Assembly (NCBI GenBank): GCA_964416765.1
Contig: CAYQEU010000001.1
Coordinates: 1,675 to 65,674 of the forward strand
From: an uncultured Candidatus Saccharibacteria bacterium
GTDB lineage: Bacteria; Patescibacteriota; Doudnabacteria; UBA920
DNA: 64,000 bases
Direction: 5' to 3'
The position numbers and the translations under genes are program-made. Below are positions 1 to 64,000 of this stretch, in pieces (position 1 is the first letter of the stretch; the number at the start of each line of letters is the position of its first letter). Under the pieces are notes generated by a model that worked only from the letters and a program-made list of their open reading frames with translations, had not been told where the DNA came from and made no database searches.

Positions 1-3000
1 GAAGTACTAACATTGGTAGCAGTGGCACCGGAGATATCTTATTAGGTGGTGGCAGCGGCTCTACCGGATGTACCGTGGTTAACTCTTCTGGAGCACTGGC
101 ATGTTCTGCTAGCGGCGACTTTGGTAATTACTTATCGGTTGCACAATCCGGAGCAACCACTACGGCCGGAGTGTTGCGAGTAACCACTTCTACTTCAACT
201 GATTTTGCCCCGGGTATTAAAAACCAGTACACAGAAACATCCACAGGATCACTTACCGGTGTGTATGGCATGCAAAACTTCTTGTCCTCATCCGCCACTG
301 TTACTGGAGCGAGCGTAGGACAGAATTTGTACGGCTTCTATAACAGCGTTTCCAAGAGCGGAGCTGATACCGCCACTGGCACTTACAATATTTATGGTAA
401 CTATAATGCCGTTGATAACACAGGTCGTACCAACGTTGGTACTGTTAACACTTACGCTGGATACTTCAATGCCTTTGGTGACACCGCCGGCACTTCCCAG
501 GCCATTGGTCTGTATGCCACGGCCAGCGGCGCTGACAATAACTATGCCGCTCTCTTTGACCAGGGTAGCGTTGGTATTGGCACACTTACTCCACGGCGCA
601 AGCTGGACGTGCTTGATGCCTCCAACCCCCAGCTTCGTTTAACCTACACCGACAACTCTGTTTATACAGACCTGCAAACGACCTCTTCCGGAAACCTATA
701 TATTAATCCAACGGGTGGCGGAGTCGGTATTGGCATAAGCTCACCAGGAGCGGTACTTGCCGTTGAAGATGGCACTTCTTCCGACCAATTTCGTATTGGC
801 GACCAAAGCGGTGGTAACTATTACAAAATCGGGCGCAATACCAGCACGGGCTTCTTAGATTTTACAGGTACTCAAAGCGGCTTCCGGGGTTATCTATTTA
901 ACAACCCAGACAACAATTTTTATGTGACTAATGCCACAGGAAGCAATAGGATTAAATCATCCACCGGCACAGCGGCTGCAGTAGCAGGTATTGAATTAAA
1001 TAACTCCTCTCGTGGTTACTCTTGGTATATCGATAACCGCGGGTCAATAGATAGCCCAAATGACCGTTTCGGGATCTTTAATAACGCAGGCACTGAAGTC
1101 ATCACAGCCCTAAGCGGCGGGAATATCGGTATCGGTACCAATAATCCAGGCAAGAAGCTCAGTGTAATTAAGGCCGACAACGCCACAGACGAAATTGCCC
1201 AGTTCTACGCTAATAACCTCACTCAAGGTATCGGCATAACCTACGCAACTATAAGTGCTATTGGCTCTAACACAGACCAAGGTATAAATATTGTCCCTAA
1301 GGGCGCTTTTGGAGTCGGCGTAGGAACCACCACAGTGGCTACCAATAACATGTTCTCCGTTAATGGTTCAGCCACTATTGGTGCCGGGTCATATAACGTA
1401 GCTGCTCCAACCAGCGGTTTGTTGGTCTCCGGCGGTGTCGGTATCGGCACTAACGGTCCTGACCGCAAGTTGGACGTACTTGATGCCTCCAGCCCACAAC
1501 TGCGCTTAACCACGACCGATGGTACGGTTTATGGAGATTTCCAGAATACTGCTAATGCCAATGCCATTCTTACAGGTAACACTTTAGCCTCCTCTTCTGC
1601 CATTCAATACGGTCTCCAGGTAGTTCCAACAGTCAACCAAACTTCTACGGCTGGTTATACTGCCCTGGACGTTAACGTCACTGAAACTGGGGTAACCAAC
1701 GGGCCAAACTTATTGGCTGACTTCCGCGTGGGTAACAGTGAAAAGCTGTCGGTACGCAACGATGGTTCCTTGACCTTGCATGGTAACTCCAACATTATCA
1801 CTCCTTTTGGTGGCTTCGGCAGCTTCTCTAACTACCTTGTCCGCAGCGAAGACTTTACCACTACATGGTCAGTATCAAGCGTAACTGCTCCTACGGCAGA
1901 TACTCAGGTTGCCCCTGACGGTAGCACTACCGCAGAAAGCCTTGCTACGAGCGGCTCCGGCGGTTCTGTTACCCAAGATACCTCAACTGCCATTTCCAGT
2001 ACCACTTACACCTTTAGCGTTTGGGCCCGGTCAGCCAGCGGCACCCAAAACTTTGGTTTGAGAATCGACGGCACCTCCTCCGGGACTGGTGCAGAAAAGA
2101 CTTATACTGCCACAACAAGCTGGCAAAGGTTCTACGTTACCCAGGCGGTCGGCAGCTTTACCGGAAACGTTCGGGTAAAGATCTTCCCTGGCACCTCTTC
2201 GGGTACCGGCACCATTTATGCTTGGGGCGCTCAGTTAGACAACGCATCAGTTCCTTCCCAGTATGCTAAGACCACTACGGCCGCGATTAATAACCCAAGC
2301 AACAGGGGATTGCTGGTTAACACCAACCTTACCAATACTGTTTCCAGCGGCTTCCTTTACGGTGAACGCCACATTAGCACCATTAACTCCACTACCGCCG
2401 GCACTCACGTTGGCCAGTTCATCCGAACTATAGACAATACTTCACTGGATTCGGGCCAGGTCGTGCGTGCCCTTGAAGTTCAGGCGTTCTCCGGAAGCAA
2501 CGTCAACGGCACAAATACAGGTATTGCAACCTTTGGCTACACGTTTGGTATCCAGGCCACTACTACCGCCCAAGCGGCTTCCCAAGCCGCCCCGGCAGCC
2601 ATCTTCGCTGACCTTGATAACGGTACTGACTCTACTACTAAGGCCCGTGGTAATGCCATCCGCGCTTACACCAACGATGCCACTTCGGCCACCCTGGTCC
2701 AGTTCTACCAAGAAACCTCGGCCTACACAGGCACTGGTTTACAAATGGATTTCGGCAACAACTCCGGCTCCTTCAACGGCAATTACGCGGACTTCCTCTA
2801 CCAGGGATCCAGTAAGTTCCAGATTGCCTACAGCAGTTCCACCGGCAAGCTTACTCAAACCTACGGAGCCACTGGCAGCATCATTGACTACGCCAGCGCC
2901 ACTAACGGCAACACCTTTGTCGCCAAGATCCCGCAGAAGGCAACTAGTGGTACTTGTGCATCCGCTGCAGCTGAAGGGTTCATTTACCAGAATTCCGGAG

Positions 3001-4370
3001 GTACTCAGGTTGGACACATTTGTATTGATGGCCCGTCCTCCGGCACTCCAAACAAGCTCCGCTTCTACGCCGAACAGTTCAACGCCACCTCCACTGACGT
3101 TGCAGAAAACTATTCCGATGCCACTAATTCCCTACAGCCAGGCGACTTGGTAATGCTCGACGCTTCTACTAAATATGGCGTAACTAAGGCAAATATTGGC
3201 ACCGGAAACCCGGTAATCGGTGTGGTCTCCACCTCACCTGGTATTGTCCTGACCGGTATTAGCGAGTCTGACCACAGCAGCGAATTGGTCAATCCAAAAC
3301 CAATTGCTCTGTCCGGGCGTGTCCCAGTTAAGGTATCCAATGAGAACGGCGCCATTAAGACCGGTGACTTCCTGACTGCTTCCTCAACTCCGGGTGTTGC
3401 CATGAAGGCAACCAAAGCCGGCCCCGTTATTGGCCAAGCCCTGGCAGACTTCAACGGTACTACCGGCACCATTGTGGTGTTCATTAAGGCCACTAACTAC
3501 AACGGCGCTGATATTCAGAATGAAATGCCAGGCCTGACCTTCCGCTATGCTGACCCAGTCCAGGCTGCCAACACTTCCTACGATATCCTCGGCCACCTCA
3601 TGGCCCAGCTACCGAACCTCAACCCAAATAACCTGTCCCAGGTTCATACCGATGTGGTTGTCGCGCGGGCTGAAGTAATCACCCCGACTGTTACCACCCA
3701 CACGCTGCGTACCGATTTGTTGTCCGCCGCGACTGCCCAAGGGGGATTGTCGGTCGCGTCGACAACCGTGTTCAACGGCGGGTTGAAGGTGGACTCAATT
3801 GGCTCCATCGGAACGATGCTGTCCATCCAGAGCGATGTCGAATTCTTTGGTATCCCGTACTTCACCAGCGATACCGCCGGGTTCGCCCTCATTAAGAGTG
3901 GAGTTCAAAGTGTGGACGTGGAATTTACCCACCCCTATGTGGCCCAGCCGATCATCAACGCGACTATCAGTTTCGAACAGGACATCAACCCTGACCTGAT
4001 CAATGACCCGAATGCCCAAGAGTCACTGAAGAACGCTGCCATAACTGATACCCAGGCATTCCTGCAGGCGGGGATTAGCTACGCCATTACCAACAAGAGC
4101 GCGCGTGGGTTTACGATTGTCCTCAATAAGCCAGCCCCAAGTGACATTAAGTTCAGCTGGATTTCCTTAGCCGTTCGGAACGCCATTACCTTCACTTCCA
4201 AAGATGCGCCCCAGCAAAGCCAGGCTACTCCTCCGGCTGACGGCCAGGCAGGTGGCGACACTACTACTCCGCCGGCAGGGGATGGCAGCGTTAGCGGTTC
4301 AGACCAGGGAGCAGACAGCACCACACCGCCTACCTCATCTTCTGATAATGGCAATGACTCCTCATCATAA
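1..4370 (+). CDS. Giant secreted surface protein, 5'-truncated by the window edge (at least 1431 aa). It has repeated GxGIGT..P..KL.V and 'RKLDVLDAS.PQLRL' motifs of the tail-fibre-domain kind, and a C-terminal Pro/Thr/Ser/Asp-rich low-complexity tail.
   Basis: The frame is open from nt 3 with no stop before 4370. Motifs occur at least four times (GSVGIGTLTPRRKLDVLDASNPQLRLTYTD, GGVGIGISSPGAVLAVEDG, GNIGIGTNNPGKKLSV, GGVGIGTNGPDRKLDVLDASSPQLRLTTTD). Thr/Ser/Gly/Asn content is very high. All overlapping minus-strand and frame-shifted ORFs look like low-complexity artifacts. Confidence 0.8.
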   Translation, partial: STNIGSSGTGDILLGGGSGSTGCTVVNSSGALACSASGDFGNYLSVAQSGATTTAGVLRVTTSTSTDFAPGIKNQYTETSTGSLTGVYGMQNFLSSSATVTGASVGQNLYGFYNSVSKSGADTATGTYNIYGNYNAVDNTGRTNVGTVNTYAGYFNAFGDTAGTSQAIGLYATASGADNNYAALFDQGSVGIGTLTPRRKLDVLDASNPQLRLTYTDNSVYTDLQTTSSGNLYINPTGGGVGIGISSPGAVLAVEDGTSSDQFRIGDQSGGNYYKIGRNTSTGFLDFTGTQSGFRGYLFNNPDNNFYVTNATGSNRIKSSTGTAAAVAGIELNNSSRGYSWYIDNRGSIDSPNDRFGIFNNAGTEVITALSGGNIGIGTNNPGKKLSVIKADNATDEIAQFYANNLTQGIGITYATISAIGSNTDQGINIVPKGAFGVGVGTTTVATNNMFSVNGSATIGAGSYNVAAPTSGLLVSGGVGIGTNGPDRKLDVLDASSPQLRLTTTDGTVYGDFQNTANANAILTGNTLASSSAIQYGLQVVPTVNQTSTAGYTALDVNVTETGVTNGPNLLADFRVGNSEKLSVRNDGSLTLHGNSNIITPFGGFGSFSNYLVRSEDFTTTWSVSSVTAPTADTQVAPDGSTTAESLATSGSGGSVTQDTSTAISSTTYTFSVWARSASGTQNFGLRIDGTSSGTGAEKTYTATTSWQRFYVTQAVGSFTGNVRVKIFPGTSSGTGTIYAWGAQLDNASVPSQYAKTTTAAINNPSNRGLLVNTNLTNTVSSGFLYGERHISTINSTTAGTHVGQFIRTIDNTSLDSGQVVRALEVQAFSGSNVNGTNTGIATFGYTFGIQATTTAQAASQAAPAAIFADLDNGTDSTTKARGNAIRAYTNDATSATLVQFYQETSAYTGTGLQMDFGNNSGSFNGNYADFLYQGSSKFQIAYSSSTGKLTQTYGATGSIIDYASATNGNTFVAKIPQKATSGTCASAAAEGFIYQNSGGTQVGHICIDGPSSGTPNKLRFYAEQFNATSTDVAENYSDATNSLQPGDLVMLDASTKYGVTKANIGTGNPVIGVVSTSPGIVLTGISESDHSSELVNPKPIALSGRVPVKVSNENGAIKTGDFLTASSTPGVAMKATKAGPVIGQALADFNGTTGTIVVFIKATNYNGADIQNEMPGLTFRYADPVQAANTSYDILGHLMAQLPNLNPNNLSQVHTDVVVARAEVITPTVTTHTLRTDLLSAATAQGGLSVASTTVFNGGLKVDSIGSIGTMLSIQSDVEFFGIPYFTSDTAGFALIKSGVQSVDVEFTHPYVAQPIINATISFEQDINPDLINDPNAQESLKNAAITDTQAFLQAGISYAITNKSARGFTIVLNKPAPSDIKFSWISLAVRNAITFTSKDAPQQSQATPPADGQAGGDTTTPPAGDGSVSGSDQGADSTTPPTSSSDNGNDSSS

Positions 4371-4404
4371 CTTTTATTAACTTAACAAAAGTTAACAAAA
4401 TGAC

Positions 4405-4433
4405 TTGCAAAAATTTTCCAATTGTGCTATAAT
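4405..4433 (+). promoter_or_regulatory. Sigma70-type promoter for giant gene 2: TTGCAA, 17-nt spacer, extended -10 TGcTATAAT.
   Basis: TTGCAA at 4405-4410, TATAAT at 4428-4433 with TGc immediately upstream. Inverted repeat GTTAGC-N7-GCTAAC at 4452-4470 lies in the 5' UTR, and the ATG at 4489 has an A-rich leader. Confidence 0.6.
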
Positions 4434-4488
4434 ATAAGTAATAAAGTGCTTGTTAGCCAAAATAGCTAACATCTGAAACAAAAAACAA

Positions 4489-7400
4489 ATGAATATCAGC
4501 ATAGGAAAAGTCAGGCCAGGCTTTGGTACCAGAAAAACCTTCACTTTAGTGGGCGTTTTTCTGTTTTGTGCTTTGCTGGTATTCAATGGTTTTTTCCCCT
4601 CCAGCGGTGGAATTAAAAAAGCTCATGCGGCCCCGGTAACGATCACATTTTACTCGGATGATTACTGGCAGGTTCCTGCCGGTGTGACTTCCGTAACTAT
4701 TGATGCATGGGGCGGCGGCGGCGGCGGTAATTCCATCGGCCAAGGCGGTTACGGCGGAGGCGGCGGCGGTTACGCGCATGGTACTGTTAGCGTTACCCCT
4801 GGAAATTACTATGACATTATAGTCGGCCAAGGAGGGGTGGCGGGAGAAAAAAATGGCGGCGCGGGCGGCCCCACATATTTTGGTGGTGGTGACGTGGGTG
4901 CTACTGGCGGCGATGGCGGCCAGAGTGGTATTGGACCCGGAGTGGGGGGCAATATTTTTGCCGGTGATTTTGGGTACTCAGGCGGCCAAGGCGGTTACGG
5001 CGACCAATTCTTTTCCTTGTTAGGCGGCGGCGGTGGCGGTGGTGCTGGATCTTCCGGCGCCGGCAGTACCGGTGACGATGGTATAAATGGAGGTGCTGGA
5101 GGCGCCGGCGGCCCGTCTGAAGGCGGCCAAGGCGGTCACGGCGGCGACAGCAGAAGTGATGGCGAGCCGGGCTACAGCATAGGCGGGGGCGGTGGCGGTA
5201 GCGGAGATGGCTCCTTCCCGGGAGATGGGGCAGCTGGTCAACTTTGGGTTACCTATATTCCTCCTTTAATTTGTACTTCAATCACAAGCGGCTCTGGCAA
5301 CTGGAATAGCGCCAGCACTTGGACCAATTGTGGCGGCGGCACACCCGGCTCTAATGACACCGCGGTTATTGAGGGCACCGCGCAAATCACGGTCACTGCC
5401 AGCACCACGGTAAATAACTTACAGTTTGGTGACAATTCGACACCCGCGACAAACGCGGTGCTTAAAGTTAATAGTGGCCAAACTTTAACAGTTTCCAACA
5501 CCACTACAGTTTTCAGTGCCTCTAACAATAATGTCCAAGCCACCATCCAGGATGGTACCGGTAGCGGGACGGTATCCGGTGTTTATTTGGATATAGGATC
5601 ACCCGTAATTCCTGGTACAGGATCCCACGAAACTAAATTGATATCTTCAATTTCCAATTTTTCTCTGGCGGGAAGCACAACCATGCATGGGTATTCCGGT
5701 GTTTCAAGAGACAACGACCCAACTCTGGAAATACCTTCTGGTACTATGACGACTACCAGCCTAACTACAACTTTATCTGCTTCGTGGGTGACTGCTACTA
5801 TTTCAATGAACACGGGTGCCCAGACGGGAACCCTTAAACTGACCAGTAACCCCGCATGGTCCATAAGCGGTACAGGTACCACCAATCTGAACTTAGCAGG
5901 GACGGGCAACACGGTGGAGTATTCGGGCACAAATGCTTCCATACTCAACACGACTTACAAGAACCTCAAAGTAAGCGGTGCCCTGGGTACGACGGCACAG
6001 ACCGCTACTGTTGCAGGAGCCTTCACTGTTACGGGCAGCGGTAGCATGTCTCCAAGCTCGGGAACCATGACGTTTAACAACGGGGCTTCAATAAATAATT
6101 CCGGTACCCTTAATTTCTATAATCTATCAACTTCGGTATTTTCTTCCGTTAGCTCGAGCGGTAGCTTCGGGGTAGCTTCAGGCGGCACGTTTACCATTGG
6201 GGGAGCGAGCACGTTTACCCCGGCAGCAGGCGATGTTATTACCGGTACCTCTGCTACTATTACCGGAAGCGGCACGGCCAAGGTCACCCGTACCGCGGCG
6301 ACCGCTGATTTTAATACTCAATACAATTTTGGCACTAAGACCCTGACTAACTTAACCGTGGACTACGCGGGCAGCGGGCAATCGTTGAGCAATCTCACAT
6401 ACGGTGGACTAAAAGTGAGCGGATCCATTACGGGCGCCACCGCTACTGCAACTGTGGGCACTAACTTTAATGTTACGGGCACCTTCACGCCCAGCGCCGG
6501 CACGATTACCATGAGCGGCACGAGTTCCATTACGAATTCAGGCACACTTACGTTCATTAACTTAATCATCAATACTTTGGCGTCAGTGACCGGCAACACT
6601 AGCTTTGGTGTTTCAGGCACCTTTACGGAAAATTCTGGGGCCAGTTTCGCCGCGGCTTCAGGCACGCAAACATTTAACAACGGTTCGAGCATAGTAAAAA
6701 ACAGCACCCAGCTGCTTCAGTTTAATAATCTAACGGTGGCGGCATCTGGCACCATAACCGCTAACGTGGACATGAGCATTAATAGCGCCGTAACCGTACT
6801 TTCTTCCGGCACGTGGAATGCCACGGCGGGCACGGTTACCATGATGGATGGGTCATCAATTTCAAACGCGGGAACCCTGTCCTTCCAAAACCTGACCATA
6901 GGGGCAGGGGGGACAACTAATGTCACCGCCAACGCTAGCTACACTGTTAAGGGGGGTTGGACAATAAGTTCGAACGCTACGCTATCCTCCAGCTCCGGTA
7001 CAGTAACCTTAACCGCTTCTGGAACGCCTTTTGTCATGAGTGGCTCATTTTCCCCGTCAGGAACTAATACGGTTAAGTACGCGTCCAGCACGGGCGCTAC
7101 AGTGACCAGCAACATAAGTTACCAAAATCTCGACATTTCTCCCAGCAGCGGAACTCCGACTTTTTCGGTTGGCTTCTCCAATCTTAGCGTGGGGGGTGAT
7201 CTTACTCTAACAGGAACAGTCGCGACAACCTTCAATTTGAATAATATCGCATCTTACCTGGATGTTAACGGAAACGTGAGCATCAACTCTGGGAATACCT
7301 TGGTGGCTCCGCCGAGCTCCGCGATTTTCTATATTGGCGGGAATTATACCAATTCGGGGACATTGAACAACAATGTTGGAACCATTCAGTTTGACGCCGG

Positions 7401-10400
7401 TACTACCGGTAAAACCATAACTACCAATAACCAGTTTTTCAACAATTTAGTTTTCAATAACGCCTCGGGCGGTTGGACTTATACTCCAACCCTGTACATG
7501 TCCGGGACTTTGACTGTTACCGCTGGCACACTGTCCGGTACCGGTAACGTGGAGACCGATGGGGGCAACACCACGGGGAATGGAACAATCAACATAACTG
7601 GCGGAACCTTTTCGCAGTATGCCGGGGGCAGCTTTGGTGGCAATACCAACTGGACCTTTAATGACATCCAGTTCGGGGATGATATTTCCGAAATGCATGC
7701 CACCGGAACCGGAACCATAACAGCCCGCTCTATTAGCTCGCTTTATGAGTGGCACGCCGGCAGCAAGACTTGGATTATTACGGGTACCGGCACTCCGCTT
7801 ACCAACAACGGTACGTTTTTTGGTGAGAATAGCACATTCCAGTTTACAGGCAGCACTGTTACGGTACCGGTGTTCGCATATAATAACCTAACCTTGGGGG
7901 GGAGCGGGACTTACACCATGCCGGCCTCAACCCTTACGCTCACTGGAAACCTGACCGTGACCAACGGGGCGACGGTGACAAAGGGAGCAGGAACTGTAGT
8001 GTTCGGGGGATCCACGCCTCAGACCATAACTGACAACAGTGGTACCAAACAGGACTTAGGGGCTCTTCAAGTCTCCAACACTACGCAGCCGTGGTGCAAC
8101 ATTTCTTCCACAGTATGTAATTCTTCCTGGCTGAACCGACGCAAGATTACTTTTAATAACAGCGCTTCTTCCGCGAACCTTACCAACTTCCCGGTTTTGG
8201 TTCAGCTGACTTCCGCCAACATCGACTACAACAAGACCAAAGCCAACGGCGCGGACCTTCGTTTCGTTGATGCTGATGGCACTACAGCCTTGAGTTATCA
8301 GATTGAAACCTGGAATACATCGGGAACATCCAACATATGGGTGAGGGTACCTCAGGTTAATAACACCACGACCGACTATATCTACATGTACTATAACAAC
8401 ACTGGGGCGGTAGATAGCCAGGCGGCCACCAGTGTGTGGGACTCAAACTTCAAGGGAGTGTGGCATCTCCCGGATGGTGGTACTCTTTCCACTGCGGATT
8501 CCACGAGCAACGCTAATAACGGGACTAATCAGGGAAGTACCATTGCCGCTGCAGGCAAGATTGGTGGGGGAGCGAACTTCATCAATAGCGGCAGCGACCT
8601 CGCGATTTCCAATATCTCCGTTAGCGGGGTTGCTTATACCATCAGCACCTGGTTTAATACTCCTTTTGGTAATGCCGGCAGCTACACTACCTTAACCCGT
8701 GGCGCCGCTGGTGACCACCAGGTCTTAATAGACCCGAGTAATATTCTGGGGGTATTTGATTCCAGCACCGGTTTCTATAGCTCAGGGTTTAATGTCACGT
8801 CTCTTTCCAGCGGCTGGCATCACTTAACCGCGTCAGCTACCGGCAGTACTACAACTTTCTATATCGATGGGGTAAGTGTTGGTTCTTCCTTATTTAAATC
8901 CAATACCAACATTAGTTACTTGGGTAACTGTGGCGTGTGTTCTGGCCAACGGTGGGGTTTGGCTGACGAAATGCGCGTTTCCACCGGCATTGCCCGCGAT
9001 GCTAACTGGGCCAAGGCGGACTACCTTTCCGAAAGCAACCAGATGAATACTTTTGGAAGTGAAGAATCCTCCACTGCGGTCGGGGTTGCATTGGGTTCTT
9101 CCATTAAAGCTACATCGGTAACAGTGGATGCTACTCGAGTTCTCAGCGCCAACGGCTCTAATACCCTAACTCTGGTAGGAAACGGCGCATCGGTGTTCGT
9201 GGTAAATGGCACGTTTGTCCCTTCTACCGGCACGGTTGATTTTAGCTCAGCAAGCACAACAGGAACTACTGTACCGGGCACGACTTTTTATAACCTCACC
9301 TTAAACAAAGCTTCCAATAACTTTACCTCCGGCGGTTCCATGACCGTAGGCGGTACGTTGACCATTAGTGCCGGCACCTTTACCGCACCTTCAGGCACTC
9401 TGACATTGAACGGGGACTTAGTTAATAGTGGCACCTTTACTCACAACAGCGGCACGGTAGTATTCGCCCCGACCAATGCCTCACTAAGTTCCACAATTTC
9501 AGGTAGTTCAAACATCACATTTAACAATGTCAGTGATACAACTCCCGGTTCCAGCATAATTTTCAAAAATGGGAGTACGTTCATTTTCTCCGGCACCCTA
9601 ACCGCCACGGGCACGGCGCAAAACGCGGTTTGGTTGAAGAGCGCTTCCCCAGGATCACAATGGACCGTTACTTTTAGCTCGACCCCTAGCCTTACAAACG
9701 TATCCGTGCAAGACGGTGCTTGTAATGGCGGGTTAACTTTGGCGCAAAACCCTTCCCTGCATAATGAAGGACGCAATGGTTCCTGCTGGGGCTTTATAAT
9801 CTACACTGGCGGCGGCGGTGCTTCTGACGGTGGTTCTGGCAACACCGGCGGCGAATCCGGCGGCGGCGGCGGAAGCGGCGGCGGTACAACCATTTCATTT
9901 ACTTCAAGCGGCTCTTGGACCGCGCCTGAGGGCGTAACTTCTGTTATTGTGGAAGCCTGGGGCGGCGGGGCCGGTGCCGGCAGGGGTACTACCATAGGTG
10001 GTTCTGGCGGCGGCGGCGGAGCGTATTCTAAGAAAAATTCTATCAGTGTAACCGCAGGTACTACATACACCGTAACTGTTGGCACTGGCGGAGCAGGGTC
10101 CACGGGGGGCAATGCCCAGGCGGGCGGTGACTCCTGGTTCTCTACTTCCGGTACTATACTGGCTAAGGGAGGCACGGCTGGAGCAGATAATGGCGGAGCT
10201 GTTGGAACCGGGGGCGCGGCGGGAAGCGGTATTGGTGATGTTAAATTCTCTGGAGCCAACGGAGGGACGGGTTCCAGTATCATAGGCGGAGGCGGTGGTG
10301 GAGGAGGGGGAGCTGGAACCGGCACTAATGGTAATCCAGGGGACGATGGTGTTTCTGGCGGCGGCGGCGGCAAGGGCGGCGCACTAAATGGCGGCGCTGG

Positions 10401-11244
10401 CGGTGATGGTCAATTCGGTAGCACGGGAGGTGCTGGATCAGTCCGCGCCGGCGGCGGCGGTGGTGGACAAGGCGCGGGCAGTAACGGCGGCGCAGGAGCC
10501 CGTGGTGAGATTCGGATAACCTACACAGTCAGTGGCGGCTCGGGCGGAAGCTCAACGAGTGGAAATACAACTACATTTACTTCAACTGGCTCATGGACTG
10601 CGCCAGCAGGCGTAACCTCGGTTACCGTTGAAGCCTGGGGCGCGGGCGGTTCTTCAGCCAGTGGTTCCTCGGGCGGTGCCGGACGGGGCGGTGGCGGAGG
10701 AGGAGCATATTCGTCCGCTACTATTACCGTTACTCCTGGTAACCAGTATACGGTAACGGTTGGTACTGGCGGTGCTGGACGGTCATGCTGTAGTGTTTTG
10801 GGACAAGCTGGGGGAGATTCCTGGTTCGGAACTACCGGCACATTGTTGGCAAAAGGTGGCTCCGGCGGAGACTTTTCCGGTACTGGCGCCTCAGGCGGCG
10901 CTGCGGCAGCCGGTGTAGGAACAATTAAGTTCTCTGGCGGTGCCGGCGGAAACAGCGCTGACAACACAGCGTCCTTTGGTGGCGGTGGCGGTGGCGGAGC
11001 CGGTACAACCGCCAACGGCGGTAACGGCGGCAATTCTTCCGGTGTAAATACCGTAGGAGCTGCGGGAACAGGCGGCTCCCTTAACGGCGGTAATGGCGGA
11101 ATTGGCGGAACCGGGGCCGGTTCAGTAAGAGGCGGCGGCGGCGGAGGGGCAAATGGCGCAACCGACTCTGTTGCTGGCGGTCGTGGTGAAGTTAGGATTA
11201 CCATCAATGCCACCCAAGGCGGCGGCGGTGGGGGATCCCCATAA
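4489..11244 (+). CDS. Giant secreted/surface protein (2251 aa). It has an N-terminal signal/anchor, three copies of an extremely glycine-rich domain, many PATR-like Ser/Thr/Gly beta-strand repeats, and a central DUF2341-like plus LamG/concanavalin-like module.
   Basis: N-terminal hydrophobic segment RKTFTLVGVFLFCALLVF. Gly-rich domain consensus 'W.APAGVTSV.VEAWGGGG...GGGGGAYS...ITVTPG..YTVTVGTGG' occurs at about 4650-5260, 9886-10512 and 10567-11217. The DUF2341-like signature LRFVDADGTTALSYQIETWNTSGTSNIWVRVPQV...IYMYYNN is followed by a lectin-like beta-sandwich region. There are dozens of SGT/TGT-rich roughly 20-aa beta-solenoid repeats. Confidence 0.85.
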   Translation: MNISIGKVRPGFGTRKTFTLVGVFLFCALLVFNGFFPSSGGIKKAHAAPVTITFYSDDYWQVPAGVTSVTIDAWGGGGGGNSIGQGGYGGGGGGYAHGTVSVTPGNYYDIIVGQGGVAGEKNGGAGGPTYFGGGDVGATGGDGGQSGIGPGVGGNIFAGDFGYSGGQGGYGDQFFSLLGGGGGGGAGSSGAGSTGDDGINGGAGGAGGPSEGGQGGHGGDSRSDGEPGYSIGGGGGGSGDGSFPGDGAAGQLWVTYIPPLICTSITSGSGNWNSASTWTNCGGGTPGSNDTAVIEGTAQITVTASTTVNNLQFGDNSTPATNAVLKVNSGQTLTVSNTTTVFSASNNNVQATIQDGTGSGTVSGVYLDIGSPVIPGTGSHETKLISSISNFSLAGSTTMHGYSGVSRDNDPTLEIPSGTMTTTSLTTTLSASWVTATISMNTGAQTGTLKLTSNPAWSISGTGTTNLNLAGTGNTVEYSGTNASILNTTYKNLKVSGALGTTAQTATVAGAFTVTGSGSMSPSSGTMTFNNGASINNSGTLNFYNLSTSVFSSVSSSGSFGVASGGTFTIGGASTFTPAAGDVITGTSATITGSGTAKVTRTAATADFNTQYNFGTKTLTNLTVDYAGSGQSLSNLTYGGLKVSGSITGATATATVGTNFNVTGTFTPSAGTITMSGTSSITNSGTLTFINLIINTLASVTGNTSFGVSGTFTENSGASFAAASGTQTFNNGSSIVKNSTQLLQFNNLTVAASGTITANVDMSINSAVTVLSSGTWNATAGTVTMMDGSSISNAGTLSFQNLTIGAGGTTNVTANASYTVKGGWTISSNATLSSSSGTVTLTASGTPFVMSGSFSPSGTNTVKYASSTGATVTSNISYQNLDISPSSGTPTFSVGFSNLSVGGDLTLTGTVATTFNLNNIASYLDVNGNVSINSGNTLVAPPSSAIFYIGGNYTNSGTLNNNVGTIQFDAGTTGKTITTNNQFFNNLVFNNASGGWTYTPTLYMSGTLTVTAGTLSGTGNVETDGGNTTGNGTINITGGTFSQYAGGSFGGNTNWTFNDIQFGDDISEMHATGTGTITARSISSLYEWHAGSKTWIITGTGTPLTNNGTFFGENSTFQFTGSTVTVPVFAYNNLTLGGSGTYTMPASTLTLTGNLTVTNGATVTKGAGTVVFGGSTPQTITDNSGTKQDLGALQVSNTTQPWCNISSTVCNSSWLNRRKITFNNSASSANLTNFPVLVQLTSANIDYNKTKANGADLRFVDADGTTALSYQIETWNTSGTSNIWVRVPQVNNTTTDYIYMYYNNTGAVDSQAATSVWDSNFKGVWHLPDGGTLSTADSTSNANNGTNQGSTIAAAGKIGGGANFINSGSDLAISNISVSGVAYTISTWFNTPFGNAGSYTTLTRGAAGDHQVLIDPSNILGVFDSSTGFYSSGFNVTSLSSGWHHLTASATGSTTTFYIDGVSVGSSLFKSNTNISYLGNCGVCSGQRWGLADEMRVSTGIARDANWAKADYLSESNQMNTFGSEESSTAVGVALGSSIKATSVTVDATRVLSANGSNTLTLVGNGASVFVVNGTFVPSTGTVDFSSASTTGTTVPGTTFYNLTLNKASNNFTSGGSMTVGGTLTISAGTFTAPSGTLTLNGDLVNSGTFTHNSGTVVFAPTNASLSSTISGSSNITFNNVSDTTPGSSIIFKNGSTFIFSGTLTATGTAQNAVWLKSASPGSQWTVTFSSTPSLTNVSVQDGACNGGLTLAQNPSLHNEGRNGSCWGFIIYTGGGGASDGGSGNTGGESGGGGGSGGGTTISFTSSGSWTAPEGVTSVIVEAWGGGAGAGRGTTIGGSGGGGGAYSKKNSISVTAGTTYTVTVGTGGAGSTGGNAQAGGDSWFSTSGTILAKGGTAGADNGGAVGTGGAAGSGIGDVKFSGANGGTGSSIIGGGGGGGGGAGTGTNGNPGDDGVSGGGGGKGGALNGGAGGDGQFGSTGGAGSVRAGGGGGGQGAGSNGGAGARGEIRITYTVSGGSGGSSTSGNTTTFTSTGSWTAPAGVTSVTVEAWGAGGSSASGSSGGAGRGGGGGGAYSSATITVTPGNQYTVTVGTGGAGRSCCSVLGQAGGDSWFGTTGTLLAKGGSGGDFSGTGASGGAAAAGVGTIKFSGGAGGNSADNTASFGGGGGGGAGTTANGGNGGNSSGVNTVGAAGTGGSLNGGNGGIGGTGAGSVRGGGGGGANGATDSVAGGRGEVRITINATQGGGGGGSP
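9886..11217 (+). repeat. Intragenic tandem duplication (two copies of about 630 nt, at 9886-10512 and 10567-11217) encoding the glycine-rich domain. A third, more diverged copy lies at about 4650-5260.
   Basis: DNA- and protein-level similarity is visible, e.g. TSSGSWTAPEGVTSVIVEAWGGGAG versus TSTGSWTAPAGVTSVTVEAWGAGGS, and both copies end ...RGE(I/V)RIT. Confidence 0.8.
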
Positions 11245-11260
11245 CCTGTATAATGAAAAT

Positions 11261-11803
11261 ATGCTAGACGTAAAGCACAACGTAAACAATTCCAATAATA
11301 TACCCAGTTCACCCAAGCTCAGTCACGGGCTGAAGGTGAGAACGGTACGTCCAAACCCCACTACCCCAAAGTGGGTTTGGATTGTATTAGGAGCACTTGC
11401 TCTAGCGCTCGTAATATTAGGTATCTTATTCTGGCGGTCTCAGCATCAAGTAAATGAGTTACGGGACAGTTTGGACAGCAAAGTAAACGCTACAAAGATT
11501 GCTGAAGAAAACAAGGCTTTATTGGATAGGGTAGGGGCAGTCATTATCCTGCCCGACGATGAAACCCCAACCATCGCGACGGTAAGCGATTTAGATAAGC
11601 TTAAAGGACAGCCGTTTTTCGCTAAAGCGGAGCTTGGCGATAAGGTTTTAATATACGCCAAAGCCAAAAAAGCCATTTTATACCGACCTTCCACCAACAA
11701 AATAGTGGAATTGGCGCCTTTAACCGATAGCGGCGATCCAGGCACAATTTCCAACTCCAACGCAAGCTCTAACTTGGCCCCCGCAAACCAGGCCAGCCAA
11801 TAA
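11261..11803 (+). CDS. Hypothetical membrane-anchored protein (about 180 aa, single N-terminal TM).
   Basis: ATG at 11261 is the first in-frame Met after the giant gene stop; the ORF-track start at 11153 overlaps the giant gene. TM helix WVWIVLGALALALVILGILFW. Confidence 0.55.
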   Translation: MLDVKHNVNNSNNIPSSPKLSHGLKVRTVRPNPTTPKWVWIVLGALALALVILGILFWRSQHQVNELRDSLDSKVNATKIAEENKALLDRVGAVIILPDDETPTIATVSDLDKLKGQPFFAKAELGDKVLIYAKAKKAILYRPSTNKIVELAPLTDSGDPGTISNSNASSNLAPANQASQ

Positions 11804-11804
11804 T

Positions 11805-12986
11805 ATGCTAGCCAAACAGCCCTGGACACATCACCACGCGCACCGATTGTTCCATATTTCACTGGGGCTTTGCTTCGCGTTTATACTGGTCACAATTCTC
11901 ATGGGGCTCATGGTCGTGTGGCTCGGCCACGCGGATCCGCCGCCTGTTAGCCACGACGTATCGATTACCGCTACCGTTGCCGGTATAACTCCTGGACCCA
12001 TTGATAACGGGGGAGGCCCAGCTCCGGTACCGCCAAATCAAAACCCTACCATTACGATTGTGGCCGAGCCACAAGGGGTCATACCGCAGACCGGGGGAGT
12101 GTATGTTTTTGTGGACCGCATCCCGGCTTTTTCCGGGCATACTTCGGTTCCCGGCGGATTGATATTTATTTCGATTGCCGGACCACAGGTGCTTAACAGC
12201 AGTGCTATCGCTGATGGCCAGGGAAATTGGTATTGGCAGTCGCCGGCCAAGCTGGATTTGGGAAGCTACGCCATAACTGCCACGGTTTACAATCGCAATG
12301 ATTTTTCCAAGAGCGGCCACGTCACGGCGAATTTTGCCGTGGAAACCAATTTGCAAACAAACCAGCCGAATAACGGCAACCAAGGAACCCCAGGCAATAA
12401 TGGCCAGCCGGGCAAACCTGGCACCGGCCGTCCCGGCACTGGGGGAATCACCCTTCCTCCGGCACCAGGGACCTCGCGGCTGTTCGGTGTATTTTTTAAA
12501 GTTTTGCCCGAATATGAGCGGGTGCTGGCGGGGAACAAGGTTGTAGGTCAGCTCACGTTGGTTAATAAACTGAGCAATCAGGAAACGAACCAGGAAATCA
12601 GTTACAAAATCAGCGGGCCTGACGGCAAGGTGGTCATGGAATCCCAGGACAATATCACTTACAGCAAGGTCGCCAACTTCCTAAAAACTTTTTATACCGC
12701 CCCGGCAACGGCCCCAGGACGATACACTATAGTGGTTACGACATCATACAACGGTATTATTTCCACAGCGTCCGATACTTTCAATTTAGAGCAAGTATTC
12801 CCGGCAGCCCCGACCCAAAGGGAAATTAACGGTCCGGTTATTTTGTGGGGAGGCCTGGCAGGACTGCTCATGCTGTTCCTGTTCCTAGTCCTGGTGGCCT
12901 ATTACCAGGTACGACTGGTGAGCCGGCACATTAGGGAACACAACGAAAAATACCATAAAGAAGATGAAAATACACCGCCCCAATAG
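11805..12986 (+). CDS. Hypothetical membrane protein (393 aa) with N- and C-terminal TM segments and a short collagen-like Gly-X-Y stretch.
   Basis: Start is 1 nt after the upstream stop. TM segments ISLGLCFAFILVTILMGLMVVWL and VILWGGLAGLLMLFLFLVLVAYY. GNQGTPGNNGQPGKPGTGRPGTGG at about 12375-12450. Confidence 0.55.
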   Translation: MLAKQPWTHHHAHRLFHISLGLCFAFILVTILMGLMVVWLGHADPPPVSHDVSITATVAGITPGPIDNGGGPAPVPPNQNPTITIVAEPQGVIPQTGGVYVFVDRIPAFSGHTSVPGGLIFISIAGPQVLNSSAIADGQGNWYWQSPAKLDLGSYAITATVYNRNDFSKSGHVTANFAVETNLQTNQPNNGNQGTPGNNGQPGKPGTGRPGTGGITLPPAPGTSRLFGVFFKVLPEYERVLAGNKVVGQLTLVNKLSNQETNQEISYKISGPDGKVVMESQDNITYSKVANFLKTFYTAPATAPGRYTIVVTTSYNGIISTASDTFNLEQVFPAAPTQREINGPVILWGGLAGLLMLFLFLVLVAYYQVRLVSRHIREHNEKYHKEDENTPPQ

Positions 12987-13000
12987 GCGGTGTATTTGTC
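12971..13000 (+). terminator. Intrinsic terminator hairpin (9-bp stem TACACCGCC/GGCGGTGTA) overlapping the stop codon, followed by a T-rich run.
   Basis: Perfect inverted repeat with a 6-nt loop, and TAG at 12984-12986 inside the loop/stem. Confidence 0.55.
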
Positions 13001-13015
13001 TTATATAAGCCAAAT

Positions 13016-13762
13016 TTAGGTAAAAAAGCTGTGGCGGATGGCTTCGGTGTGGCGCATGAATGCTTCTCCCTGTTCTCGTCGCGGGCGGGCTAAATCCACG
13101 GGAAAAGTTTGGATTTCTTTGCCGGCCTTCATGAGCATGATGCGGTCCGCCAGTGCCACGGCTTCTTCCACCAGGTGGGATACCATGATTATAGTAATGC
13201 CGGTTTGTTTCCAAATTTGCAGCAAGTCTTTGTGCAGTTCCTCGGTAGTCACAATATCCAAAGCGGAAAACGGCTCATCAAGAAGTAATAGTTTTGGGTT
13301 TACCGCGAGCGCGCGGGCTATACCGACGCGCTGTCTTTGCCCGCCGGACAAGTCACGGGGGTATTTTTGTTCCAGCCCCTTGAGCCCGGTCATGCTGAGC
13401 AGTTTATTCGTTGTCGAAACCACGAGTTGTTCTGGGGCGTGCCGGGCGCGCAGGCCAAACGCTGCGTTGTCGAAAACATTCAACCACGGAAGTAATGCCC
13501 CCGCTTGGAATACCATGCTGACGCTGGTGGGCTTTGTGGCCTGTCCCTGGTCCGGGGTTTCCAGCCCGGCAATAATCTTCAAGACAGTAGACTTGCCGCA
13601 GCCGGACGGTCCGACCATGGCAAAGAACTCTCCTTCGTTGACGTGGAAGCTGAGGTTACTAACGGCGACTTCGGTCCCAAAACTTTTTGATACGCCGTCA
13701 AAAGCAACTATGTTATTCGAATTTGAATTTTTCTGCATAGTGTAATAGTCTTTGCCAAACAA
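13016..13762 (-). CDS. ABC transporter ATP-binding protein, nitrate/sulfonate/taurine (NitT/TauT)-type.
   Basis: Walker A GPSGCGKST, ABC signature LSGGQRQRVGIARAL, Walker B LLLLDEPFSALD. Confidence 0.9.
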   Translation of the reverse strand: MFGKDYYTMQKNSNSNNIVAFDGVSKSFGTEVAVSNLSFHVNEGEFFAMVGPSGCGKSTVLKIIAGLETPDQGQATKPTSVSMVFQAGALLPWLNVFDNAAFGLRARHAPEQLVVSTTNKLLSMTGLKGLEQKYPRDLSGGQRQRVGIARALAVNPKLLLLDEPFSALDIVTTEELHKDLLQIWKQTGITIIMVSHLVEEAVALADRIMLMKAGKEIQTFPVDLARPRREQGEAFMRHTEAIRHSFFT

Positions 13763-14540
13763 ATAAGTTGAGTAAGCCTACAGCGGCAACCAACACGCTC
13801 AAGACCAGAACAAAATTGTGGCGCTGGCCGGCGCTGGCGGTGTAAACTAACAGGCTGCCGAGGCCGAACAGGTCGTGGGACAGGCTGCCACCGGGAATGT
13901 AAGTATGGAGCACTTCAGCCACAATAATGATGTTCCAGCCGCTGGCCCAGGCCAGGATGGAACCGGTGACCGCGTATGGGAAGGCGGCGGGCAGTACGAC
14001 CTTGGCCAGGCGCTGCCAGTGACTCAAGCGGAACACTTGGGCGACAGAAAGGATGTCTTGGGGAATTGACCCAAGTCCGGAAACCAAACTGAACACCAAG
14101 CTCCAGGTCATGGTAATGACCAAAATAAAAATTGCCGCCCAGTTGTCGAGACCGTAGTGGATGAAAGTAATAATGATGACCGGGAAAAACGCCAATACGG
14201 GAACTGATTCTAAAATATCAAACAACGGAAGTAAAAGTTTTTCCACCCACGGGCGGGAAACAATTAGCAGTGCGATGGGCAATGCCAGCATGCACGCAAT
14301 GAGGTAAGCCAAAAACAATCGGGCTGAGGTGAGTAATAGGGCTAGCGCGACCATATGAAAATTAATGTCCGGCTGTTGAGCAATGCCATTGTCTCCAAAC
14401 CAGGCTAGAGCAAAAAACGCCGCAATTATAAGCAAAATTGGCACGATGACAAAAGAATAGAACCGCTGTTGGTTGGAAGCGGCGAAGGAGTAGCTTATAT
14501 GTCCGTGGTAGCGGTGGATATGGCGAGGCTTAGCTCTCAT
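13713..14540 (-). CDS. ABC transporter permease (NitT/TauT family, SsuC/TauC-like).
   Basis: Six predicted TM segments and the family-typical loop ...SVAQVFRLSHWQRLAKVVLPAAFPYAVTG... It overlaps the ATPase gene start (translationally coupled). Confidence 0.85.
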   Translation of the reverse strand: MRAKPRHIHRYHGHISYSFAASNQQRFYSFVIVPILLIIAAFFALAWFGDNGIAQQPDINFHMVALALLLTSARLFLAYLIACMLALPIALLIVSRPWVEKLLLPLFDILESVPVLAFFPVIIITFIHYGLDNWAAIFILVITMTWSLVFSLVSGLGSIPQDILSVAQVFRLSHWQRLAKVVLPAAFPYAVTGSILAWASGWNIIIVAEVLHTYIPGGSLSHDLFGLGSLLVYTASAGQRHNFVLVLSVLVAAVGLLNLFVWQRLLHYAEKFKFE

Positions 14541-14608
14541 ATCTCAATTATACTATAATAAACCTTGCCTTCATAAATTCTTCACCTTTGGAAGACTAAA
14601 GTAAAAGC

Positions 14609-15271
14609 ATGAAAATACTTGTCGTCGAAGACGAACCAAAATTGAATAAAGGGATTAGTGACGGGTTGGTCGCCCGGGGCTTTGCCGTTGACTCCGCCTT
14701 TGACGGTGAAGAGGGAGAAAAGATGGCGCGGTGGAATGAATACGACTTAATTATTCTGGATGTAATGATGCCGAAGAAAGACGGGTTTGAAGTTTGTCGG
14801 AGCCTGCGAGAGAAAGGTACTACTACTCCAATTATTATGCTGACCGCCAAAGATGCTGTTCGCGACCGGGTCATGGGCCTGAATGACGGCGCGGACGACT
14901 ACCTGGTTAAACCGTTTGCGTTTGAAGAATTAGTGGCCCGTATCCGTTCTTTGCTGCGCCGCCCTGCTTTGTCGGAAAATGATGTTCTTGAATTGGACGA
15001 ACTAAAGTTGGACACGCGCGCGCAAAAAGTGACCGTGGAGCAGAAAGAAATTGGATTGACCATGCGCGAGTACGGGCTGTTGGAATATTTATTGCGCCGC
15101 CGCGGGGAAGTGCTAACCCGTGATGACTTGCTCGAACATGTCTGGGATAGGTTCCACAATACATTAAGCAACGTGGTGGATGTCCATTTGAAAAACTTAA
15201 GAAAGAAATTACCTGGAGATTATGCCCGAAGAATCGAAACCGTTTGGGGTAAGGGTTACCGACTCATTTAG
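14609..15271 (+). CDS. OmpR-family two-component response regulator (receiver plus winged-helix).
   Basis: MKILVVEDEP...LIILDVMMPKKDGFEV receiver motifs with the phospho-acceptor Asp, and a C-terminal VWGKGYRLI winged-helix end. Confidence 0.9.
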   Translation: MKILVVEDEPKLNKGISDGLVARGFAVDSAFDGEEGEKMARWNEYDLIILDVMMPKKDGFEVCRSLREKGTTTPIIMLTAKDAVRDRVMGLNDGADDYLVKPFAFEELVARIRSLLRRPALSENDVLELDELKLDTRAQKVTVEQKEIGLTMREYGLLEYLLRRRGEVLTRDDLLEHVWDRFHNTLSNVVDVHLKNLRKKLPGDYARRIETVWGKGYRLI

Positions 15272-16265
15272 CCGTCGGTTCCAATTTTCCCTGTGGAAGT
15301 TAACAGCGGTGTATGTTGTTATTTTGGCAATCATACTGTTTTTATCGAGCTTCATAATTTACTCCGCTTTCTCCAGCCAGCTGGTGCACCGGTTTAGGGA
15401 TGTCCACCCAATCCCCGAGGAATATCTGAATGTCATAGCGCCGGCCCCCAGCGCAGACGACGTGCGCGCCGACCTTATAAACTCACTTATTTTAGTAAAC
15501 GGCTTTCTTTTGGTAATCGCCGGCTTTTCCAGTTATTGGTTGGCCAAGTTGACTCTATCTCCCATAAACGAAGCTTACGAAAAACAGCGTGCCTTTTTAA
15601 GTGATGCGTCGCATGAATTGCGTACACCCCTGGCCATCCTGAAAACTGACCTAGAAAACGAGGTGGCTGCTCCGGACGTAAGCCCGGCTTCGAAAGCACG
15701 AGCTGAAAGCAATCTGGAAGAAGTGGACCGTATGGGACGACTGGTTTCTGACCTGCTATTACTGGCTAATTCAGACGAAGATGGCTTAAATAAGGATAAA
15801 AACGTCCAAAAGGTGGACCTGACAGTTTTAGCTCGGCAGGTTTTAGGAAGGATGGAGCGGCTTGCTGTCGAGCACCAAGTTACCCTTCGTTCTTCACCCG
15901 AAAACATCGCTCTTGAAATCATAACCAACGAGGAATTACTGCAGCGGGTATTAACGAACTTAGTAAAAAATGGGATTTTGTACAATCGGCCAAACGGCAG
16001 CGTAACCATTAACATGGCGGAATCCGGCAGTTCGGTAATCATTAATATTGTAGACACCGGAATGGGAATTAGTCCTGCGGATTTGCCCAGGATTTTTAAC
16101 CGGTTTTACCGTTCCGATAAAAGCCGTTCCCGCGCCACGGGAGGAAGTGGCCTGGGATTGGCCATTGTACGTTCCTCGGTGGAACAACTCGGCGGCAGTG
16201 TCACGGCAAAAAGTGAGCTGGAAAAGGGGAGCAGCTTTACTATTAAGCTTCCCAAAAGAATTTAA
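15222..16265 (+). CDS. Sensor histidine kinase (two TM segments, HisKA, HATPase_c).
   Basis: H-box LSDASHELRTPLAIL, G-boxes DTGMGIS and GGSGLGLAIV. It overlaps the regulator gene by 50 nt, and ATG at 15222 is the only in-frame start. Confidence 0.85.
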   Translation: MPEESKPFGVRVTDSFSRRFQFSLWKLTAVYVVILAIILFLSSFIIYSAFSSQLVHRFRDVHPIPEEYLNVIAPAPSADDVRADLINSLILVNGFLLVIAGFSSYWLAKLTLSPINEAYEKQRAFLSDASHELRTPLAILKTDLENEVAAPDVSPASKARAESNLEEVDRMGRLVSDLLLLANSDEDGLNKDKNVQKVDLTVLARQVLGRMERLAVEHQVTLRSSPENIALEIITNEELLQRVLTNLVKNGILYNRPNGSVTINMAESGSSVIINIVDTGMGISPADLPRIFNRFYRSDKSRSRATGGSGLGLAIVRSSVEQLGGSVTAKSELEKGSSFTIKLPKRI

Positions 16266-16413
16266 AATCTCTTCACTATTTCTTCATTGCCCATTTGTTA
16301 ACCTATAAACACGATCAAGGAATTCATTGGTCGGAGGGAAGAAATAAAAATTAACTGGCGCCCGCGAATCTCGCGTAAGCAATGATAACGCGGACGTAAA
16401 AGGAGAAATTTTA

Positions 16414-16920
16414 TTGAACAGACCAAGTAAATCACAAATTGTTGGGGCTATCGCCATAGCGACTGGCTTGGCGCTCGCGGGAACCGGGGTAATCCACGCG
16501 GCCAACACTAGCACAGCGCAAACCAGCAACCCGATGAGCGGCTTAGTAAACGCCATCGCCCAGAAGTTTAATCTTAACGCCGGTGACGTGCAACAAGTTT
16601 TTGACCAACAGCGCGCCCAAATGGACGCCCAACACCAACAAGACTTTGAAGCCCGCGTTGCCCAAGGCGTGAAAGATGGAAAGATAACGCAAGACCAAGC
16701 TGACCAAATTATCGCCAAGGCTAAGGAGCTACAAGCGTCCCGCCAAAGCGAACAAGCCAGCTCAGCGAAGCAAACCGAAGCGGAACGCGACGCCGCCAGG
16801 AAGGCTCAAATGGACTCGTTAAAGCAATGGGCGACCCAAAATAACATACCAAAAGAATTTATGTTATTCGGAGGGATGGGTCACGGCGGACCGGGACATC
16901 ATGCCAAACCTAACAACTAA
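16414..16920 (+). CDS. Secreted Gln/Ala-rich hypothetical protein (168 aa), possibly a periplasmic stress or chaperone-like protein.
   Basis: TTG start preceded by AAAGGAGAAA at 8-nt spacing. Signal peptide IVGAIAIATGLALAGTGVIHA, then Q/A/D-rich helical repeats. It sits immediately downstream of the two-component pair. Confidence 0.6.
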   Translation: MNRPSKSQIVGAIAIATGLALAGTGVIHAANTSTAQTSNPMSGLVNAIAQKFNLNAGDVQQVFDQQRAQMDAQHQQDFEARVAQGVKDGKITQDQADQIIAKAKELQASRQSEQASSAKQTEAERDAARKAQMDSLKQWATQNNIPKEFMLFGGMGHGGPGHHAKPNN

Positions 16921-16940
16921 ATTATCTAGCGTACAAGATC

Positions 16941-16969
16941 AAAAAAACCACCTAATCGGTGGTTTTTTT
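16941..16969. terminator. Bidirectional intrinsic terminator AAAAAAACCACC-TAATC-GGTGGTTTTTTT.
   Basis: Perfect stem flanked by an A-run and a T-run. It serves the plus-strand gene ending at 16920 and the minus-strand sodC, whose stop codon (TAG, 16952-16954) lies in the loop. Confidence 0.8.
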
Positions 16970-17467
16970 GATAATTCCGCAGGCGATGCGCGGACCTCCG
17001 CTTATGCCGGAGCCGTGTTCACCGCCTTGGTAAGGGTCGGGATTTCCGTGAATCATGAGGGAAGTACCTTCCCCGGCGAGGATGGAAGCGGCGCCATCGG
17101 AAAGGGTTACACGCGTGGTAATGGCTTCCAGGGTTCCCTTACCCTCTGAGCCGATTTCTATATTGGGTAAGTCACCAGCGTGGAAGGGATGGTTAACGTC
17201 GGGGTCGGAGTTTCCTGCCGGACCTGGATCAAAATGGCCGCCAGCGCATTTAAAGCTGTCGCCGCAATCCGCCTTTTCATGGATGTGGACGGCATGCATG
17301 CCTGGCTTCAACTTTTCCGGGTCGCCTTCCAATTGCAGGATAAGTTTAACCAGAGTTTGGGTACCGAATTGGTACTCCGTGAATACGGCATTCCCTTTGA
17401 TCCCGTCGCCTTCCAGCAATGCTTCGGCTTTCATGATTTCTTTAGGTTCGGATGAAAATAGTTCCAT
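16952..17467 (-). CDS. sodC: Cu/Zn superoxide dismutase (SodC family), apparently cytoplasmic with no signal peptide.
   Basis: HAVHIHE, GGHFDP, HPFHAGDLPN, LMIHGNPD and GGPRIACGII metal-ligand and fold motifs are present. The start is uncertain: ATGs at 17524, 17467 and 17434 are all in frame, and 17467 leaves a 17-nt gap to the upstream gene. Confidence 0.85.
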   Translation of the reverse strand: MELFSSEPKEIMKAEALLEGDGIKGNAVFTEYQFGTQTLVKLILQLEGDPEKLKPGMHAVHIHEKADCGDSFKCAGGHFDPGPAGNSDPDVNHPFHAGDLPNIEIGSEGKGTLEAITTRVTLSDGAASILAGEGTSLMIHGNPDPYQGGEHGSGISGGPRIACGIIKKTTD

Positions 17468-17484
17468 AGTTTTTGTGATGTTAA

Positions 17485-17985
17485 TTACCAGGCGCAGGAA
17501 GTGGGATCGCTGCACGCCATCCATGCCGTGGTCGGACGGACGGGATCATAAAATAGTTCAGTAGAAGAGGGGAACGTTTCCGGCCCCACGTCGCTTAAAA
17601 TCAATTTATATCTCAGGCCATCGGATTTGTAGTTATAGCCGGACCATCCTGTGGTTACGCCCAACGGGTCGGTGGGTAAGGTGCTCAAGTAAGTTGGTGT
17701 CAGGCCAGGAATGTATGCGTTGACACCGCTTGTAGTATGTCCACCACCGTTGGCGGAAGTGCCCCACCATTGGCTGCTGGTGCTTGGATATCCGTAGTTG
17801 GCGGTGTAGTAATTTTCCAACGCGGTTTTTAGTTGGGTTAAGTCTGCCTTGCGCTTAGTATCTCGTGAGGTTTTTCTTGCGCTGGCCAGTGAGGCAACCA
17901 TAATGCTGGCCAGTAACCCGATGATGCCAATTACCACCATCAACTCAATCAAACTAAAACCCTTTTGTCTCTTAAGTGTTATCAT
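17485..17985 (-). CDS. Type IV pilin-like protein (prepilin-type N-terminal cleavage/methylation domain).
   Basis: N-terminus MITLKRQKGFSLIELMVVIGIIGLLASI with a class III signal (G|FSLIE). The C-terminal region is globular and Cys-containing. Confidence 0.85.
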   Translation of the reverse strand: MITLKRQKGFSLIELMVVIGIIGLLASIMVASLASARKTSRDTKRKADLTQLKTALENYYTANYGYPSTSSQWWGTSANGGGHTTSGVNAYIPGLTPTYLSTLPTDPLGVTTGWSGYNYKSDGLRYKLILSDVGPETFPSSTELFYDPVRPTTAWMACSDPTSCAW

Positions 17986-18266
17986 GGGTTTTTCTCCAGC
18001 TTCGGGGGCTCACCGGGCGTATTGGTCATGTGGTAGCCAGCCGGGGGAGTGTAGTTAGCGGGGTTAGTCGTGGTTTTGGTGTATTCACGAATGAAATAAC
18101 CTAGTGCAGCCAGTGACGCAATGACAAATATGATAGCACCTGCCATTTTTAGGGTCGGATGCGCTGATTCAACTCGTTTAGGCGCTGGAGCTTGTTTGTT
18201 ATTTTGGTTTCCGGGGAAGAAACCACTGAAATCAACACCTTCTTCACTTTTGGGGTTTTGGGCCAT
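17982..18266 (-). CDS. Small membrane protein (94 aa) with an N-terminal EEGVDFSGFF motif. It pairs with the pilin gene (ATGA overlap) and is a paralog of 27583..27867.
   Basis: Single TM segment AGAIIFVIASLAALGYFI, and a 4-nt overlap with the downstream pilin start. Confidence 0.6.
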   Translation of the reverse strand: MAQNPKSEEGVDFSGFFPGNQNNKQAPAPKRVESAHPTLKMAGAIIFVIASLAALGYFIREYTKTTTNPANYTPPAGYHMTNTPGEPPKLEKNP

Positions 18267-18313
18267 AGTACTTTTATTTTAGCACAAAAGCCCAGCTGTT
18301 CACTAAACGCTTA

Positions 18314-18958
18314 TTACTTTTCCACCACAATCATGGCGGAATCCCGGATTTTTGCGTTTAGGTGAATGCCGGAGGAATAGTCCTGCATGGCCCGTTCAAA
18401 TATGCTCTCGCTCGCGCGCCGATAGGCACCAGTCATGGGGTCATGGAAGATTATTTCGCCATTGTCATGCCCCACGACCACCACTGTGTGGCGGGTGGTG
18501 AAGCTGTTGTACAGCCTTGTGCTGAGCACACGGGGGTTTAAGGGGGTAATGACCAGGCTTCCATTATCCAGCTGCGCCTTGATGTCCTGAACGGTGACAT
18601 TGTGCACTACTCTTAACCCATGGTATCCATAATACTGCACCATTAAATTTGCCGTATCCTGGGCCGAGGTATCCTGGTAAAATCCGTGAAAGAATTTTTC
18701 GTAATCAGACATGCCCACTATTTCATCTCGCGCTTGTTCTTTTGACATTGGGTTCCCACTTTCCCACATTACCGCCATGAGAATGCTTGCTTCTTCGCAG
18801 CCGTCGCTTTGTCGCGGATCACTCCATTGGCCCAGAGGCGCCTGGCTGGTGTAAGGAACGGCCAGAGTTGCCGCGAGCGATGGATGCGCAAAAACAAATA
18901 TTCCGGCCAACGCCAGAAATACTCCCACTCCTTGTTTTAGTGTGTTTGTTTTAATCAT
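18314..18958 (-). CDS. Secreted peptidase_C39-like (papain-fold Cys/His) domain protein.
   Basis: Signal peptide. The candidate catalytic Cys sits in SDGCEEASILMA and the His in HTVVVVGHD, in the order and spacing typical of C39-like domains. Confidence 0.55.
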   Translation of the reverse strand: MIKTNTLKQGVGVFLALAGIFVFAHPSLAATLAVPYTSQAPLGQWSDPRQSDGCEEASILMAVMWESGNPMSKEQARDEIVGMSDYEKFFHGFYQDTSAQDTANLMVQYYGYHGLRVVHNVTVQDIKAQLDNGSLVITPLNPRVLSTRLYNSFTTRHTVVVVGHDNGEIIFHDPMTGAYRRASESIFERAMQDYSSGIHLNAKIRDSAMIVVEK

Positions 18959-19000
18959 TGGGTAAAAAAATCGGGCGCTTTTTGGGCGCCCGATTGATAG

Positions 19001-19810
19001 TTATTTAATCCAGATCTTCAGGGCGGTTAATACGTGGAGTATATTGTCCCAAATCCCGAAAACCCTTACTTTAGTTCCCACAGTTACATCAGAAGTAGTG
19101 GCAGTGCCGCCATTTTGGCTGACTACCTGGGTGTTAGAGTTGGTTGCCACAGTGGCACTAGCGCCATTCTTTGCCTGGACCGTCAGGTCAGAACCGGCAA
19201 CTGCGGTGACCACACCTTTGTCAGATGCAAATGCCTTGTTTACCGGCATATCGTATACGAAGTTGGCAGTTAAAGTGGATCCAGACAATGTTCCGTTTAC
19301 AGTAACTTTGTCGCCTACCTGGATGTTTGTGTTGGTAATGGCAGTGTTGGGCACGCTTATTATAGTGGCGCCCGAATCAACAACGGTTAGGGTTCCATTA
19401 TGCTTGGTCGTGAAGGTAAAACCGGTGCTTGAGGTACCAGTAACAGTTCCGGTGTAGAACAAAGTGAACATATTGCCAAAACCGAACCCATGGTCTCCAC
19501 GATGGGAATCACCGTCGTGGTCGCCATCTTTGTTATTGTCACGGTTTGTATTCTTATTGTTATCTTGTTTAGGGTCGGTCTTGGAGTTGTCCCGCTCCCC
19601 AAAAACATGGACACCATATTGGCTGTAAGTGCTTGAATTTGCAGATACATTGCCGCGATCGGTGTTAGCTTTCGCGTTTACGTCAGTAGAGGCTTTAACC
19701 TGGAAAGAGTGCCCGGAGGTAAGTCCGTGGGCCGCCGCAACTCCTGGTACCATAACAGCCACAATACCCAGGGCCGCCACCAACATAGAAAGTTTTTGGA
19801 TAAGTTTCAT
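19001..19810 (-). CDS. Secreted hypothetical protein with an Asp/Asn/Lys-rich linker and a C-terminal Thr/Val-rich beta-strand repeat domain, possibly DUF5666-like.
   Basis: Signal peptide MKLIQKLSMLVAALGIVAVMVPGVAAA. Repeated G.V..V.G...TV... segments. Confidence 0.55.
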   Translation of the reverse strand: MKLIQKLSMLVAALGIVAVMVPGVAAAHGLTSGHSFQVKASTDVNAKANTDRGNVSANSSTYSQYGVHVFGERDNSKTDPKQDNNKNTNRDNNKDGDHDGDSHRGDHGFGFGNMFTLFYTGTVTGTSSTGFTFTTKHNGTLTVVDSGATIISVPNTAITNTNIQVGDKVTVNGTLSGSTLTANFVYDMPVNKAFASDKGVVTAVAGSDLTVQAKNGASATVATNSNTQVVSQNGGTATTSDVTVGTKVRVFGIWDNILHVLTALKIWIK

Positions 19811-19912
19811 AGAAGCCTTTCTATTTTGTTAATTATTAACCTTTCCGGGCAATATATCGCCTGCGGGTAAAAAGTGTTACAATGTAACATCTATGTTAAA
19901 GACGCGTTATAA

Positions 19913-20467
19913 ATGATGGACAAAAGCCAAGTAAATGATTTAGTGGCCAAAATCCAAAAAGGAGATGAGCAAGCATTTTCGCTTATTTATGACGAATTTG
20001 CTGACCGAATCTACAAGTTTACATGCCTAAAGGTGTCCGAGCCAGAAGTGGCGGAAGACCTCCTCCAGGAAGTTTTCGTTAAAGCCTGGCAGGGGTGCAA
20101 AACCCTGGAATTGGAAGACTTGAATTTTTCGGCCTGGCTCTACCGGGTAGCGTCGAATACGATCAACGACCATTATCGGAAAGCGTATAGGCGGCCTCAG
20201 ACCACGGAGTTGGATCCGGCGTTCAACATCGCGTCGACCGACGTTACCGAAAAGGCGACTGAGGATTCTTTTGATGCCCAAGCCATGCGTGAAGTAATAG
20301 ATGAGTTGCCCGCCAACTATAAGCAGATAATCGAACTTCGTTATTTCCAGGATTTCACGGTTGAAGAAACCGCTAAGGTCTTGAACAAAAGCAGTGTCAC
20401 AATCCGTGTGCTCCAGCACCGGGCAACTAAAAAATTAAGACAATTATATAGAGAGAATGGACGATAA
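19913..20467 (+). CDS. ECF-type RNA polymerase sigma factor (sigma-70 regions 2 and 4).
   Basis: Region 2 LLQEVFVKAWQG...FSAWLYRVASNTINDHYRK. Region 4 ELPANYKQIIELRYFQDFTVEETAKVLNKSSVTIRVLQHRATKKLRQ. Confidence 0.9.
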   Translation: MMDKSQVNDLVAKIQKGDEQAFSLIYDEFADRIYKFTCLKVSEPEVAEDLLQEVFVKAWQGCKTLELEDLNFSAWLYRVASNTINDHYRKAYRRPQTTELDPAFNIASTDVTEKATEDSFDAQAMREVIDELPANYKQIIELRYFQDFTVEETAKVLNKSSVTIRVLQHRATKKLRQLYRENGR

Positions 20468-21251
20468 GTTAAAACAATTATATAGACAATATTCCGAAAG
20501 CGGTCATTCCGCTTTGTCACCCGAGGCAAAGTCCCGGGTAAAGGATAAAGTATTCCAGCGTCTTTCCGAGCCGGCTACTGCAGTGCAACCACAGCCGGTT
20601 TCATTTTGGGAAAAATTACGCGGAAGTTTTGTAGTGCGCAGTTATGTAATTGTGCCACTGGCTTTAATTTTAATAATAATTTCCAGTACCGCTGCCTCCG
20701 CTACATCTTTGCCGGGAGACTTGTTGTACCCGCTGAAGCGCCAGGTGGAGAGCGCCAGAATCTGGCTTGCGCCTACCCCGGCAGCCCGCATGGACTTGGA
20801 AGTAAATTTCGCTGAACAACGCTTGCAGGAATTGAAGAACCTTCAGGATGATGAATTCCCGATGCTTCCGCTGCAAACAGGTAACAGCAGCACTGGGGTT
20901 TCCGCCAACGCAAGTTCAAACGCCAACATCTCTAACAGCAATTCTGATAAAAACGACGATGCCATAAAGGCTGCCAAGAAGAAACGCAAAGAACAAGCCA
21001 AAAAAGAAGCTAATGACGCTCTGGAATTTCTCAAGAAGGCGCAATCCCAGTATCAGAAAGATAGACAAAACCAAAAAGCCGACAACCTTAACAGGGTTAT
21101 CGACGATTTGAAAAACAGCATAAAGAGAGACGATGACGGCAACCAGCCGCCATCGTCTGTAAATGGGGTTCCGCCAGTCAACCTAAATGTTAACGCCAAC
21201 ATTCAGGGTAGTATCCCACCGGTGCATGTAAGCTTGCCTCACGGTCTTTAA
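20457..21251 (+). CDS. Putative anti-sigma factor (single-pass membrane protein), with a DUF5667-like extracytoplasmic LPGDLLYPLKR segment and a C-terminal Lys/Asn-rich region.
   Basis: It overlaps the sigma gene by 11 nt. A cytoplasmic N-terminus is followed by TM segment VIVPLALILIIISSTAASA. Confidence 0.6.
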   Translation: MDDKLKQLYRQYSESGHSALSPEAKSRVKDKVFQRLSEPATAVQPQPVSFWEKLRGSFVVRSYVIVPLALILIIISSTAASATSLPGDLLYPLKRQVESARIWLAPTPAARMDLEVNFAEQRLQELKNLQDDEFPMLPLQTGNSSTGVSANASSNANISNSNSDKNDDAIKAAKKKRKEQAKKEANDALEFLKKAQSQYQKDRQNQKADNLNRVIDDLKNSIKRDDDGNQPPSSVNGVPPVNLNVNANIQGSIPPVHVSLPHGL

Positions 21252-21490
21252 CAGCCAAGTACCAACGCGCGTTTTTTCTGGCGCGTCCACTTTTTAACTT
21301 CAATTTCGCGGCGAAGCGCTTCGCCGCGATTTTTGTATTTTTCGCTGTAAACTATGCGACCGCCTCCATGAGAACGCACGTAAACCGAGCCTTTTCCACT
21401 GTTATGCAAGGCTGAGCGCTTATCCAAGTCGTTGGTCACTCCGCTGTAGTAGGTTCCGTCGGCGCACTCAAGGATATAAAAATAATCCAC
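21248..21490 (-). CDS. GIY-YIG nuclease family protein (80 aa).
   Basis: YFYILECADGTYYSGVTNDLDKRSALHNSGKGSVYVR matches the GIY-YIG motif. Confidence 0.8.
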   Translation of the reverse strand: MDYFYILECADGTYYSGVTNDLDKRSALHNSGKGSVYVRSHGGGRIVYSEKYKNRGEALRREIEVKKWTRQKKRALVLGC

Positions 21491-21939
21491 TATTTTTTTG
21501 TTTGATTGAGTATTTCCAAAATGAGACGGTTCTGTTCTTCCAAATGGAGTAGGATGGCTTCGATTTCGGTTTCAGACTTGGTGTTAACTTCGAAATCGGC
21601 TTCGGCTCGTGCCTCCGAATGCCGTCCCTGCAAGTTTTGTCCGATCATAATTAAAGGCATCAGAAAGATTTGGATCATATTGGAAATGAAAAGCCAGAGG
21701 ACGAAAGCCGGGGAGGGGTCAAAACGCAATTCGCGCGGGGCGAATATATTCCATGAGAGCCAAAAACTGGTCCAGCAAAAGATAATTATAAAGAAGCCCA
21801 TGGTGCCAACGTGGTTGGTTATCCAGAGCGCCAGTTTGTCGAGAGAGCTGAGGTTTTGCCGCACCTCGACATTGGCGTTTCGCACCGGCTTATGAATTTT
21901 TCGGATTTCCTCCAGAGAGAGGATTTTTTGCTGTTCCAT
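21490..21939 (-). CDS. DUF1003-like membrane protein.
   Basis: LALWITNHVGTMGFFIIIFCWTSFWLSWN...FDPSPAFVLWLFISNMIQIFLMPLIMIGQNLQGRH resembles the DUF1003 core. Confidence 0.55.
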   Translation of the reverse strand: MEQQKILSLEEIRKIHKPVRNANVEVRQNLSSLDKLALWITNHVGTMGFFIIIFCWTSFWLSWNIFAPRELRFDPSPAFVLWLFISNMIQIFLMPLIMIGQNLQGRHSEARAEADFEVNTKSETEIEAILLHLEEQNRLILEILNQTKK

Positions 21940-21958
21940 ATATTGTTTTGTTGATTAG

Positions 21959-22690
21959 TTAAAGGCCCAAGACTGCTTTAGGGTCAATCCAGCCCGAAAG
22001 AAGGTCTTTGCTTTTGACATAGCCGAGAAGGCTGGGCGCGCTGCCGATGTGTATGCCCAAGTGCAAGTGCTTCCGTTCGCCGTCAGTTTCAGTAGAATTC
22101 CCGTTACCGAGGACGGCCAGTTCCTGGGCGGGCTTGATGTACGCGCCGACCGCCGGTTTGATGCTCGGTAATCTTAGGTGTCCGTAAATTACCGCCACGG
22201 TTTTCCCTTGTATAATGCAGCTTTGCACCGCGTAGCCACCATAACCTGAAGCGTAACCCTTAGTGAGGAGTTTCCCTTCGCACATGGCGTATATGGTTAT
22301 ATCGCTGTCTTTCTCTTCTGCGGTTGTCTCAAAGTCCAGCCCCGTGTGGTAACCGCTAAATCGCTCCGGCTTTACCGGGGAATTTTGCGGAGTCACGTAA
22401 GTGCCAAAAAGTTTTTTGGTAATTCTTGAAGCCGGCTCGCTTATGGGTGCTGCAATCCCATTGGTTACCGTGGGGGCAGGGGACTGTGTGCTGGGTTGGT
22501 CCTGGTTGATGTATTTGTTCGCAGCCGCGTTATTGGTATTAGCGGTCGAGACATCCTGATGGGAATTGCCATTTTCAAGTTTCGGCACGAATTGGTGCTC
22601 AATATACCAGCCGGCAAATGCCAGTATAACCCCAATAATAATCAATATAATAGGTCTTTTCATATTGCTATAATTATACCACTTTAACAT
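21959..22690 (-). CDS. M23 family metallopeptidase (LytM-like), membrane anchored.
   Basis: HTGLDF...GYGGYAV...YGHL...HLHLGIH are the M23 zinc-ligand motifs. The start could instead be the MKRPIIL Met at 22663. Confidence 0.8.
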   Translation of the reverse strand: MLKWYNYSNMKRPIILIIIGVILAFAGWYIEHQFVPKLENGNSHQDVSTANTNNAAANKYINQDQPSTQSPAPTVTNGIAAPISEPASRITKKLFGTYVTPQNSPVKPERFSGYHTGLDFETTAEEKDSDITIYAMCEGKLLTKGYASGYGGYAVQSCIIQGKTVAVIYGHLRLPSIKPAVGAYIKPAQELAVLGNGNSTETDGERKHLHLGIHIGSAPSLLGYVKSKDLLSGWIDPKAVLGL

Positions 22691-22834
22691 ATTGACATTT
22701 TAGATAAAATGTGGTATAATATTGAGTTACAGTTTTTTTGCGCATTTTGCGCCAATTCCGTAACCTGGCTCGTGTTATTTGCCAGCAGTACAGCAATACA
22801 AAAACCAAAACTAGATTTTAAAGGAGATCAGATA

Positions 22835-23737
22835 ATGAAAGCTAAATTCTTTTTCGTGGCGATTATCTTCGCCATCGTTTCTTTTTTGACCGTTTCGACC
22901 GCTTCGGCGCAGGGACGACCCCTTCCTGAGGGCGCGCGCATTTTGGACAAAGCGTCCCTGGACGCAGCCATTCAGACTGTGAAGAATTCGCGCTCATCTA
23001 CCAATATGGACGCGAGCAGCCTTGACCGCGACGGCGCGGGTAGATACCGCCCCATGTTCGTCATACGCGTGTATGGCGACAGCGAAATCGGCATCTCGGC
23101 AATCGCCCAGAATGTTGACCGGATTCCGGCGGGAACAACCATGATTGGCACCCGCAGGTTCAACGGCAACGCCGACTATCTTTGGGGCATTACATTTCTC
23201 CAAGATGTGGACGCCAACTCGCTCTGGTATCAGATAGAGAATGGAAAACGTGCTTCCTACGAACCCGGCGGCACCATCAGTTATGAGATGCAGGTGATTG
23301 CTCCCGAAGGCGGCGTTACAACCTATTCCGCCGAGAAGAACTATCTGGCGTTTTACACCCAGACTCCTCATCAAACCATTCTGGACGGAATATCCGCCCG
23401 GGTGAACGATGGAGTAAGGTTCTACTTATTCGGCAGGTTCGTCGGCAACGTCGGCGTTTCCATCCGGGACGCGGACAGTGGCAACGTAATTTCCATCCCC
23501 AACGCGGCGGTAAGTGCGAACTCATTCCGCGTGTCGGTGGACATGAGTCAGGTTCCCTACTGGTACTATTCGGCAGGGGATTTCGACATCACGGTCGTTG
23601 ACGGAACCCGAAGGTCGGATACTTTCCGGGTTCGCTTGGCACCGCCGGGCGGCAATGGAAGAACCGACGAAGGAAGCCAGCTCAAGCTGGACTTGCTGAA
23701 CCAGGTTTACGGTCGGCAGTCGTCCGGAAAGAAATAA
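22835..23737 (+). CDS. Secreted hypothetical protein (300 aa).
   Basis: ATG at 22835 is preceded by AAAGGAGAT. Signal peptide MKAKFFFVAIIFAIVSFLTVSTASA. The ORF-track start at 22709 lacks an RBS and is probably read-through. Confidence 0.6.
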   Translation: MKAKFFFVAIIFAIVSFLTVSTASAQGRPLPEGARILDKASLDAAIQTVKNSRSSTNMDASSLDRDGAGRYRPMFVIRVYGDSEIGISAIAQNVDRIPAGTTMIGTRRFNGNADYLWGITFLQDVDANSLWYQIENGKRASYEPGGTISYEMQVIAPEGGVTTYSAEKNYLAFYTQTPHQTILDGISARVNDGVRFYLFGRFVGNVGVSIRDADSGNVISIPNAAVSANSFRVSVDMSQVPYWYYSAGDFDITVVDGTRRSDTFRVRLAPPGGNGRTDEGSQLKLDLLNQVYGRQSSGKK

Positions 23738-23792
23738 TTTAATTTAGGCTTTAGGACTAGCGGCCCCTCGGTGAAAACCCTGGGGCTGCTTT

Positions 23793-24662
23793 TTATTTGG
23801 CTGATAAATCGGTAAAGGCGGAAACTTCGTTGCCCATGCGTTCGTTTAACGGCCCTACTGCCTGGACTAGATATTGGACCAGGGCGTAGAGCTTATTCAT
23901 ATCTTCAGTGGTATAGACAACGCCGGGTGCATATACGTATAGGTGCTGGCCGACAAACTCCAAAGTGTAATTTTTCCAACCGTCCAGGAGGTTGGCCATA
24001 AACTCAGGGTTGAATATCTGGTAAAGCTCAATCTCCAAACCTTTCTGGACGTATATTTCAAAGTGCTCATTAAAATCGCCTTCCAATTCCAGTTTTTCCC
24101 GGTTGCCGGCCAGATTAGGCAAATCGCCATCGGAGAAGAAGCCGGGCCTGACCCGCAAATATATAGAGGGAAAAACCCTAGGGAATTCCAGCCGGACTAT
24201 GGTACTTGAATAGGTGTGCTGTTGTTGTTCCTGCATGGCAGAGGCGTAATCTTTGACCGTAAAACTATAGTTAAAAAGAGCCAGAGGGAAACTTTGCAGT
24301 TGGCCCTCAACCAAGTCAAAGCCTGTCCGCCCCTCGCCTAAACTAAATAACCCGCCATCAAGTGCCGTGGGGAAGCCAGTCTTTTCGAAGCTAAACTTGT
24401 GCGCCCGCGCGAATTGTTCATAGAACCTATCGCGGATTTCCGCTTTGATGTAAGAGTATAGAATAACCCCAACCAGGACAGGGAATAGAAACAGGACCAT
24501 GCCCCAGGTGCCATAGCCGCGGAACATAAAGTACAGGACCAGCGATTCATAAATGATTAACACGGCCGCGCCAATCAGGAGCGCGGGCATGTATTCCTGC
24601 CGGATGAAATTCTCCGTTGTGGAGACAACATTTTCAATGGGTCCGATTTTTTTGGTGTCCAT
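23793..24662 (-). CDS. Hypothetical membrane protein (two N-terminal TM segments plus a soluble domain); last gene of the pilin-headed operon.
   Basis: Likely start is MDTKKIGP at 24662, 4 nt after the upstream stop. TM segments ALLIGAAVLIIYESLVLYFMF and GMVLFLFPVLVGVILYSYI. Confidence 0.55.
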   Translation of the reverse strand: MDTKKIGPIENVVSTTENFIRQEYMPALLIGAAVLIIYESLVLYFMFRGYGTWGMVLFLFPVLVGVILYSYIKAEIRDRFYEQFARAHKFSFEKTGFPTALDGGLFSLGEGRTGFDLVEGQLQSFPLALFNYSFTVKDYASAMQEQQQHTYSSTIVRLEFPRVFPSIYLRVRPGFFSDGDLPNLAGNREKLELEGDFNEHFEIYVQKGLEIELYQIFNPEFMANLLDGWKNYTLEFVGQHLYVYAPGVVYTTEDMNKLYALVQYLVQAVGPLNERMGNEVSAFTDLSAK

Positions 24663-24666
24663 AAGG

Positions 24667-25176
24667 CTAAGAAAGTTGTTCAGGTTCAGGCCGAACGGCG
24701 CTATATATTGCCCAGGCGCAGGCAATAAGGATGGCGGCGACCCCCAGAAATCGTATGGCCGCGGCGACCCCAATTGTATGATGCAGCATGCCGGCCCGGA
24801 TTAACAACCAGTTCCAATCGTGCGTCGAACTGTCGCCAAACAGCAGGGGCAGCTGCATTTTTACCGCGTCGCCCGCGTAAACGGAAACGTTTAGCAGGTT
24901 TTCGCCGACCCAAAACAGGACTAAAGCGGCGGAAAAGTACTGTTCCTGGTAAGCAAAGTAGATTACAAAAATGGCGGGAAGCAATACCTGGGTGAGGCTT
25001 CCGCCCAAGGCGTACATAAAATCACCAAACGGCATGAAAATAATGTGGCCGCCTTCGTGAATCAACAGGTTCGCGTTATCAATAAAGTGCCAGGCTCCCG
25101 GGTTTAAGCAGCAACCAATGAAATAAATGGAAGCAATTATGGCGATAGCAAGCTTGAAGTAGTTATGGTTGGTCAT
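24667..25176 (-). CDS. Polytopic membrane protein with an HExxH motif (putative membrane-embedded zinc metalloprotease, DUF3267-like).
   Basis: LIHEGGHIIFMPFG lies within or next to a TM segment. There are 4 to 5 hydrophobic helices, and a 4-nt ATGA overlap with the upstream gene. Confidence 0.5.
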   Translation of the reverse strand: MTNHNYFKLAIAIIASIYFIGCCLNPGAWHFIDNANLLIHEGGHIIFMPFGDFMYALGGSLTQVLLPAIFVIYFAYQEQYFSAALVLFWVGENLLNVSVYAGDAVKMQLPLLFGDSSTHDWNWLLIRAGMLHHTIGVAAAIRFLGVAAILIACAWAIYSAVRPEPEQLS

Positions 25177-25676
25177 AACGGGTTGTCGCGGAGCTTTAAT
25201 AGGTAACCAGCATAAGCCAGAATAGGTTGGATCAGCAAAGTAACTATTAATCCTACAGCGGCTATCGGCAACTGTTCCTTGCCCAGAGTTACAAAAACTA
25301 TTCCGGTTACAATTATGGAATCGCCGTGGTCTATGATTGGGACATACTTTCCCCGAGGAACGCCAAACCGCCTTTTGATGAAAGCTCCGCAGGCATGACC
25401 CAGGTATACCGTTAGCCCTTTAAGCGCGCCCAAAGCCGGGCTGGTTATGAATGATTCTATAAGCATGCCGGAAAGAATTGCGACCGGCAAACCAACCCAG
25501 GTAGTAGAAACTCCCAGCAGTCGGTACCCGTCTCCCAGAGTGTAGCCGAGGTCAAGCGGCGCGTCGTATTTAAGGAGTGCGGGACGGCGTAATTTGAGCA
25601 GGTACCATAAATTCAGCGCAATATTAATGCACCAACAGGGAATTGTATACAGGAGTACATGGTATAGCTCCGTCAT
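25173..25676 (-). CDS. CDP-archaeol synthase-like (CarS/DUF46 family) integral membrane cytidylyltransferase homolog.
   Basis: DLGYTLGDGYRLLGVSTTWVGLPVAILSG resembles the CarS 'D.G..L.DG.RLLGD.KTWRG' signature, and about five TM helices fit a CarS-family protein. The start codon overlaps the upstream stop by 1 nt. Confidence 0.5.
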   Translation of the reverse strand: MTELYHVLLYTIPCWCINIALNLWYLLKLRRPALLKYDAPLDLGYTLGDGYRLLGVSTTWVGLPVAILSGMLIESFITSPALGALKGLTVYLGHACGAFIKRRFGVPRGKYVPIIDHGDSIIVTGIVFVTLGKEQLPIAAVGLIVTLLIQPILAYAGYLLKLRDNPL

Positions 25677-27088
25677 TAAGACTTGATTTCCAGGTCGCTG
25701 ATGAAAAAGTTTTGCAGACCGGAACTCAGGAAATATTGTTCGACGACATTAACTTCGCGGGGCCAGCATTGCGGAAAGGCAAGCTCGACTTGGTATCGGT
25801 ACAAGCCATGGTCGGACCCGAGTTCCTTTATGGAGTTGAACATTTCCTTTACGGTTGCCGTCTGGAACTGCTCAAAGGTGGAAAGTACAAAGTTAAACCG
25901 GGTGCGGCTGCCATGGGTCATGCAAGTTTCGCCGGGTACGGTGACCGGTTGGAAGTTATCAAGCAAACCCTGCTCATTCAGAATTTGTCCCACAGTAGTG
26001 GGCTGACCAGGAAGGTAGGAATATATGGTCATGTTGCCAATTATTTTAACAGGTTTGTAAGCTGGGTCGTGCGGGTCATGGAACATTCCGACCAGTGCGC
26101 CTTCATCACCAATTGCCTGATGACGGTAGCTGGCCAGCGATAAATCAGCTGAGAGGGGATAATAAAACATCAAGGCGATGAAAATTCCACACAATAGGGC
26201 CGGCCGGTTTACAGCCTTGCCCCAGCTTACGTAGACCAAAGCCATCATGGCAAAAGCGTAGAGGCAGATTAGGTAAAGCTGGAAGGAAAAATCGGAAAAG
26301 CCGGAATACATTCCAAGCCAGTAGCAAACTACAACAAGCGCGGCGTAAAACAAGGCCCAGAGTAGGATAGCGTTCTTGAGCCAGGGTTTGCCACGAAAAA
26401 TCAGGTAAACGAATAGCGGTATACTGACTGCCGCTTCGTGGGTAAATGGCCCGCCATCAACTATGTTTTTTACAATACTGAAAGTAACAATAGCGAAAAT
26501 GAGCCCGTAAAGACGTGGGAATTTTTCCTGCTGCCACGTCGCGAGGAACTGCCAGGCTAGCAGATAGAGGATTGCTATTATTAAGATAATTCCAACCCAG
26601 GCCACCCAGTCGGGGACCAGCCCTACGAAAGCGTAACCAGTATCAATATTTTCCTGGCTGGCTTTGTGAGTGAAAGAAAGAATTGTGCCGGAAACAACTT
26701 TGAAAGTGTGATTATGGAGCAACTTGGTGCTTGAAAGCTCCCCGTGGTTTTCAGCAATTACGTAGTCCTGGTAGCTAAAACCGTAGTGGTGATAGAACCA
26801 GACAAAACTCCCAATATTGAGCAGAAAAGACAACAACACGGCCCCGACTAAGACGTTTTTCCAGCGGGCCTTAATTTTGGGCAGCGCTATTTTAAGATTT
26901 ACCGCCAGCAGAATAAGTAAAAGGTAGGCGAGGAATAGCACTACCTTGGTGAAGCTTCGCCCACCGGCGAAAATATTTATGAGTGAATGGAGGAAAAGGA
27001 AAACGTAGTCTGACCAGACGATAAGTCCGGCTAGTATTATGACGGCGGCAATGCCGCCCCAGCGCTTAAAGAGAGAGCCCAAAGCCAT
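25676..27088 (-). CDS. Large polytopic membrane protein (470 aa, about 10 TM segments plus a C-terminal soluble domain of about 140 aa), possibly a GT-C-like or ligase-like enzyme; function unknown.
   Basis: Hydrophobicity pattern. Translationally coupled to the pilin gene (23-nt overlap). Confidence 0.6.
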   Translation of the reverse strand: MALGSLFKRWGGIAAVIILAGLIVWSDYVFLFLHSLINIFAGGRSFTKVVLFLAYLLLILLAVNLKIALPKIKARWKNVLVGAVLLSFLLNIGSFVWFYHHYGFSYQDYVIAENHGELSSTKLLHNHTFKVVSGTILSFTHKASQENIDTGYAFVGLVPDWVAWVGIILIIAILYLLAWQFLATWQQEKFPRLYGLIFAIVTFSIVKNIVDGGPFTHEAAVSIPLFVYLIFRGKPWLKNAILLWALFYAALVVVCYWLGMYSGFSDFSFQLYLICLYAFAMMALVYVSWGKAVNRPALLCGIFIALMFYYPLSADLSLASYRHQAIGDEGALVGMFHDPHDPAYKPVKIIGNMTIYSYLPGQPTTVGQILNEQGLLDNFQPVTVPGETCMTHGSRTRFNFVLSTFEQFQTATVKEMFNSIKELGSDHGLYRYQVELAFPQCWPREVNVVEQYFLSSGLQNFFISDLEIKS

Positions 27089-27596
27089 GATTTTCTCCCC
27101 ATTTGGCTTGGCCAGACTCCAGATGCTCTGCCCAAAGTTGGTACATGTAGTTTAGTTCGGTAGTTCCCAAGCCGCACCCTATTCTGTTGCACCAATCGGA
27201 CATAGCACTTGGGGGTACGTATCCATATACATAGTAGTAATTGTCGTCGCCAGCGCAATTGATGCCACAAGGGTCCTTAGAGATATTTTTGGCATATGGC
27301 GATAGGTCAGTGGCCAAAAATTTCCACTGGTCAGAATAATCATAAATAGTCGAACAAGTGCCCGGGTTTTCTGCCTTACAGTCGTACTTTCCGGCATACG
27401 GAGCATGGTCTTTATCTATAGTGTATGCCTGGATGGCGGTGTCAATTTGTTTAATATCTGCTTTACGTTTGGCGTCACGAGCCAGTTTCCTTGCGGTACT
27501 GACTGATGTCAACACGATGCTGGCCAACAGTCCAATAATGGCAATCACAACGAGCAGTTCGATTAAAGTAAAACCAGCTTGTCTATTTTTGCGCAT
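27066..27596 (-). CDS. Type IV pilin-like protein (prepilin-type N-terminal domain), Cys-rich C-terminal domain.
   Basis: MRKNRQAGFTLIELLVVIAIIGLLASI N-terminus, then several Cys residues. Confidence 0.85.
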   Translation of the reverse strand: MRKNRQAGFTLIELLVVIAIIGLLASIVLTSVSTARKLARDAKRKADIKQIDTAIQAYTIDKDHAPYAGKYDCKAENPGTCSTIYDYSDQWKFLATDLSPYAKNISKDPCGINCAGDDNYYYVYGYVPPSAMSDWCNRIGCGLGTTELNYMYQLWAEHLESGQAKWGENHGFGLSL

Positions 27597-27867
27597 TGGT
27601 ATTTAGGTTTACATTTTTTACTACCCCATGAATGTTTATCTTAGTGGTGGTTTTTTTGGGGGCAGGAGGGGTAGGACGACTCACATACAAAATTATAATC
27701 TGGACGATAGTCAAAACCGCCAGGACGATGGCAAGAATCAGGATTCTTCGGGGAATGCGCTTGATTCGCGATGGCGGTGTCATAGGGATTTGGGGTGTGG
27801 TTGGTTGCTCTACTTGGAAGTGGCTAAAGTCTAAGCCCTCTTCTTCTTGAGGTTGTTCCAAAGGCAT
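27583..27867 (-). CDS. Small membrane protein (94 aa) with an EEGLDFSHF motif; paralog of 17982..18266, overlapping the pilin start by 14 nt.
   Basis: MPLEQPQEEEGLDFSHFQ... and TM segment ILILAIVLAVLTIVQIIILYV. Confidence 0.6.
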   Translation of the reverse strand: MPLEQPQEEEGLDFSHFQVEQPTTPQIPMTPPSRIKRIPRRILILAIVLAVLTIVQIIILYVSRPTPPAPKKTTTKINIHGVVKNVNLNTNAQK

Positions 27868-27968
27868 GTGCTTATTTTACCATAGTTTAATGCCTTTTGC
27901 CTGTAATTTGGCCAATATAGTGCTATTATTATGTTATGGAAATAGGAACCCCCACAACTAAGAGAAGA

Positions 27969-28553
27969 ATGTCTGAGAGAGGGTTTACCCTTATTGAATT
28001 GCTAATGGTCATAGCCATCATAGGCTTGCTGGCTTCCATTACTTTAACCAGCGTGACCGCGGTACGGGACAAAGCCCGAGACACCAGACGAGTGACCGAC
28101 GTGAAGCAGCTAGCGGGTGCCGTAGAACTTTATCGACTGGCCAATGGCACGTATCCAGTGGCCGCTGTTCCGACACTATCCATACCGGGAGTTTCCCCGA
28201 CGTACGTTAGTTCTATTCCCGCGGCTCCAGTGCCGCCGGCCCGGAACTGTACCTCTTCCCAAAACCAATATTTGTACCAATCTGACGGAACCAATTATGG
28301 AATCCAGTTTTGCATCGGGGGAAATGTGGGAAGTATCGGATCGGGTGTGGGGGTTATGTCAGACAAAGGAGCAGGTTTGCGTTATGACGTAAACGGCGAT
28401 GGGGTTGTAGACAATAATGACCCAAATTATATTGCACAATACGTTGTGCTTTTAGTAAACAGTTGCCCGCTATACCTATGTGATATCAGCGGCGATGGCG
28501 TAGTTACCGCACAGGACGCCGCGCTCTTGGCACAGATTATTGCGGGATCCTAA
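27969..28553 (+). CDS. Type IV pilin-like protein with two C-terminal dockerin-like calcium-binding repeats.
   Basis: MSERG|FTLIELLMVIAIIGLLASI, where the in-frame ATG at 27936 is an alternative start. C-terminal DVNGDGVVDNNDPNYIAQYV and DISGDGVVTAQDAALLAQII match the dockerin repeat pattern D.NGDG.V...D. Confidence 0.8.
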   Translation: MSERGFTLIELLMVIAIIGLLASITLTSVTAVRDKARDTRRVTDVKQLAGAVELYRLANGTYPVAAVPTLSIPGVSPTYVSSIPAAPVPPARNCTSSQNQYLYQSDGTNYGIQFCIGGNVGSIGSGVGVMSDKGAGLRYDVNGDGVVDNNDPNYIAQYVVLLVNSCPLYLCDISGDGVVTAQDAALLAQIIAGS

Positions 28554-28573
28554 TGATATTGAGACGTAATTTT

Positions 28574-28597
28574 AAACCGGCCAAGGGGCCGGTTTTA
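28574..28597. terminator. Bidirectional intrinsic terminator AAACCGGCC-AAGG-GGCCGGTTTT.
   Basis: Perfect 9-bp stem with flanking A- and T-runs, lying between the pilin gene (plus) and tRNA-Glu (minus). Confidence 0.75.
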
Positions 28598-28601
28598 TAG
28601 T

Positions 28602-28676
28602 TGGTAGCGCTACGGGGAATCGAACCCCGATTTGATGGATGAAAACCATCTGTCCTAACCATTAGACGATAGCGCC
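28602..28676 (-). tRNA. tRNA-Glu (anticodon UUC), CCA encoded.
   Basis: Hand-folded cloverleaf: acceptor GGCGCTA/TAGCGCT with a G-U at 1:72, D-arm GTCT-AATGGTTA-GGAC, anticodon stem GATGG/CCATC with loop TTTTCAT, T-arm CGGGG-TTCGATT-CCCCG. Confidence 0.85.
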
Positions 28677-28704
28677 ATAGATATTTAAGGTTTGCAGTTT
28701 CACT

Positions 28705-28733
28705 ATTATAGCGAAATTCGTGGATTTAATCAA
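28705..28733 (-). promoter_or_regulatory. Promoter for tRNA-Glu: TTGATT, 17-nt spacer, TATAAT (read on the minus strand).
   Basis: Minus-strand sequence reads TTGATTaaatccacgaatttcgcTATAAT, ending about 25 nt upstream of the tRNA 5' end. Confidence 0.6.
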
Positions 28734-28740
28734 GCCCTGG

Positions 28741-29229
28741 CTAGCGAACTCGCTTAATATATAGAGAATAAAAAAGCGCAGCACCGGGAGGGGGTGCCGC
28801 GCCAGAAGAAACACACGGTGGGAGGTCTTGGTAAAAGTCATTGACCATGAACCCCTGGTTGAACCGGACCCGGACTTTTTTGTCCAGGTACTGGGCTGCT
28901 ATCCCGGCGGCGCGCTTGGCATCGCCCAAAATTTGGCAGTCCGGTGTTCCGGCGGGATAGGACACGGAAATCCCCGTTGGCTTCATTCCCTGGACGGGAA
29001 TGTTGGCGTCGGCTAGTTCCGCCCGCAGTTTCTTACTGTCCCATTTTTTGCCCAGCTCCATTTCCCAAACGAACACCCTTTTGCCGTCGGCGGGGGAATT
29101 TTCCACCACCGTGTAATCCCAAAACGGAATTGGCTGAGGGGTCGGGTTGGGAGAAGCGGTTGGCTTCTGCGCCGCGAGAGGCAGGGACAACATTACGATA
29201 AAGAATAATGAGCCTAAAATAGATCTCAT
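28741..29229 (-). CDS. Secreted hypothetical protein (about 162 aa).
   Basis: ATG at 29229 has a GAGGTG RBS and signal peptide MRSILGSLFFIVMLSLPLAA. A promoter TTGACA-17-TCTAAT lies upstream within a GGCATT...AATGCC palindrome. The last 20 codons overlap a terminator-like hairpin. Confidence 0.6.
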   Translation of the reverse strand: MRSILGSLFFIVMLSLPLAAQKPTASPNPTPQPIPFWDYTVVENSPADGKRVFVWEMELGKKWDSKKLRAELADANIPVQGMKPTGISVSYPAGTPDCQILGDAKRAAGIAAQYLDKKVRVRFNQGFMVNDFYQDLPPCVSSGAAPPPGAALFYSLYIKRVR

Positions 29230-29403
29230 ATTCACCTCATCCTCTTTAGATTTGCCCGGCAGGCCAGGCATAGAGTACGGGAATTAGACCATGAAATGGC
29301 ATTTTTGTCAATGCCGAAATGAAAGACCGGGCAACTATATAAATATAGTTACACCGGTCTTCTGAGATGGAGCATGCCTTATGCAAAGCGGAAGAAGTAA
29401 GTA

Positions 29404-29685
29404 TTATTGCATACGGTATTTCGCTTCTGCTCCTGATCTCATTACCATCGCGCCAGCAATTCCGGCGGCGAACGCTGCGGCGAACAGCGTAACGATGGAC
29501 AAAGGGTCCTGGCGGTGTGCAACCTCTCCGGCTTGCATACCAAGGACCAATATTCCCATTAATTTGGGAACCCGTGACTTGTCAGTCACGGCTTTGACCA
29601 GCTTGGGCGGGTGCGGGGTCATTTTGACCGCGGCTCTCAGCGAGAACATACCCGCAGCTCCAAGGATCAGGAGCGCCATAGGCAT
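29404..29685 (-). CDS. Small two-TM membrane protein (93 aa), hypothetical.
   Basis: ATG at 29685 is preceded by AAAGGAG. The ORF-track GTG start at 29703 would include the RBS itself. TM helices MALLILGAAGMFSLRAAV and LSIVTLFAAAFAAGIAGAMV. Confidence 0.4.
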   Translation of the reverse strand: MPMALLILGAAGMFSLRAAVKMTPHPPKLVKAVTDKSRVPKLMGILVLGMQAGEVAHRQDPLSIVTLFAAAFAAGIAGAMVMRSGAEAKYRMQ

Positions 29686-29839
29686 AAGCTCCTTTCTGCC
29701 CACTTAAGCGTGGGCGCCCTCCATTAATATTTACTACCCGGCCCTAGTCTTCGTAACCCTTGTGACTAGGCCACCCCATGCGGCAACGGCCGGGTAGCCG
29801 GTCAGTGTACACCCGGGGAAAAGGCCTGTCAACCGCGGC

Positions 29840-29868
29840 TTGACGCACTCCCAAGAGGGGAGTAATCT
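29840..29868 (+). promoter_or_regulatory. Sigma70-type promoter TTGACG, 17-nt spacer, TAATCT for the csoR-like/trxB operon.
   Basis: TTGACG at 29840-29845, TAATCT at 29863-29868. The spacer contains inverted repeat CTCCC-AAGA-GGGAG. Confidence 0.6.
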
Positions 29869-29878
29869 GAAATAGTAA

Positions 29879-29895
29879 ACCCCCCATAGGGGGGT
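29879..29895 (+). promoter_or_regulatory. Candidate CsoR/RcnR-family operator: perfect palindrome ACCCCCC-ATA-GGGGGGT at or just downstream of the predicted transcription start.
   Basis: C6 at 29880-29885 and G6 at 29889-29894, flanked by A/T. CsoR/RcnR-family repressors are known to bind G/C-tract inverted repeats. It sits 23 nt upstream of the csoR-like ATG. Confidence 0.55.
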
Positions 29896-29917
29896 ATGAA
29901 AGGACCAGGCAATAACG

Positions 29918-30193
29918 ATGCCCGAAACCGACACCCAAAAGGACAACATCATTAAACGGCTGCACTACGCCGAGGGCCATTTGCGAGCCGTGGCTACCAT
30001 GGTGGAGAATAAAGCGTACTGCATGGATATCATCAACCAGAACCACGCCGTCATTGAAGCGCTGAAGAAAATCAACGGCATGATTTTGGAAGGCTACCTT
30101 GGTGAGTGCGCCTTTGACGCCGTAAACAGCAAGAACGCCCAAAAACGAAAAAAAGCAGTCATGGAATTAGTAAATTTATACAGCAAGAAATAA
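29918..30193 (+). CDS. CsoR/RcnR/FrmR-family (DUF156) metal- or stress-sensing transcriptional repressor.
   Basis: IIKRLHYAEGHLRAVATMVENKAYCMDIINQNHAVIEALKKINGMILEGYLGEC is the family helical-bundle signature, with Cys in AYCMD and a second Cys in GEC. RBS AAAGGA. Confidence 0.8.
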   Translation: MPETDTQKDNIIKRLHYAEGHLRAVATMVENKAYCMDIINQNHAVIEALKKINGMILEGYLGECAFDAVNSKNAQKRKKAVMELVNLYSKK

Positions 30194-30194
30194 C

Positions 30195-31178
30195 ATGGAA
30201 AACGAAATTTACAAAACTATCATCATTGGTTCCGGCCCAGCCGGACTTACCGCCGCCCTTTATGCTTCCCGCGCCGACTTGAAACCGTTGCTCATATCCG
30301 GCTTTGAACCAGGCGGCCAGCTTATGCAAACCACCGATGTCGAAAACTTCCCGGGTTTTCCGGAAGGGATCCAGGGTCCCGAGTTAATGCAGAAAATGAT
30401 TGAACAGGCTAAGCGCTTTGGTACGGAGTGGGTGCAGGAAAACGTGACCGCGGTGGACTTTTCCGGGGTGCCGCTAAAAGTTTCGACGGAAGGTAAGACT
30501 TATTTGGGCGAAACAGTAATAATTGCCACGGGTGCCGAGGCTAACTGGCTTGGTTTGCCCAACGAGCAAAGATTGCGCGGCAAGGGCGTTTCCGCCTGCG
30601 CCACCTGTGACGGATTTTTCTTCCGCGACAAGGAGGTTGTGGTAATTGGCGGGGGAGACAGCGCCATGGAGGAAGCTAATTTCCTGACTAAGTTTGCCTC
30701 CAAAGTTACCATACTTCACCGCAGCGACAACTTTCGGGCTTCCCGTATCATGTTAAAGCGCGCCCAGGACAATCCTAAGATTTCCTTTATCACCAACATC
30801 ACCGTTACGGATGTTTTGGGAGAAGAAAATGTTACCGGGGTCCGGTACAAGGACAATGCCACCGGCGAAGAAAAGGAATTGGCGTGTAATGGTTATTTTG
30901 CCGCCATTGGACACACCCCGTCTACCAAAGTATTTGCCAACAGCGGTGTTAACACTGACATCAAGGGTTATGTAATAACCACCGATCACACACGCACTAG
31001 CATCCCTCGGGTGTTCACCGCGGGCGACGTGCATGACCCGCGTTACCGCCAGGCCGTAACAGCCGCCGGCATGGGCTGCATGGCCGCTCTCGACGTGGAG
31101 AAGTTTTTGGCTGAGATGGAGCACCAAATGGGGGACATGCAAGATATGGAACAAATGAAAGCTCAGACCAATGCTTGA
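30195..31178 (+). CDS. trxB: Thioredoxin-disulfide reductase (TrxB) with an unusual Met-rich C-terminal extension.
   Basis: FAD motif IIIGSGPAGLTAALYASRA, redox-active CATCDG, NADPH motif VIGGGDSAMEEA. C-terminal tail EMEHQMGDMQDMEQMK. Confidence 0.9.
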   Translation: MENEIYKTIIIGSGPAGLTAALYASRADLKPLLISGFEPGGQLMQTTDVENFPGFPEGIQGPELMQKMIEQAKRFGTEWVQENVTAVDFSGVPLKVSTEGKTYLGETVIIATGAEANWLGLPNEQRLRGKGVSACATCDGFFFRDKEVVVIGGGDSAMEEANFLTKFASKVTILHRSDNFRASRIMLKRAQDNPKISFITNITVTDVLGEENVTGVRYKDNATGEEKELACNGYFAAIGHTPSTKVFANSGVNTDIKGYVITTDHTRTSIPRVFTAGDVHDPRYRQAVTAAGMGCMAALDVEKFLAEMEHQMGDMQDMEQMKAQTNA

Positions 31179-31545
31179 GTATAGCGGCCGGGTCATTCAT
31201 GGACAGCACCTGGCCAATACGCTGGGTTTCCCGACGGCTAACCTGGATCGACGGCAGTGGCAGCGCCAAAAGCTAAACTGGAAACTGGGAGTGTATATTG
31301 GGACCGTCACCGGAAGCGGCGGGAGGAAGTATCGAGCCGCGTTCGGACTTGGCCCCAAAGAGAGAAACCAGCTGCCCAAGATTGAAGCGCACTTACTGGA
31401 TTATAAAGGGCCGCCCTTGTACGGTAAACCGCTGACGTTTCAGCTAACAAAGTACCTGCGCCCTTATAAAAAATTTCCTAACCTAGAAGCGCTCAAACGG
31501 CAAATCGCCGCTGACGTAAAACAAGCAAGCAAAATACAGCTATGA
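31171..31545 (+). CDS. Monofunctional riboflavin kinase (flavokinase domain).
   Basis: GRVIHGQHLANTLGFPTANL...EAHLLDYKGPPLYGKPLTFQLTKYLRPYKKFPNLEALKRQIAADV matches the RFK fold motifs. It overlaps the trxB end by 8 nt. Confidence 0.8.
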   Translation: MLEYSGRVIHGQHLANTLGFPTANLDRRQWQRQKLNWKLGVYIGTVTGSGGRKYRAAFGLGPKERNQLPKIEAHLLDYKGPPLYGKPLTFQLTKYLRPYKKFPNLEALKRQIAADVKQASKIQL

Positions 31546-32468
31546 AAAAATACATAAAATATGCCCCCTATCTGGTGTTTGTCGCGGCAATGCTTTGGGC
31601 AACTGATGCCCCTTTCCGCGTTTATTTAACCAGCCAGCTCTCCAGTAATTTTATTGTCTTGGCGGAGCATCTGGTTGATGTGTTAGTGGCACTTCCCATA
31701 CTAATTAGCGTGTGGCCGGAACTCAAACAACTTAATGGCAAAGCCTGGATTTCTGTTTTAATAATTGCCATTGGCGGTTCTGCCCTGGCTTCCGTTGCTT
31801 TTACCGAAGCGTTCCGTTACATGAACCCCTCCGTCGCCATCCTTCTGCAAAAACTCCAGCCGCTAATCGCGATTTCGCTCGCTGCCGGCCTGCTCCGGGA
31901 GCGGCTTCGCGAGCGGTTCTGGATTTGGGCCGTGTTGGCTTTGGCCGGCGCGTACATAATTTCCTTCCCTCACTTGCGACCTGAACTTTATGCCGGAGAG
32001 CAGTTTAATCCCAACATGATCGGCGTAGGCCTGGCCCTGCTGGCCGCGGTATTGTGGGCTACTTCCACTGTCCTGGGACGATATGTCTTAAGCAAGGTTA
32101 GTTTTACCGCCATGACCAGCTTGCGTTTCGTGTTCGCGTTTCTGTTCCTTATCCTCCTGAACGCTTACCAGGGCTCATTTTCCCAGGTTCAACTGCTGAC
32201 TCCGAAGGATCTACTGTTCATTGCCATAATTGCCGTGGCATCCGGAATAGTCTCGCTCTATATCTATTACGCCGGTTTGCAGAATACCAAAGCTTCCATT
32301 GCTACTATCGCTGAGTTAGGGTTCCCCCTGGCTGCCGTGGTGGTAAACTATTTCTTTCTGCATGCGGCTTTGGCGCCCATGCAGCTCGTTGGAATTGCGG
32401 TATTGCTCTTGGCCGTGTGGCAGCTGGGCAAGGTAAACCGGGAAGAAGTATCGGTTTCCACTGTTTAA
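31542..32468 (+). CDS. EamA/DMT-family transporter (10 TM segments), candidate riboflavin or metabolite transporter.
   Basis: Two EamA-like halves. 4-nt ATGA overlap with the riboflavin kinase gene. Confidence 0.75.
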   Translation: MKKYIKYAPYLVFVAAMLWATDAPFRVYLTSQLSSNFIVLAEHLVDVLVALPILISVWPELKQLNGKAWISVLIIAIGGSALASVAFTEAFRYMNPSVAILLQKLQPLIAISLAAGLLRERLRERFWIWAVLALAGAYIISFPHLRPELYAGEQFNPNMIGVGLALLAAVLWATSTVLGRYVLSKVSFTAMTSLRFVFAFLFLILLNAYQGSFSQVQLLTPKDLLFIAIIAVASGIVSLYIYYAGLQNTKASIATIAELGFPLAAVVVNYFFLHAALAPMQLVGIAVLLLAVWQLGKVNREEVSVSTV

Positions 32469-32488
32469 TAATTTAAAGCTTAACTAAC

Positions 32489-33715
32489 ATGAATAACAAC
32501 CCATTTGAATCAGCCCAGGCCCAGCTCCGCGCGGCCGCGGAAATCGCCAACTTTGACCCGGACAAAATAGCCCGGCTCATGGAACCTGACCGCTACACCG
32601 AAGTTTCCATTCCCGTGCGCATGGACGACGGTTCCCAAAAAATCTATACCGGTTTCCGCAGCCAGCACAATAACGCGCGCGGCCCGTACAAAGGAGGTAT
32701 CCGCTATCATCAGCAGGTCAACCTGGATGAAGTAAAAGCCTTAAGCTTTTGGATGTCCTTTAAGAACGCGGTAGTTAACGTACCGTTTGGCGGCGGCAAG
32801 GGCGGTATTATAGTAAACCCAAAAGAATTGTCAGAAGGGGAATTGGAACGGTTATCCCGCGGGTACATACAAAAGATGTACCGTTTGTTTGGCCCTGAGT
32901 TTGATGTTCCCGCTCCGGATGTAAACACCAACGGTCAGATCATGGGCTGGTTCCTCGACGAGTATGAAAAGTTAACCGGCACCAAAGCGCCAGCCACTTT
33001 TACCGGTAAGAACATCGAAGATGGAGGGAGTGAAGGACGTACTGAGGCCACCGGTTACGGCGGTGGATATGTAATCCGCGAAGCCGTGAAGGCTGGAATC
33101 ATCCCGGAAGGCAAGCAAACCATCGCCATCCAGGGTTTTGGTAACGTCGCTACTTACCTGGCGGAAAGCGTCGCCAGTCTTGGCTTCACTATTGTTGCCT
33201 TGTCAGACAGCAAAGGCGGAGTATATAACGCTGAAGGGATCGATGTCGCCGCTGCCGAAAAGCATAAAAAGGAAACCGGCGCGTTAAAAGACTTACCCGG
33301 CACCCAGAATATTACCAATGAAGAACTACTAGAGCTGGATGTCGCGGTTTTGGTACCGGCCGCCTTGGAAAATGTTTTGACCGCCGACAATGCTAACAAC
33401 ATTAAAGCGCATTTAATTCTGGAAATGGCCAACGGTCCTACCACACCGGAAGCAGACCAAATTTTCCATGACAAAAATATCGCGGTAATACCGGACATTC
33501 TGGCCAACAGCGGGGGAGTGGGAACTTCCTACTTCGAATGGTACCAAAATATGCACAACGAGAAATGGTCCAAGGAAGATGTGCTGAAGAAACTGGACGA
33601 GTACATGGTGAAGGCTTTCGCGGACGTTGTGGCAAAGAAGAATGACCATAATACTACCTACCGGAACGCGGCGTACATAGTGGCTGCCAACCGGATTATT
33701 GAAGCCATGGAGTAG
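32489..33715 (+). CDS. gdhA: Glutamate dehydrogenase (Glu/Leu/Phe/Val dehydrogenase family).
   Basis: YKGGIRYH...VPFGGGKGGI catalytic Lys/Gly-rich motif, and a C-terminal Rossmann domain. Confidence 0.9.
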   Translation: MNNNPFESAQAQLRAAAEIANFDPDKIARLMEPDRYTEVSIPVRMDDGSQKIYTGFRSQHNNARGPYKGGIRYHQQVNLDEVKALSFWMSFKNAVVNVPFGGGKGGIIVNPKELSEGELERLSRGYIQKMYRLFGPEFDVPAPDVNTNGQIMGWFLDEYEKLTGTKAPATFTGKNIEDGGSEGRTEATGYGGGYVIREAVKAGIIPEGKQTIAIQGFGNVATYLAESVASLGFTIVALSDSKGGVYNAEGIDVAAAEKHKKETGALKDLPGTQNITNEELLELDVAVLVPAALENVLTADNANNIKAHLILEMANGPTTPEADQIFHDKNIAVIPDILANSGGVGTSYFEWYQNMHNEKWSKEDVLKKLDEYMVKAFADVVAKKNDHNTTYRNAAYIVAANRIIEAME

Positions 33716-33738
33716 GTAAACAAAATATGAAGAAAATT

Positions 33739-33763
33739 AAGGGCTTGTCAAAGCCCTTTTTTT
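33739..33763 (+). terminator. Intrinsic terminator AAGGGCTT-GTCA-AAGCCCTTTTTTT after gdh.
   Basis: 8-bp stem plus a T7 run. It overlaps the -35 of the downstream promoter. Confidence 0.75.
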
Positions 33764-33773
33764 GTGCTATAAT
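33745..33773 (+). promoter_or_regulatory. Promoter TTGTCA, 17-nt spacer, TGcTATAAT for the propeller-protein gene.
   Basis: TTGTCA at 33745-33750, TATAAT at 33768-33773 with TGc upstream. Confidence 0.6.
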
Positions 33774-33814
33774 TAAGGCATAATAAAGGTTAAACCTTAA
33801 AAATTAGAAACAAA

Positions 33815-36382
33815 ATGACAAGTAAATACTTCAAGCACGTCAGCCGTGTCCTGCTGGTTGCAGCGGTTGTTTTTTCGTGTTCAGGGGTTGTTGCCCCGCA
33901 GAGCAGCCATGCTGAGGACTTATTGCCGCGCGTTGTGGTGCGCGACCAGGCTATCCCAACACCACAGTACTACAACACTCCCAACGTGCCTCCGGGACAG
34001 AACGGGGGATCGGTTTATAAAACCCTGATCGCCGCTGACGGCACTATTTACTTGGCTGGAAATTTCGCGTTCGTCTCCGGACAAGACCGCCACAACCTGG
34101 CTGCCTTGTCGGCTGACGGCACTCTTTTGAGCTGGAACCCCAACGCGGATGGCGGAGTGTACACCATGGCCATGGACGGTAGTACTATATATATCGGCGG
34201 CGACTTTTCTCATATCGGCACCACAGCCAAAAACATGATCGCCGCTATCTCTACCAATGGGCAGTTAACTTCCTGGGCTCCGGCCCTCCCGGAAGGATAC
34301 GCTGTCGCTGGTATAGTGGTGGGAGCCAACTCGGTTTATGTCATGACTTCGCCGGGGCCGGATTATTACGGCGACCCAAATTCAGCGGTTGAGTCAGTAT
34401 TTGCTTTCGATAAAACATCGGGGGCCAAACAGTGGTCGGTAACTACCGACGGCTTTGCCATTAACGGAGCGTTAAAGGACAGCACGCTGTATGTGTCCGG
34501 AATATTCACCAAACTTGGCGGACAAGACCGCTCCGGTTTGGGGGCGATTAACGTCAGTAGTGGTCAGGTGACCTCCTGGAACCCAAACCCCAGCAACGCC
34601 CACCCAGAGTATTCGTATAATCTCGTGCAGGCGCTGACTCTTTCGGGAAACACTTTGTACGTGGGAGGAAGCTTCTCTTCCATTGCCAACCAATCCCGTT
34701 CTTACATTGCCTCGTTCGACGCCAGTACCGGCAACCTTACAAACTGGAACCCACAAGTGAGCTTTGGTTACGTTAATGAATCACCATCCATAATGTCTAT
34801 GGCCGTTGATGCTAACGGCAAGCTATATGTTGGCGGCAGCTTTGGTGATGACAACCATTCTTCTTTCTATAACTTATTTATTCTTGACCAGAACGGCATG
34901 GAATATTACTGGCCTATCGACATGGAAGCGAACGCGGATAACGGCTATTACGCCCCAGCGCTCGCCAACGTCGCGATTAGCGGCCATTACATGTATGCCA
35001 GTTCATATAATGACTTCGCCCGCTATGACCTGAACAGCCCCGTGCCTATGACCACAGTTAAGCCGGTATATCCTGGGCCTATTCCGCCTCCTGTCGTGCT
35101 GCCTCCGAACGTCCACGCGGGACAATTGCTAAAATTCAAGAGCAACAACGCGGTTTATCTAGTAGAACCGGAAGGGCTGTACCCGTTCCGCAACTACTAC
35201 TCCTTCCAGCTATACCAAGGCGCCAGCAATGAAAAAATCACCAACATAAATAATGTTATTGACCCATACACGGTTACTACGGCATATGGTTACTCTTCTG
35301 CCGATGAATATTTGGGCCAGTATATTCCCGCGGGACAGCCTTATGTGCCCGGCACTTTGGTTAATTCCAAAGGCACGGTATTCCTCATAATGGTAGGGGA
35401 GCAGATCCCGTTCCGGAACAAGGAATCCTTCCTGGGCCTTGGTTATTCCTTTGCCGATGTCATCAACGCCGACTTAACCAACTCAGGACTTACCCAGACT
35501 CCTGGCATATATACGGATAAAGTTCCACACACATGGGGCACATGGTTAAACTATAACGGCACGATTTACTATTCGGATGAAACCGGCATGATCGGTGTTC
35601 CTGACTGGAGCACTTTCCTTTCTAACCACGGTTTGCCGCAAATGATCAAACAAATGAACCAGTACGACCTCGATGTCTACTTCCAGGACCCGAACCAGCC
35701 AGTACTGCGCTACGCTGACCCGCGGGTAGCTTTGTCTCCAAACGACCCGCCGTATGACCCGGCCACTTACCGCGACCAGACCCGGGTTTATGACATCTAC
35801 AATATTCAGTATGCGCTTGAAGATTATTACTATGCGAATAACAGCCAGTACCCAGCCACCCTCAATGATTTAGTACCGGGCTACATTGGCGAACTGCCGG
35901 TGGCTCCAACCCCGGCTGACGGTTCCTGTACCGCCGACCAGAATACCTATAAGTACGTGCGTACGGACTCTTCCAACGTCGCGTTGACATTCTGTCTTGG
36001 TGCCGCGGTTGATAAGTATGTGGCGGGAGTAAATACTGACCACAGCCCTACCGCGGCCGACCACCGCGACATTACCCGCATAAATGATATTTACCAGCTG
36101 GATTCCGCCATTGAAAACTATCGCTATGACCACAGCAATAAGTACCCGAGCGCGTTATCTGACCTGACCCCTGCCTACATAGGGCAACTTCCAGTGGCGC
36201 CAACTCCGGCTGACGGCACTTGCAGCGCGCAACAAAATACCTACGCCTACCAAAAGCTAACCGATACTACCTTTAAGATGACTTTTTGTTTAGGCGGTAG
36301 TTACACTGGATACAGTGCGGGGTTCCGTACCATTGACCAGACGGGCCAAATTGATGGCGGCCCCGTTGGTCCCACTTATTAA
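33815..36382 (+). CDS. Secreted 855-aa protein: an N-terminal delta-60-repeat-type beta-propeller, then middle domains, then two tandem C-terminal pilin-headgroup-like domains.
   Basis: Signal peptide. Propeller repeats GNFAFVSGQDRHNLAALSADGTLLSWNPN, GDFSHIGTTAKNMIAAISTNGQLTSWAP, GIFTKLGGQDRSGLGAINVSSGQVTSWNPN, GSFSSIANQSRSYIASFDASTGNLTNWNPQ. The two C-terminal repeats of about 85 aa (R..D.Y.I..A.E.Y...N..YP..L.DL.P.YIG.LPVAPTPADG.C...QNTY.Y......FCLG) align with the globular domain of the dockerin-pilin at 27969..28553. Confidence 0.8.
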   Translation: MTSKYFKHVSRVLLVAAVVFSCSGVVAPQSSHAEDLLPRVVVRDQAIPTPQYYNTPNVPPGQNGGSVYKTLIAADGTIYLAGNFAFVSGQDRHNLAALSADGTLLSWNPNADGGVYTMAMDGSTIYIGGDFSHIGTTAKNMIAAISTNGQLTSWAPALPEGYAVAGIVVGANSVYVMTSPGPDYYGDPNSAVESVFAFDKTSGAKQWSVTTDGFAINGALKDSTLYVSGIFTKLGGQDRSGLGAINVSSGQVTSWNPNPSNAHPEYSYNLVQALTLSGNTLYVGGSFSSIANQSRSYIASFDASTGNLTNWNPQVSFGYVNESPSIMSMAVDANGKLYVGGSFGDDNHSSFYNLFILDQNGMEYYWPIDMEANADNGYYAPALANVAISGHYMYASSYNDFARYDLNSPVPMTTVKPVYPGPIPPPVVLPPNVHAGQLLKFKSNNAVYLVEPEGLYPFRNYYSFQLYQGASNEKITNINNVIDPYTVTTAYGYSSADEYLGQYIPAGQPYVPGTLVNSKGTVFLIMVGEQIPFRNKESFLGLGYSFADVINADLTNSGLTQTPGIYTDKVPHTWGTWLNYNGTIYYSDETGMIGVPDWSTFLSNHGLPQMIKQMNQYDLDVYFQDPNQPVLRYADPRVALSPNDPPYDPATYRDQTRVYDIYNIQYALEDYYYANNSQYPATLNDLVPGYIGELPVAPTPADGSCTADQNTYKYVRTDSSNVALTFCLGAAVDKYVAGVNTDHSPTAADHRDITRINDIYQLDSAIENYRYDHSNKYPSALSDLTPAYIGQLPVAPTPADGTCSAQQNTYAYQKLTDTTFKMTFCLGGSYTGYSAGFRTIDQTGQIDGGPVGPTY

Positions 36383-36447
36383 TTTAGTCATATAAAAGTA
36401 GATAAGATAAAACCCTCCGGAAATCCGGAGGGTTTTTAAATTTAGAA

Positions 36448-37005
36448 CTAGTTGGCGCGTTCCACGTATTCGCCGCTGCGGGTATCAATTCGGAGCATGT
36501 CGCCTTCTTTGATGAACATGGGAGCCTGGACTACGAGTCCGGTTTCCATGGTCACCGGCTTGGTAACGTTGCCGCCGGAGTTCCCAACCACGTTTGGCGG
36601 AGCTTCGGTAACTTTCAGGTCAATCTTAATTGGAAGTTCAATGGATACCGGCTTGCCGTTGAAGCGGAGGATCTGGACTTCCAACCCTTCCTTAAGGAAT
36701 CCCAACTGGGACTCGACTTCGCTAGTGGCCATATCCACTGTTTCAAAAGTTTCGTTGTTCATAAAGTGAACGCCCTCACCGTCAGTGTAAAGGTAGTTGG
36801 CCTTTTCGCGGGAAACATCTGCTTCTTCAACCTTTTCGCCAAACTTGAATGAGTATTCCATAACCTTGCCGGAGATAAGATTTTCCAGCTTGGCCTGCAT
36901 GACAGGCTTTCTCTGGGCGGTACGCATGCGGTTGGACCAAATAACCTTAAAAGGCTGGTTGTTCATGAGCACGATAGCCCCTAATTTTACGTCGTTTAAA
37001 TCCAT
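36448..37005 (-). CDS. efp: Translation elongation factor P.
   Basis: Three-domain EF-P pattern with C-terminal KPVTMETGLVVQAPMFIKEGDMLRIDTRSGEYVER. Confidence 0.9.
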   Translation of the reverse strand: MDLNDVKLGAIVLMNNQPFKVIWSNRMRTAQRKPVMQAKLENLISGKVMEYSFKFGEKVEEADVSREKANYLYTDGEGVHFMNNETFETVDMATSEVESQLGFLKEGLEVQILRFNGKPVSIELPIKIDLKVTEAPPNVVGNSGGNVTKPVTMETGLVVQAPMFIKEGDMLRIDTRSGEYVERAN

Positions 37006-37022
37006 GGGGGTTGGGTTTTAGT

Positions 37023-37253
37023 TTAAGGAGCAACGAATGGAAGCAGTGCCATGTGGCGGGCGCGCTTCAACGCGATGGTAACCATGCGCTGGTGCTTCGG
37101 GCAGGAGCCATTCTTTACCCGGGAAAGGATCTTGGCGTGAGGAGACATGAAGCGGCGCAAGGTTTGGGTGTCTTTGTAGTCCACTGTTGTGATCTTGTTA
37201 GAACAGAAGTAGCAGACTTTTTTAGCCACCGGTGCATTTTGCTGTGGTTTCAT
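37023..37253 (-). CDS. rpsR: 30S ribosomal protein S18.
   Basis: YKDTQTLRRFMSPHAKILSRVKNGSCPKHQRMVTIALKRARHMALLPF. Confidence 0.9.
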   Translation of the reverse strand: MKPQQNAPVAKKVCYFCSNKITTVDYKDTQTLRRFMSPHAKILSRVKNGSCPKHQRMVTIALKRARHMALLPFVAP

Positions 37254-37272
37254 ATTTGAGGGGGATTAAGGT

Positions 37273-37740
37273 TTAAAAGGGGATATCTTCAACATTCAGG
37301 TCTTCGCCCTGGATGATGGTTGGTAGTTCTTCGGACGGCGCTTCCTGATTCATGCTATCGCTAGGAGCGGAATTGCCGCGGCTCGGAGCGGACATGTCGG
37401 AACTTCCGGCGCCGCCATCGAGCATGATCATGTTATCAGCCACAATTTCGGTGCGGTAGTTCTTCTTGCCGTCCTGGCCATCCCACGAACGGGTTTGCAA
37501 ACGGCCTTCAATGTAAACGCGACGGCCTTTCTTGAGGTACTGGTTGGCGATTTCGGCCAGTTTGCGCCACAACACAACGTTGTGGTATTCAACCTGCTCG
37601 ACGCGCTGGCCACTCTGCTGGTTTGTGTAAACGTAATTGGTGGCAAGGCCGAGTTGGCAGACACTAGCCCCGTTGGGGGTGGTTTTTAGTTCTGGATCAC
37701 GGGTCAGGCGGCCAATGATCATTACTTTATTTAAGTCCAT
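37273..37740 (-). CDS. ssb: Single-stranded DNA-binding protein.
   Basis: OB-fold MDLNKVMIIGRLTRDPEL..., W/F aromatic positions, and an acidic C-terminal tail ending DIPF. Confidence 0.9.
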   Translation of the reverse strand: MDLNKVMIIGRLTRDPELKTTPNGASVCQLGLATNYVYTNQQSGQRVEQVEYHNVVLWRKLAEIANQYLKKGRRVYIEGRLQTRSWDGQDGKKNYRTEIVADNMIMLDGGAGSSDMSAPSRGNSAPSDSMNQEAPSEELPTIIQGEDLNVEDIPF

Positions 37741-37751
37741 GGTTTTTGAGA

Positions 37752-38240
37752 TTACTTGCTAACGTCCTCGTTAAGGGCGGCTTCAATTTGCTCGTCCAAA
37801 TCAACAACCTCACCCGTGCTTTCGGCAGAGGCCTTAGGGGCGGCCGGAGCGGAAGGGGCTTCTGCCGGGGCACCGGTTTCGCTTTGGGCTTCAACCGGGC
37901 GGTTGCGGTTCATCTTAGCCTGGACTTCACGGTCGCGTGAAAGACGCTCCAAGTGTTCGTCTTGGTTTACTAAGATGTAACGGATGATTATGTTTTGGGT
38001 GCGGATTTTAGCGTCCAGGTCATTGATTTTTGGCCCTTCCAAACTAAAATCGATTAACCCATAAAAACCGTTGCGGGTTTTCTTGATAGGGTAGGCGAGC
38101 TTTTTCTTGCCTAACTGAGTCTCCTGGATGTCGGTACCGCCAAAGTCGGAAACGAATTGGGCGATTTGTCCGGTAACATCAGGGATCTGATCGTCAGAAA
38201 CTGACGAAGCCAATATGTACATGAGTTCATATCTTGGCAT
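37752..38240 (-). CDS. rpsF: 30S ribosomal protein S6, with a C-terminal Ala/Pro/Glu-rich extension.
   Basis: MPRYELMYILASS...LGKKKLAYPIKKTRNGFYGLIDF. Order rpsF-ssb-rpsR. Confidence 0.9.
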   Translation of the reverse strand: MPRYELMYILASSVSDDQIPDVTGQIAQFVSDFGGTDIQETQLGKKKLAYPIKKTRNGFYGLIDFSLEGPKINDLDAKIRTQNIIIRYILVNQDEHLERLSRDREVQAKMNRNRPVEAQSETGAPAEAPSAPAAPKASAESTGEVVDLDEQIEAALNEDVSK

Positions 38241-38443
38241 GAAGGATGGTCTCCTTATTCCTATAATCCGGTCGTGGAGAAGAACGCTTGCGGCAAAGTA
38301 CAGGCGGTCCTCTCCAACCGTTCGTTACCTTGCTTCCTCGCCCCTCTTCAAGGAAGCTGCAGGAAAGGCTTTTTCAGGGCCTGTCCCTTAGCTCCATGTT
38401 ATAGGAGATATGTTAATGATTTATTAAAGAAATAGTAAAAACT
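38241..38443 (-). promoter_or_regulatory. Long (about 200 nt) structured 5' leader of rpsF, a candidate S6:S18-binding autoregulatory leader.
   Basis: Multiple stable hairpins, e.g. GCTTCCT-N12-AGGAAGC and AGGG-ACAGG-CCCT, between the predicted transcription start and the AAGGAG RBS. Confidence 0.4.
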
Positions 38444-38449
38444 TGCTAA

Positions 38450-38478
38450 ATTATAGCCCATTTATCCACTTTTGTCCA
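38450..38478 (-). promoter_or_regulatory. Promoter for the rpsF operon: TGGACA, 17-nt spacer, TATAAT (minus strand).
   Basis: Minus-strand sequence reads TGGACAaaagtggataaatgggcTATAAT; the plus-strand complement lies at 38450-38455 and 38473-38478. Confidence 0.6.
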
Positions 38479-38576
38479 GCATATAATAAGGCTAAATAAT
38501 GCAACTTTTGGTATGCTTATATCGTGCTAATACTGCCAGTTGCCCAATTACTGGCACTTTATTAATAAGAACCACA

Positions 38577-39569
38577 ATGAATAAGTTAAAGGTTTTTTTG
38601 ACTGGAGTATTAACTCTGGCGTCGATTGCGGGAACTGCAGTGGCCCCCATGGTCGTTAAAGCAGCTTCATGCGCTGATGCCTCTATTCCTTTGTATGGAA
38701 TGCTTAAACCAGATGGCAGGCATTTTTATACCACCAATTACCAGGAAGTTCAGCAAGTTGCCCAATATAACTATCAGTTTATGGGTATTGTAACCAGGAT
38801 TTTCGCCCAGCGTGTTTCAGGCACCGTCGCCATCAAACGGTACTATAACTCAGCAACTGGCGCGCATCGCTATTTCGCCTCTGACTCCATTGATACTTCC
38901 AAGGGCTCCTATGAAGGGGAGTTAGGTTATATCTCAACTTCTCCTTCCAATAACCTGAACAATATATTTTTCCAAGTCAGTGACAGTAAACAAGATGTAA
39001 TTTTGAGCATCGACGATAACAATATTTGGGGTTATGGTTTGGTGGGGCCTGACGCGTCATATAATCGTTCCGGAACTTTAGGGTGGTCATGTGGTGCTCA
39101 AAGCGCTATTACGGCTCAGGTATCCCTACTGCGCTACTATAATCCAAAGACCAAACACCACTTCATGACTACCAGCAAGACAGAAGGAAATGCCTTGGTA
39201 AAAAATTCAGGATATAAATATGAAGGAATAAGCGGATATATCTTTGCCATGGAAGAAGGCTTGAATTTCGCCGCTAACCATCCTGTATACAGAATGTACA
39301 AAAGGAGTTCCGATGACCACTTGTATACAACAAACGAATCTGAAAAGGCATTCTTGATGACCCAGGGGTACACATTTGAAGGAACCATGGGTTGGACAGC
39401 CTCTGATCAAGGCGATCAAGGAATTCCCATGCACCGGTTGTTCAACCACACAACCAATGACCGATTATATACTATTGATAACTTGGAAACCCAGCGCGCC
39501 ATAGCCGCTGGTTACACGGAAGAGTCGCCGTTGGGTTACGCTAATCCACGGTTCCAATACGGCTACTAA
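38577..39569 (+). CDS. Secreted protein with four repeats of about 45 aa, similar to DUF5648-like (R.YNP.T.DH.YTT...E) repeats.
   Basis: ATG at 38577 gives signal peptide MNKLKVFLTGVLTLASIAGTAVAPMVVKAAS. Repeats KRYYNSATGAHRYFAS.., LRYYNPKTKHHFMTTSKTE.., YRMYKRSSDDHLYTTNESE.., HRLFNHTTNDRLYTIDNLE.. Confidence 0.65.
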   Translation: MNKLKVFLTGVLTLASIAGTAVAPMVVKAASCADASIPLYGMLKPDGRHFYTTNYQEVQQVAQYNYQFMGIVTRIFAQRVSGTVAIKRYYNSATGAHRYFASDSIDTSKGSYEGELGYISTSPSNNLNNIFFQVSDSKQDVILSIDDNNIWGYGLVGPDASYNRSGTLGWSCGAQSAITAQVSLLRYYNPKTKHHFMTTSKTEGNALVKNSGYKYEGISGYIFAMEEGLNFAANHPVYRMYKRSSDDHLYTTNESEKAFLMTQGYTFEGTMGWTASDQGDQGIPMHRLFNHTTNDRLYTIDNLETQRAIAAGYTEESPLGYANPRFQYGY

Positions 39570-39580
39570 AGCATCTAACT

Positions 39581-39605
39581 AAAACCGCCCTCCGGGGCGG
39601 TTTTT
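39581..39605. terminator. Bidirectional intrinsic terminator AAAACCGCCC-TCCG-GGGCGGTTTTT between convergent genes.
   Basis: Perfect 6-bp GC stem with flanking A4 and T5 runs. Confidence 0.8.
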
Positions 39606-40882
39606 CAATTGAAGTATTTTACGATACCGTGGGACAAGGCAAAGGTAATGGGCTTCCGTATAAGCGCCTGCAATGTTTTGCCAATAGGGTATTTGCGCTG
39701 GAATTTGAACTCCTCGTCAAAGTCGTTGCGTCCCGTCATGGATTTATCGGCGATATACGATCCAATTGCCGCAGCCCAGGGGAGACCCGTAGGGGCTGCC
39801 ATGTAGTATAGGTTTTTTTGCTCGGGGTCTTGGGCTGCCAGCGGTACCAAGTCCTTGCTCACGCCAATCATGCCTGGCCAGAAATATTCCAGTTCCACTT
39901 CAAGCCAGGGGAACTTTTGGCTTAGGTATCCTTTCATCTTCCGCATAATGGCGGCCGAGTGTTTGATTTCAAAAGGCACATAGGTATAGAACATAGACGC
40001 TGCTCCAATGAGAAGGCGGTTTTCGGCAACTATCCGGTAGTATTGGTAGATGAGGTCAGTATCCCAAACCATAGTTTTTGCGTCGGGGAACATCTTTTTG
40101 GTGGCAGCTTCAGGAAGGGGTTTGCTAATGGCCAGGAAAGTTTGGGCTTGGTAGACTTGCGGCTTCATAACGCCCAGAGAAGGGCTGAATCGGTCCGCAC
40201 ATACTAATATGCTTTTGGCGGTCACTTTGTATTTGCCCACCTTTACTCCGTCTTTTTGTATCTCCGTAACGCGCGACTGCTCATAGATTTGGACACCCTT
40301 CGTCTCTAATATTTCTTTAAGGCCCTGGCAGTAGAGATAGGCATTAATCCCAAATGTGTCGGGATAACGAACCGCTCCGTAGTACTCATTACTTCCTATA
40401 ACTTGGTCAATTTCATTCCCGTGGTAGAGCCGGCTTTCGTAACCCAAGCTTGTGCGCGCATCATGTTCTTTTTTGATCCGCTTCGTCTTGCCGGAAGCGT
40501 TGGCCACGAACAGGGAATCCTGCACTTCATAGTCACATACAATGTTATGCTGCTCGATGTTTTGGCGGATTTTGTCTACTCCGGATACCACAAAGTCCCA
40601 GAGCTTCTTAGCTTTGTCTTTGCCGTATGTTTCAATCAAGTTTGAGAGTTCAAGCTCGGAATCGGGAGTAATAAACCCGGAAGATTTGCCTGACGCACCG
40701 CCCCCGCAAAAATCTTGTTCGAGCAAAATTACTTTCTGGCCATGCTCTTGAAGCGTTTGGGCTGCGGACAAGCCGGCCATGCCCCCACCCACTACAACCG
40801 TGTCGCATTCCAGATTTTCGCTGAGTGGTTTAATTTGGGGTTTCTTCTGGGTATACCAGAAAACTTTGTCTCTTATCTCCAT
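39605..40882 (-). CDS. FAD-dependent oxidoreductase (amine oxidase/phytoene desaturase-like).
   Basis: N-terminal dinucleotide-binding motif DTVVVGGGMAGLSAAQTL...LLEQ. A -10 TATAAT lies 6 nt upstream of the ATG, suggesting a leaderless mRNA. Confidence 0.75.
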   Translation of the reverse strand: MEIRDKVFWYTQKKPQIKPLSENLECDTVVVGGGMAGLSAAQTLQEHGQKVILLEQDFCGGGASGKSSGFITPDSELELSNLIETYGKDKAKKLWDFVVSGVDKIRQNIEQHNIVCDYEVQDSLFVANASGKTKRIKKEHDARTSLGYESRLYHGNEIDQVIGSNEYYGAVRYPDTFGINAYLYCQGLKEILETKGVQIYEQSRVTEIQKDGVKVGKYKVTAKSILVCADRFSPSLGVMKPQVYQAQTFLAISKPLPEAATKKMFPDAKTMVWDTDLIYQYYRIVAENRLLIGAASMFYTYVPFEIKHSAAIMRKMKGYLSQKFPWLEVELEYFWPGMIGVSKDLVPLAAQDPEQKNLYYMAAPTGLPWAAAIGSYIADKSMTGRNDFDEEFKFQRKYPIGKTLQALIRKPITFALSHGIVKYFN

Positions 40883-40901
40883 ATAGTCATTATATACCCA
40901 T

Positions 40902-40931
40902 AAACAAAAACCGCCCTATGTGGAGCGGTTA
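40902..40931 (-). terminator. Intrinsic terminator for ychF (stem AACCGC/GCGGTT, 10-nt loop, U-tract).
   Basis: The minus-strand RNA reads AACCGC-UCCACAUAGG-GCGGUU-UUUGUUU, and the stop codon is inside the stem. Confidence 0.6.
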
Positions 40932-42038
40932 GTTGGCAAATCGGAAGTGGACGACGTCGCCGTCTTGTACAACGTATTCTTTTCCTTCCACGCGCAGCCA
41001 GCCCTTTTCTTTGGCCCCGTTGTAGGAACCAGCTTCCAGGAGTTTGTCCCACTGAATCACTTCCGCGCGGATGAAGCCGTGTTCGAAGTCGGTGTGGATG
41101 ACTCCCGCGGCTTGTGGAGCTTTGGTACCTGCAGGGCATGTCCAGGCTTTGCTTTCCATCGGACCCGCTGTGATGAAAGTAACTAACCCCAGGGTTCGGT
41201 ATGCAGCTTTTATGATTTTGTCCAAACCGCTTTCGTTCAGCCCTAAATCTTTTAAGTATTGGGCGCGGTCTTCATCTTCGAAATCCGCCAGTTCGGTTTC
41301 CAACTTGGCATCTATGACTATGACGTCGCCAAAATTGAATTTATATTCATCCGTGTTGATCGGGGACCCGTCGGAGTTTTCATACTGCTTGGAAGAAATA
41401 TTGTATGTAGAGTTTATGGCCAAGAGGAAAGGTTTGGTGGTGAGCAGTTGGACGTCTTTGCTGGCTGCTTTTTCTTCTTCATTCAACACAACAGTATTGG
41501 CCATTTGGCCGTTTTCAACGGCAGCCCGGTACTTTTCCAATGCCTGCTTTTTAAGTATCATCTCGCGGTCGTTACCCCGCGCCTGGCGTGCCACGGTTTC
41601 CAAACGCTTATCGATATTCTGTAAGTCAGCCAGCTGTAGCTCAATCGCAATAGTTTCAATGTCGCGTTTCGCGTCCACTGACCCTTGCACGTGGATGATA
41701 TCATCGTCATGGAACAAACGGGAAACTTCGAGGATAGCGTCTACTTCGCGGATATGGGAAAGGAACTGGTTCCCCAACCCTTCTCCCTTATGCGCGCCGC
41801 TAACTAGCCCGGCGATGTCCACAAATTCAATAGTGGTAGGGACAATCTTTTCGCTCTTTTCCTGGGCGGCTAATTTAGCAAGGCGGTCATCCGGCACGGC
41901 AACAACACCGACATTCGGGTCGATGGTGGCAAAAGGGTAATTAGCAGCTTCAACGTTGCTCTTGGTGATGGCGTTAAACAGGGTGGACTTGCCCACGTTG
42001 GGCAGTCCGACAATTCCAATCTTAAATGACATAGCCAT
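40929..42038 (-). CDS. ychF: Ribosome-binding ATPase YchF (Obg-like GTPase family, TGS domain).
   Basis: MSFKIGIVGLPNVGKSTLFNAIT G1 motif, and a C-terminal TGS domain VVQDGDVVHFRFAN. The ORF-track start at 42143 is an upstream extension; Met codons at 42038 and 42032 fit homologs. Confidence 0.9.
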   Translation of the reverse strand: MAMSFKIGIVGLPNVGKSTLFNAITKSNVEAANYPFATIDPNVGVVAVPDDRLAKLAAQEKSEKIVPTTIEFVDIAGLVSGAHKGEGLGNQFLSHIREVDAILEVSRLFHDDDIIHVQGSVDAKRDIETIAIELQLADLQNIDKRLETVARQARGNDREMILKKQALEKYRAAVENGQMANTVVLNEEEKAASKDVQLLTTKPFLLAINSTYNISSKQYENSDGSPINTDEYKFNFGDVIVIDAKLETELADFEDEDRAQYLKDLGLNESGLDKIIKAAYRTLGLVTFITAGPMESKAWTCPAGTKAPQAAGVIHTDFEHGFIRAEVIQWDKLLEAGSYNGAKEKGWLRVEGKEYVVQDGDVVHFRFAN

Positions 42039-42176
42039 AATTTTACTTGGGTTTTCCACATATTGCAATATTCGGCGTTTTGTTTTATTATTGGCGGTAT
42101 GTCCGATAGGGTTCCCCCTTGGCTGACATACAAAAACAAACACAAACGAAAACTTAATAGGAGAAACTACAAATTA

Positions 42177-42515
42177 ATGAAAAGAAACACACGTAACGCC
42201 CCGCAGAACAATTCGGCTGACCGCGTCCCTTCGAGAAAGGGCACACCCAAGTTTTTCAGGAACCTACCTGAGACAGTCGTCGAAACGCTCTGCATCGAGT
42301 TTGATGCATTCCCCAGCCGAGCCAACGTCAGGAATATTCGCACATTCCTCGACACGAACAAAAAGGCGGTTAATGGACTTACCTTCCACGCGCTCAAAGG
42401 AGACCGCTTCAAACTCGTTCATCCTGTGGCGGGCAATCATATTTGCACGCCCAGCACCTTCCTTGACGCTATAGCTCGCGTCAACACTGTTCGCTACGAC
42501 CGCGCATCCGCGTAA
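42177..42515 (+). CDS. Hypothetical basic protein (113 aa).
   Basis: ATG at 42177 has a TAGGAGAAA RBS. A perfect 15-bp terminator follows on the same strand, supporting plus-strand transcription. Confidence 0.45.
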   Translation: MKRNTRNAPQNNSADRVPSRKGTPKFFRNLPETVVETLCIEFDAFPSRANVRNIRTFLDTNKKAVNGLTFHALKGDRFKLVHPVAGNHICTPSTFLDAIARVNTVRYDRASA

Positions 42516-42530
42516 CCCACGTTTCTATCC

Positions 42531-42570
42531 GAAGACCCGAAACTTGCTGTTTAAGTTTCGGGTCTTCTTT
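42531..42570 (+). terminator. Strong intrinsic terminator GAAGACCCGAAACTT-GCTGTTT-AAGTTTCGGGTCTTC-TTT.
   Basis: Perfect 15-bp stem. Confidence 0.8.
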
Positions 42571-42643
42571 ATGCCCGAAACAGGCGTTTCTGTGCCTGGT
42601 TATTTTCTGGTAAAATGTAAATACAAACTCATTAACATATCCG

Positions 42644-43447
42644 ATGAAAATTTCTAAACTCAGCGGCATAAAATTTAAGAAATTAGTGGTATTCGATTTA
42701 GATGGAACCCTGGCTCGTTCAAAAAGCGTAATGGATAAGGAGATGGTAAACTTGATAATCCAGCTACTGGAGCAAAAGCAGGTTGCGGTTATCGGCGGGG
42801 GGAAGCATGCCCTTTTCAAACAACAGCTCCTCGCCCCGTTAAAAGGAGTTCCCGGAAAGCTTTTGAAGAACCTATATCTCTTTCCCACAACAGCCACCGC
42901 GTTTTACCGCTACCAAAGCGGCTGGAAAAATGTTTATCTGCATCAGCTTTCCAAGGAAGAACGCGCCCTCATCAAAAAGACTTTCCAGCGAGTGTTTGAT
43001 GAAATTGGCTATAAGCACCCAAAGAAAACTTACGGCCCAGTTATTGAAGACCGCGGCACTCAGGTAACCTTCTCGGCGCTTGGCCAGGAAGTTGTGGCCA
43101 TGCTGGGCAAAAAGGGATTGAAGATGAAAGACGAGTGGCGCGACAAGTATACGCCAGTAAAGCTGCAAATCGCCAAGCTAATGTCCAAGTATCTGCCCAA
43201 CATGCACGTAAAGGCCGCGGGGCATACTTCGGTCGATGTCACCCAAAAGGGGATCGACAAAGCTTATGGCCTCAAACAAATTGAGAAATACCTGCACGTA
43301 AAGATTAAGGACATGTTGTTTGTGGGCGACGCGATTTTCCCCGGAGGTAATGATTACGCGGTGACCAAAACCAAGGTTGACTACTTCCCGGTAAAAGACC
43401 CGGAAGATACTAAAAAAGTCATTAAACAAGTTCTAAGCACTAAGTAA
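42644..43447 (+). CDS. Eukaryotic-type phosphomannomutase (HAD-IIB PMM family).
   Basis: LVVFDLDGTLARSKSVMDKEMVNLIIQLLEQKQVAVIGGGKHALFKQQL and VGDAIFPGGNDYAV match PMM motifs (DVDGTL, GGSD-like, GD...GGND). Extended -10 TGgTAAAAT lies upstream. Confidence 0.75.
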   Translation: MKISKLSGIKFKKLVVFDLDGTLARSKSVMDKEMVNLIIQLLEQKQVAVIGGGKHALFKQQLLAPLKGVPGKLLKNLYLFPTTATAFYRYQSGWKNVYLHQLSKEERALIKKTFQRVFDEIGYKHPKKTYGPVIEDRGTQVTFSALGQEVVAMLGKKGLKMKDEWRDKYTPVKLQIAKLMSKYLPNMHVKAAGHTSVDVTQKGIDKAYGLKQIEKYLHVKIKDMLFVGDAIFPGGNDYAVTKTKVDYFPVKDPEDTKKVIKQVLSTK

Positions 43448-43453
43448 GATTTT

Positions 43454-43897
43454 ATGAAAATAATACATGAGTTTCGCGAATTCGCGATAAAAGGGAACGT
43501 GGTGGATTTGGCCATTGGTTTGATTATTGGCGCCGCGTTCAATAAAATAGTGACATCCCTGGTCAATGACATAATCATGCCGCCCATTGGCGTATTGCTC
43601 GGCAAAGTCGACTTTTCTAATTTATTTGTCTCGGTGTCCCGCCAGCACTTCGCAACCTTGGCTGAGGCCAAAGCCGCTAATGTCGCTACCATAAACTATG
43701 GCACATTCATCAATACAATAATTGAGTTCCTGATAGTCGGTTTTACGGTGTTTATGATTATTCGTACCATGAACCGCCTGCGCCATGAACCGGAAAAGCC
43801 GCCTACACATAAAAAATGCCCGTACTGTAAGTCGGACATTGATATCGAAGCCACTAAGTGCGCGTTTTGTACCGCGGACGTACCAGCAACTGCTTAG
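43454..43897 (+). CDS. mscL: Large-conductance mechanosensitive channel MscL with a C-terminal CxxC-N11-CxxC zinc-ribbon extension.
   Basis: [32 protein letters not shown] is the MscL TM1 signature. C-terminus [21 protein letters not shown]. Confidence 0.85.
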
Positions 43898-43906
43898 GTT
43901 AATCCG

Positions 43907-44881
43907 TTAGATTAAGCCTATCTTTTCTTTTACTTCAGCCAGGGTCTGGCTCGCCACGACTTTGGCTTTTTTTGCGCCTTCAGCCAAAATTTCTTCGAGC
44001 TGTTTCGGTTTCGCCAAAATCTGCTTCTTCTTGTCGCGGAAATCTTTGAATTCTTCGTTAATGCTAGCGGCCAAAGACATTTTCAGATCGCTATAGCGAA
44101 TGGAACCATCTTTAATGGCTTTTTCAAATTGCTTCACTTCTGTTTCCGGCGCGAAGAAAGACATCATTTGCATGAGGTTATCGACGCCAGGGGAGGACTC
44201 GCCTTCGCTGGCAGTAACGGCCTTTTTTAACTTGCGTTCAATTTCACTAGGTTCATCAGAAATCAGAAGGGCTTCATCTCCCGTCTTGCTCATTTTCTTG
44301 TCAGGGTGAGTTAAGCTTTTAATGCGCAACGGTTTTCTTTCGTATGGTTTCGGTTCCGGGAAAGTCTCGCCAAACCGATTGTTGAATTTTCGGGCAATCG
44401 TCCTTGTCAGCTCGACGTGCTGGACCTGGTCTTCACCCACGGGAACGCCGGTAGGCTTGTAAAGAAGAATATCAGCGGCCATGAGGGCTGGGTAGGTAAG
44501 CAAGCCAGCGTTTACGTTTTCGCGGTGCTGTTGTGACTTGTCCTTAAACTGGGTCATTCGCTCAAGCTCGCCCAGGGGGGTTATGCAGTTAAAAATCCAT
44601 GCCAATTCAGAGTGTTCAGAGACCTGGCTTTGTAGAAACAAAGTCGATTTGTTAGGGTCAATTCCGGCCGCGATGTATTCGGCCGCAACCTCCAAAGTAT
44701 TTTTGGTCAGCTCCTTTGGATCAAATGGGGTTGTTAAGGCGTGAAGGTCAACCAGGAAGTAGAAGCAATCATACTTGCCGGTATTCTGGAGTTCAACGAA
44801 TTGTTTGAGGGCACCGAGGTAATTTCCGATATGTAGTTTACTCGTCGGTCTTATTCCTGAGGTAATTGCTTCTTTTTTCAT
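43907..44881 (-). CDS. trpS: Tryptophan--tRNA ligase.
   Basis: HIGN (HIGH motif), GEDQVQHVELTRTIARKFN, KMSKT. Confidence 0.9.
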   Translation of the reverse strand: MKKEAITSGIRPTSKLHIGNYLGALKQFVELQNTGKYDCFYFLVDLHALTTPFDPKELTKNTLEVAAEYIAAGIDPNKSTLFLQSQVSEHSELAWIFNCITPLGELERMTQFKDKSQQHRENVNAGLLTYPALMAADILLYKPTGVPVGEDQVQHVELTRTIARKFNNRFGETFPEPKPYERKPLRIKSLTHPDKKMSKTGDEALLISDEPSEIERKLKKAVTASEGESSPGVDNLMQMMSFFAPETEVKQFEKAIKDGSIRYSDLKMSLAASINEEFKDFRDKKKQILAKPKQLEEILAEGAKKAKVVASQTLAEVKEKIGLI

Positions 44882-44939
44882 GGATTAAGTATAGCAAAAC
44901 AAAACCCGCCCAAAAAGGGCGGGTTTATGGATAGAAAGG

Positions 44940-46958
44940 TTAAACTTCTATAACGACCGGGAGAATCATGGGGCGGCGTTCTGTCTTTTGGAACAGGTAT
45001 TCGCCGACTTCATCGCGGACTGCCTGGCGCAGGTAGGCGAAGTTCGGTTCGCCGCTGGCTTTGCCATTGGCGCCTTCCGCGAGCTTGCGCACTTCGTGCT
45101 TCACTTCTCGGATCAAGTCATCATTGTTTTTCATGAAGATAAAACCACGGGACAAAATATCGGGCTGGCCGATTAGTTTGCCGTTGTGACGGTCGAGCGT
45201 GATAATAATCACGAACATACCATCCTGGGCCATGAGCTGGCGGTCGCGAATAACGACTTCGCCAACATCGCCCACGCCGAGTCCGTCTACGAACACGTAG
45301 CCACCTGGCATTTTAGTGCCGAGCTTGGCTTCGCCGCGGTTATTGATTTCCAGCGGCTGGTTGTTTTCCATGACGAAGATATCTTCGGGCCGCATGCCAA
45401 CGCTTTGGGCCAGTTTGCTGTGGCCCACAAGCATGTGGTGCTCGCCGTGGATCGGCATTAAATACTTCGGCTTAACCATGTTAAGCAAAAGTTTCAATTC
45501 TTCCTGGCGGGCGTGACCGGAAGTGTGAATATCATAGATTTTGTCGTAGATAACGTCAGCGCCCATGCGGGTAAGGTTATCAAGCACTGCAACAATGGAG
45601 CGTTCGTTACCAGGAATCTGGGAAGCGGATACTACCACGGTGTCACCTTTTTTGATTTTGACGATCTTGTGTTCGCCTCGGCTCATGCGGGCCAAAGCGG
45701 AGAATTCTTCGCCTTGCGCGCCTGTGGTCAGAATTACAACTTGGTTGTCCGGGTATTTCTTGGCTTGCTCTGATTTTACAATTAGTTTGGGAGCAATTTT
45801 CAAGTATCCCATAGACAACGCGATTTCCACATTCTGCACCATGGAGCGGCCGGTAACAATGACTTTGCGGTTGTATTTGGCCGCGATTTCAAAGACCTGC
45901 TGCATACGGGGGATCAGGGAGGAGAAGCTGGAGAAGACAATGCGTCCGTGGGCATCCTGGAATATACGGTCAATTTGGGTTCCAATAATGCGCTCAGAAG
46001 GACAGTAGCCCGGGTGGATAGCGCTGGTGGACTCACCACAAAGCAGTAAGACACCTTCGCTAGCGTAACGGGCCAGTTTGGTGAATTCCATGGTTGGCTC
46101 GTTAACCGGGGTATGGTCAATTTTCCAGTCCCCGGTGTGGATGATCTGGCCGACAGGGGTCAGGATAGACAAACCGACGGAGTCCGGGATGTTGTGGTTA
46201 ACGCGGAAGAAGCGAACCTTGAAGTTTCCCAGAGGGATAACGTCGTCAGGCCCAACTGAATTAACCGGTACGCGGTTCTGTAAGTTGAACTCTTCCAACC
46301 GCTTCTTGATGAACCCGGCTGTCAAAGGCAGGGTGTAGAGCGGTGGGTTGCCGAGTTTGGGCATGATGTAGGGGATAGCCCCGGTATGGTCCAAGTGACC
46401 GTGGGTGATAAACACGCCGCGGATCTTGGACTTGTTTTGCTCAAGCCATTGGGTGTCCGGGATAATGTAATCCACCCCAGGAGTGGTTTCATCAGGGAAG
46501 GCAAAGCCCATGTCCACGATGATCATGTCGTTGCCGTATTCGAATACGGTCATGTTGGCACCAACTTCTTCCACGCCAGCTAGCGGGATAACCCGCAGGG
46601 TGTCGCGTGAAAGGGTATGGCTGCTTGCGAGCCCGGCAACGGTTTGTCCACCGCGGGTATCTGTGTCACCAAGCTGCGGAGCAACTTTTGCTGCTGCCCC
46701 GGTACGTCCATAAGATGGAGCACGGCGCATTCCCGATGAACGGGAGCTGCTGCTTCGTCCACCGCGGCTGCTGCCTGAACGGGAATGCCCACCTTTGGTA
46801 GGGGACGAATGCCCGGAGTTTCCAGCACTGCTGGAAACTCCGCCTTGGCGATTATTCTTTTGTTGAATCATTCGATTCCTTTTCAGAGTTGCGTTCGCGT
46901 GGCGCTCAAGGGTACTTGCAGTACTTCCGGAAGATCCCATAAGGGAAGAGCCGCACAC
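44940..46958 (-). CDS. rnj: Ribonuclease J (metallo-beta-lactamase/beta-CASP) with an N-terminal Ser/Arg/Gly-rich low-complexity extension of about 120 aa.
   Basis: VFITHGHLDHTGAIPYI and the beta-CASP region. Start is uncertain: GTG at 46958 with no RBS, while the core begins at about LRVIPLAGVEEVG. Confidence 0.85.
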   Translation of the reverse strand: MCGSSLMGSSGSTASTLERHANATLKRNRMIQQKNNRQGGVSSSAGNSGHSSPTKGGHSRSGSSRGGRSSSSRSSGMRRAPSYGRTGAAAKVAPQLGDTDTRGGQTVAGLASSHTLSRDTLRVIPLAGVEEVGANMTVFEYGNDMIIVDMGFAFPDETTPGVDYIIPDTQWLEQNKSKIRGVFITHGHLDHTGAIPYIMPKLGNPPLYTLPLTAGFIKKRLEEFNLQNRVPVNSVGPDDVIPLGNFKVRFFRVNHNIPDSVGLSILTPVGQIIHTGDWKIDHTPVNEPTMEFTKLARYASEGVLLLCGESTSAIHPGYCPSERIIGTQIDRIFQDAHGRIVFSSFSSLIPRMQQVFEIAAKYNRKVIVTGRSMVQNVEIALSMGYLKIAPKLIVKSEQAKKYPDNQVVILTTGAQGEEFSALARMSRGEHKIVKIKKGDTVVVSASQIPGNERSIVAVLDNLTRMGADVIYDKIYDIHTSGHARQEELKLLLNMVKPKYLMPIHGEHHMLVGHSKLAQSVGMRPEDIFVMENNQPLEINNRGEAKLGTKMPGGYVFVDGLGVGDVGEVVIRDRQLMAQDGMFVIIITLDRHNGKLIGQPDILSRGFIFMKNNDDLIREVKHEVRKLAEGANGKASGEPNFAYLRQAVRDEVGEYLFQKTERRPMILPVVIEV

Positions 46959-47249
46959 AAAAAAGCAGTCTGTATTAGTTTTATATCTAATTGTTTTGCA
47001 GGCTCAAGTGGCTTCCGGGGCCGCCTTGGCTCGTGCAATTAACAAATAAAAGGTAATTTAGCTAAACTAGTCTTTTATTCACTAACTGCCGCTTATTTAA
47101 GCTTTATACGTTAATTATATCACACCGGGATGGGGTTGTCAAACACTTTTTGATTGATTTAACCTATTTTTGATCACATATTAGTCTTGTTTATGCCGAA
47201 TTTGAAGAAGGTCTGGTATAATATTTATAGACAATTAAACATAAAAAAC

Positions 47250-47540
47250 ATGGGTAATAAAAAGCTTGTCATGGGCTTGATAGCAGTTATTGTAGCCTTT
47301 GCTGCATTTGTTGCTGGCCAAGCCTACGGCATTCGCGGGGGAACTCTCCCTTTTGAGAATTCCGGATCGCAGTCCAAAGCTAGCGGTGTACCGACGATGA
47401 AAAGGACATTGACGGAATCGGAACTTTTGCAGGTTTGTGGAGTGCCGGGTAAACCACCTTGCCATGGCCAAACTCATTGTGCCTGGTTCTATAACGTTCA
47501 GTATGGCGAATGGTATCAAGTGTGTAATATTCCAGACTAA
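47250..47540 (+). CDS. Small secreted Cys-rich protein (96 aa).
   Basis: MGNKKLVMGLIAVIVAFAAFVAGQAYG signal peptide. There are 4 Cys in the C-terminal 40 aa. Extended -10 TGgTATAAT at about 47213-47222. Confidence 0.55.
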   Translation: MGNKKLVMGLIAVIVAFAAFVAGQAYGIRGGTLPFENSGSQSKASGVPTMKRTLTESELLQVCGVPGKPPCHGQTHCAWFYNVQYGEWYQVCNIPD

Positions 47541-47546
47541 TTAGTT

Positions 47547-47577
47547 AAAAAACACCCGACCTCGGGTGTTTTTTATT
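47547..47577. terminator. Bidirectional intrinsic terminator AAAAAACACCCG-ACCT-CGGGTGTTTTTT.
   Basis: Stem CACCCG/CGGGTG with an A-run and a T-run, lying between the plus-strand gene and the minus-strand tRNA-Leu. Confidence 0.8.
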
Positions 47578-47665
47578 TGGTGGGCATGGAGGGAGTTGAA
47601 CCCTCATGAGATTGCTCTCACACGCACCTGAAGCGTGCGCGTATGCCAGTTCCGCCACATGCCCA
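47578..47665 (-). tRNA. tRNA-Leu (anticodon CAG), class II with a long variable arm, CCA encoded.
   Basis: Acceptor GGGCATG/CATGCCC, D-arm TGGCGGAACTGGCATACGC, anticodon stem CACGC/GCGTG with loop TTCAGGT, variable arm TGAGA-GCAA-TCTCA, T-arm GAGGG-TTCAACT-CCCTC. Confidence 0.85.
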
Positions 47666-47700
47666 TAATCAGGTTGCTCTAGTATAGCCGAAGCACAGCT

Positions 47701-49461
47701 CTATTTCAATACTCGGCGCTCGTCCCGGTACCAGTTTTGCAGATCATAGAACCGGTAGGATGGGTCAAACAAAGTTTTTACGCTCATGCCCTTCATGGAT
47801 TTATCGACGGTATAGATATACACGCTTTGGTCCAGGAAAATAGCGGGGGACTCGGAAATAATCAAGCTCTGAAATTGCTTGTATTTGTCCGCGCGGGCAT
47901 TTTGGTCAGTAGTGGAGCGTGCGTCGTTAATGAGCTTATCCGCCGTAGCGTTGTTAAAGCCAGTTAGGTTAAGCCCAGGATTTTTGGTTTGGCTGGAATG
48001 CCAGAACACGAAAGGGTCGGGGTCGGCGCCAATATTCTGGGCGAACACCAGGGCGTCGAACTTGCGGGGCCGGATTTGGCTTTCAGTTAGGTCTTTTGTA
48101 GGTACTGTGGTTAGGTGAACGTTCACGTTCAAGGCTTCCCACTGGGTTTTTAAGACTTCAGCCGCCTTTACATTTAGTGCAAAATCATTAGTGGCTATAG
48201 TGAATTCCAGAGGGATTTTGTTTTTCGAGCGGATGCCGGTGCTTTGGTCCACTTTCCATCCTGAATCATCCAATAGCTTCTTGGCTTCATCTGGCTTATA
48301 GTAGCTGGCATTGTCCACGTCCGCGACTTGCTCAGGCAGGATTGGTCCTGCAATGGCACGTGCGTCACCGTTGTAAACCTGCTTAATCAACTCATCTTTA
48401 TTGGTTCCGTAAAGCAGGGCTACCCGCACATTTCGGTCGCTCAAAACGCGGTTACTGAGGTTAAAGAAAACGGCCTGGTATTGCGGCAAAGGCAAGTCAA
48501 CCGTGGTTAGGGCCTTGTTGTTTTTGTCGAGGTAAAAACTTTGGTCGAACGGTACATAGCCAAATCCCTGGATTTGTTTGCCGTGCAAGGCCTGGAGCAC
48601 GTCATCATAGTTGGTGTAGAACATCAGGCGCACGGTATCAACGTAAGCCTGATGGGTATAGTAATTTGAGTATGATTCCAGCTTGATGCTTTGCACCGAA
48701 CCGTCCGGCAGTTTGTTGATTTCGCGGATGGTATAAGGGCCGCTTCCTACCGCCTTGAGGTTATCAGGGCTGGTGGCAAACTGGGAGGCGCTAACGTTTT
48801 CCCAAATTGCTTTGGAAATCAGCGGCAAAGTCAGGTTATGGATAAAAGGAGCGGAAACGTCTTTGGTGGTGAAGGTGACGGTAAAATCATCCTGTTTTTG
48901 GGCTACCGTGCTTTGGAGCTGGTTCCTCAGGGGGCTATTGAAAGTGGTATCCTGGAGGGTTTTGAAAGTAAAGACTACATCGTCGGCCGTGACTGGTTTG
49001 TCATTCTGCCATTTGGCGTTTTTGCGCAGGTGGATGGTGTAGATTTTTTGGGTTTCATCTATTTCCGGCATGCTTTCTGCCAGGTCAGGAACCACCTGCC
49101 CGTTGGCGTCATATTTATAGAGTCCGGAAAACACCAAACGAACCAATGCTTTGTCGGTATCACTGGTGGCGAGGAGGGGGTTGATGTAGCGCGGCTGTCC
49201 AATAATACCTTCGCGGTATTCGCCGCCCACGGTAGGAACGGGTTTGGTCAGGTTTAAGTAAACATTGTCCCCGGACCAGACCAAGCTGGTTGCCGCAATG
49301 GCCAGAAGGCTGACGAAGGCAATTTTTTCATTTTGCCCCATTAAAGAAAAAACTTTCCGAAAAGTGGAAAGGCGAAAGGCGGGAACAGCTTTGATTCCGG
49401 CCGTCAGTTCTCGCCTAAGCGAATTTAGCGAAGCCAGAAAAGTTTTTAGATTTGCGGGCAC
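47701..49461 (-). CDS. ABC transporter substrate-binding protein, family 5 (oligopeptide/dipeptide OppA/DppA-like), with an N-terminal TM anchor.
   Basis: Length and overall SBP_bac_5-like sequence pattern; an N-terminal hydrophobic anchor rather than a lipobox. Confidence 0.75.
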   Translation of the reverse strand: MPANLKTFLASLNSLRRELTAGIKAVPAFRLSTFRKVFSLMGQNEKIAFVSLLAIAATSLVWSGDNVYLNLTKPVPTVGGEYREGIIGQPRYINPLLATSDTDKALVRLVFSGLYKYDANGQVVPDLAESMPEIDETQKIYTIHLRKNAKWQNDKPVTADDVVFTFKTLQDTTFNSPLRNQLQSTVAQKQDDFTVTFTTKDVSAPFIHNLTLPLISKAIWENVSASQFATSPDNLKAVGSGPYTIREINKLPDGSVQSIKLESYSNYYTHQAYVDTVRLMFYTNYDDVLQALHGKQIQGFGYVPFDQSFYLDKNNKALTTVDLPLPQYQAVFFNLSNRVLSDRNVRVALLYGTNKDELIKQVYNGDARAIAGPILPEQVADVDNASYYKPDEAKKLLDDSGWKVDQSTGIRSKNKIPLEFTIATNDFALNVKAAEVLKTQWEALNVNVHLTTVPTKDLTESQIRPRKFDALVFAQNIGADPDPFVFWHSSQTKNPGLNLTGFNNATADKLINDARSTTDQNARADKYKQFQSLIISESPAIFLDQSVYIYTVDKSMKGMSVKTLFDPSYRFYDLQNWYRDERRVLK

Positions 49462-49466
49462 AAAGG

Positions 49467-49697
49467 TTATTTACTGAGGATGAGCGAAGTTACGCTTAGG
49501 CCTACAAATAAAACGCCCAAAACGATGGTGGCGTAAAATAGCCACTTGTCGACTCCGCGGCGGGTCTGGATAACGTTACCGGCACCGCCGAAAACATTGG
49601 ATAATCCGCTGGATTTGTTCTGCATGGCAATAACGATGATCAAAACCACCATTACCACCATATTTGCTACTGTTACGATTTGGTTCCAATTTTTCAT
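49467..49697 (-). CDS. secG: Preprotein translocase subunit SecG.
   Basis: Two TM helices flanking a Gly-rich loop SSGLSNVFGGAGNVIQTRRG. Confidence 0.75.
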   Translation of the reverse strand: MKNWNQIVTVANMVVMVVLIIVIAMQNKSSGLSNVFGGAGNVIQTRRGVDKWLFYATIVLGVLFVGLSVTSLILSK

Positions 49698-49742
49698 ACT
49701 CGATAATTATACGGAAAGTCGGGGGTAGTGTCAATCAGGCGG

Positions 49743-51563
49743 CTAACCGGCCAGGTGCTTCACTATTAATTCGGCTTTGTGCGGTCCGGTAACGGCGGCA
49801 ATGTCTTCCACGTTTGCCCGGCGGATTTGCGCGACAGTACCGAATTTTTGCTTGAGGAGTTTTTTGGTTTTGGGGCCGATTCCCGGAATTGTATCCAGCG
49901 CGGACTTGGTAGCAGCCTTGCTCCTAAGGGACCGGTGGAAAGTTATGCCGAACCGGTGCGCTTCGTCGCGTAATCGCTGAAGGAGCTGCAGTACCGGGCT
50001 GGAATGGTCCAGAATAATTGGAGTGCTGTTGTGCGGCAGGAAAATTTCCTCAATTCGTTTGGCCAAACCAATCACCGGAATGTTTAAGCTCTTTTCCTCC
50101 AACACTTCCACGGCTACGCTCAGTTGGCCTTTGCCACCGTCTATTACCAACAGGTCGGGGAGTGGCCAGGCGTCTTTGGGGTTTTCTGGGTTCACCCGGG
50201 ACAACCGCCTGCTAAGCATTTCCCGCATCATGGTAAAGTCGTCCGGGGTTTGCTTGGAGGTAATTTTAAACTTGCGGTATTCGTTTTTGGCTGCCTGTCC
50301 GTCTTTTGCCACCACCATACTGCCAACCGGATTGGTACCTTGGATGTTGCTGATGTCGTAACCCTCAATGCGCTTCGGTAATGTGGGCAAATTTAAAATA
50401 TCCTTGAGTTGTTCCAGGGTTTCCCTAACAGCGTCCAGGTTGGTGGCCTGGGTACGTTTCCATTTTGCTAAATATTCTTCAGCGTTAACCATACCTAGGG
50501 TAATGAGCTTCAGTTTTTGCCCGCGGGTAGGCGTGCACAGTTTGATTTTCCTGCCCGAACGCTGGCGGGTAACCATGCCCACTAAGTTTCCCGTTGGCAA
50601 ATCAACCTGAGTGTAAATTTCTTTTGGCAGGGAACTGGCCGTGGAGTAGTAGTCCTCGGCGAATTGCTGGAGAATTAAACTGGCGCGTTCGTTTTCCGGT
50701 AGGTGCAAAATATTTTCATAGATAAAATTTTCCTTATCGATGAGTTTGCCCTCGCGCACCTTAAACAGGTTAACGCAGGCCGCGAGGCCGTCCACGTATA
50801 GGGAGACAAAGTCCCAGGAGACTTTTTGGGGGAACATGGTGACCTGTCGTTCATCCAGGACTTCGATGGCCTGGAGTTGGTCACGCAACCTTCCGGCCAA
50901 TTCAAATTTGCGCCCGCGGGCTGCTTGCTTCATGGAACTCTTCAGTTCTCGTTTGATGGTGGAGGTCTGGCCCGACAGGAACAAAATTATCCGTTCCAGT
51001 TGTTTCTTATATTCCTCCATGGTTATAGAGCCGATGCAAATACCAGGGCAGCGGTGCAAATAGTAGTAGAAGCATGGGCGCTTCCCGATTTCTTTGTTGG
51101 CGCAGTAGGGGAAGATGCGTCTGACAAAATCCAGGGTTTGGCGGATTTTTTTAGTCGAAGAATAAGGACCAAAATATTTTGAGGTTTTGTCGCCTTCTAT
51201 TTTACGCGCGTAACCAATGGATGGAATCTCGGTGGAGTAATCAATTTTTATGAAAGCATAGTTTTTGTCGTCCCGAAGCATGATGTTATATTCGGGCATG
51301 TACTGTTTGATGAGCGTGTTTTCCAAAAACAGCGCTTCGAGTTCGGAGCTGACCACGACAAAATCCAGATCAACCGCGTCAGCCATAAGGAAGGGGATTT
51401 GCTCCCGGTTGTCATGCCCAAAATATTGCATGACACGGTTCCGCAGATCCTTGGCTTTGCCAACGTAAATAACCTCGCCGTCTTTATTCAGGTACTTGTA
51501 GACGCCGGGTTGGTGGGGAATATCTTTGAGCTTGTTTTTCAAGGTCTTCATGAGCTCAGTCAT
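49743..51563 (-). CDS. uvrC: Excinuclease ABC subunit C.
   Basis: N-terminal GIY-YIG (PGVYKYLNKDGEVIYVGKAKDLRNRV), UvrBC-interaction and RNase H-like domains, and C-terminal (HhH)2 IPGIGPKTKKLL. Confidence 0.9.
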   Translation of the reverse strand: MTELMKTLKNKLKDIPHQPGVYKYLNKDGEVIYVGKAKDLRNRVMQYFGHDNREQIPFLMADAVDLDFVVVSSELEALFLENTLIKQYMPEYNIMLRDDKNYAFIKIDYSTEIPSIGYARKIEGDKTSKYFGPYSSTKKIRQTLDFVRRIFPYCANKEIGKRPCFYYYLHRCPGICIGSITMEEYKKQLERIILFLSGQTSTIKRELKSSMKQAARGRKFELAGRLRDQLQAIEVLDERQVTMFPQKVSWDFVSLYVDGLAACVNLFKVREGKLIDKENFIYENILHLPENERASLILQQFAEDYYSTASSLPKEIYTQVDLPTGNLVGMVTRQRSGRKIKLCTPTRGQKLKLITLGMVNAEEYLAKWKRTQATNLDAVRETLEQLKDILNLPTLPKRIEGYDISNIQGTNPVGSMVVAKDGQAAKNEYRKFKITSKQTPDDFTMMREMLSRRLSRVNPENPKDAWPLPDLLVIDGGKGQLSVAVEVLEEKSLNIPVIGLAKRIEEIFLPHNSTPIILDHSSPVLQLLQRLRDEAHRFGITFHRSLRSKAATKSALDTIPGIGPKTKKLLKQKFGTVAQIRRANVEDIAAVTGPHKAELIVKHLAG

Positions 51564-51939
51564 ATATCTATTATAAAGTGCGGGTAGGTTTTAGCCAATA
51601 AAAGAAATTGTTTGGATTTAACCAGTGGCTAAGGTAAAATTTTATATGTGAGGAAGTGATGAAAAGAACAAAAACTATAAGGCGGGTGCTTACGTCGTTT
51701 TCGTTTATTTGGCTGAGCGGGCATATTTTGTCCGCGTACGATCACCAACTGACTCAAATGGCTTTACGCATTATTGGGTGGCTTATGGGAACGCAATTGG
51801 TTCCCGTTGTTATCCTGGGGCTGGCTGTCTTCGGCTGGCCCTCTTGTTTTTTTGGTCTTAAAAATGTAACTTTATCTAGTGTTAAAAGGGGGACTTAAAG
51901 CAGTTCCAGGTTTTATCAAATGGGAGAATAAAAGGGAGA

Positions 51940-52224
51940 ATGTACAGCGTCCACAGCTACGCCATCGAATACATAATCAAACGCCCAGGCGGTTGTTATG
52001 GAAAGCTCGACCCACTGGTCGGGAAAACCGTCCGAACCAAGGACTTAGCGCCGTTACTCGGCTTGCCCAACTACACCAGTAGCGAAGCAGTGGAGCGACG
52101 CATGATCGAGGAAGGAATCAACTTCCGAATGGTCGAGAGAACTTTTTTCGGCAAACTCAGGCACGGCGGATTTTTTTTCAATCGAAGCAAGTCCGACAAG
52201 ACCCAAGAGGAATCTGCAACTTAA
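51940..52224 (+). CDS. Hypothetical small protein (94 aa), weak call.
   Basis: The ORF is followed immediately by hairpin GCCCGGCA-N14-TGCCGGGC. No recognisable motif. Confidence 0.3.
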   Translation: MYSVHSYAIEYIIKRPGGCYGKLDPLVGKTVRTKDLAPLLGLPNYTSSEAVERRMIEEGINFRMVERTFFGKLRHGGFFFNRSKSDKTQEESAT

Positions 52225-52348
52225 GCTGGGGCCCGGCAAATCTTAACAGATATGCCGGGCTCTTGATTCATCCTGAAAAATGTGATACTCTTGCACCTAG
52301 TTTGCGTCATATTTAGACACGCTATTTTCTGAAATTAAACAACAATAC

Positions 52349-55189
52349 ATGGCAAATTCCGACAAAATAATTATCCGCGGCGCGCGCCAGCATAACCTGA
52401 AAAATGTTGATTTGGATTTGCCGCGAAATAAGCTGATTGTGATGACCGGCCTTTCGGGATCCGGTAAATCATCTCTGGCTTTTGACACTATTTACGCCGA
52501 AGGTCAGCGTCGTTATGTGGAATCTCTTTCCGCTTACGCCCGCCAGTTCATCGGCCTCATGGACAAGCCGGACGTGGACAAGATTGAAGGTTTGTCCCCG
52601 GCAATTTCGATTGACCAAAAAAGCGCGTCCCATAACCCCCGTTCCACCGTGGGTACCGTAACCGAAATTTACGATTACCTCCGCTTGCTTTACGCGCGCA
52701 TAGGCATCCCGCACTGTCCGGTTTGCGGACGTAAGATTTCGGGCCAAACCCTCCAGTCCATGGTTGACCATTTACTCGGCCTGCCCAAAGATACTCGTGT
52801 CATTTTGCTGGCCCCTTTCGTACGGGACCAGAAAGGCGAGCATAAATTAGTGTTTGACCAAGCCAAAAAAGCCGGCTTCTCGCGCGTTCGCGTGGACGGC
52901 GCCATTATGGATTTGAACGAAGCTCAGCGCCTGAATTTGGATAAACAGAAGAAGCACAGTATCGACGTTGTAGTAGACCGCGTGACCATAGACAAAGAAG
53001 AAAAGGGGCGCATTTCCGAAAGTTTGGAAAAGGCTTTAGACCTGGGTGACCAGTTGGCCATTGCTCTGATAGGGGACAAGAATCCCAAAGAAATGATGTT
53101 ATCCCAGAAATTTGCCTGTCCGCAGGGCCATGATGTTTCCTTAACCGAGCTGGACCCCCGTGACTTTTCCTTTAACAGCCCGCATGGCGCCTGCCCGGAT
53201 TGTAAGGGGCTTGGCACCAAGCTTACTATTGAGCCTGACCTTGTAATTCCAAACCCACGGCTGACCCTGGCCGAGGGAGCGGTACGCCCGTGGAGCAAAA
53301 CCACGTCGCGCTTGTCGTGGTATATGCGGGTGTTAAACGCGGTAGCCAAGGAATACGGTTTCTCCACCGATGTCCCCGTGCAGGAACTTCCCAAGAAATA
53401 TATTGATGTCGTCCTGTATGGTACCGGAGACCGTCGCGTTCGCGTACCTGGCGAAAACGCATTTAGCTCTGGCTATGACGCCAAATTTGAAGGGGTGATC
53501 CCTAACCTGGAGCGCCGCTATAAAGAAACCGATTCGGACTACATGCGTGGTGAAATTGAAAATTACATGCGCATCCGCACCTGCCAAACCTGCCAAGGCA
53601 AGCGTTTGAAGCCGGAAGTGGTCGCGGTTACCGTCAATGACGCCAGTATTGTGGATGTATCGCAAATGACCATTGAAGCGGCTGCTGAGTTTTTCAACCA
53701 GCTGCCTAAAAAGCTTTCGGCCAAAGAAACCACAATCGCGCGTTTGATTTTGAAGGAAATCGTGGCGCGACTGTCGTTCCTTTTGAACGTGGGGTTGTCC
53801 TACCTGTCCCTGGACCGGGGAGCCGACACTTTGTCCGGCGGGGAAGCCCAGCGCATCCGTTTGGCCACGCAGATCGGTTCGGGCCTCACCGGCGTGCTCT
53901 ATATATTAGATGAACCGTCCATTGGTTTGCACCAGCGCGACAATGGCCGCCTGTTAAAGACCCTTAAAGAATTGCGGGACCTCGGCAATACTGTCATTGT
54001 GGTTGAACATGATGAAGAAACCATTCGGGAATCGGATTGGGTAGTTGATATCGGTCCTGGTGCCGGAAACAATGGGGGACACGTTGTGGCGGAAGGCACT
54101 CCGGCACAGATAGTGAAGAGTAAAGATTCCATAACCGGCCAGTTTCTATCGGGTAAAGAAACCATTGAAGTACCGAAGCGCCGCCGCAGCGGCAACGGCA
54201 AGAAGCTGTCCATTGTGGGCGCTTCAGAGTTCAACCTAAAAGACATAACCGTTGATATCCCGCTCGGCAAGTTTGTTTGCCTTACCGGCATGTCCGGCTC
54301 GGGGAAGTCCACGCTGCTAAATGACATTTTGGCAAAATCATTGTCACAGTATTTCTATAACAGCAAGGACCAACCGGGAGCCCACAAAAAAATCTTGGGT
54401 ATTGACCACATCGATAAGATTATCGACATTGACCAGTCGCCGATTGGCCGCACGCCCCGTTCCAACCCAGCCACTTACACAGGCGTTTTTACCTTTATTC
54501 GTGATCTGTTTGCCGAAACCAAGGAAGCGAAGATGAAAGGATACAAATCAGGACGGTTCAGCTTTAACGTTAAGGGCGGGCGGTGTGAAAAATGTTCCGG
54601 TGATGGCGTGTTACGCGTGGAAATGAACTTCTTGCCGGACGTCTATATCACTTGTGAAGAATGCCACGGCAAACGCTACAACCGGGAAGCTTTGGAAATC
54701 CATTACAAAGACAAGACTATCGCCGACGTGTTGGAAATGACGGTAGACGAAGCCCGCATTTTCTTTGCTCACATCCCGAGCATAAAGCGCAAGTTGGATA
54801 CCTTGTCGGAAGTAGGGTTGGGCTACATGCATTTGGGACAAAACGCCACGACTTTGTCGGGTGGTGAAGCCCAGCGCATTAAGCTGGCCAGCGAATTATC
54901 ACGCGCTTCCACCGGCCGCACCCTTTACATACTTGATGAACCCACGACGGGCTTGCACTTTGCCGACGTTAAACGTTTGATCGCGGTATTAAACCGTTTG
55001 GTGGAAAAGGGTAATACCGTGGTGGTAATTGAACATAACCTCGACATGATTAAAACCTCAGACTGGATAGTCGACATGGGTCCGGAAGGCGGGGATAAGG
55101 GTGGCGAAATAGTGGCCGCCGGTACCCCGGAAGACGTGGCCAAAGTAAAACGCAGTTATACTGGTCAGTACCTAAAAAACATACTGTAG
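52349..55189 (+). CDS. uvrA: Excinuclease ABC subunit A.
   Basis: Two ABC ATPase modules ([12 protein letters not shown]; [13 protein letters not shown]), zinc-finger CxxC pairs, and signature LSGGEAQRI twice. Confidence 0.95.
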
Positions 55190-55190
55190 A

Positions 55191-55214
55191 AAAACCCGCC
55201 ACCCGGCGGGTTTT
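55191..55214 (+). terminator. Intrinsic terminator AAAACCCGCC-ACCC-GGCGGGTTTT after uvrA.
   Basis: Perfect GC-rich stem plus a T-run, 2 nt after the stop. Confidence 0.8.
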
Positions 55215-55290
55215 AAAATGCAACATAATCAGTATAAATGCGATATATTAGTAGAAGGTTTTAGCAAGCTTTTTTGTTATCTGCTTATTT

Positions 55291-57516
55291 ATGATTACTG
55301 ATTCAGCTAAGGCTTCAATTGTATTTATTTCAACCTACCCTTCACGTAAGTGTGGCATAGCCACTTTTACTCAGGACCTGGCCAATGCATTTGACTCCTT
55401 ATTTATGCCGGGGATAGAGTCAAAAGTTGTGGCCATGTCTGACAATCCCACCGAGCCCTATATCTATGATGACAGGGTGCTTTTTGAGATTGAACAAGAC
55501 AATGAATATTCCTACAAACAGGCTGCCGAAAAATTGAATGCCATGCCGGAGGTACAGCTCGTCTCCGTGCAGCATGAATTTGGGATTTACGGCGGTGAAT
55601 TGGGCCAGCACTTGCTGGTGTTTTTGGAGAATCTCACCAAACCCGCAGTTCTTACTCTTCATACGGTCCTGCCAAGCCCTACTCTCGCAATGAAAAAAAT
55701 AGTGGAGCAGTTGGCAGCGCAAGTTCGTGAGCTGGTTGTCATGACCCATTCTTCCTACCAGGTGCTTCGTCATGATTATAATCTGCCACATACTCCGATT
55801 AGAATAATTCCCCATGGTCTGCACGCAACGGAATATACTGTACCGGAAGAGCATAAACACGCAATTGGTCTGGAAGGGAAGAAAGTCTTGGCGACATTCG
55901 GTTTTGTAAGTCGGAGCAAAGGTTTGGAATATGTTCTCCAGGCCATGCCCAAAGTTATCGATAGCCATCCCGAAGCTATTTACGCCATAATTGGCGCGAC
56001 CCATCCTCACGTATTGCGCCAGGAGGGCGAAGCTTACCGCGAGTTTTTGGAACAAACAGTCAATGACTTAGGTCTCCAAAATAATGTCCGCTTTTACAAT
56101 GAGTATATGCCCACCAGCGATCTGTTGAATTTTTTTAAGGGTATGGATATATATATTGGCACTTCCACCAACCCTGACCAGGCGGTTTCTGGCACTTTGA
56201 CCTATGCGCTGGGTTCTGGTCGCCCCGTTGTATCCACCTCCTTCTCTCAATCCCGGGAACTTATTACCGATGAGGTGGGTCGCATAGTTCCCATTGGCTC
56301 CCCTGAAAGTTACGCCAAGGCATTATGTGAACTACTGGAGGATGAAAACCTGACCAAGGAAATGGGGAAAGAAGCATATGTAAAAACTCGTTCCATGACA
56401 TGGCCTAACGTAGCCATGGCGTATATGCAAATGTTTGGTTCCCAAGTCCCGGATTTGAGGGCGACTAACCGCACTTTGCCAGCGGTTAAGCTTGATCATC
56501 TCAGACGCATGACCGACGAGTTTGGCATGTTTCAATTTGCAGTTCATACAACACCGGATCCTGATTCAGGCTACACTGTAGATGACAACGCTCGGGCCTT
56601 GGTTGCCGCATGTCTGTATGGCCAAACTCCAAATGCTTCTGGGGAAGCGGAGCAACTGGCCAGGGTTTACCTGAACTTTATCGAACACGTGAAGATGGAA
56701 AACGGCCAGTATCATAATTATGTAAACAGCGACCATAGCGTTAACGTGGAACGGGATACAAAGGAAGGAGTACAAGATCCTACCGGACGGGCCCTCTGGG
56801 GTTTGGCAACTGCCGCTACCAGCCCATTTTTAAGCGAGGAGCTCCGAGAAAAAGCAAGAGCTATGTTCCGCCATAGCTTGGAACAAAAAGTTAGATTTAC
56901 TGATTTAAAAACTTTGGGCTTTTTTTGCAAAGCCTTAGGTTTATGGCTGCTGGATAACCCCGATGACCAACTCGCGACCCAAGCCCTAAAGGAATCGGTG
57001 CAAATTATTACCGATGCATATCTTCAACACGCTCAGCCTGACTGGCCATGGTTTGGGGATCAGCTAAATTATTCCAACGCGTTGCTCCCCGAGGCTTTGC
57101 TTTGGGCATACCAGATTTTGGGTGATCAGCAGCTTTATGATATTGCAGAAACAACTGTGGAATTTTTAATTTCCCAAACATTTCTGGGGCACATATACGT
57201 ACCGATTGGGCAGAATGGGTGGTATACGAAAGGCAAGGCAAGAGCCTTATATGACCAACAGCCAGAAGACCCGTGTGCCATGGTTCAAGCATTGCGAAAA
57301 ATGTACGACTTAACAAAAAATCCCCGCTACCGCATGTTGATGCGCCGGGCATTCTTTTGGTTCCTCGGGAACAATTTACCCGACCAGATTATTTATGATG
57401 AAGGCAGCGGCGGTTGTTATGATGGATTGCATGAGCATTCCATTAACCTAAACCAAGGGGCGGAGTCTACAGTATCTTATCTAATCGCCCGCCTGTTAGT
57501 CGGCCAACCAGACTAG
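55291..57516 (+). CDS. Fusion protein: an N-terminal GT4-family (group 1) glycosyltransferase plus a C-terminal domain of about 350 aa that is uncharacterized and possibly alpha/alpha-barrel glycoside-hydrolase-like.
   Basis: GT-B fold motifs over about the first 390 aa, with the E-x7-E-like region ...GTSTNPDQAVSGTLTYALGSGRPVV. The C-terminal half is helix-rich with W/Y/D-rich motifs (PDWPWFGDQLNYSNALLPEALLWAY). Confidence 0.7.
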   Translation: MITDSAKASIVFISTYPSRKCGIATFTQDLANAFDSLFMPGIESKVVAMSDNPTEPYIYDDRVLFEIEQDNEYSYKQAAEKLNAMPEVQLVSVQHEFGIYGGELGQHLLVFLENLTKPAVLTLHTVLPSPTLAMKKIVEQLAAQVRELVVMTHSSYQVLRHDYNLPHTPIRIIPHGLHATEYTVPEEHKHAIGLEGKKVLATFGFVSRSKGLEYVLQAMPKVIDSHPEAIYAIIGATHPHVLRQEGEAYREFLEQTVNDLGLQNNVRFYNEYMPTSDLLNFFKGMDIYIGTSTNPDQAVSGTLTYALGSGRPVVSTSFSQSRELITDEVGRIVPIGSPESYAKALCELLEDENLTKEMGKEAYVKTRSMTWPNVAMAYMQMFGSQVPDLRATNRTLPAVKLDHLRRMTDEFGMFQFAVHTTPDPDSGYTVDDNARALVAACLYGQTPNASGEAEQLARVYLNFIEHVKMENGQYHNYVNSDHSVNVERDTKEGVQDPTGRALWGLATAATSPFLSEELREKARAMFRHSLEQKVRFTDLKTLGFFCKALGLWLLDNPDDQLATQALKESVQIITDAYLQHAQPDWPWFGDQLNYSNALLPEALLWAYQILGDQQLYDIAETTVEFLISQTFLGHIYVPIGQNGWYTKGKARALYDQQPEDPCAMVQALRKMYDLTKNPRYRMLMRRAFFWFLGNNLPDQIIYDEGSGGCYDGLHEHSINLNQGAESTVSYLIARLLVGQPD

Positions 57517-58540
57517 TTCCGTTTCGGTACTGGGCGAAAAATGGGTTTGGACACCGCAGCACTCCCGTGGTGGTGTCGCTTAAACCGCCATAGAGCCATG
57601 CGCGTGCGCGGTTCAGCCTGTTTATGACAATGCGGGAAGGGAACAAAACTTCCTTGAGGTCATCTTCGCTTTCGCAATCGGGGAGGATTTTAACGGGACT
57701 TTCGGGGAAAGCCTGGCGGGTAGCCAATACCTTTTTGTCCGTAATATTCCCATTTTCAGGATCATAAATAAAAGTTGCTGCGTTGTAGAAACGTTTGGTT
57801 CCTTCAGCTCGGGCAATGTGGTACAACACCCCAACCTTGCCATTCGGAAGCAGGTAAAGGTCGTTTACCCCCGCCCATTCTCCATCGGCACACAGAGTTC
57901 CCAGTATGGGGGCGTTGTTGATGCTGTCGGGGTTGAGGTCCTCGAGCGCGTCTAAAATAGTAACCGCCACTTTACCGCGTCCCGCTTCACCTCCCTGGGG
58001 ACGGGTGAATACCAGGATTTTTTTCGGTTTGTCCCCGCGAGCAGGCAAACCAATCAGGCGAATATCCTTCATTCCCACTGGTCCGTGCCGAAACTCCTGC
58101 AGATTGTAAATGTTGGTTCCCCGGTAAAAGACAGTAAGGTAGCTGTAAATAAAACCGGTTTCGTCACGGAGGGTTTTAACCCCACCTATTATAAGCTGAT
58201 CGTCAACCCATGACTGGAACGGATCCTCGAGTTCGAATACCGGCGCGATAGGGTCAAGCTCCCACGTTTTGGGAGCAACCTTTCGGAAAAACATGGTTAG
58301 AGCATCTTGGTGACCACGCGATTCTACCCGTGCCGCAATGTACTCTTGGTCTCCGACCGAAAATGGTCCTGAAGTGTTGTAAACATCCTTGGACCCAGAT
58401 CCAATAAATTTTACGAATTCTCCCTTAGGCAAACCAAAAGTACCGCGAACGTGGCTGAGTGCCGAATTGTATATAGTTTCCGGCATGTGAGGGGTGCTTT
58501 TTATTCCCCTAACTAGTTTGTCAGTAAGTTTTTTAGGCAC
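57467..58540 (-). CDS. Hypothetical protein (357 aa), possibly a beta-propeller glycosidase/phosphorylase-like fold. It is convergent with the GT fusion gene, with 50-nt overlapping 3' ends.
   Basis: Long ORF with protein-like composition; the fold assignment is only an inference from beta-rich sequence and genomic context. Confidence 0.5.
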   Translation of the reverse strand: MPKKLTDKLVRGIKSTPHMPETIYNSALSHVRGTFGLPKGEFVKFIGSGSKDVYNTSGPFSVGDQEYIAARVESRGHQDALTMFFRKVAPKTWELDPIAPVFELEDPFQSWVDDQLIIGGVKTLRDETGFIYSYLTVFYRGTNIYNLQEFRHGPVGMKDIRLIGLPARGDKPKKILVFTRPQGGEAGRGKVAVTILDALEDLNPDSINNAPILGTLCADGEWAGVNDLYLLPNGKVGVLYHIARAEGTKRFYNAATFIYDPENGNITDKKVLATRQAFPESPVKILPDCESEDDLKEVLFPSRIVINRLNRARAWLYGGLSDTTTGVLRCPNPFFAQYRNGTSLVGRLTGGRLDKIL

Positions 58541-58616
58541 GGGAGAATTGAGGAATAATATTCCATATTATTTCCAACGTCATTAACAGGTTGGAATTAC
58601 ACTAGAAACGTTCCCG

Positions 58617-59675
58617 TTATCCGAAACTGAATTGGTCGATCTCAAACGGCCAGGTCTGGACTTCAATTTCAATGACATGTTCGCCGTAATCACCGGAATC
58701 AAACAGGGTATAGTTATCAAGTCCTTCCACGGTGACCGGAAGCTGGGTTTTACCATCCACGGTGATTTTTAGGTTGGTCGCGGCTTTGCTATTGGCGCGC
58801 ATGTAAACCTTGGCGGCATCAAATTTCAGCATGATCTTCCCGATGCCGGCCGTTAGGGTTGCCTTTTCATTGTCGAGTTTCCACGTGCCTTCTAAGGCGT
58901 AAGTATTCGTAGATAGATTGGGGGGCAGTTTGTATTTTTTGGGTTTGTTGTCTGGCAGGGTTTCATTGGCAAAATAATCCAAATGTTTTAAGCCAACGGC
59001 AAGGGTGGGTGACCTGACCTGGTTGGGGTCCGAAATCGGCGAAAGCGGCGAAAGCGGGTCTGTTTCCAGCCCGAGCAAAAGCCGGATCGCTTTCTCAGTT
59101 GTTTTAATGCCCCCGTCGCCATAGTGGGTATAGATTATTTTTCCGTCCTGGTTGATGAGGTACATAGCCGGCCAAAACTGGTTTTTGTACGCATTCCAAG
59201 TCGCGTATGCGTTGTCCAGGGCGACCGGGTAATTTATTTGAAACCGGCTAATTACACCTTGGACATTGTCCGCGTTCTTTTCGAACACGTATTCAGGGGT
59301 GTGGACTCCCACTACCGCAAAGCCGTTCTCCTTGTATTTGTCATTCCATTGGTTGAGGGTGGGGAGGTTGTTGATGCAGGAAAAGCAGGAGTAGGTCCAG
59401 AAATTTACCAAAATAACCTTGCCCTGCAAACCGGCAATGGTCTGGGGATCCCCATTTAGCCACTTATCGATTTTTTTGAATTCCGGTGCCGGTCCTAAAT
59501 TTTTGAAAGTTACCCGACCGGGGCGGTCGCCGTTTAGATCCTGGTTTTCGTCGGTACCGGAAGACTGCCCTTGTTTAAGCGGATAGGGGAGTTGGTTATG
59601 AGCGCGCAAATAAAAATAAGTCCCGGCGATCCCAAGCAATACGACAACTATAATAATGTAGATCCATTTCATCAT
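58617..59675 (-). CDS. Membrane-anchored thioredoxin-fold thiol:disulfide oxidoreductase (TlpA/redoxin-like) with a C-terminal beta-rich domain.
   Basis: N-terminal TM segment, redoxin motif VNFWTYSCFSCINNLPTL (CxxC), and a following domain of about 150 aa. Confidence 0.75.
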   Translation of the reverse strand: MMKWIYIIIVVVLLGIAGTYFYLRAHNQLPYPLKQGQSSGTDENQDLNGDRPGRVTFKNLGPAPEFKKIDKWLNGDPQTIAGLQGKVILVNFWTYSCFSCINNLPTLNQWNDKYKENGFAVVGVHTPEYVFEKNADNVQGVISRFQINYPVALDNAYATWNAYKNQFWPAMYLINQDGKIIYTHYGDGGIKTTEKAIRLLLGLETDPLSPLSPISDPNQVRSPTLAVGLKHLDYFANETLPDNKPKKYKLPPNLSTNTYALEGTWKLDNEKATLTAGIGKIMLKFDAAKVYMRANSKAATNLKITVDGKTQLPVTVEGLDNYTLFDSGDYGEHVIEIEVQTWPFEIDQFSFG

Positions 59676-59702
59676 TTCGCTTTATTATACCACTTATTTT
59701 GG

Positions 59703-59729
59703 TTAGCACTCTCCTTGACAGAGTGCTAA
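59703..59729 (+). promoter_or_regulatory. CIRCE element (HrcA operator): TTAGCACTC-N9-GAGTGCTAA.
   Basis: Perfect match to the canonical CIRCE inverted repeat, immediately upstream of hrcA-grpE-dnaK. Confidence 0.9.
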
Positions 59730-59743
59730 TTTTTGTTTATCAT
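59715..59743 (+). promoter_or_regulatory. Promoter TTGACA, 17-nt spacer, TATCAT embedded in CIRCE. The -10 ends 6 nt before the hrcA ATG, so the mRNA is probably leaderless.
   Basis: TTGACA at 59715-59720 inside the CIRCE spacer, TATCAT at 59738-59743, ATG at 59750. Confidence 0.6.
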
Positions 59744-59749
59744 CCAAAT

Positions 59750-60505
59750 ATGCAAAAAGCATCTGCCCCAAGCTCCCGCCAAGCGAAAATCTTGGCTGCT
59801 ATCGTGAAGTTGAACTGCGAAACCGGCCAACCGGTTGCCAGCCGCGACTTGGTGGAGAAATATAATTTTGATATTAGCTCCGCCACGATCCGCAACGAAA
59901 TGGCAGCACTGGAAAAAGCCGGTTACATTATGCAGCCCCACACTTCCGCCGGGCGAGTCCCGACTGACGAAGGGTTCCGCTATTTTGTGAACCAGCTTAT
60001 GCACCAGGTAAAGCTTACCGTCCGGGAGCAGGAGAACCTGCGCCGGGAAATAGTAAAGCTTCAAGTGGTTAACGCTGAAATCGGACGACGTTTGGCCAAA
60101 ATGCTGGCCAGCAACAGCGGCCAGGCTTCATTTGCTATCCTTCCTGAGGATGTTTCCGCGGTTGGCATGTCTAATCTGCTCAGCCAGGAAAACATTCCGG
60201 CGGAAGATGCCCGGGAAATAGCCAAATTCTTTGATCAGCTCGATGAATACGCCGACATGCTTGTCGACCAGTACGGTGACAAAGAGCCAGAAGCGTTTAT
60301 CGGCAAGGAGCTGAAACTTTCCAAGACTTCAGACTACTCCATGATTGTTTCCGGGCTAAAGCTTCCATCCGGCAAAAAGGGGGTTATCGGCCTCATCGGC
60401 CCCAAGAGCATGGAATATCCCAAAAATATTTCCCTGCTGGAATATATTTCCAAATTGATGGGCGGAGGAATGGCCGTGATTATAATGATTCACTTAATTA
60501 AATAA
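59750..60505 (+). CDS. hrcA: Heat-inducible transcription repressor HrcA.
   Basis: N-terminal winged-helix region, and the HTSAGRVPTDEGFRYFVNQL signature. Confidence 0.9.
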   Translation: MQKASAPSSRQAKILAAIVKLNCETGQPVASRDLVEKYNFDISSATIRNEMAALEKAGYIMQPHTSAGRVPTDEGFRYFVNQLMHQVKLTVREQENLRREIVKLQVVNAEIGRRLAKMLASNSGQASFAILPEDVSAVGMSNLLSQENIPAEDAREIAKFFDQLDEYADMLVDQYGDKEPEAFIGKELKLSKTSDYSMIVSGLKLPSGKKGVIGLIGPKSMEYPKNISLLEYISKLMGGGMAVIIMIHLIK

Positions 60506-60510
60506 TATAG

Positions 60511-61032
60511 ATGGACAAAAACGACGAGATTGAGGACATGGAAATGTCTGCCGGGGACGCGGAACACTCTTTGGAAGAGTTAGCCCAGCGCTTGGCCGAG
60601 GTCCAGGAAGAAGCCCAGACCAATTTGTCGGGTTGGCAGAGAAGCCAGGCAGACTTTGAGAACTATAAGCGGCGCAAAGAGAACGAGAACCAGGAATTAG
60701 TTGAATTCGCCCGCGAAGTTACCGTGGCAAAGCTGTTACCAACGCTAGACAGCTTAGAACAAGCCCTCCGCCACATGCCCGAAGGCATTGATGAAAAGTG
60801 GAAGAATGGCGTGCTCGGCACGCTCCAGCAGTTGGATAAAGCTTTAGCCGAACTGGGCGTAAAGAAAATTGAAGCCCTGGGAAAAAAGTTCGACCCGAAT
60901 TTCCATGAAGCAGTCCAGGAAGTGCCAGGCGAAGAGGATGGGGTGGTCACCCAAGAATTCATGACCGGTTATGAGATTAACGGCAAGGTTATAAGGCCAA
61001 GCCAAGTAGCAATAAGTAAGAAAGGAAATTAA
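60511..61032 (+). CDS. grpE: Nucleotide exchange factor GrpE.
   Basis: [38 protein letters not shown] plus a C-terminal beta-domain. Confidence 0.9.
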
Positions 61033-61037
61033 TATAT

Positions 61038-62939
61038 ATGCCAAAAATCATAGGAATTGACTTAGGAACCTCCAACTCAGCAGCGAGCGTCATGGAAGCC
61101 GGCAAGCCGGTTATCATCCCCGCGGCTGAAGGAGCTTCTGTCGGCGGGAAGGCTTTCCCGTCGTATGTAGCCTTCACTAAAGAAGGTGAATTATTAGTAG
61201 GCGAACCAGCTCGCCGCCAGGCAGTAACCAACCCGGAAGGAACCATCTTCGAAGCGAAACGCAAGATGGGAACCACTTTCCGTTACAACATCAACGGAAA
61301 GGAATACTCTCCGGAACAAATCAGCGCTTTCATTTTGCAAAAGATTAAGCGCGATGCCGAAAGTTTCATTGGCGACAAAGTAGAAAAAGCAGTTATTACC
61401 GTACCGGCTTACTTTGACGACGCCCAGCGCCAAGCCACTAAGCAGGCAGGGGAAATTGCCGGACTCGAAGTAGTCCGCGTAATTAATGAACCGACCGCCG
61501 CCGCTTTCGCTTACGGCCTCGACAAGACCGGTGCCTCCGACCAGAAAATTTTAGTGTTCGACCTTGGCGGCGGTACTTTGGACGTAACCATAATGGAATT
61601 CTCCGAAGTAGACGGCCAGGCTACCTTTGAAGTAAAGTCCACTTCCGGTGACACCGCTCTCGGTGGTAAGGACATGGACTCAGCCTTGATTGACTACATC
61701 ACCAATACCTTTAAAGCTGAAAACGGCGTCGATATTACCGCTGACAAGATGGCCATGAACCGTGTCCGTGAAGCCGCTGAAAAGGCCAAGATCGAACTTT
61801 CGACCACTTTGGAAACTGAGATTAACCTGCCGTTCATTACCGCGGACGCCAACGGTCCGAAACACTTGCAGATGAAGATTACCCGCGCAAAGTTGGAAGA
61901 ATTAGTGAAACCTATTTTGGAAAGAATGCGCCACCCGCTGGAACAGGCTTTAAATGACGCCAAGCTGACCCCGCAGAATATTGATAAGATCATTTTGATT
62001 GGTGGTCCGACCCGCATGCCTTCCGTGCAGAAGTTTGTTGAAGACTATATTGGCAAGCAGGTAGAGCGCGGGGTTGACCCAATGGAAGCTGTTGCCAAGG
62101 GCGCTGCCGTGCAGGCTGGCGTACTCGGCGGTGATGTTCAGGGCAAAGAAATCTTGCTGCTCGACGTTACCCCGCTGACCGTTGGTTTGGAAACTTTGGG
62201 TGGAGTAAGAACCCCGATTATCGACCGCAACACAACCATACCGACTTCCAAGTCCCAGACTTTCTCCACCGCGGCTGACAACCAGACGTCCGTGGAAATC
62301 CATGTCCTGCAAGGTGAGCGTGAATTCGCCGCAGACAATAAGTCTCTCGGCCGGTTCATTCTGGATGGCATCCCGCCGGCTCCTCGCGGCATCCCCCAGG
62401 TTGAAGTTACATTTGATATTGACGCTTCCGGTATCTTGACCGTACGCGCCAAAGATAAAGCCACGGGCAAGGAACAGCACATCACCATTCAGGGTTCTTC
62501 CAACCTTTCCAAGGATGAAGTAGAACGCATGAAGAAGGAAGCTGAAGCGCACGCGGAAGAGGACAAACAGCGCAAGGAGACTGTTGAAGTACGTAACCAG
62601 GCAGACACTTTGCTTTCAGTATCAGAAAAGACTTTGAAGGATGCCGGTGACAAAGCCAAGCCAGAAGATAAGACCGCGGTTGAAACCGCGATGGCTGAAT
62701 TGAAGGAAGTTAAGGATAAAGACGACATGGAAGCTATCCGCACGAAAATGCAGGCATTGTCTGACGCTATCCAGAAAGTTGGCGCGGCTATGTATGAAGG
62801 CCAGGAAGGCCAGCAGACTGAAGGCGCCGCTCCAGGAACGGAACAGTCCGCTGGGGATGGTTCCGCAAACGCCGGCTCATCCAATGGAACTGACGGTAAC
62901 CCGGTAGACGCCGAATATAAAGAAGTACCTAAAGAATAA
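61038..62939 (+). CDS. dnaK: Molecular chaperone DnaK (Hsp70).
   Basis: [26 protein letters not shown], a substrate-binding domain and a C-terminal lid. Confidence 0.95.
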
Positions 62940-62946
62940 GAAAAGG

Positions 62947-62984
62947 CGAGAACTGTATATGATACAGCTCTCGTCTTCGGTTTT
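62947..62984 (+). terminator. Probable intrinsic terminator after dnaK (12-bp stem with one mismatch, then TCTTCGGTTTT).
   Basis: CGAGAACTGTAT-ATG-ATACAGCTCTCG. Confidence 0.5.
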
Positions 62985-63268
62985 GCGGAAATTACTTTCC
63001 TGAAAAAATTTCCTGAACCGCCTCCGTTAAATTTCTGCCGTTACAACAGTATTTCCAGTAGATTCTTGCTACATGAACTACTGTGATTACAAGCAGAAAG
63101 ATAGAGAAGCAGAGCAGGCCGACCGCCGACCCTGGTCCTAAGACAGGGTCCGTGTAAACGCTAACGCGTGCCAGCCATTCTGACATAATCCTGCCTCCCG
63201 CCGAAACATATAAAACAAGCCCATTATAGAAGATCGTCTAAATAATTACAATACTTAAATAAACTCAT

Positions 63269-63592
63269 ATGGCCCAAGAACAACAGGCTCCCAACGGAGC
63301 GCAACAGCAAATCCAGCTAAAAATTAGTGACGAAGTCATGCAGGGAGTTTACTCCAACATGGCCCAAATCAGCCACACCCAGGAAGAATTCTTCCTGGAT
63401 TTCATGAATATTTTCTTTGGGCAACAGCCGCCGACCGGGAGTATTGCCAGCCGCGTTATCATCAGCCCCGCGCACATGAAGCGGTTGGTTGGAGCAATGC
63501 AGGAGAACATCAAGCGGTATGAAACCCAGTTTGGCGAGATTCCAGACAATACAGGCCCCCAAAACAGTAATTTCGGCTTCAGGACAGAATAG
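63269..63592 (+). CDS. DUF3467-like protein (107 aa) sitting between dnaK and dnaJ.
   Basis: VYSNMAQISHTQEEFFLDFMNIF....ASRVIISPAHMKRLVGAMQENIKRYETQFGEI matches the DUF3467 core pattern. Confidence 0.6.
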   Translation: MAQEQQAPNGAQQQIQLKISDEVMQGVYSNMAQISHTQEEFFLDFMNIFFGQQPPTGSIASRVIISPAHMKRLVGAMQENIKRYETQFGEIPDNTGPQNSNFGFRTE

Positions 63593-63595
63593 TTA

Positions 63596-64000
63596 ATGGC
63601 AAAAAATTTCTACGAAATATTGGGCGTGGCGAAAACCGCCAGCGCCGATGAAATAAAAAAAGCTTACCGCAAGCTGGCCCACAAATATCATCCCGACAAA
63701 GGAAAAGGGAACGAAGAAAAGTTTAAGGAAGTTAACGAAGCCTACCAGGTTTTGTCTGACAGCAAGAAACGTTCCCAGTACGATGCGTTTGGTGAAAACT
63801 ACCAGCAGGCCGGCGGGTACAACCCGGGCGCGGGCTATGGAGCCGGCGGCTTTGGCGGTTTTGATTTTGGCGGCTTTGGCCAGGGCGGTTACCAGGGCAA
63901 CGTTGATTTTGATTTTGGCGAAATATTCAGTGATATTTTTGGCAACAGTTCAACCCGGGCTGACCGTCGGGCTCGCGGCATAGATTTGGAAATGCCTGTC
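63596..64000 (+). CDS. dnaJ: Chaperone DnaJ, 3'-truncated by the window edge (J domain and Gly/Phe-rich region present).
   Basis: [55 protein letters not shown] contains the HPD motif, followed by a [14 protein letters not shown] region. The frame is open to the end of the window. Confidence 0.85.

Follow-up and report, generated by a model that had tools for sequence, protein, structure and literature searches.

The ORF1-ORF2 locus

The DNA analysed here (the window) is a stretch of 64,000 nucleotides, the first 11,244 of which are occupied by a co-directional pair of open reading frames, ORF1 and ORF2 (Table 1). This agrees with the initial annotation, which had placed two consecutive giant genes in the first 11 kb and had given the second a length of 2251 aa; ORF2 is indeed complete at that length. 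For ORF1, at least 1431 aa had been counted from the first GTG, a figure to be replaced by 1455 codons because the frame is open from base 3.

Table 1. Features of the ORF1-ORF2 locus, with positions in the window.
Feature	Position	Strand	Basis or remarks
ORF1, 3' part (1455 codons) of a giant tail-spike-like protein, predicted to be secreted	3..4370	+	Open frame from base 3; 5' end outside the window
Junction motif, copy 1 (..VGIGTLTPRRKLDVLDASNPQLRLTYTD..)	552..704	+	51-aa internal repeat, 61% identical to copy 2
Junction motif, copy 2	1419..1571	+	With copy 1, flanks a ~270-aa module missing from strain B
CBM4-like jelly roll (NCBIfam GTA_spike_fiber domain)	1827..2285	+	NF048003, AF2 model, Foldseek
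Conserved C-terminal module, ~530 aa	2766..4367	+	94-95% identical in strains with unrelated upstream ORF1
Intramolecular-chaperone-like beta domain (phi29 gp12 / Peptidase_G2 type)	3096..3494	+	Invariant D-V-A-E at 3096-3107, models
C-terminal beta-sandwich, possibly H-type-lectin-like	3852..4184	+	pLDDT 76-92, Foldseek
Low-complexity Pro/Ser/Asp/Gly tail of ORF1	~4200-4367	+	After the beta-sandwich
ORF1-ORF2 spacer and 5' leader	4371..4488	+	Unusually conserved
Candidate sigma-70-type promoter of ORF2, extended -10, TTGCAA-17-TGcTATAAT	4405..4433	+	10/12 match plus TG
ORF2, complete 2251-aa DUF2341/LamG/Gly-rich giant protein	4489..11244	+	ORF and Pfam
Predicted N-terminal signal peptide or signal anchor	4489..4629	+	Basic n-region, 20-aa hydrophobic core, A-H-A/A-P
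Gly_rich_2 domain 1 (aa 59-256)	4663..5256	+	PF21722, 48.6 bits vs cut-off 24.3
Thr/Ser/Gly/Asn-rich shaft (aa ~251-1200)	5239..8088	+	Divergent ~125-150-aa repeats; without Pfam family
DUF2341 domain (aa 1253-1317)	8245..8439	+	PF10102, 54.6-58.4 bits vs cut-off 23.4
LamG / concanavalin-A-like lectin domain (aa 1369-1480)	8593..8928	+	PF13385, 32.6 bits vs 27.6, sub-segment
Second beta-helix (aa ~1529-1769), conserved ..NNGSCWGF.. cap at its end	9073..9795	+	pLDDT 87-95, regular strand ladder
Gly_rich_2 domains 2 and 3 (aa 1808-2012, 2031-2238)	9910..11202	+	PF21722, 50.8 and 28.6 bits
C-terminal tail Q-G-G-G-G-G-G-S-P-stop, family-specific	11215..11244	+	Invariant in alignment A1
'g198', small single-pass membrane protein	11261..11803	+	Recurrent neighbour of giant DUF2341/LamG genes; start inferred
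393-aa protein, hydrophobic segments at N- and C-terminus	11805..12986	+	Co-occurs in L011, L015

Both proteins had been described as made almost entirely of Ser/Thr/Gly/Asn-rich repeats. The composition is as described: these four residues make up 43.9% of ORF1 and 55.7% of ORF2, vs 24.8% for 12 further proteins encoded in the window. Genuine repeats, however, are few. TRF detected no tandem DNA repeats in either gene beyond trivial GGC-type runs, and chunked BLAST self-comparison revealed a single 51-aa motif in two copies in ORF1, and a few divergent units of about 125-150 aa together with the three Gly-rich domains in ORF2. The bias of the two proteins is compositional and modular, not tandem-repetitive. 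Template/variable repeats of the DGR type were also looked for, and no long near-identical pair involving either gene was found within the 64 kb.

Of the signal/anchor sequences proposed earlier, only an N-terminal hydrophobic segment in ORF2 is seen within the window, outside which the N-terminus of ORF1 lies; neither protein has a C-terminal anchor of the LPXTG or CTERM type (motif, transmembrane helix and basic tail); they terminate in ..DNGNDSSS (ORF1) and ..QGGGGGGSP (ORF2), in both cases without a C-terminal hydrophobic segment. It should be noted that full-length HMM scans miss domains in giant proteins of biased composition, so that full-length negatives call for caution: the LamG domain of ORF2 was missed in the full-length scan and recovered on a sub-segment only, and the same happened to the GTA_spike_fiber domain in the 2232-aa protein of a sister strain. 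Sequence searches of the PDB with ORF1, ORF2 and an ORF1 profile gave no match. Pfam and NCBIfam scans of the two proteins detected no SLH or other S-layer family, a result still compatible with an S-layer function, given that S-layer proteins are diverse.

The closest relatives of both proteins are found in MAGs of Candidatus Saccharibacteria and other Patescibacteria, and an NCBI contig of 681,337 bp encodes a protein identical to ORF2. It is only through the relatives of these two genes that the organism is placed in Saccharibacteria. The neighbours in the window include an ABC transporter, a two-component system, UvrA, UvrC, DnaK, RNase J and tRNAs, and a scan of the 10 downstream and the 10 largest remaining ORFs yielded no genes for phage structure, packaging or integration; judged by its neighbours within the window, the locus is chromosomal and not a prophage. 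Sister strains keep the same flanking genes, and the order of an ORF1-like and an ORF2-like gene recurs in six other Saccharibacteria MAG loci (L009-L014), three of which also have the small membrane-protein gene downstream of the pair. A g198-like gene lies 200-300 nt past a giant gene in L010, L011, L012, L017, L019, L020 and L061. The g198 family has 2925 unnamed matches, and those named among the best 120 are from Patescibacteria or an unclassified 'bacterium'. The 393-aa protein encoded further downstream belongs to no Pfam or NCBIfam family, and its tie to the ORF1-ORF2 pair is weak.

ORF1 and its modules

All the contigs recovered end within ORF1, so that its own N-terminus is present on none of them and the gene is probably under-reported in MAGs. 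An identical Logan contig (L001) lengthens ORF1 to at least 1551 aa (L001 numbering is window aa plus 96), and the orthologue of a sister strain (strain B) reaches at least 2232 aa, still without its 5' end. Complete relatives are 1500-2700 aa long and have Sec signal peptides, which could be recognized in most of the 14 N-termini read, and a conserved mature N-terminus, AIPKxINFQGKLT. By comparison with these relatives, ORF1 would be exported as well.

Sequence comparison indicates that ORF1 is a mosaic between strains. The strain-B orthologue lacks residues ~300-580 of ORF1 (L001 numbering) and is 92-100% identical on either side; a direct DNA repeat of 74 nt (597-670 and 1464-1537) lies within the two copies of the junction motif, which is found many times over in relatives. 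A second strain (strain A) has the last ~525 aa in common with ORF1 and nothing else, and its junction is the same in three contigs from different JGI samples. The upstream modules of ORF1 appear from these alignments to have been replaced by recombination between strains.

The jelly-roll domain matched NF048003 with 74-80 bits vs a cut-off of 36 (window aa 609-761, 171 of 182 profile positions), this being a domain-level model, membership of which covers the domain family only and does not denote a GTA. The Pfam family CBM_4_9 gave a weak match, and the AF2 model of the domain (pLDDT 66-84) was matched by Foldseek to the CBM4-2 structures 2y6j and 2y6k (E ~1e-4). ORF1 has one domain in common with the GTA head spike fibre and with CBM4 modules, its predicted fold being CBM4-2-like, but, unlike a GTA or a glycoside hydrolase, shows no further part of either.

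The conserved C-terminal module was matched by 12,951 cluster representatives and, among the best matches listed, sits at or near the C-terminus of proteins of up to ~4300 aa. The motif which opens its chaperone-like domain has the form D-x-A-E in the relatives, with D, A and E invariant in an alignment of 27 sequences (A2), and with D and E kept in 80 of 80 viral homologues; this D/E pair may be the equivalent of the catalytic acidic residues of phi29 gp12. The domain is modelled with pLDDT 72-91, and the top PDB match of the ORF1 model in Foldseek is 3suc, the pre-mature phi29 gp12 (E 1.4e-5 over 212 columns, a local match with low TM-scores), which we assign to this domain from output that carries no coordinates. 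In BFVD, the model matched a 'Preneck appendage protein' (E 9e-11, TM 0.68) as well as phage tail-fibre models, so that the likeness to tail fibres guessed earlier was correct for ORF1. No match to PF11962 (Peptidase_G2) was obtained with ORF1 itself, either in full-length or in sub-segment scans. Relatives of ORF1 do pass the cut-offs of Peptidase_G2 or Peptidase_S74; that of PF11962 is passed by P0202 (residues 1103-1172, 37.5 bits) and P0183 (25.7 bits), and residues 1100-1263 of ORF1 (L001 numbering) align to residues 1104-1256 of P0202 (E 3e-22), i.e. to the same stretch. The initial annotation had reported no enzymatic motifs, which is right in that no catalytic family was detected, but overlooks this autoprocessing-type, Peptidase_G2-like domain with its invariant Asp/Glu pair.

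The beta-sandwich near the end of ORF1 is the possible counterpart of several lectins returned by Foldseek, namely the Helix agglutinins 2ce6 and 4q56, SLL-2 and discoidin II (E ~8e-3 to 1.6e-2), although here, too, the output gives no coordinates and the assignment to this domain is ours. H_lectin (PF09458) was not found on ORF1, and the relative P0202 scored 18.2 bits in the aligned region, below the cut-off of 24. A phi29-like cleavage of the C-terminal module would remove this lectin-like end domain, which fits poorly with a role in binding. The ORF1 model as a whole has a mean pLDDT of 54.5, with three confident islands only and with Foldseek TM-scores that are local and low. Overall, ORF1 appears built like a phage tail spike, with a long shaft made of exchangeable modules.

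The intramolecular chaperones of phage fibres are a conserved part located downstream of variable sequence (PMC4690869), and the conserved part of ORF1 also stands downstream of variable sequence, as in the phi29 pre-neck appendage, or tail spike, gp12 (3SUC, PF11962). The likeness to gp12 extends to the position of the chaperone-like domain towards the C-terminus of a long, beta-rich chain, to the invariant Asp...Glu pair with which the domain opens, and to the PF11962 matches of relatives in the aligned stretch. In contrast to gp12, ORF1 scores under all Pfam cut-offs in its own right and sits on a cellular chromosome; its complete relatives have Sec signal peptides, and ORF1 continues for ~290 more residues, including the possibly lectin-like domain, after the chaperone-like one. 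The endosialidase and T5 pb1-type fibres (Peptidase_S74) follow the same logic of a variable receptor-binding part upstream of a conserved C-terminal folding module, and the ORF1 relatives P0185 and P0235 carry S74 instead while sharing the GIGT..P..KLDV junction motif; ORF1 differs from them in its G2-type domain, and the Ser-Lys motif was not seen in it. If ORF1 behaves as phage fibres do, its C-terminal module might undergo autocleavage after trimer assembly.

ORF2, its promoter and its variation

ORF2 has one hydrophobic segment only, at aa 14-42 (score of at least 1.6 in Kyte-Doolittle windows of 19 residues that start at aa 14-24), which is predicted to be a signal peptide or anchor, with A-H-A/A-P as a putative cleavage site. 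A type IV (minor) pilin leader, G/FTL[IL]E, was considered and rejected: the corresponding sequence is ..RKTFTLVGVF.. in ORF2, which puts Thr at -1 and Gly at +5, and ..YKYKNLALAG.. in relatives. The internal repeats of the shaft are found at aa 475-857, and its end (aa 1120-1200), the part that was modelled, is a confident beta-strand stack (pLDDT 77-91), from which we extrapolate that the shaft is probably beta-helical throughout. The LamG and DUF2341 profiles suggested earlier are both present above their Pfam cut-offs. In Foldseek, the LamG model matched the arabinan-binding domain 4 of AbnA (5hon_A, TM 0.65, E 2e-5), in addition to trans-sialidase lectin domains, NTNH/BoNT Hc and the PilC lectin module. 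Gly_rich_2 domains 2 and 3 are 56% identical to each other.

The sigma70 promoter and 55-nt leader which had been noted for the second gene are present as described, the promoter ending 55 nt before the ATG, and both hexamers are unchanged in strains A and B; equivalent extended -10 promoters occur upstream of ORF2-like genes in three other species (L010, L013 and L009). Promoter-like sites across the region number 14 vs 10.1 +/- 3.5 expected, i.e. no excess over chance, and it is the position and the conservation of the site, and not the consensus match itself, that make it plausible as a real promoter of ORF2. The spacer and leader are 95.8-96.6% identical in nucleotides between strains, compared with 81-83% in the flanking coding DNA. 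A leader hairpin (GTTAGC-N7-GCTAAC) was not significant (z = -1.06), and Rfam gave no match in the spacer or leader and two tRNAs only elsewhere.

Hypervariability had been raised as a question for both genes; ORF1 is mosaic between strains, and ORF2 is not hypervariable. Between strains, ORF2 is syntenic, 2250-2252 aa long and 92% identical, with a dN/dS of ~0.04, similar to that of its neighbours, which indicates purifying selection. Such strong conservation, along with that of the promoter, is no less to be expected of a structural envelope protein. The part of ORF2 most divergent between strains is Gly_rich_2 domain 1 (79-85% identity), and LamG lies within the most conserved stretch (96-99% identical to strain A). 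Across the family, the DUF2341 domain has many invariant columns (alignment A1) and the second beta-helix is kept. In other species, the N-terminal slot of Gly_rich_2 domain 1 holds a different module, and the slot of domains 2 and 3 is filled by other modules in relatives; the terminal modules of ORF2 are swapped between species. The initial annotation had considered that synteny without any sign of diversification would speak for ordinary S-layer or cell-wall proteins; the gene order is indeed kept in the six loci, but the mosaic of ORF1 and the swapped termini of ORF2 are signs of diversification.

The G6-S-P tail was found in 20 of 120 matches of the ORF2 search and in none of 240 controls, and is present also in loci of Doudnabacteria and other Patescibacteria. 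A specific association of the tail with the g198-like neighbour is not supported: the fetched sequences of L015, L036, L050 and L084 have the tail without the neighbour, and L017, L019 and L020 have the neighbour but another tail.

Possible function of the two proteins

Giant proteins of this kind have already been noted in CPR bacteria. For large DUF2341-containing proteins of Patescibacteria, a role as adhesins evolving by domain reshuffling has been proposed (PMC11809585). ORF2 resembles them in having DUF2341 and LamG, its relatives in Saccharibacteria MAGs being named 'DUF2341 domain-containing protein', and the proposal of adhesion and domain reshuffling may apply to ORF2 as well. Unlike the giant DUF2341/FhaB proteins, ORF2 is 2251 aa and not > 4000 aa long, lacks the FhaB domain, carries Gly_rich_2 in three copies, ends in the fixed G6-S-P tail, and is one of a conserved pair of genes, the other being tail-spike-like. 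A Saccharibacterium, Southlakia epibionticum, requires glycan-binding envelope proteins for its epibiotic growth (PMC10633639). Its proteins SEML1_0890/0891 come from the same phylum and share the predicted location, and in both cases lectin-like domains are proposed to target glycans of the host cell; their domains are VCBS, FN3 and dockerin, unlike those of ORF1 and ORF2.

We consider it probable, though by no means assured, that ORF1 and ORF2 are Sec-exported, non-catalytic, beta-rich, polysaccharide-binding surface fibres of a Saccharibacteria-type (CPR) cell, which would most likely serve adhesion to another cell; attachment to a host is suggested by the domain content and the literature. 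ORF1 would be the cellular counterpart of a phage tail spike or fibre. It would have a long shaft of exchangeable modules joined via the conserved ~50-aa junction motif, a CBM4-like jelly roll and, in the conserved C-terminal module, the gp12-type chaperone-like domain followed by a helix and the possibly H-type-lectin-like sandwich; as in phage fibres, the C-terminal module would nucleate the folding of a trimer and then might cut itself off. ORF2, presumably transcribed from its own conserved promoter, would begin with a signal peptide or anchor, combine Gly-rich domains with a highly conserved DUF2341 and LamG core set between two beta-helical shafts, and end in the family-specific G6-S-P tail.

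A rather unlikely alternative, yet one with evidence on its side, is that the two are structural envelope (S-layer or cell-coat) or glycan-scavenging proteins, whose job is cell integrity or nutrient capture and not host recognition. The pair is conserved across species, ORF2 is syntenic, conserved in length and under strong purifying selection (dN/dS ~0.04), its near-invariant promoter and leader are compatible with high constitutive expression, and CBM and lectin modules occur in polysaccharide-foraging proteins too. However, no SLH or other S-layer family was detected, the CBMs are not accompanied by a glycoside-hydrolase domain, and the cassette replacement seen in ORF1 of near-identical strains is commoner for receptor-binding or antigenic proteins than for lattice-forming ones. 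That ORF1 or both genes are phage or phage-derived components (a prophage tail fibre, a tailocin or a GTA) seems very improbable, in spite of the GTA head-spike-fibre domain, of phage proteins being the best structural matches, and of a gp12-type chaperone-like domain in common with at least 352 IMG/VR viral loci. Phage fibres, being assembled in the cytoplasm, carry no Sec signal peptides, whereas most ORF1 family members inspected have them; moreover, the 20 ORFs scanned contain no genes for phage structure, packaging or integration, the recognizable neighbours are chromosomal housekeeping or regulatory genes, the gene order is kept in L009-L014, and sister strains have the same flanking genes. 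We give equally little credence to the two proteins being scaffolds that deliver polymorphic toxins or contact-dependent effectors. Their giant beta-helical build resembles that of some toxin-delivery proteins, and the ORF2 relatives P0002, P0003 and P0009 have PT-HINT or intein-type domains near the C-terminus, but Pfam scans found no HINT or toxin domain in ORF2. In these relatives, HINT sits inside a beta-sandwich which is uninterrupted in P0010, and no toxin comes after it, only the remainder of the sandwich and the G6-S-P tail; the downstream gene encodes a conserved membrane protein found beside many giants, not a variable immunity protein.

The reading as adhesive surface fibres could be carried further, at the price of becoming unlikely in its details: ORF1, ORF2 and the small membrane protein might form a dedicated surface-fibre system of Patescibacteria, in which a phage-derived, self-chaperoning ORF1 swaps its distal modules at the junction motif and so sets which host can be bound, and in which the Q-G6-S-P end of ORF2, with no transmembrane helix after it, is a previously undescribed sorting or attachment tag.

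Apart from type IV pili, little is known of how CPR epibionts recognize and hold their hosts. The locus supplies testable candidates for host recognition by these ultrasmall cells, in the form of a fibre resembling a phage receptor-binding protein, whose distal modules differ in near-identical strains, and of a conserved partner with a lectin core. The two genes take up at least 2% of a genome of ~0.7 Mb (estimated from at least 2450 plus 2251 aa vs the 681-kb contig). If the modules set the host range, module swapping in ORF1 would parallel the evolution of host range in phages.

Structure of the giant gene pair

The first 11.2 kb of the window is occupied by two ORFs running in the same direction. 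ORF2 is a full-length ORF of 2251 aa, as reported in the initial annotation, and a protein identical to it is recorded at NCBI on a 681,337-bp contig. The 1431 aa reported for ORF1 is a count from the first GTG only; counted from base 3 to its stop codon, the open frame has 1455 codons. The Logan contig L001, which has no mismatches over the 21,244 bases shared with the window, adds 287 nt and extends ORF1 to at least 1551 aa, while the orthologue in sister strain B reaches at least 2232 aa before it, too, is cut off by the contig end. The extension and this open orthologue suggest that the complete gene probably encodes about 2450 aa or more. Every recovered contig with ORF1 from L001 to L007 stops within the gene, and L008 instead breaks in the ORF1–ORF2 spacer; the internal ends would be consistent with assemblies broken by strain-level cassette heterogeneity or by internal repeats.

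The reported bias in composition was evident, with a combined Ser, Thr, Gly and Asn content of 43.9% in ORF1 and 55.7% in ORF2, compared with 24.8% in 12 other proteins of the window. The proteins are not, however, made almost entirely of repeats, as had been claimed: TRF returned trivial GGC runs only, and true repeats are few, namely a single 51-aa motif present twice in ORF1, and in ORF2 a few divergent copies of about 125–150 aa in addition to the Gly-rich domains.

The sigma70-type promoter TTGCAA-17-TGcTATAAT upstream of ORF2 was recovered as a 10/12 match with an extended -10; across the region, promoter-like matches are not enriched (14 vs 10.1 +/- 3.5). The 118-nt spacer is 95.8–96.6% identical between strains, compared with 81–83% for the flanking coding DNA, and both hexamers are invariant. 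Extended -10 promoters also precede ORF2-like genes in three comparison loci (L009, L010 and L013). The leader hairpin upstream of ORF2 was not significant, and Rfam gave no match.

Features of the giant genes and their surroundings (window positions, nt; residues, aa)
Feature	Window position	Residues	Strand	Basis
ORF1 (5'-open)	3–4370		+	
51-aa junction motif, as 74-nt direct repeat	597–670, 1464–1537			
GTA head-spike-fibre domain		ORF1 609–761		NCBIfam
D-V-A-E	3096–3107			
Promoter	4405–4433			
ORF2	4489–11244		+	
Gly_rich_2 (three)		ORF2 59–256, 1808–2012, 2031–2238		sub-segment scans
DUF2341		ORF2 1253–1317		sub-segment scans
Laminin_G_3		ORF2 1369–1480		sub-segment scans
Q-G6-S-P tail	11215–11244			
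Small membrane protein	~11261–11803			
393-aa protein	11805–12986			
Small envelope-type genes	16952–19810		-	
855-aa protein	33815–36382			
Internal 74-nt direct repeat of the 855-aa protein	35876, 36170			

Domains and predicted folds

No Pfam family matched full-length ORF1; NCBIfam detected a GTA head-spike-fibre domain at 74–80 bits (cut-off 36). The same domain was missed by hmmscan in the full-length 2232-aa strain-B protein (L006:2-6697) and scored 79 bits in a 260-aa sub-segment (L006:4019-4798). Domain scans of long, composition-biased proteins yield false negatives.

An AlphaFold2 model of ORF1 residues 465–1455 was poor overall (mean pLDDT 54.5), with three confident islands. In the PDB, Foldseek matched it to the pre-mature phi29 gp12 (3suc, E 1.4e-5), then to CBM4-2 modules (E ~1e-4) and, more weakly, to H-type lectins (E ~8e-3); because no coordinates were returned, the pairing of each match with one island is inferred. 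Tail-fibre resemblance, for which a profile search had been proposed, was borne out against viral models: the best named one was a pre-neck appendage protein (E 9e-11, TM 0.68), and tail-fibre proteins came next. 3SUC is the beta-stranded chaperone domain of the phi29 appendage, and trimeric fibres are generally folded by C-terminal intramolecular chaperones that are later removed (PMC4690869).

The gp12-like island of ORF1 starts with D-V-A-E. D, A and E of this D-x-A-E motif are invariant in an alignment of 27 relatives, and the same holds for D and E in 80/80 IMG/VR viral homologues; the domain is encoded in at least 352 viral loci. ORF1 itself stays below the Peptidase_G2 cut-off in full-length and sub-segment scans; two relatives (P0202 and P0183) reach it precisely in the stretch aligned with ORF1, and some others carry Peptidase_S74 in its place. 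A total of 12,951 cluster representatives match the last 532 aa; among the best matches listed, this module sits at the C-terminal end, or close to it, in proteins as long as about 4300 aa. Of the 14 complete relatives whose N-termini were read, most have a Sec signal peptide, in most cases followed by the mature sequence AIPKxINFQGKLT; at the C-terminus these relatives are of low complexity and carry no anchor.

Of the proposed signal/anchor sequences, ORF2 has one N-terminal hydrophobic segment, then A-H-A|A-P, as a putative signal peptide or signal anchor, and no further TM segment. LamG and DUF2341, both suggested as profiles to search, are present, and the long Thr/Ser/Gly/Asn-rich stretches matched no family in sub-segment scans. 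A model of residues 1100–2030 (mean pLDDT 64.7) contains confident stacked, beta-helix-like strands at about 1120–1200 and 1529–1769. Its LamG region resembles AbnA arabinan-binding domain 4 (TM 0.65), and also trans-sialidase lectin domains, NTNH/BoNT Hc and the lectin module of a streptococcal minor pilin. In three ORF2 relatives (P0002, P0003 and P0009) an intein-like HINT (PF07591/PF14890) splits a C-terminal beta-sandwich, which is continuous in P0010; in none of the three is the HINT followed by a toxin domain.

The ORF2 terminus, Q-G6-S-P, is invariant in the family alignment and belongs to a family tail, Q-G6-[AS]-[ST]-P, also seen in L010–L013, L015, L036, L050 and L084; Doudnabacteria and other Patescibacteria loci have it too. 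The tail was present in 20/120 ORF2-search hits and 0/240 control proteins. No TM helix follows it in the ORF2 family and, for this reason, to our knowledge it matches no known sorting signal.

Variation and gene neighbourhood

Two sister strains, A (L002–L005) and B (L006–L008), share the gene order of the window. Comparison with them, the check proposed for hypervariability, showed that ORF2 is not hypervariable, considering its high identity (92.3–92.5%), conserved length (2250–2252 aa) and low dN/dS (~0.04); its neighbours show 86–100% identity and dN/dS of 0–0.18. Its first 750 aa are 79–91% identical, and the DUF2341/LamG core 96–99% to strain A and 93–99% to strain B. The dS of ORF2, ~1.15–1.2, is near saturation and above that of most neighbours. 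The ORF1 C-terminal part has the same dS, compared with 0.06–0.9 for most neighbouring genes (window 1–11244 vs 11245–21000; L004, L006), at dN/dS 0.03–0.04; the two alleles may predate their flanks, or may have been exchanged between lineages.

ORF1, by contrast, is diversified, with modules that differ between strains. The strain-B protein is 86–100% identical except for the absence of one module of ~270 aa, flanked in the window by both copies of the junction motif. In strain A, the shared part is confined to the last ~525 aa (95%); the preceding 678 aa show no relation to the window sequence, yet are made of modules found in other family members, and the junction sequence is identical across contigs from different JGI samples. 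An ORF1-like gene lies directly upstream of an ORF2-like gene in six loci of other Saccharibacteria MAGs (37–57% identity), and across these species the N- and C-terminal modules of ORF2 are swapped for other domains, one being the sandwich broken by HINT.

The small single-pass membrane protein lies 200–300 nt after giant DUF2341/LamG genes in 7/77 fetched loci, including MAGs labelled Levyibacteria and Gammaproteobacteria, and is not specifically linked to the G6-S-P tail. Its called start at 11207, in an alternate frame of the ORF2 poly-Gly tail, is probably wrong. The family is unnamed (2925 hits); some members carry a LytR_C domain, and it recurs in several phylum-level lineages. The 393-aa protein has a hydrophobic segment at either end and belongs to no known family; L011 and the Doudnabacteria locus L015 have a relative after their ORF2-like genes. 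The envelope-type genes 6–8 kb downstream of the giants encode a Cu/Zn superoxide dismutase, an N_methyl (pilin-like) protein, Peptidase_C39_2 and DUF5666 proteins, the C39 and DUF5666 genes being among the more divergent between strains (86–92% identity). Farther on, the 855-aa protein with DUF5122 beta-propeller repeats is large and possibly exported.

Function of the giant proteins

The most economical reading of these sequences and models is that ORF1 and ORF2 are both exported, glycan-binding surface fibres. ORF1 would follow the design of phage receptor-binding proteins, with which it appears to share variable modules upstream of a conserved, putatively self-chaperoning C-terminus; ORF2 is predicted to be its conserved partner, bearing a lectin domain. 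A prophage reading was tried and failed a defining test. No phage genes were found among the ORFs scanned; the neighbours are cellular (ABC transporter, two-component system, ECF sigma factor, DUF5666 and DUF5667 proteins, pilin-like protein, Cu/Zn SOD, UvrA, UvrC, DnaK, RNase J, glutamate dehydrogenase and two tRNAs). For both giants, the nearest relatives come from MAGs of Candidatus Saccharibacteria and other Patescibacteria, and it is through these relatives that the organism is placed taxonomically. Readings as polymorphic toxin, pilin, sortase substrate or DGR target each failed a defining test as well. The main rival to surface fibres is that the two are structural coat or glycan-foraging proteins.

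Annotations of CPR genomes already include giant DUF2341 and "tail fiber domain-containing" proteins, and the ORF1 C-terminal module family is very large; the pair therefore belongs to a known kind of protein. As far as we could find, no description exists of the conserved ORF1–ORF2 pairing, the strain-level cassette swapping at the junction repeat of ORF1, the G6-S-P tail or the recurrent small membrane-protein neighbour.

Large DUF2341 proteins of Patescibacteria have been proposed to be adhesins evolving by domain reshuffling (PMC11809585), and glycan-binding envelope proteins were found to be essential when a Saccharibacterium grows as an epibiont (PMC10633639). It is plausible that ORF1 and ORF2 would likewise mediate adhesion to a host cell.

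Follow-up and report, generated by a model that had tools for sequence, protein, structure and literature searches.

Three domains of a phage-fibre-related glycine-rich family in a giant, putatively exported protein of a Saccharibacteria-like bacterium

Glycine-rich lattice domains in phages and bacteria

Domains built as polyglycine-II or PPII helix bundles include those of the receptor kinase ALK, the phage S16 protein gp38 and the snow-flea antifreeze protein. In cyanophage Pam3, the fibre protein gp24 (PDB 7YPX, 7YFW) combines a TNF-like domain with a glycine-rich domain in which 12 glycine-rich motifs form a four-layer lattice with a spacing of ~5 Å, and its variable distal tip has been proposed as the receptor binder (PMC9608196). 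This virion protein of 289 aa is trimeric, docks to the baseplate through an N-terminal helical bundle and has a dedicated chaperone, gp25. The receptor-binding tip of Salmonella phage S16 gp38 (PDB 6F45) is likewise made of glycine-rich motifs with hypervariable loops, but its lattice has three layers and 10 motifs and sits on a beta-helix instead of a TNF-like sandwich; the Pam3 authors regard gp38 as structurally related to gp24 (PMC9608196), and it has been classed as a PPII-helix bundle (PMC13243192). Such phage domains, also called polyglycine-rich or brush domains, are candidate receptor-binding ("antireceptor") modules, and the glycine-rich "brush fingers" of mycobacteriophage Bxb1 are presumed to touch the host envelope (PMC13243795).

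A cellular example is RemZ, which is homologous to the gliding adhesin RemA of Flavobacterium. This large protein is secreted and located at the cell surface; it carries a domain of the Pfam family Gly_rich_2 at the N-terminus and a sorting domain of the type IX secretion system (T9SS) at the C-terminus (PMC10994853). The T9SS belongs to the phylum Bacteroidota (PMC10994853). The RemZ structures resolve the C-terminal domain only.

Here we describe a 2,251-aa protein, hitherto "hypothetical", which is encoded in a 64,000-nt stretch of DNA (hereafter the window) from a Saccharibacteria-like bacterium and can now be annotated with confidence (Table 1). Like RemZ, it is predicted to be a large secreted surface protein with Gly_rich_2 at its N-terminal end, but it contains three copies instead of one, comes from a source outside Bacteroidota, and gives no Pfam match to a T9SS sorting domain (Por_Secre_tail or CHU_C). 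Two of its relatives, P0122 and P0123, do have such sorting domains.

Table 1. Features of the giant-protein gene, in window positions
Feature	Positions	Strand	Basis
Gene for the 2,251-aa giant protein, putatively exported	4489..11244	+	ORF list and translation; stop codon included
Putative N-terminal export signal	4489..4629	+	Predicted from the translation
Gly_rich_2 copy 1 (aa 48-264)	4630..5280	+	PF21722, 49.4 bits; alignment; 38.2% Gly
T/S/N/G-rich repetitive region (aa 265-1240)	5281..8208	+	Motif scan and composition
DUF2341 domain (aa 1253-1317)	8245..8439	+	PF10102, 54.6-58.8 bits vs cut-off 23.4
Laminin_G_3/concanavalin A-like lectin domain (aa ~1368-1480)	8590..8928	+	PF13385
Second T/S-rich repetitive segment (aa ~1481-1750)	8929..9738	+	FxNL motif as in the first (scan)
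Gly/Ser-rich linker ahead of copy 2 (aa 1751-1797)	9739..9879	+	Translation
Gly_rich_2 copy 2 (aa 1798-2014)	9880..10530	+	PF21722, 50.3 bits; AF2; Foldseek; 38.7% Gly
Short flexible linker between copies 2 and 3	10531..10554	+	pLDDT < 50, residues 228-235 of the tandem model
Gly_rich_2 copy 3 (aa 2023-2251)	10555..11241	+	PF21722, 39.5 bits; tandem model; 35.4% Gly

Layout of the giant protein and its Gly_rich_2 copies

Three metagenome contigs, one of them the 180-kb SRR11845634_7178, carry a gene call for the identical 2,251-aa protein; the source samples are SRR11845619, SRR11845633 and SRR11845634. Its N-terminus, a basic n-region followed by a 20-residue hydrophobic stretch (FTLVGVFLFCALLVFNGFF) and then AHA|AP, has the make-up of either a cleaved Sec signal peptide or a signal anchor. 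The first repetitive region is rich in T (17%), S (14%) and N (10%), has about 5% charged residues and carries a recurring ...G(T/S)(L/I)xFxNL(T/S)... motif, and is presumed to form a beta-rich stalk; a Pfam search of this region at E <= 1 matched no family, nor did a Pfam search of the second segment. The lectin-like domain between the two matches PF13385 with 32.9 bits (cut-off 27.6, E 8.3e-8). None of the NCBIfam models matched the giant protein, and the Gly_rich_2 family profile gave no significant match to the linker ahead of copy 2.

With respect to the glycine-rich domains, the three copies that the first-pass annotation had reported within one ORF are indeed present there, at ~217-229 aa each, and when the window's 418 six-frame ORFs were all scanned with a profile, exactly these three and none besides were recovered. 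The middle of the protein contains 13.3% glycine. The domain is already catalogued in Pfam, as PF21722 (Gly_rich_2), and is familiar above all from the tips with which phage tail fibres bind their receptors. Scored singly with hmmscan, all three copies pass the gathering score of 24.3 bits; the whole protein reaches 75.6 bits over three stretches, and the alignments cover nearly the full model (profile positions 7-225, 7-225 and 3-224 of 226 for copies 1, 2 and 3). Across 50 family members, 49 glycine columns and a few aromatic and aliphatic positions are conserved while the columns between them vary, and the non-glycine signature reads W..P.GV..V.VE.WG; Y.V.VG.GG; GGDS.F; AKGG; ITY. This signature is complete in copies 2 and 3. 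Copy 1, the most divergent, has GGPTYF in place of GGDS.F and lacks the "LAKGG" strand segment and with it AKGG; in copy 3, a CC dipeptide lies within a small insertion, and the tail reads GGGGGGSP. The motifs quoted earlier for all copies are essentially right, except that at the opening, given as W.(V/A)PAGVTSV, copy 2 reads WTAPEGVTSVIVEAWGGGAG, with PEG in place of PAG, and that copy 1 reads VSVTPGNYYDIIVGQGG at the ITVTPGNYY block.

The family comprises 37,313 clusters at 50% identity, and the homologues recovered from metagenomes all carry the PF21722 annotation. Proteins with 2-10 Gly_rich_2 copies in giant adhesin-like architectures are common, and other multi-copy members combine the domain with fn3, PKD, cadherin-like and Big domains and with T9SS sorting signals, combinations that are typical of adhesins. 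Given this very large catalogued family, the giant protein is an ordinary member and does not represent a new kind of domain: it is one more multi-copy protein, with no defining difference from the rest, and holds nothing unexpected for Gly_rich_2. Literature searches returned no paper naming PF21722 or Gly_rich_2, and a search combining Saccharibacteria with glycine-rich proteins returned an unrelated host protein.

The two C-terminal copies had been described as a tandem duplication still similar at the DNA level. The duplication itself stands, and the DNA similarity holds, if weakly: a stretch of 99 nt recurs at a distance of 678 nt with 74% identity (repeat family D7), but codon-aligned copies 2 and 3 share 61.3% nucleotide identity overall, the third positions of identical residues agree in 40.5%, near saturation, and Tandem Repeats Finder reported nothing in the giant-protein gene. 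We therefore regard the duplication as real but old.

Predicted fold and structural relatives

With 35-39% glycine and long GGxGG runs, sequence of a kind that BLAST-type tools largely mask, the tracts could be taken for a low-complexity, disordered spacer of the PE_PGRS or glycine-rich cell-wall type, the triplication then being one of composition. We consider this extremely improbable. The copies are 60.0% (copies 2 and 3), 48.8% (1 and 2) and 47.6% (1 and 3) identical at the amino-acid level, with scores 19.5, 17.2 and 14.0 SD, respectively, above those of composition-preserving shuffles, and the matches often fall at non-glycine positions (66 of 150 for copies 2 and 3); the similarity thus far exceeds the contribution of composition. 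Furthermore, W, P, Y, F, D and V positions are conserved across the 50 family members, and the match to the curated Pfam model extends from one end to the other.

Structure prediction, suggested in the first-pass annotation for the glycine tracts, likewise returned a compact fold for copy 2 and not pure disorder. The AF2 model, built on the 50-sequence alignment, has a pLDDT of 96.6 and a pTM of 0.92, with no residue below 70. DSSP places beta strands at residues 3-95 and 210-215, which form a beta-sandwich; behind it, some 90 residues (~124-209) are ordered with neither helix nor strand and have block mean pLDDT values >= 93. In an AF2 model of the tandem, both C-terminal copies are folded (copy 3 with pLDDT of about 84-97) and are separated by a low-confidence linker. 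Together with the shuffle z-scores, this confidence led us to reject the disordered spacer in favour of a folded glycine-rich family. High confidence over residues lacking helix and strand, together with the structures matched, suggests a polyglycine-II geometry for this part of the model.

Searching the PDB with the copy 2 sequence gave no match at E <= 10, and the family profile was needed. Among PDB entries, its best sequence match is RemZ (E 8.4e-10, RemZ residues 2-209); it also finds the Pam3 fibre (E 1.6e-4), and no ALK or LTK chain at E <= 10. In structure space, the best Foldseek match of copy 2 in the PDB is the Pam3 fibre (7ypx_A; E 2.5e-8, TMq 0.60; 26% identity over 241 aligned columns), which shares both the TNF-like sandwich and the distal glycine-rich domain, followed by the Bxb1 tail tip (9d93 chains Qa and Qb; E 2e-7 and 6e-7, TMq 0.57-0.59, identity 22-24%), whose domains, unlike those of the giant protein, sit in a phage tail tip. 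S16 gp38 is absent from the Foldseek PDB matches of copy 2. Moreover, there is a match to phrog_863 ("tail fiber assembly") at E 8.5e-15, and among viral models 276 reach E <= 1e-3, many of them named tail fibre. Thus, among solved structures, the nearest relatives are fibre proteins of phages and not receptor kinases.

The copies had earlier been likened to ALK/LTK receptors and to the Pfam family PF12810. The resemblance is detectable in the fold, but membership failed: PF12810 (now ALK_LTK_GRD; gathering score 24.5 bits) matches neither the whole protein nor any copy at E <= 10, whereas in the same library human ALK matches PF12810 at 53.2 bits and not PF21722. With this null result beside a working ALK control and three passing PF21722 matches, we rejected the PF12810 assignment. 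It is accordingly unlikely that the copies belong to the ALK/LTK family and act like its receptor module, in which polyglycine helices would serve as the scaffold for a specific protein ligand, even though several observations point that way. Foldseek lists LTK and ALK TG/GRD structures for copy 2 (7nx1, 7nx0, 7lrz, 7n00 and 7ls0_B; probability 0.82-0.97, E 1e-3 to 7e-3), and the ALK/LTK TG region (7NX1, 7LRZ, 7N00) combines, as is predicted for the Gly_rich_2 copies, a beta-sandwich with a glycine lattice. Non-vertebrate PF12810 members contain a motif series parallel to that of Gly_rich_2 (W-x-V-P-x-x-G-x-Y-x-I-E-A-W-G-A-x-G-G, I-L-V-G-Q-x-G, G-G-G-G-T-F-V, I-A-G-G-G-G), and hhalign of the N-terminal halves only recovers the expected register, with weak significance (P = 4.4e-4, 33% probability). 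Against these stand the low ranks of the ALK/LTK structures (5-13, weaker than the phage matches), superpositions on the copy 2 model with TM-scores of about 0.3 and rmsd around 14 Å, a BLASTP comparison with ALK in which nothing was significant, and whole-length hhalign of the family alignment with ALK alone or with a 23-sequence PF12810 alignment, which gave 3.5-4.7% probability in the wrong register. The ALK query was checked against deposited chains (residues 1-205 equal 7nwz_F; the C-terminal stretch follows the deposited reading of 7mzw_A). ALK_LTK_GRD and Gly_rich_2 are thus separate Pfam families with no cross-match in either direction, and because the ALK/LTK structural matches are the weaker ones, we interpret the connection as a remote relationship and not as membership. 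ALK itself contains an EGF-like module and long insertions; its ligands are the cytokines ALKAL1 and ALKAL2. A literature search gave no match joining ALK and polyglycine. The family assignment is accordingly corrected from ALK/LTK to Gly_rich_2, a family related to phage tail fibres.

Genomic context and proposed role

Given that phage fibre and tail-tip proteins head the structural and PHROG matches, and that NF048003, a fibre domain of phage/GTA head spikes, scores 74 bits in a giant ORF upstream, the gene could encode the tail fibre, or receptor-binding protein, of a phage or prophage within the bacterial contig instead of a cellular adhesin. The context makes this quite improbable, and we rejected it on that ground. 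No capsid, terminase, portal, tail-tube, baseplate or integrase gene was found in the flanking and larger window ORFs scanned, and the neighbours are cellular: UvrA, UvrC (up to 74% identical to Saccharibacteria MAGs), DnaK, RNase J, tRNAs, an ABC permease and a two-component system. The genes downstream encode small membrane proteins, none of which matched a tail-fibre assembly chaperone. Moreover, an N-terminal export signal is unexpected for a virion protein, and comparable multi-copy bacterial proteins have T9SS secretion signals and adhesin domains. Although Pam3 gp24 is organized alike, with its glycine-rich motifs forming a lattice behind a beta-sandwich, three such domains are embedded here in one long cellular protein that has no N-terminal trimerising or docking helix, no adjacent chaperone gene and no phage context.

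We favour a cellular function: the giant protein is probably a Sec-exported surface adhesin or fibre whose Gly_rich_2 and DUF2341/ConA-like modules bind surface ligands. Behind the export signal, Gly_rich_2 copy 1 would be followed by a long T/S/N-rich stalk of the beta type, the DUF2341 and lectin module, a second stalk segment and, at the C-terminal end, Gly_rich_2 copies 2 and 3. Each Gly_rich_2 copy would be an independently folded unit, in which glycine-rich strands would extend from a small TNF-like beta-sandwich and form, through main-chain hydrogen bonds, a lattice of polyglycine-type segments, in the same organization as in Pam3 gp24 and the mycobacteriophage tail-tip "brush" domains. 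By analogy with these phage proteins, the conserved glycines would provide a rigid core, and contact with a ligand on the surface of another cell would fall to the variable residues other than glycine at the ends of the loops; three such modules and a lectin module on a long stalk could provide multivalent attachment. The co-occurrence of a ConA-like lectin and DUF2341 in the same protein was counted in favour of the adhesin. Counted against it were the trimeric state of phage fibres, which depends on an N-terminal helical bundle and a chaperone, neither of which is present here; the lack of a match to any family in the stalk regions; and the failure to find a C-terminal anchoring signal, whether a sortase motif, a T9SS domain or a terminal TM segment.

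More tentatively, a Saccharibacteria-like epibiont might use these phage-type TNF-like and polyglycine "brush" modules for attachment to the envelope of its bacterial host, although we rate this rather doubtful. Host attachment of such epibionts is poorly understood, and the giant protein is a reasonable candidate for a part in it; if it does act there, host range would be determined by the variable loop tips, as in phages.

More generally, a glycine-lattice module of phage tail tips turns out to be very common in giant surface proteins of cellular organisms, often in several copies, and may have been exchanged with phages. The related giant protein P0143 is 55% identical to the stalk and lectin part and has its glycine-rich copies placed elsewhere; modules thus appear to be shuffled between related giant proteins.

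Architecture of the giant protein

The range 4650-11217 is contained in a single ORF (4489..11244, forward strand) that translates into a giant protein of 2,251 aa; gene calls on three contigs from metagenomes, 29-180 kb long, give the identical protein. The first-pass annotation had described a triplicated glycine-rich domain here, and the triplication is confirmed: glycine makes up 35.4-38.7% of the three copies but 13.3% of the middle of the protein, copies 1-3 can be aligned end to end and share conserved non-glycine positions, and the z-scores of their similarity relative to composition-preserving shuffles are 19.5 for copies 2 and 3 (60.0% identity), 17.2 for copies 1 and 2 (48.8%), and 14.0 for copies 1 and 3 (47.6%). 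When all six-frame ORFs of the window were scanned with a profile, no Gly_rich_2 copies beyond these three emerged. The motifs quoted at that stage were essentially right, apart from small slips.

Features of the giant protein (residues, aa) and of the window (nucleotide positions)
Feature	Position	Strand	Remark
Copy 1	aa 48-264	+	38.2% Gly
DUF2341 domain	aa 1253-1317	+	Pfam; between glycine-rich copies
Laminin_G_3/ConA-like lectin domain	aa ~1368-1480	+	Pfam; between glycine-rich copies
Copy 2	aa 1798-2014	+	38.7% Gly
Copy 3	aa 2023-2251	+	35.4% Gly
180-aa protein	11261..11803	+	single transmembrane segment; directly downstream of giant gene
393-aa protein	11805..12986	+	hydrophobic segments at both ends; weak Big_13 Ig-like match; proline/glycine-rich spacer
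GH-E HNH/EndoVII nuclease-like match	16414..16920	+	weak (E 3e-3, below cut-off)
Peptidase_C39_2 family protein	18314..18958	-	
DUF5666 protein	19001..19810	-	
855-aa protein	33815..36382	+	DUF5122 beta-propeller repeats; PQQ_2/BamB-like match
ABC permease, two-component system, UvrA, UvrC, DnaK, RNase J, glutamate dehydrogenase, two tRNAs	window		cellular genes

The C-terminal pair, copies 2 and 3, is an old tandem duplication because nucleotide identity in codon register is 61% overall, third codon positions of identical residues agree in only 40.5% of cases, and Tandem Repeats Finder reported nothing on the gene; one 99-nt stretch, at a spacing of 678 nt, is 74% identical. The duplication proposed earlier is thus real, whereas the accompanying claim of persisting similarity at the DNA level was overstated.

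The remainder of the protein is taken up by long repeats rich in T/S/N, in which the motif FxNL(T/S) recurs (motif scan) and which matched no Pfam family. Judging from the translation, the N-terminus is a probable Sec signal peptide or signal anchor, in which a basic stretch is followed by 20 hydrophobic residues and AHA|AP; at the C-terminus, no sorting signal was found. The protein contains 11 cysteines, two of them adjacent (10786..10791; aa 2100-2101) in a small insertion, RSCCSVLG, that is present in copy 3 and absent from copies 1 and 2.

Family membership and possible module shuffling

In hmmscan searches of Pfam, each copy matched PF21722 (Gly_rich_2), with 49.4, 50.3, and 39.5 bits for copies 1, 2, and 3, respectively (cut-off 24.3 bits), and together the matches span positions 3-225 of the 226-position model. 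The family named in the first-pass annotation, Pfam Gly_rich (PF12810), proved to be the wrong one: neither the giant protein nor its copies matched it even at E <= 10. The positive control, the human ALK ligand-binding region (residues 1-205 identical to 7nwz_F, with the C-terminal stretch set to the deposited 7mzw_A reading), matched PF12810 (current name ALK_LTK_GRD) with a score of 53.2 bits and gave no match to PF21722. Pfam keeps the two families separate, and the giant protein belongs to PF21722.

The Gly_rich_2 domain is already catalogued and extremely widespread. With HMMER, the family profile recovered 37,313 proteins at E <= 1e-3 from 1.84 billion cluster representatives, 13,680 of them at E <= 1e-10, and the top-ranked ones are mostly large multi-copy proteins (2-10 matched stretches, up to about 5,400 aa). 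Since such multi-copy giant proteins are common in the family, the triplication is not unusual; tandem pairs with a short linker likewise recur widely (alignment A3). Four top multi-copy proteins scanned with Pfam contain fn3, PKD, cadherin-like, and Big domains, T9SS sorting domains being present in two of the four, and their domain composition is that of adhesin-type architectures. Furthermore, the database protein P0143 (2,034 aa) is 55% identical, over 678 aa, to the part of the giant protein that comprises DUF2341, the lectin domain and the presumed C-terminal stalk (aa ~1116-1773), but its two Gly_rich_2 copies are located elsewhere, which suggests that the glycine-rich modules are shuffled among giant proteins.

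Predicted fold and structural relatives

AlphaFold2, supplied with the alignment of 50 family members, predicted copy 2 with high confidence (mean pLDDT 96.6, pTM 0.92, no residue below 70), with beta strands at residues 3-95 and 210-215. Residues ~124-209 were assigned neither helix nor strand, with a block mean pLDDT of at least 93; in the model, this is consistent with how extended glycine segments packed into an ordered lattice appear in DSSP. The reading of the glycine tracts as disordered low complexity is contradicted by this prediction and by the shuffle controls; pure disorder was not predicted, and the structured, polyglycine-class fold anticipated earlier is borne out as a predicted ordered fold with structural relatives. 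In a tandem model, both copies 2 and 3 fold; given the low confidence of the eight-residue linker and a pTM of 0.62, they would behave as two separate beads joined by a flexible tether.

The best PDB match to copy 2 is the tail fibre of cyanophage Pam3 (7ypx_A; Foldseek E 2.5e-8, TMq 0.60, 26% identity; also 7yfw), followed by mycobacteriophage Bxb1 tail-tip chains Qa and Qb (9d93; E 2e-7 and 6e-7). In the Pam3 fibre, whose distal tip is variable, 12 glycine-rich motifs form a four-layer lattice via main-chain hydrogen bonds (PMC9608196). Domains of this type have been termed polyglycine-rich or brush domains in siphoviruses, mycobacteriophages among them, and are regarded as candidate antireceptors (PMC13243795). 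Among PDB sequences, the family profile matched RemZ of Flavobacterium johnsoniae (E 8.4e-10, RemZ residues 2-209) and the Pam3 fibre (E 1.6e-4) and found no ALK/LTK chains at E <= 10. Moreover, phrog_863 ('tail fiber assembly') was matched in PHROGs (E 8.5e-15), and tail fibres, cyanophage proteins, and 'collagen-like' proteins of giant viruses are among the 276 predicted viral structures that matched at E <= 1e-3.

With respect to ALK, BLASTP with copy 2 was not significant, and whole-length hhalign gave a probability of 3.5-4.7%, with either ALK by itself or a 23-sequence PF12810 alignment, assembled by searching a database with ALK, as the target. Non-vertebrate PF12810 members show the motif series 'GIQxWTVPxTGxYxIEAWGAxGG ... 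ILVGQxG ... GGGGGTFV ... IAGGGGG', paralleled in Gly_rich_2 by 'WTAPAGVTSVTVEAWGAGG ... TVTVGTGG ... GGDSWF ... LAKGG', and hhalign of the N-terminal halves only recovered exactly this register (P = 4.4e-4, 33% probability). Foldseek aligned the ALK/LTK TG/GRD with copy 2 at E from 1e-3 and probability 0.82-0.97 (ranks 5-13), with a TMq of only about 0.3. Together, the parallel motifs, the N-terminal alignment, and the Foldseek probabilities suggest that the two families are remotely related by common descent; ALK-family membership is rejected, PF12810 giving no match, and the relationship is kept as remote homology. The non-vertebrate metagenomic PF12810 members include the database proteins P0326, P0328, P0337, P0338, P0339, P0343, P0344, P0346, and P0350, of which P0337 also has an N_methyl (PF07963) domain.

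Genomic context and a candidate role in attachment

The window, with a G+C content of about 50%, carries cellular genes, among them UvrC (49743..51563, reverse strand), with at most 74% identity to uncultured Candidatus Saccharibacteria MAGs, which identifies the source as a Saccharibacteria-like member of the Patescibacteria. The cellular context counts against the giant gene being a prophage tail fibre, an unlikely reading; no tail-fibre chaperone was found near it, and the two genes directly downstream code for small membrane proteins.

For the cellular protein, we propose export to the cell surface, where each Gly_rich_2 module would form a rigid unit of beta-sandwich and glycine lattice, with variable loop ends that might bind a surface ligand, by analogy with the proposal for phage fibres. 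The long repeat region would serve as a stalk, on which three modules and the lectin domain could provide multivalent attachment, possibly of the epibiont to its host. The analysis is mainly of value as an annotation of the giant protein, which it also marks as a candidate for attachment in a lineage of epibionts.

The giant protein is paired with a second giant protein of surface type, encoded by an upstream ORF (75..4370, forward strand) that is cut by the window start; 1,431 aa fall within the window, and the length on contig L001 is 1,551 aa. At aa 585-737, this second protein matches the NCBIfam domain GTA_spike_fiber (phage head-spike fibre; 74 bits). It has no Pfam match, contains repeats of the motif 'GIGT..P..KLDVLDAS.PQLRLT', and ends in a tail rich in S/T/G/D. 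Farther downstream, the ORFs at 16414..16920, 18314..18958, and 19001..19810 may be secretion- or toxin-related, and the large DUF5122 protein is probably extracellular.

What the first reader, a model, noticed from the sequence alone, without database searches (positions are those of the whole stretch)
17485..18266. Duplicated two-gene cassette: EEG(L/V)DFS small membrane protein plus type IV prepilin
Cassette A (17982..18266 plus 17485..17985) and cassette B (27583..27867 plus 27066..27596) have the same architecture. Each has a 94-aa single-pass membrane protein beginning ...EEG(V/L)DFS(G/H)F and ending in a TM helix. Its stop overlaps the start of a prepilin with the class III FTLIELL N-terminus. 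A conserved partner protein for pilins of this kind is not, to my knowledge, a described part of type IV pilus systems.
Basis: seen in the sequence. Interest (0 to 1): 0.55.

Follow-up and report, generated by a model that had tools for sequence, protein, structure and literature searches.

The report
Small membrane partner gene of pilins
Two type IV pilin genes in this candidate-phyla-radiation (Doudnabacteria-like) genome are each preceded by, and overlap, a gene for a roughly 90-residue single-pass membrane protein of an undescribed family. That family has a pilin gene directly downstream in all 12 cassettes checked, so it is probably a pilin-specific helper, though its mechanism is unknown.

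Summary
Both 94-aa ORFs are real genes under strong purifying selection (dN/dS 0.07-0.14). Each overlaps the start of a type IV prepilin, by 4 nt in cassette A and 14 nt in cassette B.

They belong to a rare, undescribed family of 81-102 aa proteins. An exhaustive profile search of 1.84 billion representative proteins gave 11 hits, one of them spurious. Pfam, NCBIfam, PHROGs, PADLOC and PDB gave nothing.

The shared design is:
- an acidic N-terminus with an invariant DFSx[F/Y][F/Y/Q] motif at residues 10-14, predicted cytoplasmic;
- one central TM helix;
- a 19-37 aa outside tail, which in most subtypes carries P-x-G-Y...PPKLEK and is modelled as a beta-hairpin.

In all 12 cassettes checked (10 sequence-distinct loci), a prepilin starts between 14 nt of overlap and 12 nt downstream of the small gene's stop, while the other neighbours reshuffle. 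Small-protein similarity tracks the similarity of the partner pilin's globular domain (Mantel r 0.80-0.86).

The two window cassettes are ancient paralogues (25% identity, no DNA-level repeat).

Best reading: a pilin-dedicated accessory protein, analogous to but unrelated to TfpX/Y/Z/FimB. The mechanism is inferred, not shown.

The parts
17982..18266 (-). Small gene A: 94-aa single-pass membrane protein of the DFS family, A-type, with the C-terminal PAGYxMT...EPPKLEK tail
   Evidence: ORF. dN/dS is 0.07-0.14 against orthologues in L002 and L005. Family HMM E 2.5e-38. AF2 model: coil 1-36, helix 37-64, hairpin 78-81/89-92.
18216..18245 (-). Codons for EEGVDFSGFF (residues 8-17 of small A): the family's invariant N-terminal motif, predicted cytoplasmic
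   Evidence: D12, F13 and S14 are invariant and F16 nearly so across 15 members. The motif always starts at residue 10-14. The flank before the TM holds more K+R than the flank after it in 17 of 19 members.
18075..18158 (-). TM helix of small A (residues 37-64)
   Evidence: AF2 helix 37-64, pLDDT 84-88. Hydropathy maximum at residues 41-59.
17991..18044 (-). Extracytoplasmic tail motif PAGYHMTNTPGEPPKLEK of small A (residues 75-92), modelled as a beta-hairpin
   Evidence: P75, G77, P87, P88, K89, L90 and K92 are invariant in the A-like group. The LEK codons vary synonymously between loci, so the constraint is on the protein and not only on a ribosome-binding site. AF2 strands 78-81 and 89-92, pLDDT 75-79.
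17485..17985 (-). Prepilin A, 166 aa: leader MITLKRQKG|FSLIELM, with a C-terminal Cys...Cys loop
   Evidence: PF07963 E 8e-9, TIGR02532 and GspG-like hits. N-terminus matches solved pilins. dN/dS 0.013. Start overlaps the small A stop as ATGA.
27583..27867 (-). Small gene B: 94-aa DFS-family protein, B-type. It has no PPKLEK tail and carries a Gln in mid-TM.
   Evidence: ORF. 25% identity to small A, E 6e-6. dN/dS 0.067 against L096. Family HMM E 2.4e-26.
27814..27843 (-). Codons for EEGLDFSHFQ (residues 9-18 of small B)
27688..27744 (-). TM segment of small B (residues 42-60, ILILAIVLAVLTIVQIIIL), preceded by RIKRIPRR
   Evidence: Hydropathy and positive-inside count: 5 K/R before the TM against 3 after.
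27066..27596 (-). Prepilin B, 176 aa: leader MRKNRQAG|FTLIELL, with a Cys-rich globular domain
   Evidence: PF07963 E 2.6e-10 and TIGR02532. 14-nt overlap with small B. dN/dS 0.137.
25676..27088 (-). 470-aa polytopic membrane protein. Its start overlaps the prepilin B stop by 23 nt. It is a conserved third gene of the B-type cassette.
   Evidence: The homologue sits in the same position in L010 (28% identity, E 5e-52) and in L096. No Pfam, NCBIfam or PDB hit. Function unknown.
18314..18958 (-). Secreted Peptidase_C39_2-like protein, 47 nt upstream of small A. Probably the first gene of the same transcription unit.
   Evidence: PF13529 E 4.7e-13. A strong terminator lies just upstream of it. 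A C39_2 gene recurs upstream of the cassette in L002/L004/L005, L007, L008 and L095.
16952..17467 (-). Cu/Zn superoxide dismutase gene, 17 nt downstream of prepilin A
   Evidence: PF00080 E 7e-29. Gene call in L001. In L013 and L095 it lies upstream of the small gene instead.
18969..18995 (.). Strong hairpin terminator (10-12 bp stem, 7 G-C pairs) that marks the upstream end of the probable unit C39_2 - small A - pilin A - SodC
27914..27942 (-). Promoter-like site (TTTCCA-17-TATATT) upstream of small B. This is a consensus match only.

Best explanation
**Shown.** The small ORFs are real genes of an undescribed family of bitopic membrane proteins.
- The N-terminus is predicted to lie inside the cell and the C-terminus outside.
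- Each small gene is fused at the gene level to one type IV prepilin gene, with stop and start overlapping or at most 12 nt apart.
- The pair is inherited and duplicated as a unit, and small gene and pilin diversify together.

**Inferred.** The small protein is a pilin-dedicated accessory factor.
- It has the same membrane orientation as the prepilin, so its TM helix and short outside tail could contact the cognate pilin while that pilin waits in the membrane. The tail is modelled as a beta-hairpin, and it changes when the pilin head changes.
- The invariant cytoplasmic acidic-aromatic peptide (E-E-G-x-D-F-S-x-F-F) is the part that does not change with the pilin. It would therefore dock onto something common to all cassettes. 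Candidates are a cytoplasmic face of the pilus machine (PilM, PilB, PilC or the prepilin peptidase) or the invariant, basic pilin leader and N-terminus.
- The net effect would be to escort, stabilise or prioritise one particular pilin for processing or assembly in a cell that encodes several pilins.
For: **Coding and selection.**
- dN/dS is 0.07-0.14 for small A and 0.067 for small B.
- Family members under 50% identical keep the same motifs and layout.

**Linkage.**
- A prepilin follows in every context examined: window A and B, L002-L006, L007 (two tandem cassettes), L008, L009-L011, L012, L013, L095, L096-L098, and a JGI contig with two tandem cassettes.
- The pilin start lies between 14 nt of overlap and 12 nt downstream of the small gene's stop. 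Six of the 11 sequence-distinct cassettes with DNA in hand use the 4-nt ATGA overlap.
- Neighbours move: C39_2, TsaD and SodC change position. The pair is never split.

**Co-diversification.** Mantel r is 0.86 (p 2e-4) over all pairs, and 0.80 (p 4e-4) with one pair per lineage, between small-protein similarity and the similarity of the partner pilin's globular domain.

**Topology.**
- There are more K+R before the TM than after it in 17 of 19 members.
- AF2 gives a confident TM helix at residues 37-64 and a moderately confident hairpin in the tail.

**Protein-level constraint on the tail.** LEK is encoded by CTGGAGAAA, TTGGAGAAA, CTGGAAAAA or CTGGAAAAG in different loci.

Against: - No physical interaction was tested.
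- Co-diversification of two adjacent genes is expected from linkage alone and does not prove contact.
- The family is rare and narrow. The exhaustive search gave about ten 50%-identity clusters, a scan of GTDB species representatives with the narrow A1-derived patterns ([PSL][KQ][SEG]EEG[VL]DF and a C-terminal pattern, which would miss most of the divergent members found later) gave none, and the JGI contigs gave two loci. It cannot be a general pilus component.
- The third pilin in the window has no such partner.
- No pilus machinery gene lies in the window, so no docking partner can be named.
- The B-type lacks the conserved tail motif, so the tail-pilin contact idea does not generalise cleanly.
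- The N-terminal region is modelled with low confidence (pLDDT 53-61).
Confidence: 0.5

Rival explanations
1. Negative regulator or gate. The small protein binds the newly inserted prepilin and holds it back, either from the prepilin peptidase or from the assembly platform, or it reports the size of the membrane pilin pool. It would control when that pilin is used rather than help assemble it.
For: - The linkage, topology and co-diversification evidence is the same as for the main reading.
- The acidic N-terminus (net charge down to -6 over residues 1-20) is complementary to the basic prepilin leaders, for example MITLKRQKG and MRKNRQAG. It could mask the cleavage site.
- The small gene is upstream, so the partner is made first.
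Against: - The invariant part of the motif is aromatic (D-F-S-x-F-F) rather than simply acidic, and some members have a net charge of 0 or +1.
- Leaders differ greatly in length (8-23 residues) while the motif does not change.
- Nothing here separates positive from negative action.
Confidence: 0.15
2. Co-expressed but functionally independent envelope protein. The small protein would be a surface or membrane factor, for example a displayed peptide or a stress-related protein. It would merely share a promoter with the pilin and the other exported proteins nearby (C39-like peptidase, Cu/Zn SOD).
For: - The cassette A unit probably also contains a secreted C39_2 peptidase and SodC.
- An ECF sigma/DUF5667 pair lies divergently next to it in the window, L002, L005 and L095.
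- Linkage alone explains the Mantel correlation.
Against: - SodC, TsaD and C39_2 shift position or drop out, whereas the small gene and pilin are never separated and usually overlap.
- Whole small+pilin pairs are duplicated in tandem in L007 and the JGI contig and occur twice in the window.
- Co-regulation alone does not require this.
Confidence: 0.15
3. Precursor of a released peptide. The outside tail (PAGYxMT...EPPKLEK) would be cut off, for example by the neighbouring secreted C39-like cysteine peptidase, and would act as a signal or as a pilus-associated peptide.
For: - A C39_2 peptidase with a signal peptide is encoded just upstream in several lineages.
- The tail motif is strongly conserved in most subtypes.
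Against: - B-type members have no conserved tail and no adjacent C39_2 gene in the window.
- There is no double-glycine-type leader.
- The most conserved element is the cytoplasmic N-terminal motif, which this idea leaves unexplained.
Confidence: 0.05
4. Minimal version of the PilN/PilO/GspM alignment proteins. It would be a bitopic protein whose N-terminal peptide binds PilM, serving as a platform component rather than a pilin-specific factor.
For: The overall plan is the same: a short conserved cytoplasmic N-terminal peptide followed by one TM helix.
Against: - No PilN, PilO, GspL or GspM Pfam hit appears, even at E<=1, for any of 15 members.
- The outside part is only 19-37 residues, too short for the ferredoxin-like periplasmic domain.
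- It is encoded next to pilins and in several copies per genome, not next to the machinery.
- CPR bacteria are reported to have ordinary PilM/N/O (PMC6744442, PMC11623550).
Confidence: 0.04
5. Chance ORFs or untranslated leader regions upstream of the pilin genes.
For: - The ORFs are short, with no database annotation beyond 'hypothetical protein'.
- There is no clear Shine-Dalgarno sequence before small A or small B.
Against: - dN/dS is about 0.07-0.14, with dS up to about 1.
- The layout is conserved down to about 25% identity.
- The HMM and the motif regex are specific to these genes among 5213 segments.
Confidence: 0.01

Closest known systems
TfpX/TfpY/TfpZ/FimB pilin accessory proteins of Pseudomonas aeruginosa, Dichelobacter, Neisseria and Acinetobacter (PMC11841053)
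   Same: - Membrane proteins encoded in a two-gene cassette with a particular pilin gene and co-varying with the pilin type.
- Not part of the core machinery.
[quoted passage not shown]
   Different: - TfpY-like proteins are 235-245 aa with three TM helices and a globular periplasmic alpha/beta domain.
- They lie downstream of pilA, behind an attenuating terminator, and are found in Pseudomonadota.
- The DFS family is 81-102 aa with one TM helix and a 19-37-residue tail.
- It lies upstream, overlaps the pilin start, and occurs in Patescibacteria.
- No direct sequence comparison with TfpX/Y/Z was run; none of the four family libraries or PDB matched anything.
TfpO (PilO) and TfpW pilin glycosyltransferases
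   Same: Pilin-specific accessory genes adjacent to the pilin gene (PMC11841053). The 470-aa polytopic protein after prepilin B occupies the equivalent downstream position.
   Different: - The small DFS proteins are far too small to be enzymes of this kind.
- The 470-aa protein has no detectable glycosyltransferase or O-antigen-ligase domain, and its model was unusable.
PilN/PilO (and GspL/GspM) alignment subcomplex proteins
   Same: Bitopic, with the N-terminus inside. A short conserved cytoplasmic N-terminal peptide comes before the TM helix; in PilN this peptide binds PilM (established knowledge).
   Different: - No sequence match.
- No periplasmic domain.
- Pilin-linked and multi-copy rather than machinery-linked and single-copy.
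Type IV prepilins (class III signal peptide, PF07963/TIGR02532): the partner genes
   Same: Prepilins A and B have the G|F(S/T)LIEL cleavage/methylation motif with Glu at +5 and a hydrophobic alpha-1 N-terminal segment.
   Different: The small proteins themselves lack the G-F-x-x-x-E motif, so they are not pilins or pseudopilins.

Membership tests
Type IV prepilin (partner genes 17485..17985 and 27066..27596) | N-terminal class III signal: a short basic leader ending in Gly, then F/M at +1, Glu at +5 and a run of about 20 hydrophobic residues | tested here: met
   MITLKRQKG|FSLIELMVVIGIIGLLAS and MRKNRQAG|FTLIELLVVIAIIGLLAS. PF07963 at E 8e-9 and 2.6e-10, above the cut-off; TIGR02532 above the cut-off.
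Type IV prepilin (partner genes) | Processing by a prepilin peptidase and assembly by a PilB/PilC-type machine | not testable with these tools
   No PilD, PilB, PilC or PilM gene lies in the 64-kb window. The rest of the genome is not available.
TfpX/TfpY/TfpZ/FimB pilin accessory proteins | Three N-terminal TM helices plus a periplasmic globular alpha/beta domain, about 235-245 aa (PMC11841053) | tested here: not met
   One TM helix, 81-102 aa, and a 19-37-residue tail.
TfpX/TfpY/TfpZ/FimB pilin accessory proteins | [quoted passage not shown] | tested here: not met
   The small gene is always upstream, with its stop overlapping or at most 12 nt from the pilin start.
TfpX/TfpY/TfpZ/FimB pilin accessory proteins | Sequence homology to TfpY/FimB | not tested
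None of the four profile libraries nor PDB gave any hit.
TfpX/TfpY/TfpZ/FimB pilin accessory proteins | Physical interaction with the cognate pilin, and a requirement for optimal pilus assembly | not testable with these tools
PilN / PilO / GspM | Match to PF05137/PF04350-type profiles, and a periplasmic coiled-coil plus ferredoxin-like domain of about 100 aa or more | tested here: not met
   No such Pfam hit at E<=1 for any of 15 members. The outside part is 19-37 residues.
DFS-motif small pilin-partner family (proposed here) | 81-102 aa, with D-F-S-x-[FY]-[FYQ] at residues 10-14, a single central TM helix, and basic residues before the TM | tested here: met
   Both window proteins and all 17 other members meet this. 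HMM E 2.5e-38 for A and 2.4e-26 for B.
DFS-motif small pilin-partner family (proposed here) | A type IV prepilin gene starts between 14 nt of overlap and 12 nt downstream of the small gene's stop, on the same strand | tested here: met
   True for both window cassettes and for every other locus examined.
DFS-motif small pilin-partner family (proposed here) | C-terminal P-x-G-Y ... (E/A)PPKLEK tail | tested here: inconclusive
   Present in small A and most subtypes. Absent from small B and P0014. It is therefore a subtype feature, not a defining one.

The most novel reading that the evidence does not exclude
The DFS proteins are a new class of single-pass 'pilin escorts'. Each would bind its own pilin in the membrane through its TM helix and outside hairpin. 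Through the invariant cytoplasmic E-E-G-x-D-F-S-x-F-F peptide, it would plug that pilin into the cytoplasmic side of the type IV pilus motor (PilM, PilB or PilC). This would give ultra-small CPR cells a modular, cassette-encoded way to choose which of several pilins is loaded into one shared machine.
Probability: 0.22. Interest if true: 0.7.

Novelty: new variant of a known kind. Interest (0 to 1): 0.5.

Why it matters
**Biological context.** Type IV pili are thought to be central to how CPR/Patescibacteria attach to and live on host cells. These genomes carry many highly divergent pilins but few machines.

**What it would offer if true.**
- How a cell decides which pilin enters a shared machine is poorly understood in any system. 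A gene-fused, pilin-specific membrane partner with an invariant cytoplasmic docking peptide would be a simple, testable handle on that question.
- It would extend the pilin-accessory cassette idea from Pseudomonadota to monoderm-like CPR bacteria, with an unrelated and much smaller protein.

**Annotation value.** The family gives a motif (DFSx[FY][FY] at residues 10-14, then one TM helix) that flags otherwise 'hypothetical' short genes and their partner pilins.

**Limit on impact.** The family looks rare and confined to a Doudnabacteria-like lineage.

Tried and rejected
**Searches that found little or nothing.**
- Word-indexed homologue searches with small A and small B found only close relatives. 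The exhaustive profile search was needed to find distant members.
- A scan of GTDB species-representative genomes with alignment A1 found no confirmed member.
With A3 it gave only two loci.
- The viral contig scan found none.
- Pfam, NCBIfam, PHROGs, PADLOC and PDB profile searches gave only TM-helix noise: rhodopsins, DUFs below cut-off, and 'small_EYxxD' at E 0.004, below cut-off.

**Structure prediction.**
- Single-sequence AF2 of the 470-aa downstream membrane protein gave mean pLDDT 46, so no fold search was run.

**Ideas considered and rejected.**
- The conserved KLEK tail is merely the pilin's Shine-Dalgarno sequence (GGAG in CTGGAGAAA). Rejected because the codons vary synonymously and in L013 and L095 the tail lies well upstream of a separated pilin start.
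- The small protein is itself a prepilin-peptidase substrate. Rejected because it has no G-F-x-x-x-E and no hydrophobic run after the N-terminus.
- A recent segmental duplication. Rejected because there is no DNA repeat.
- P0008 (1359 aa, 7 short stretches) was treated as a proline-rich false positive.
Full report
**1. The observation**

- **Cassette A.** Small A is 17982..18266(-), 94 aa. Its TGA shares three bases with the ATG of prepilin A at 17485..17985(-), 166 aa. This is the ATGA arrangement, a 4-nt overlap.
- **Cassette B.** Small B is 27583..27867(-), 94 aa. It overlaps prepilin B, 27066..27596(-), 176 aa, by 14 nt. That ATG is the only possible start upstream of GFTLIEL.
- **Pilin identity.** Both downstream proteins are bona fide type IV prepilins. 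They hit PF07963 and TIGR02532 above cut-off, with Gly at -1, Phe at +1 and Glu at +5. The N-terminus of prepilin A matches solved pilins.
- **Similarity.** The two small proteins align at 25% identity, E 6e-6. The two pilins are 63% identical over the N-terminal 54 residues and unrelated beyond that.
- **Other pilins.** A six-frame motif scan finds exactly three pilins and exactly two EEGxDFS proteins in the window.

Two details of the finding need correcting. The TM helix is central, not terminal. No DNA-level repeat links the cassettes, so they are old paralogues rather than a recent duplication.

**2. Are the small ORFs genes?**

Yes.

- Small A has dN/dS of 0.07-0.14 against orthologues in three other assemblies, at dS of 0.66-0.99.
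- Small B has dN/dS of 0.067.
- For comparison, pilin A is at 0.013 and pilin B at 0.137.

An exhaustive HMMER profile search of 1.84 billion representative proteins returned 11 hits, one of them a spurious proline-rich 1359-aa protein. The rest are 81-102 aa proteins with the same layout at 23-49% identity to small A.

A profile search of the 5.8-billion-cluster collection added three more members. A further member was found by eye in L007 and confirmed by HMM at E 3e-16.

**3. Anatomy of the family**

| Region | Feature | Evidence |
|---|---|---|
| N-terminus | Usually acidic run, then invariant D-F-S, one variable residue, then F/Y and F/Y/Q. Motif starts at residue 10-14. | |
| Linker | 25-38 residues, non-conserved, ending in a cluster of K/R | |
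| TM | One TM helix | |
| Tail | 19-37 residues. The A-like, P0010/P0011-like and P0015-like subtypes carry P-x-G-Y and (E/A)PPKLEK or a degenerate version. The B-like subtype (small B, P0014) lacks it. | |

- **Orientation.** There are more K+R before the TM than after it in 17 of 19 members. This predicts the N-terminus inside and the C-terminus outside, which is the orientation of a prepilin.
- **Model.** AF2 with a 14-sequence alignment gives a disordered N-terminus (pLDDT 53-61) and a confident helix at 37-64 (pLDDT 84-88). The tail is modelled as a moderately confident two-stranded hairpin, strands 78-81 and 89-92, pLDDT 75-79.
- **Mid-TM residue.** Most non-A subtypes keep a Gln or Glu in mid-TM (P0015 has Ile); A-types have Gly-Tyr/Phe slightly further along the helix.
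- **Database matches.** None is significant in Pfam, NCBIfam, PHROGs, PADLOC or PDB for any member.

**4. Linkage to pilins**

Every context that could be read shows a prepilin directly downstream, on the same strand.

| Context | Arrangement |
|---|---|
| A-type orthologues L002-L006 | small + pilin |
| L007 | two tandem small+pilin cassettes, both with ATGA overlap |
| JGI contig (3300071358) | two tandem cassettes |
| L008 | small + pilin |
| L009-L011 | small + pilin |
| L012 | small + pilin |
| L013 | small + pilin |
| L095 | small + pilin |
| L096-L098 | small + pilin |

The pilin start lies between 14 nt of overlap and 12 nt downstream of the small gene's stop.

The surrounding genes reshuffle, and the pair is never split:

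| Locus | Gene order |
|---|---|
| Window, L002 | C39_2 peptidase - small - pilin - SodC |
| L095 | C39_2 - SodC - small - pilin |
| L007, L008 | C39_2 - TsaD - small - pilin |
| L009 | TsaD - small - pilin |

Small-protein similarity correlates with the similarity of the partner pilin's globular domain. Mantel r is 0.86 (p 2e-4) over all pairs and 0.80 (p 4e-4) with one pair per lineage. This shows the pair is inherited and duplicated as one unit. It does not by itself prove physical contact.

The conserved LEK tail is encoded by different synonymous codons in different loci, so it is not merely the pilin's ribosome-binding site.

**5. Genomic context**

- **Taxonomy.** DnaK from the window is 92% identical to one MAG and about 80% identical to many MAGs labelled Candidatus Doudnabacteria or Patescibacteria.
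- **Machinery.** The window holds no PilB/C/D/M/N/O/T genes.
- **Cassette A unit.** Cassette A probably belongs to a unit that starts after a strong terminator at 18969..18995. The unit would comprise a secreted C39_2-like peptidase, small A, pilin A and Cu/Zn SOD.
- **Cassette B unit.** Cassette B heads a tightly packed run. Pilin B is overlapped by a 470-aa polytopic membrane protein, which is conserved after the B-like cassette of L010 (28% identity, E 5e-52). A CarS-like protein follows.
- **Third pilin.** It lies divergently next to small B, carries a C-terminal dockerin, and has no DFS partner.

**6. Mechanism**

*Shown.* The small ORFs are a real, selected, single-pass membrane protein family, gene-fused to pilin genes and co-diversifying with them. 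Topology is predicted as N-in/C-out.

*Inferred.*

1. The protein acts on its cognate pilin. This rests on unbroken adjacency through rearrangements and on repeated duplication of the whole pair.
2. The variable TM and tail would supply pilin specificity. The tail motif changes when the pilin head changes, and a hairpin could extend the edge of the pilin beta-sheet.
3. The invariant cytoplasmic D-F-S-x-F-F peptide would bind something common to all cassettes, either a cytoplasmic face of the machine or the invariant pilin N-terminus and leader.

I put about 0.5 on 'pilin-dedicated accessory factor' and about 0.2 on the specific escort-and-dock version.

*Rivals.*

| Rival | Confidence |
|---|---|
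| Gate or negative regulator | 0.15 |
| Merely co-expressed envelope protein | 0.15 |
| Precursor of a released peptide cut by the C39-like peptidase | 0.05 |
| Mini-PilN | 0.04 |
| Non-coding or chance ORF | 0.01, refuted |

**7. Comparison with known systems**

The closest described kind is the pilin-accessory gene cassette of Pseudomonas and relatives: TfpO/W glycosyltransferases and the TfpX/Y/Z/FimB family (PMC11841053). In that paper TfpY is required for optimal assembly, likely interacts with pilins, and is not detected in the fibre.

The DFS family shares the logic: a membrane protein encoded with, and varying with, one pilin. It fails the TfpY family's architectural criteria. TfpY-like proteins have three TM helices plus a globular domain, are 235-245 aa, lie downstream behind a terminator, and occur in Pseudomonadota.

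The family also resembles PilN in having a conserved cytoplasmic N-terminal peptide before one TM helix. It has no PilN/PilO profile match and no periplasmic domain. CPR bacteria are reported to have ordinary PilM/N/O (PMC6744442 and PMC11623550). Neither paper mentions a small pilin-linked membrane protein.

**8. Verdict**

- The small proteins define an undescribed, rare, lineage-restricted family of probable pilin accessory proteins. This is a new variant of a known kind, not a new kind of system.
- Function is inferred from genetics only.
- Interest is 0.5. The finding is solid and testable, but narrow in distribution and without a demonstrated mechanism.

Noticed in passing
window 27936..28553 (+): A third type IV prepilin (leader MEIGTPTTKRRMSERG|FTLIELL) carries a C-terminal type I dockerin domain (PF00404, E 4.7e-8). 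It is divergently transcribed from small B, and the same arrangement is seen in L096. A dockerin on a pilin suggests the pilus could bind a cohesin-bearing partner. It has no DFS partner gene.
   Followed up: partly
window 25676..27088 (-), then 25173..25676 (-): A 470-aa polytopic membrane protein overlaps the stop of prepilin B by 23 nt. It is conserved after the B-like cassette of L010 (28% identity, E 5e-52). A CarS-like (PF01864) membrane protein follows. The 470-aa protein has no Pfam, NCBIfam or PDB match, and single-sequence AF2 was unusable (pLDDT 46). It could be a pilin-modifying module, but that is only an idea.
   Followed up: partly
window 18314..18958 (-); also L002, L004, L005, L007, L008, L095: A secreted Peptidase_C39_2-like protein is encoded just upstream of cassette A. 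It recurs upstream of DFS-pilin cassettes in several diverged lineages, sometimes with TsaD or SodC in between. Its relation to the cassette is unknown.
   Followed up: partly
window 19913..21251 (+); L002, L005, L095: An ECF sigma factor gene with an overlapping DUF5667 gene (possible anti-sigma) lies divergently next to the C39_2-small-pilin unit. This neighbourhood is conserved in relatives and hints at ECF control of the unit.
   Followed up: no
window 16952..17467 (-); L013 179..688; L095 4443..4952: The Cu/Zn superoxide dismutase gene sits immediately after pilin A in the window and in L002. In L013 and L095 it sits immediately before the small gene. It has hopped across the pair without splitting it.
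   Followed up: yes
L007 6001..7822; JGI 3300071358 contig 234..2011: Two DFS-small+pilin cassettes lie in direct tandem. In L007 both have the ATGA stop/start overlap. The second small protein (88 aa, KEVDFSNFY...PDGYQW) was missed by the database searches but scores E 3e-16 with the family HMM.
   Followed up: yes
TM segments of small B (window 27688..27744) and of P0010, P0011, P0014, P0017, P0018, L007 second copy: These non-A-type members keep a Gln or Glu in the middle of the TM helix (TIVQII, VVEIG, LLLQIV, AVEAY). A-type members have Gly-Tyr/Phe slightly further along the helix. A buried polar residue in a single-pass helix suggests a helix-helix contact.
   Followed up: no
window 75..4370 (+) and 4489..11244 (+): Two giant ORFs. 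One is 1431 aa with no Pfam match. The other is 2251 aa with Gly_rich_2 and DUF2341 domains. They are probably large surface proteins typical of CPR genomes.
   Followed up: no
window 18969..18995: A perfect-looking bidirectional hairpin terminator (AATCGGGCGC...GCGCCCGATT) lies between the DUF5666 protein gene and the C39_2 gene.
   Followed up: no
Genome-contig results: Many of the closest DnaK relatives are labelled 'uncultured Candidatus Saccharibacteria', and a few Binatia, Acidobacteriaceae, Gammaproteobacteria or Thermoplasmata. The consistently named ones are Candidatus Doudnabacteria or Patescibacteria. The odd labels look like default or mis-binned MAG names.
   Followed up: no
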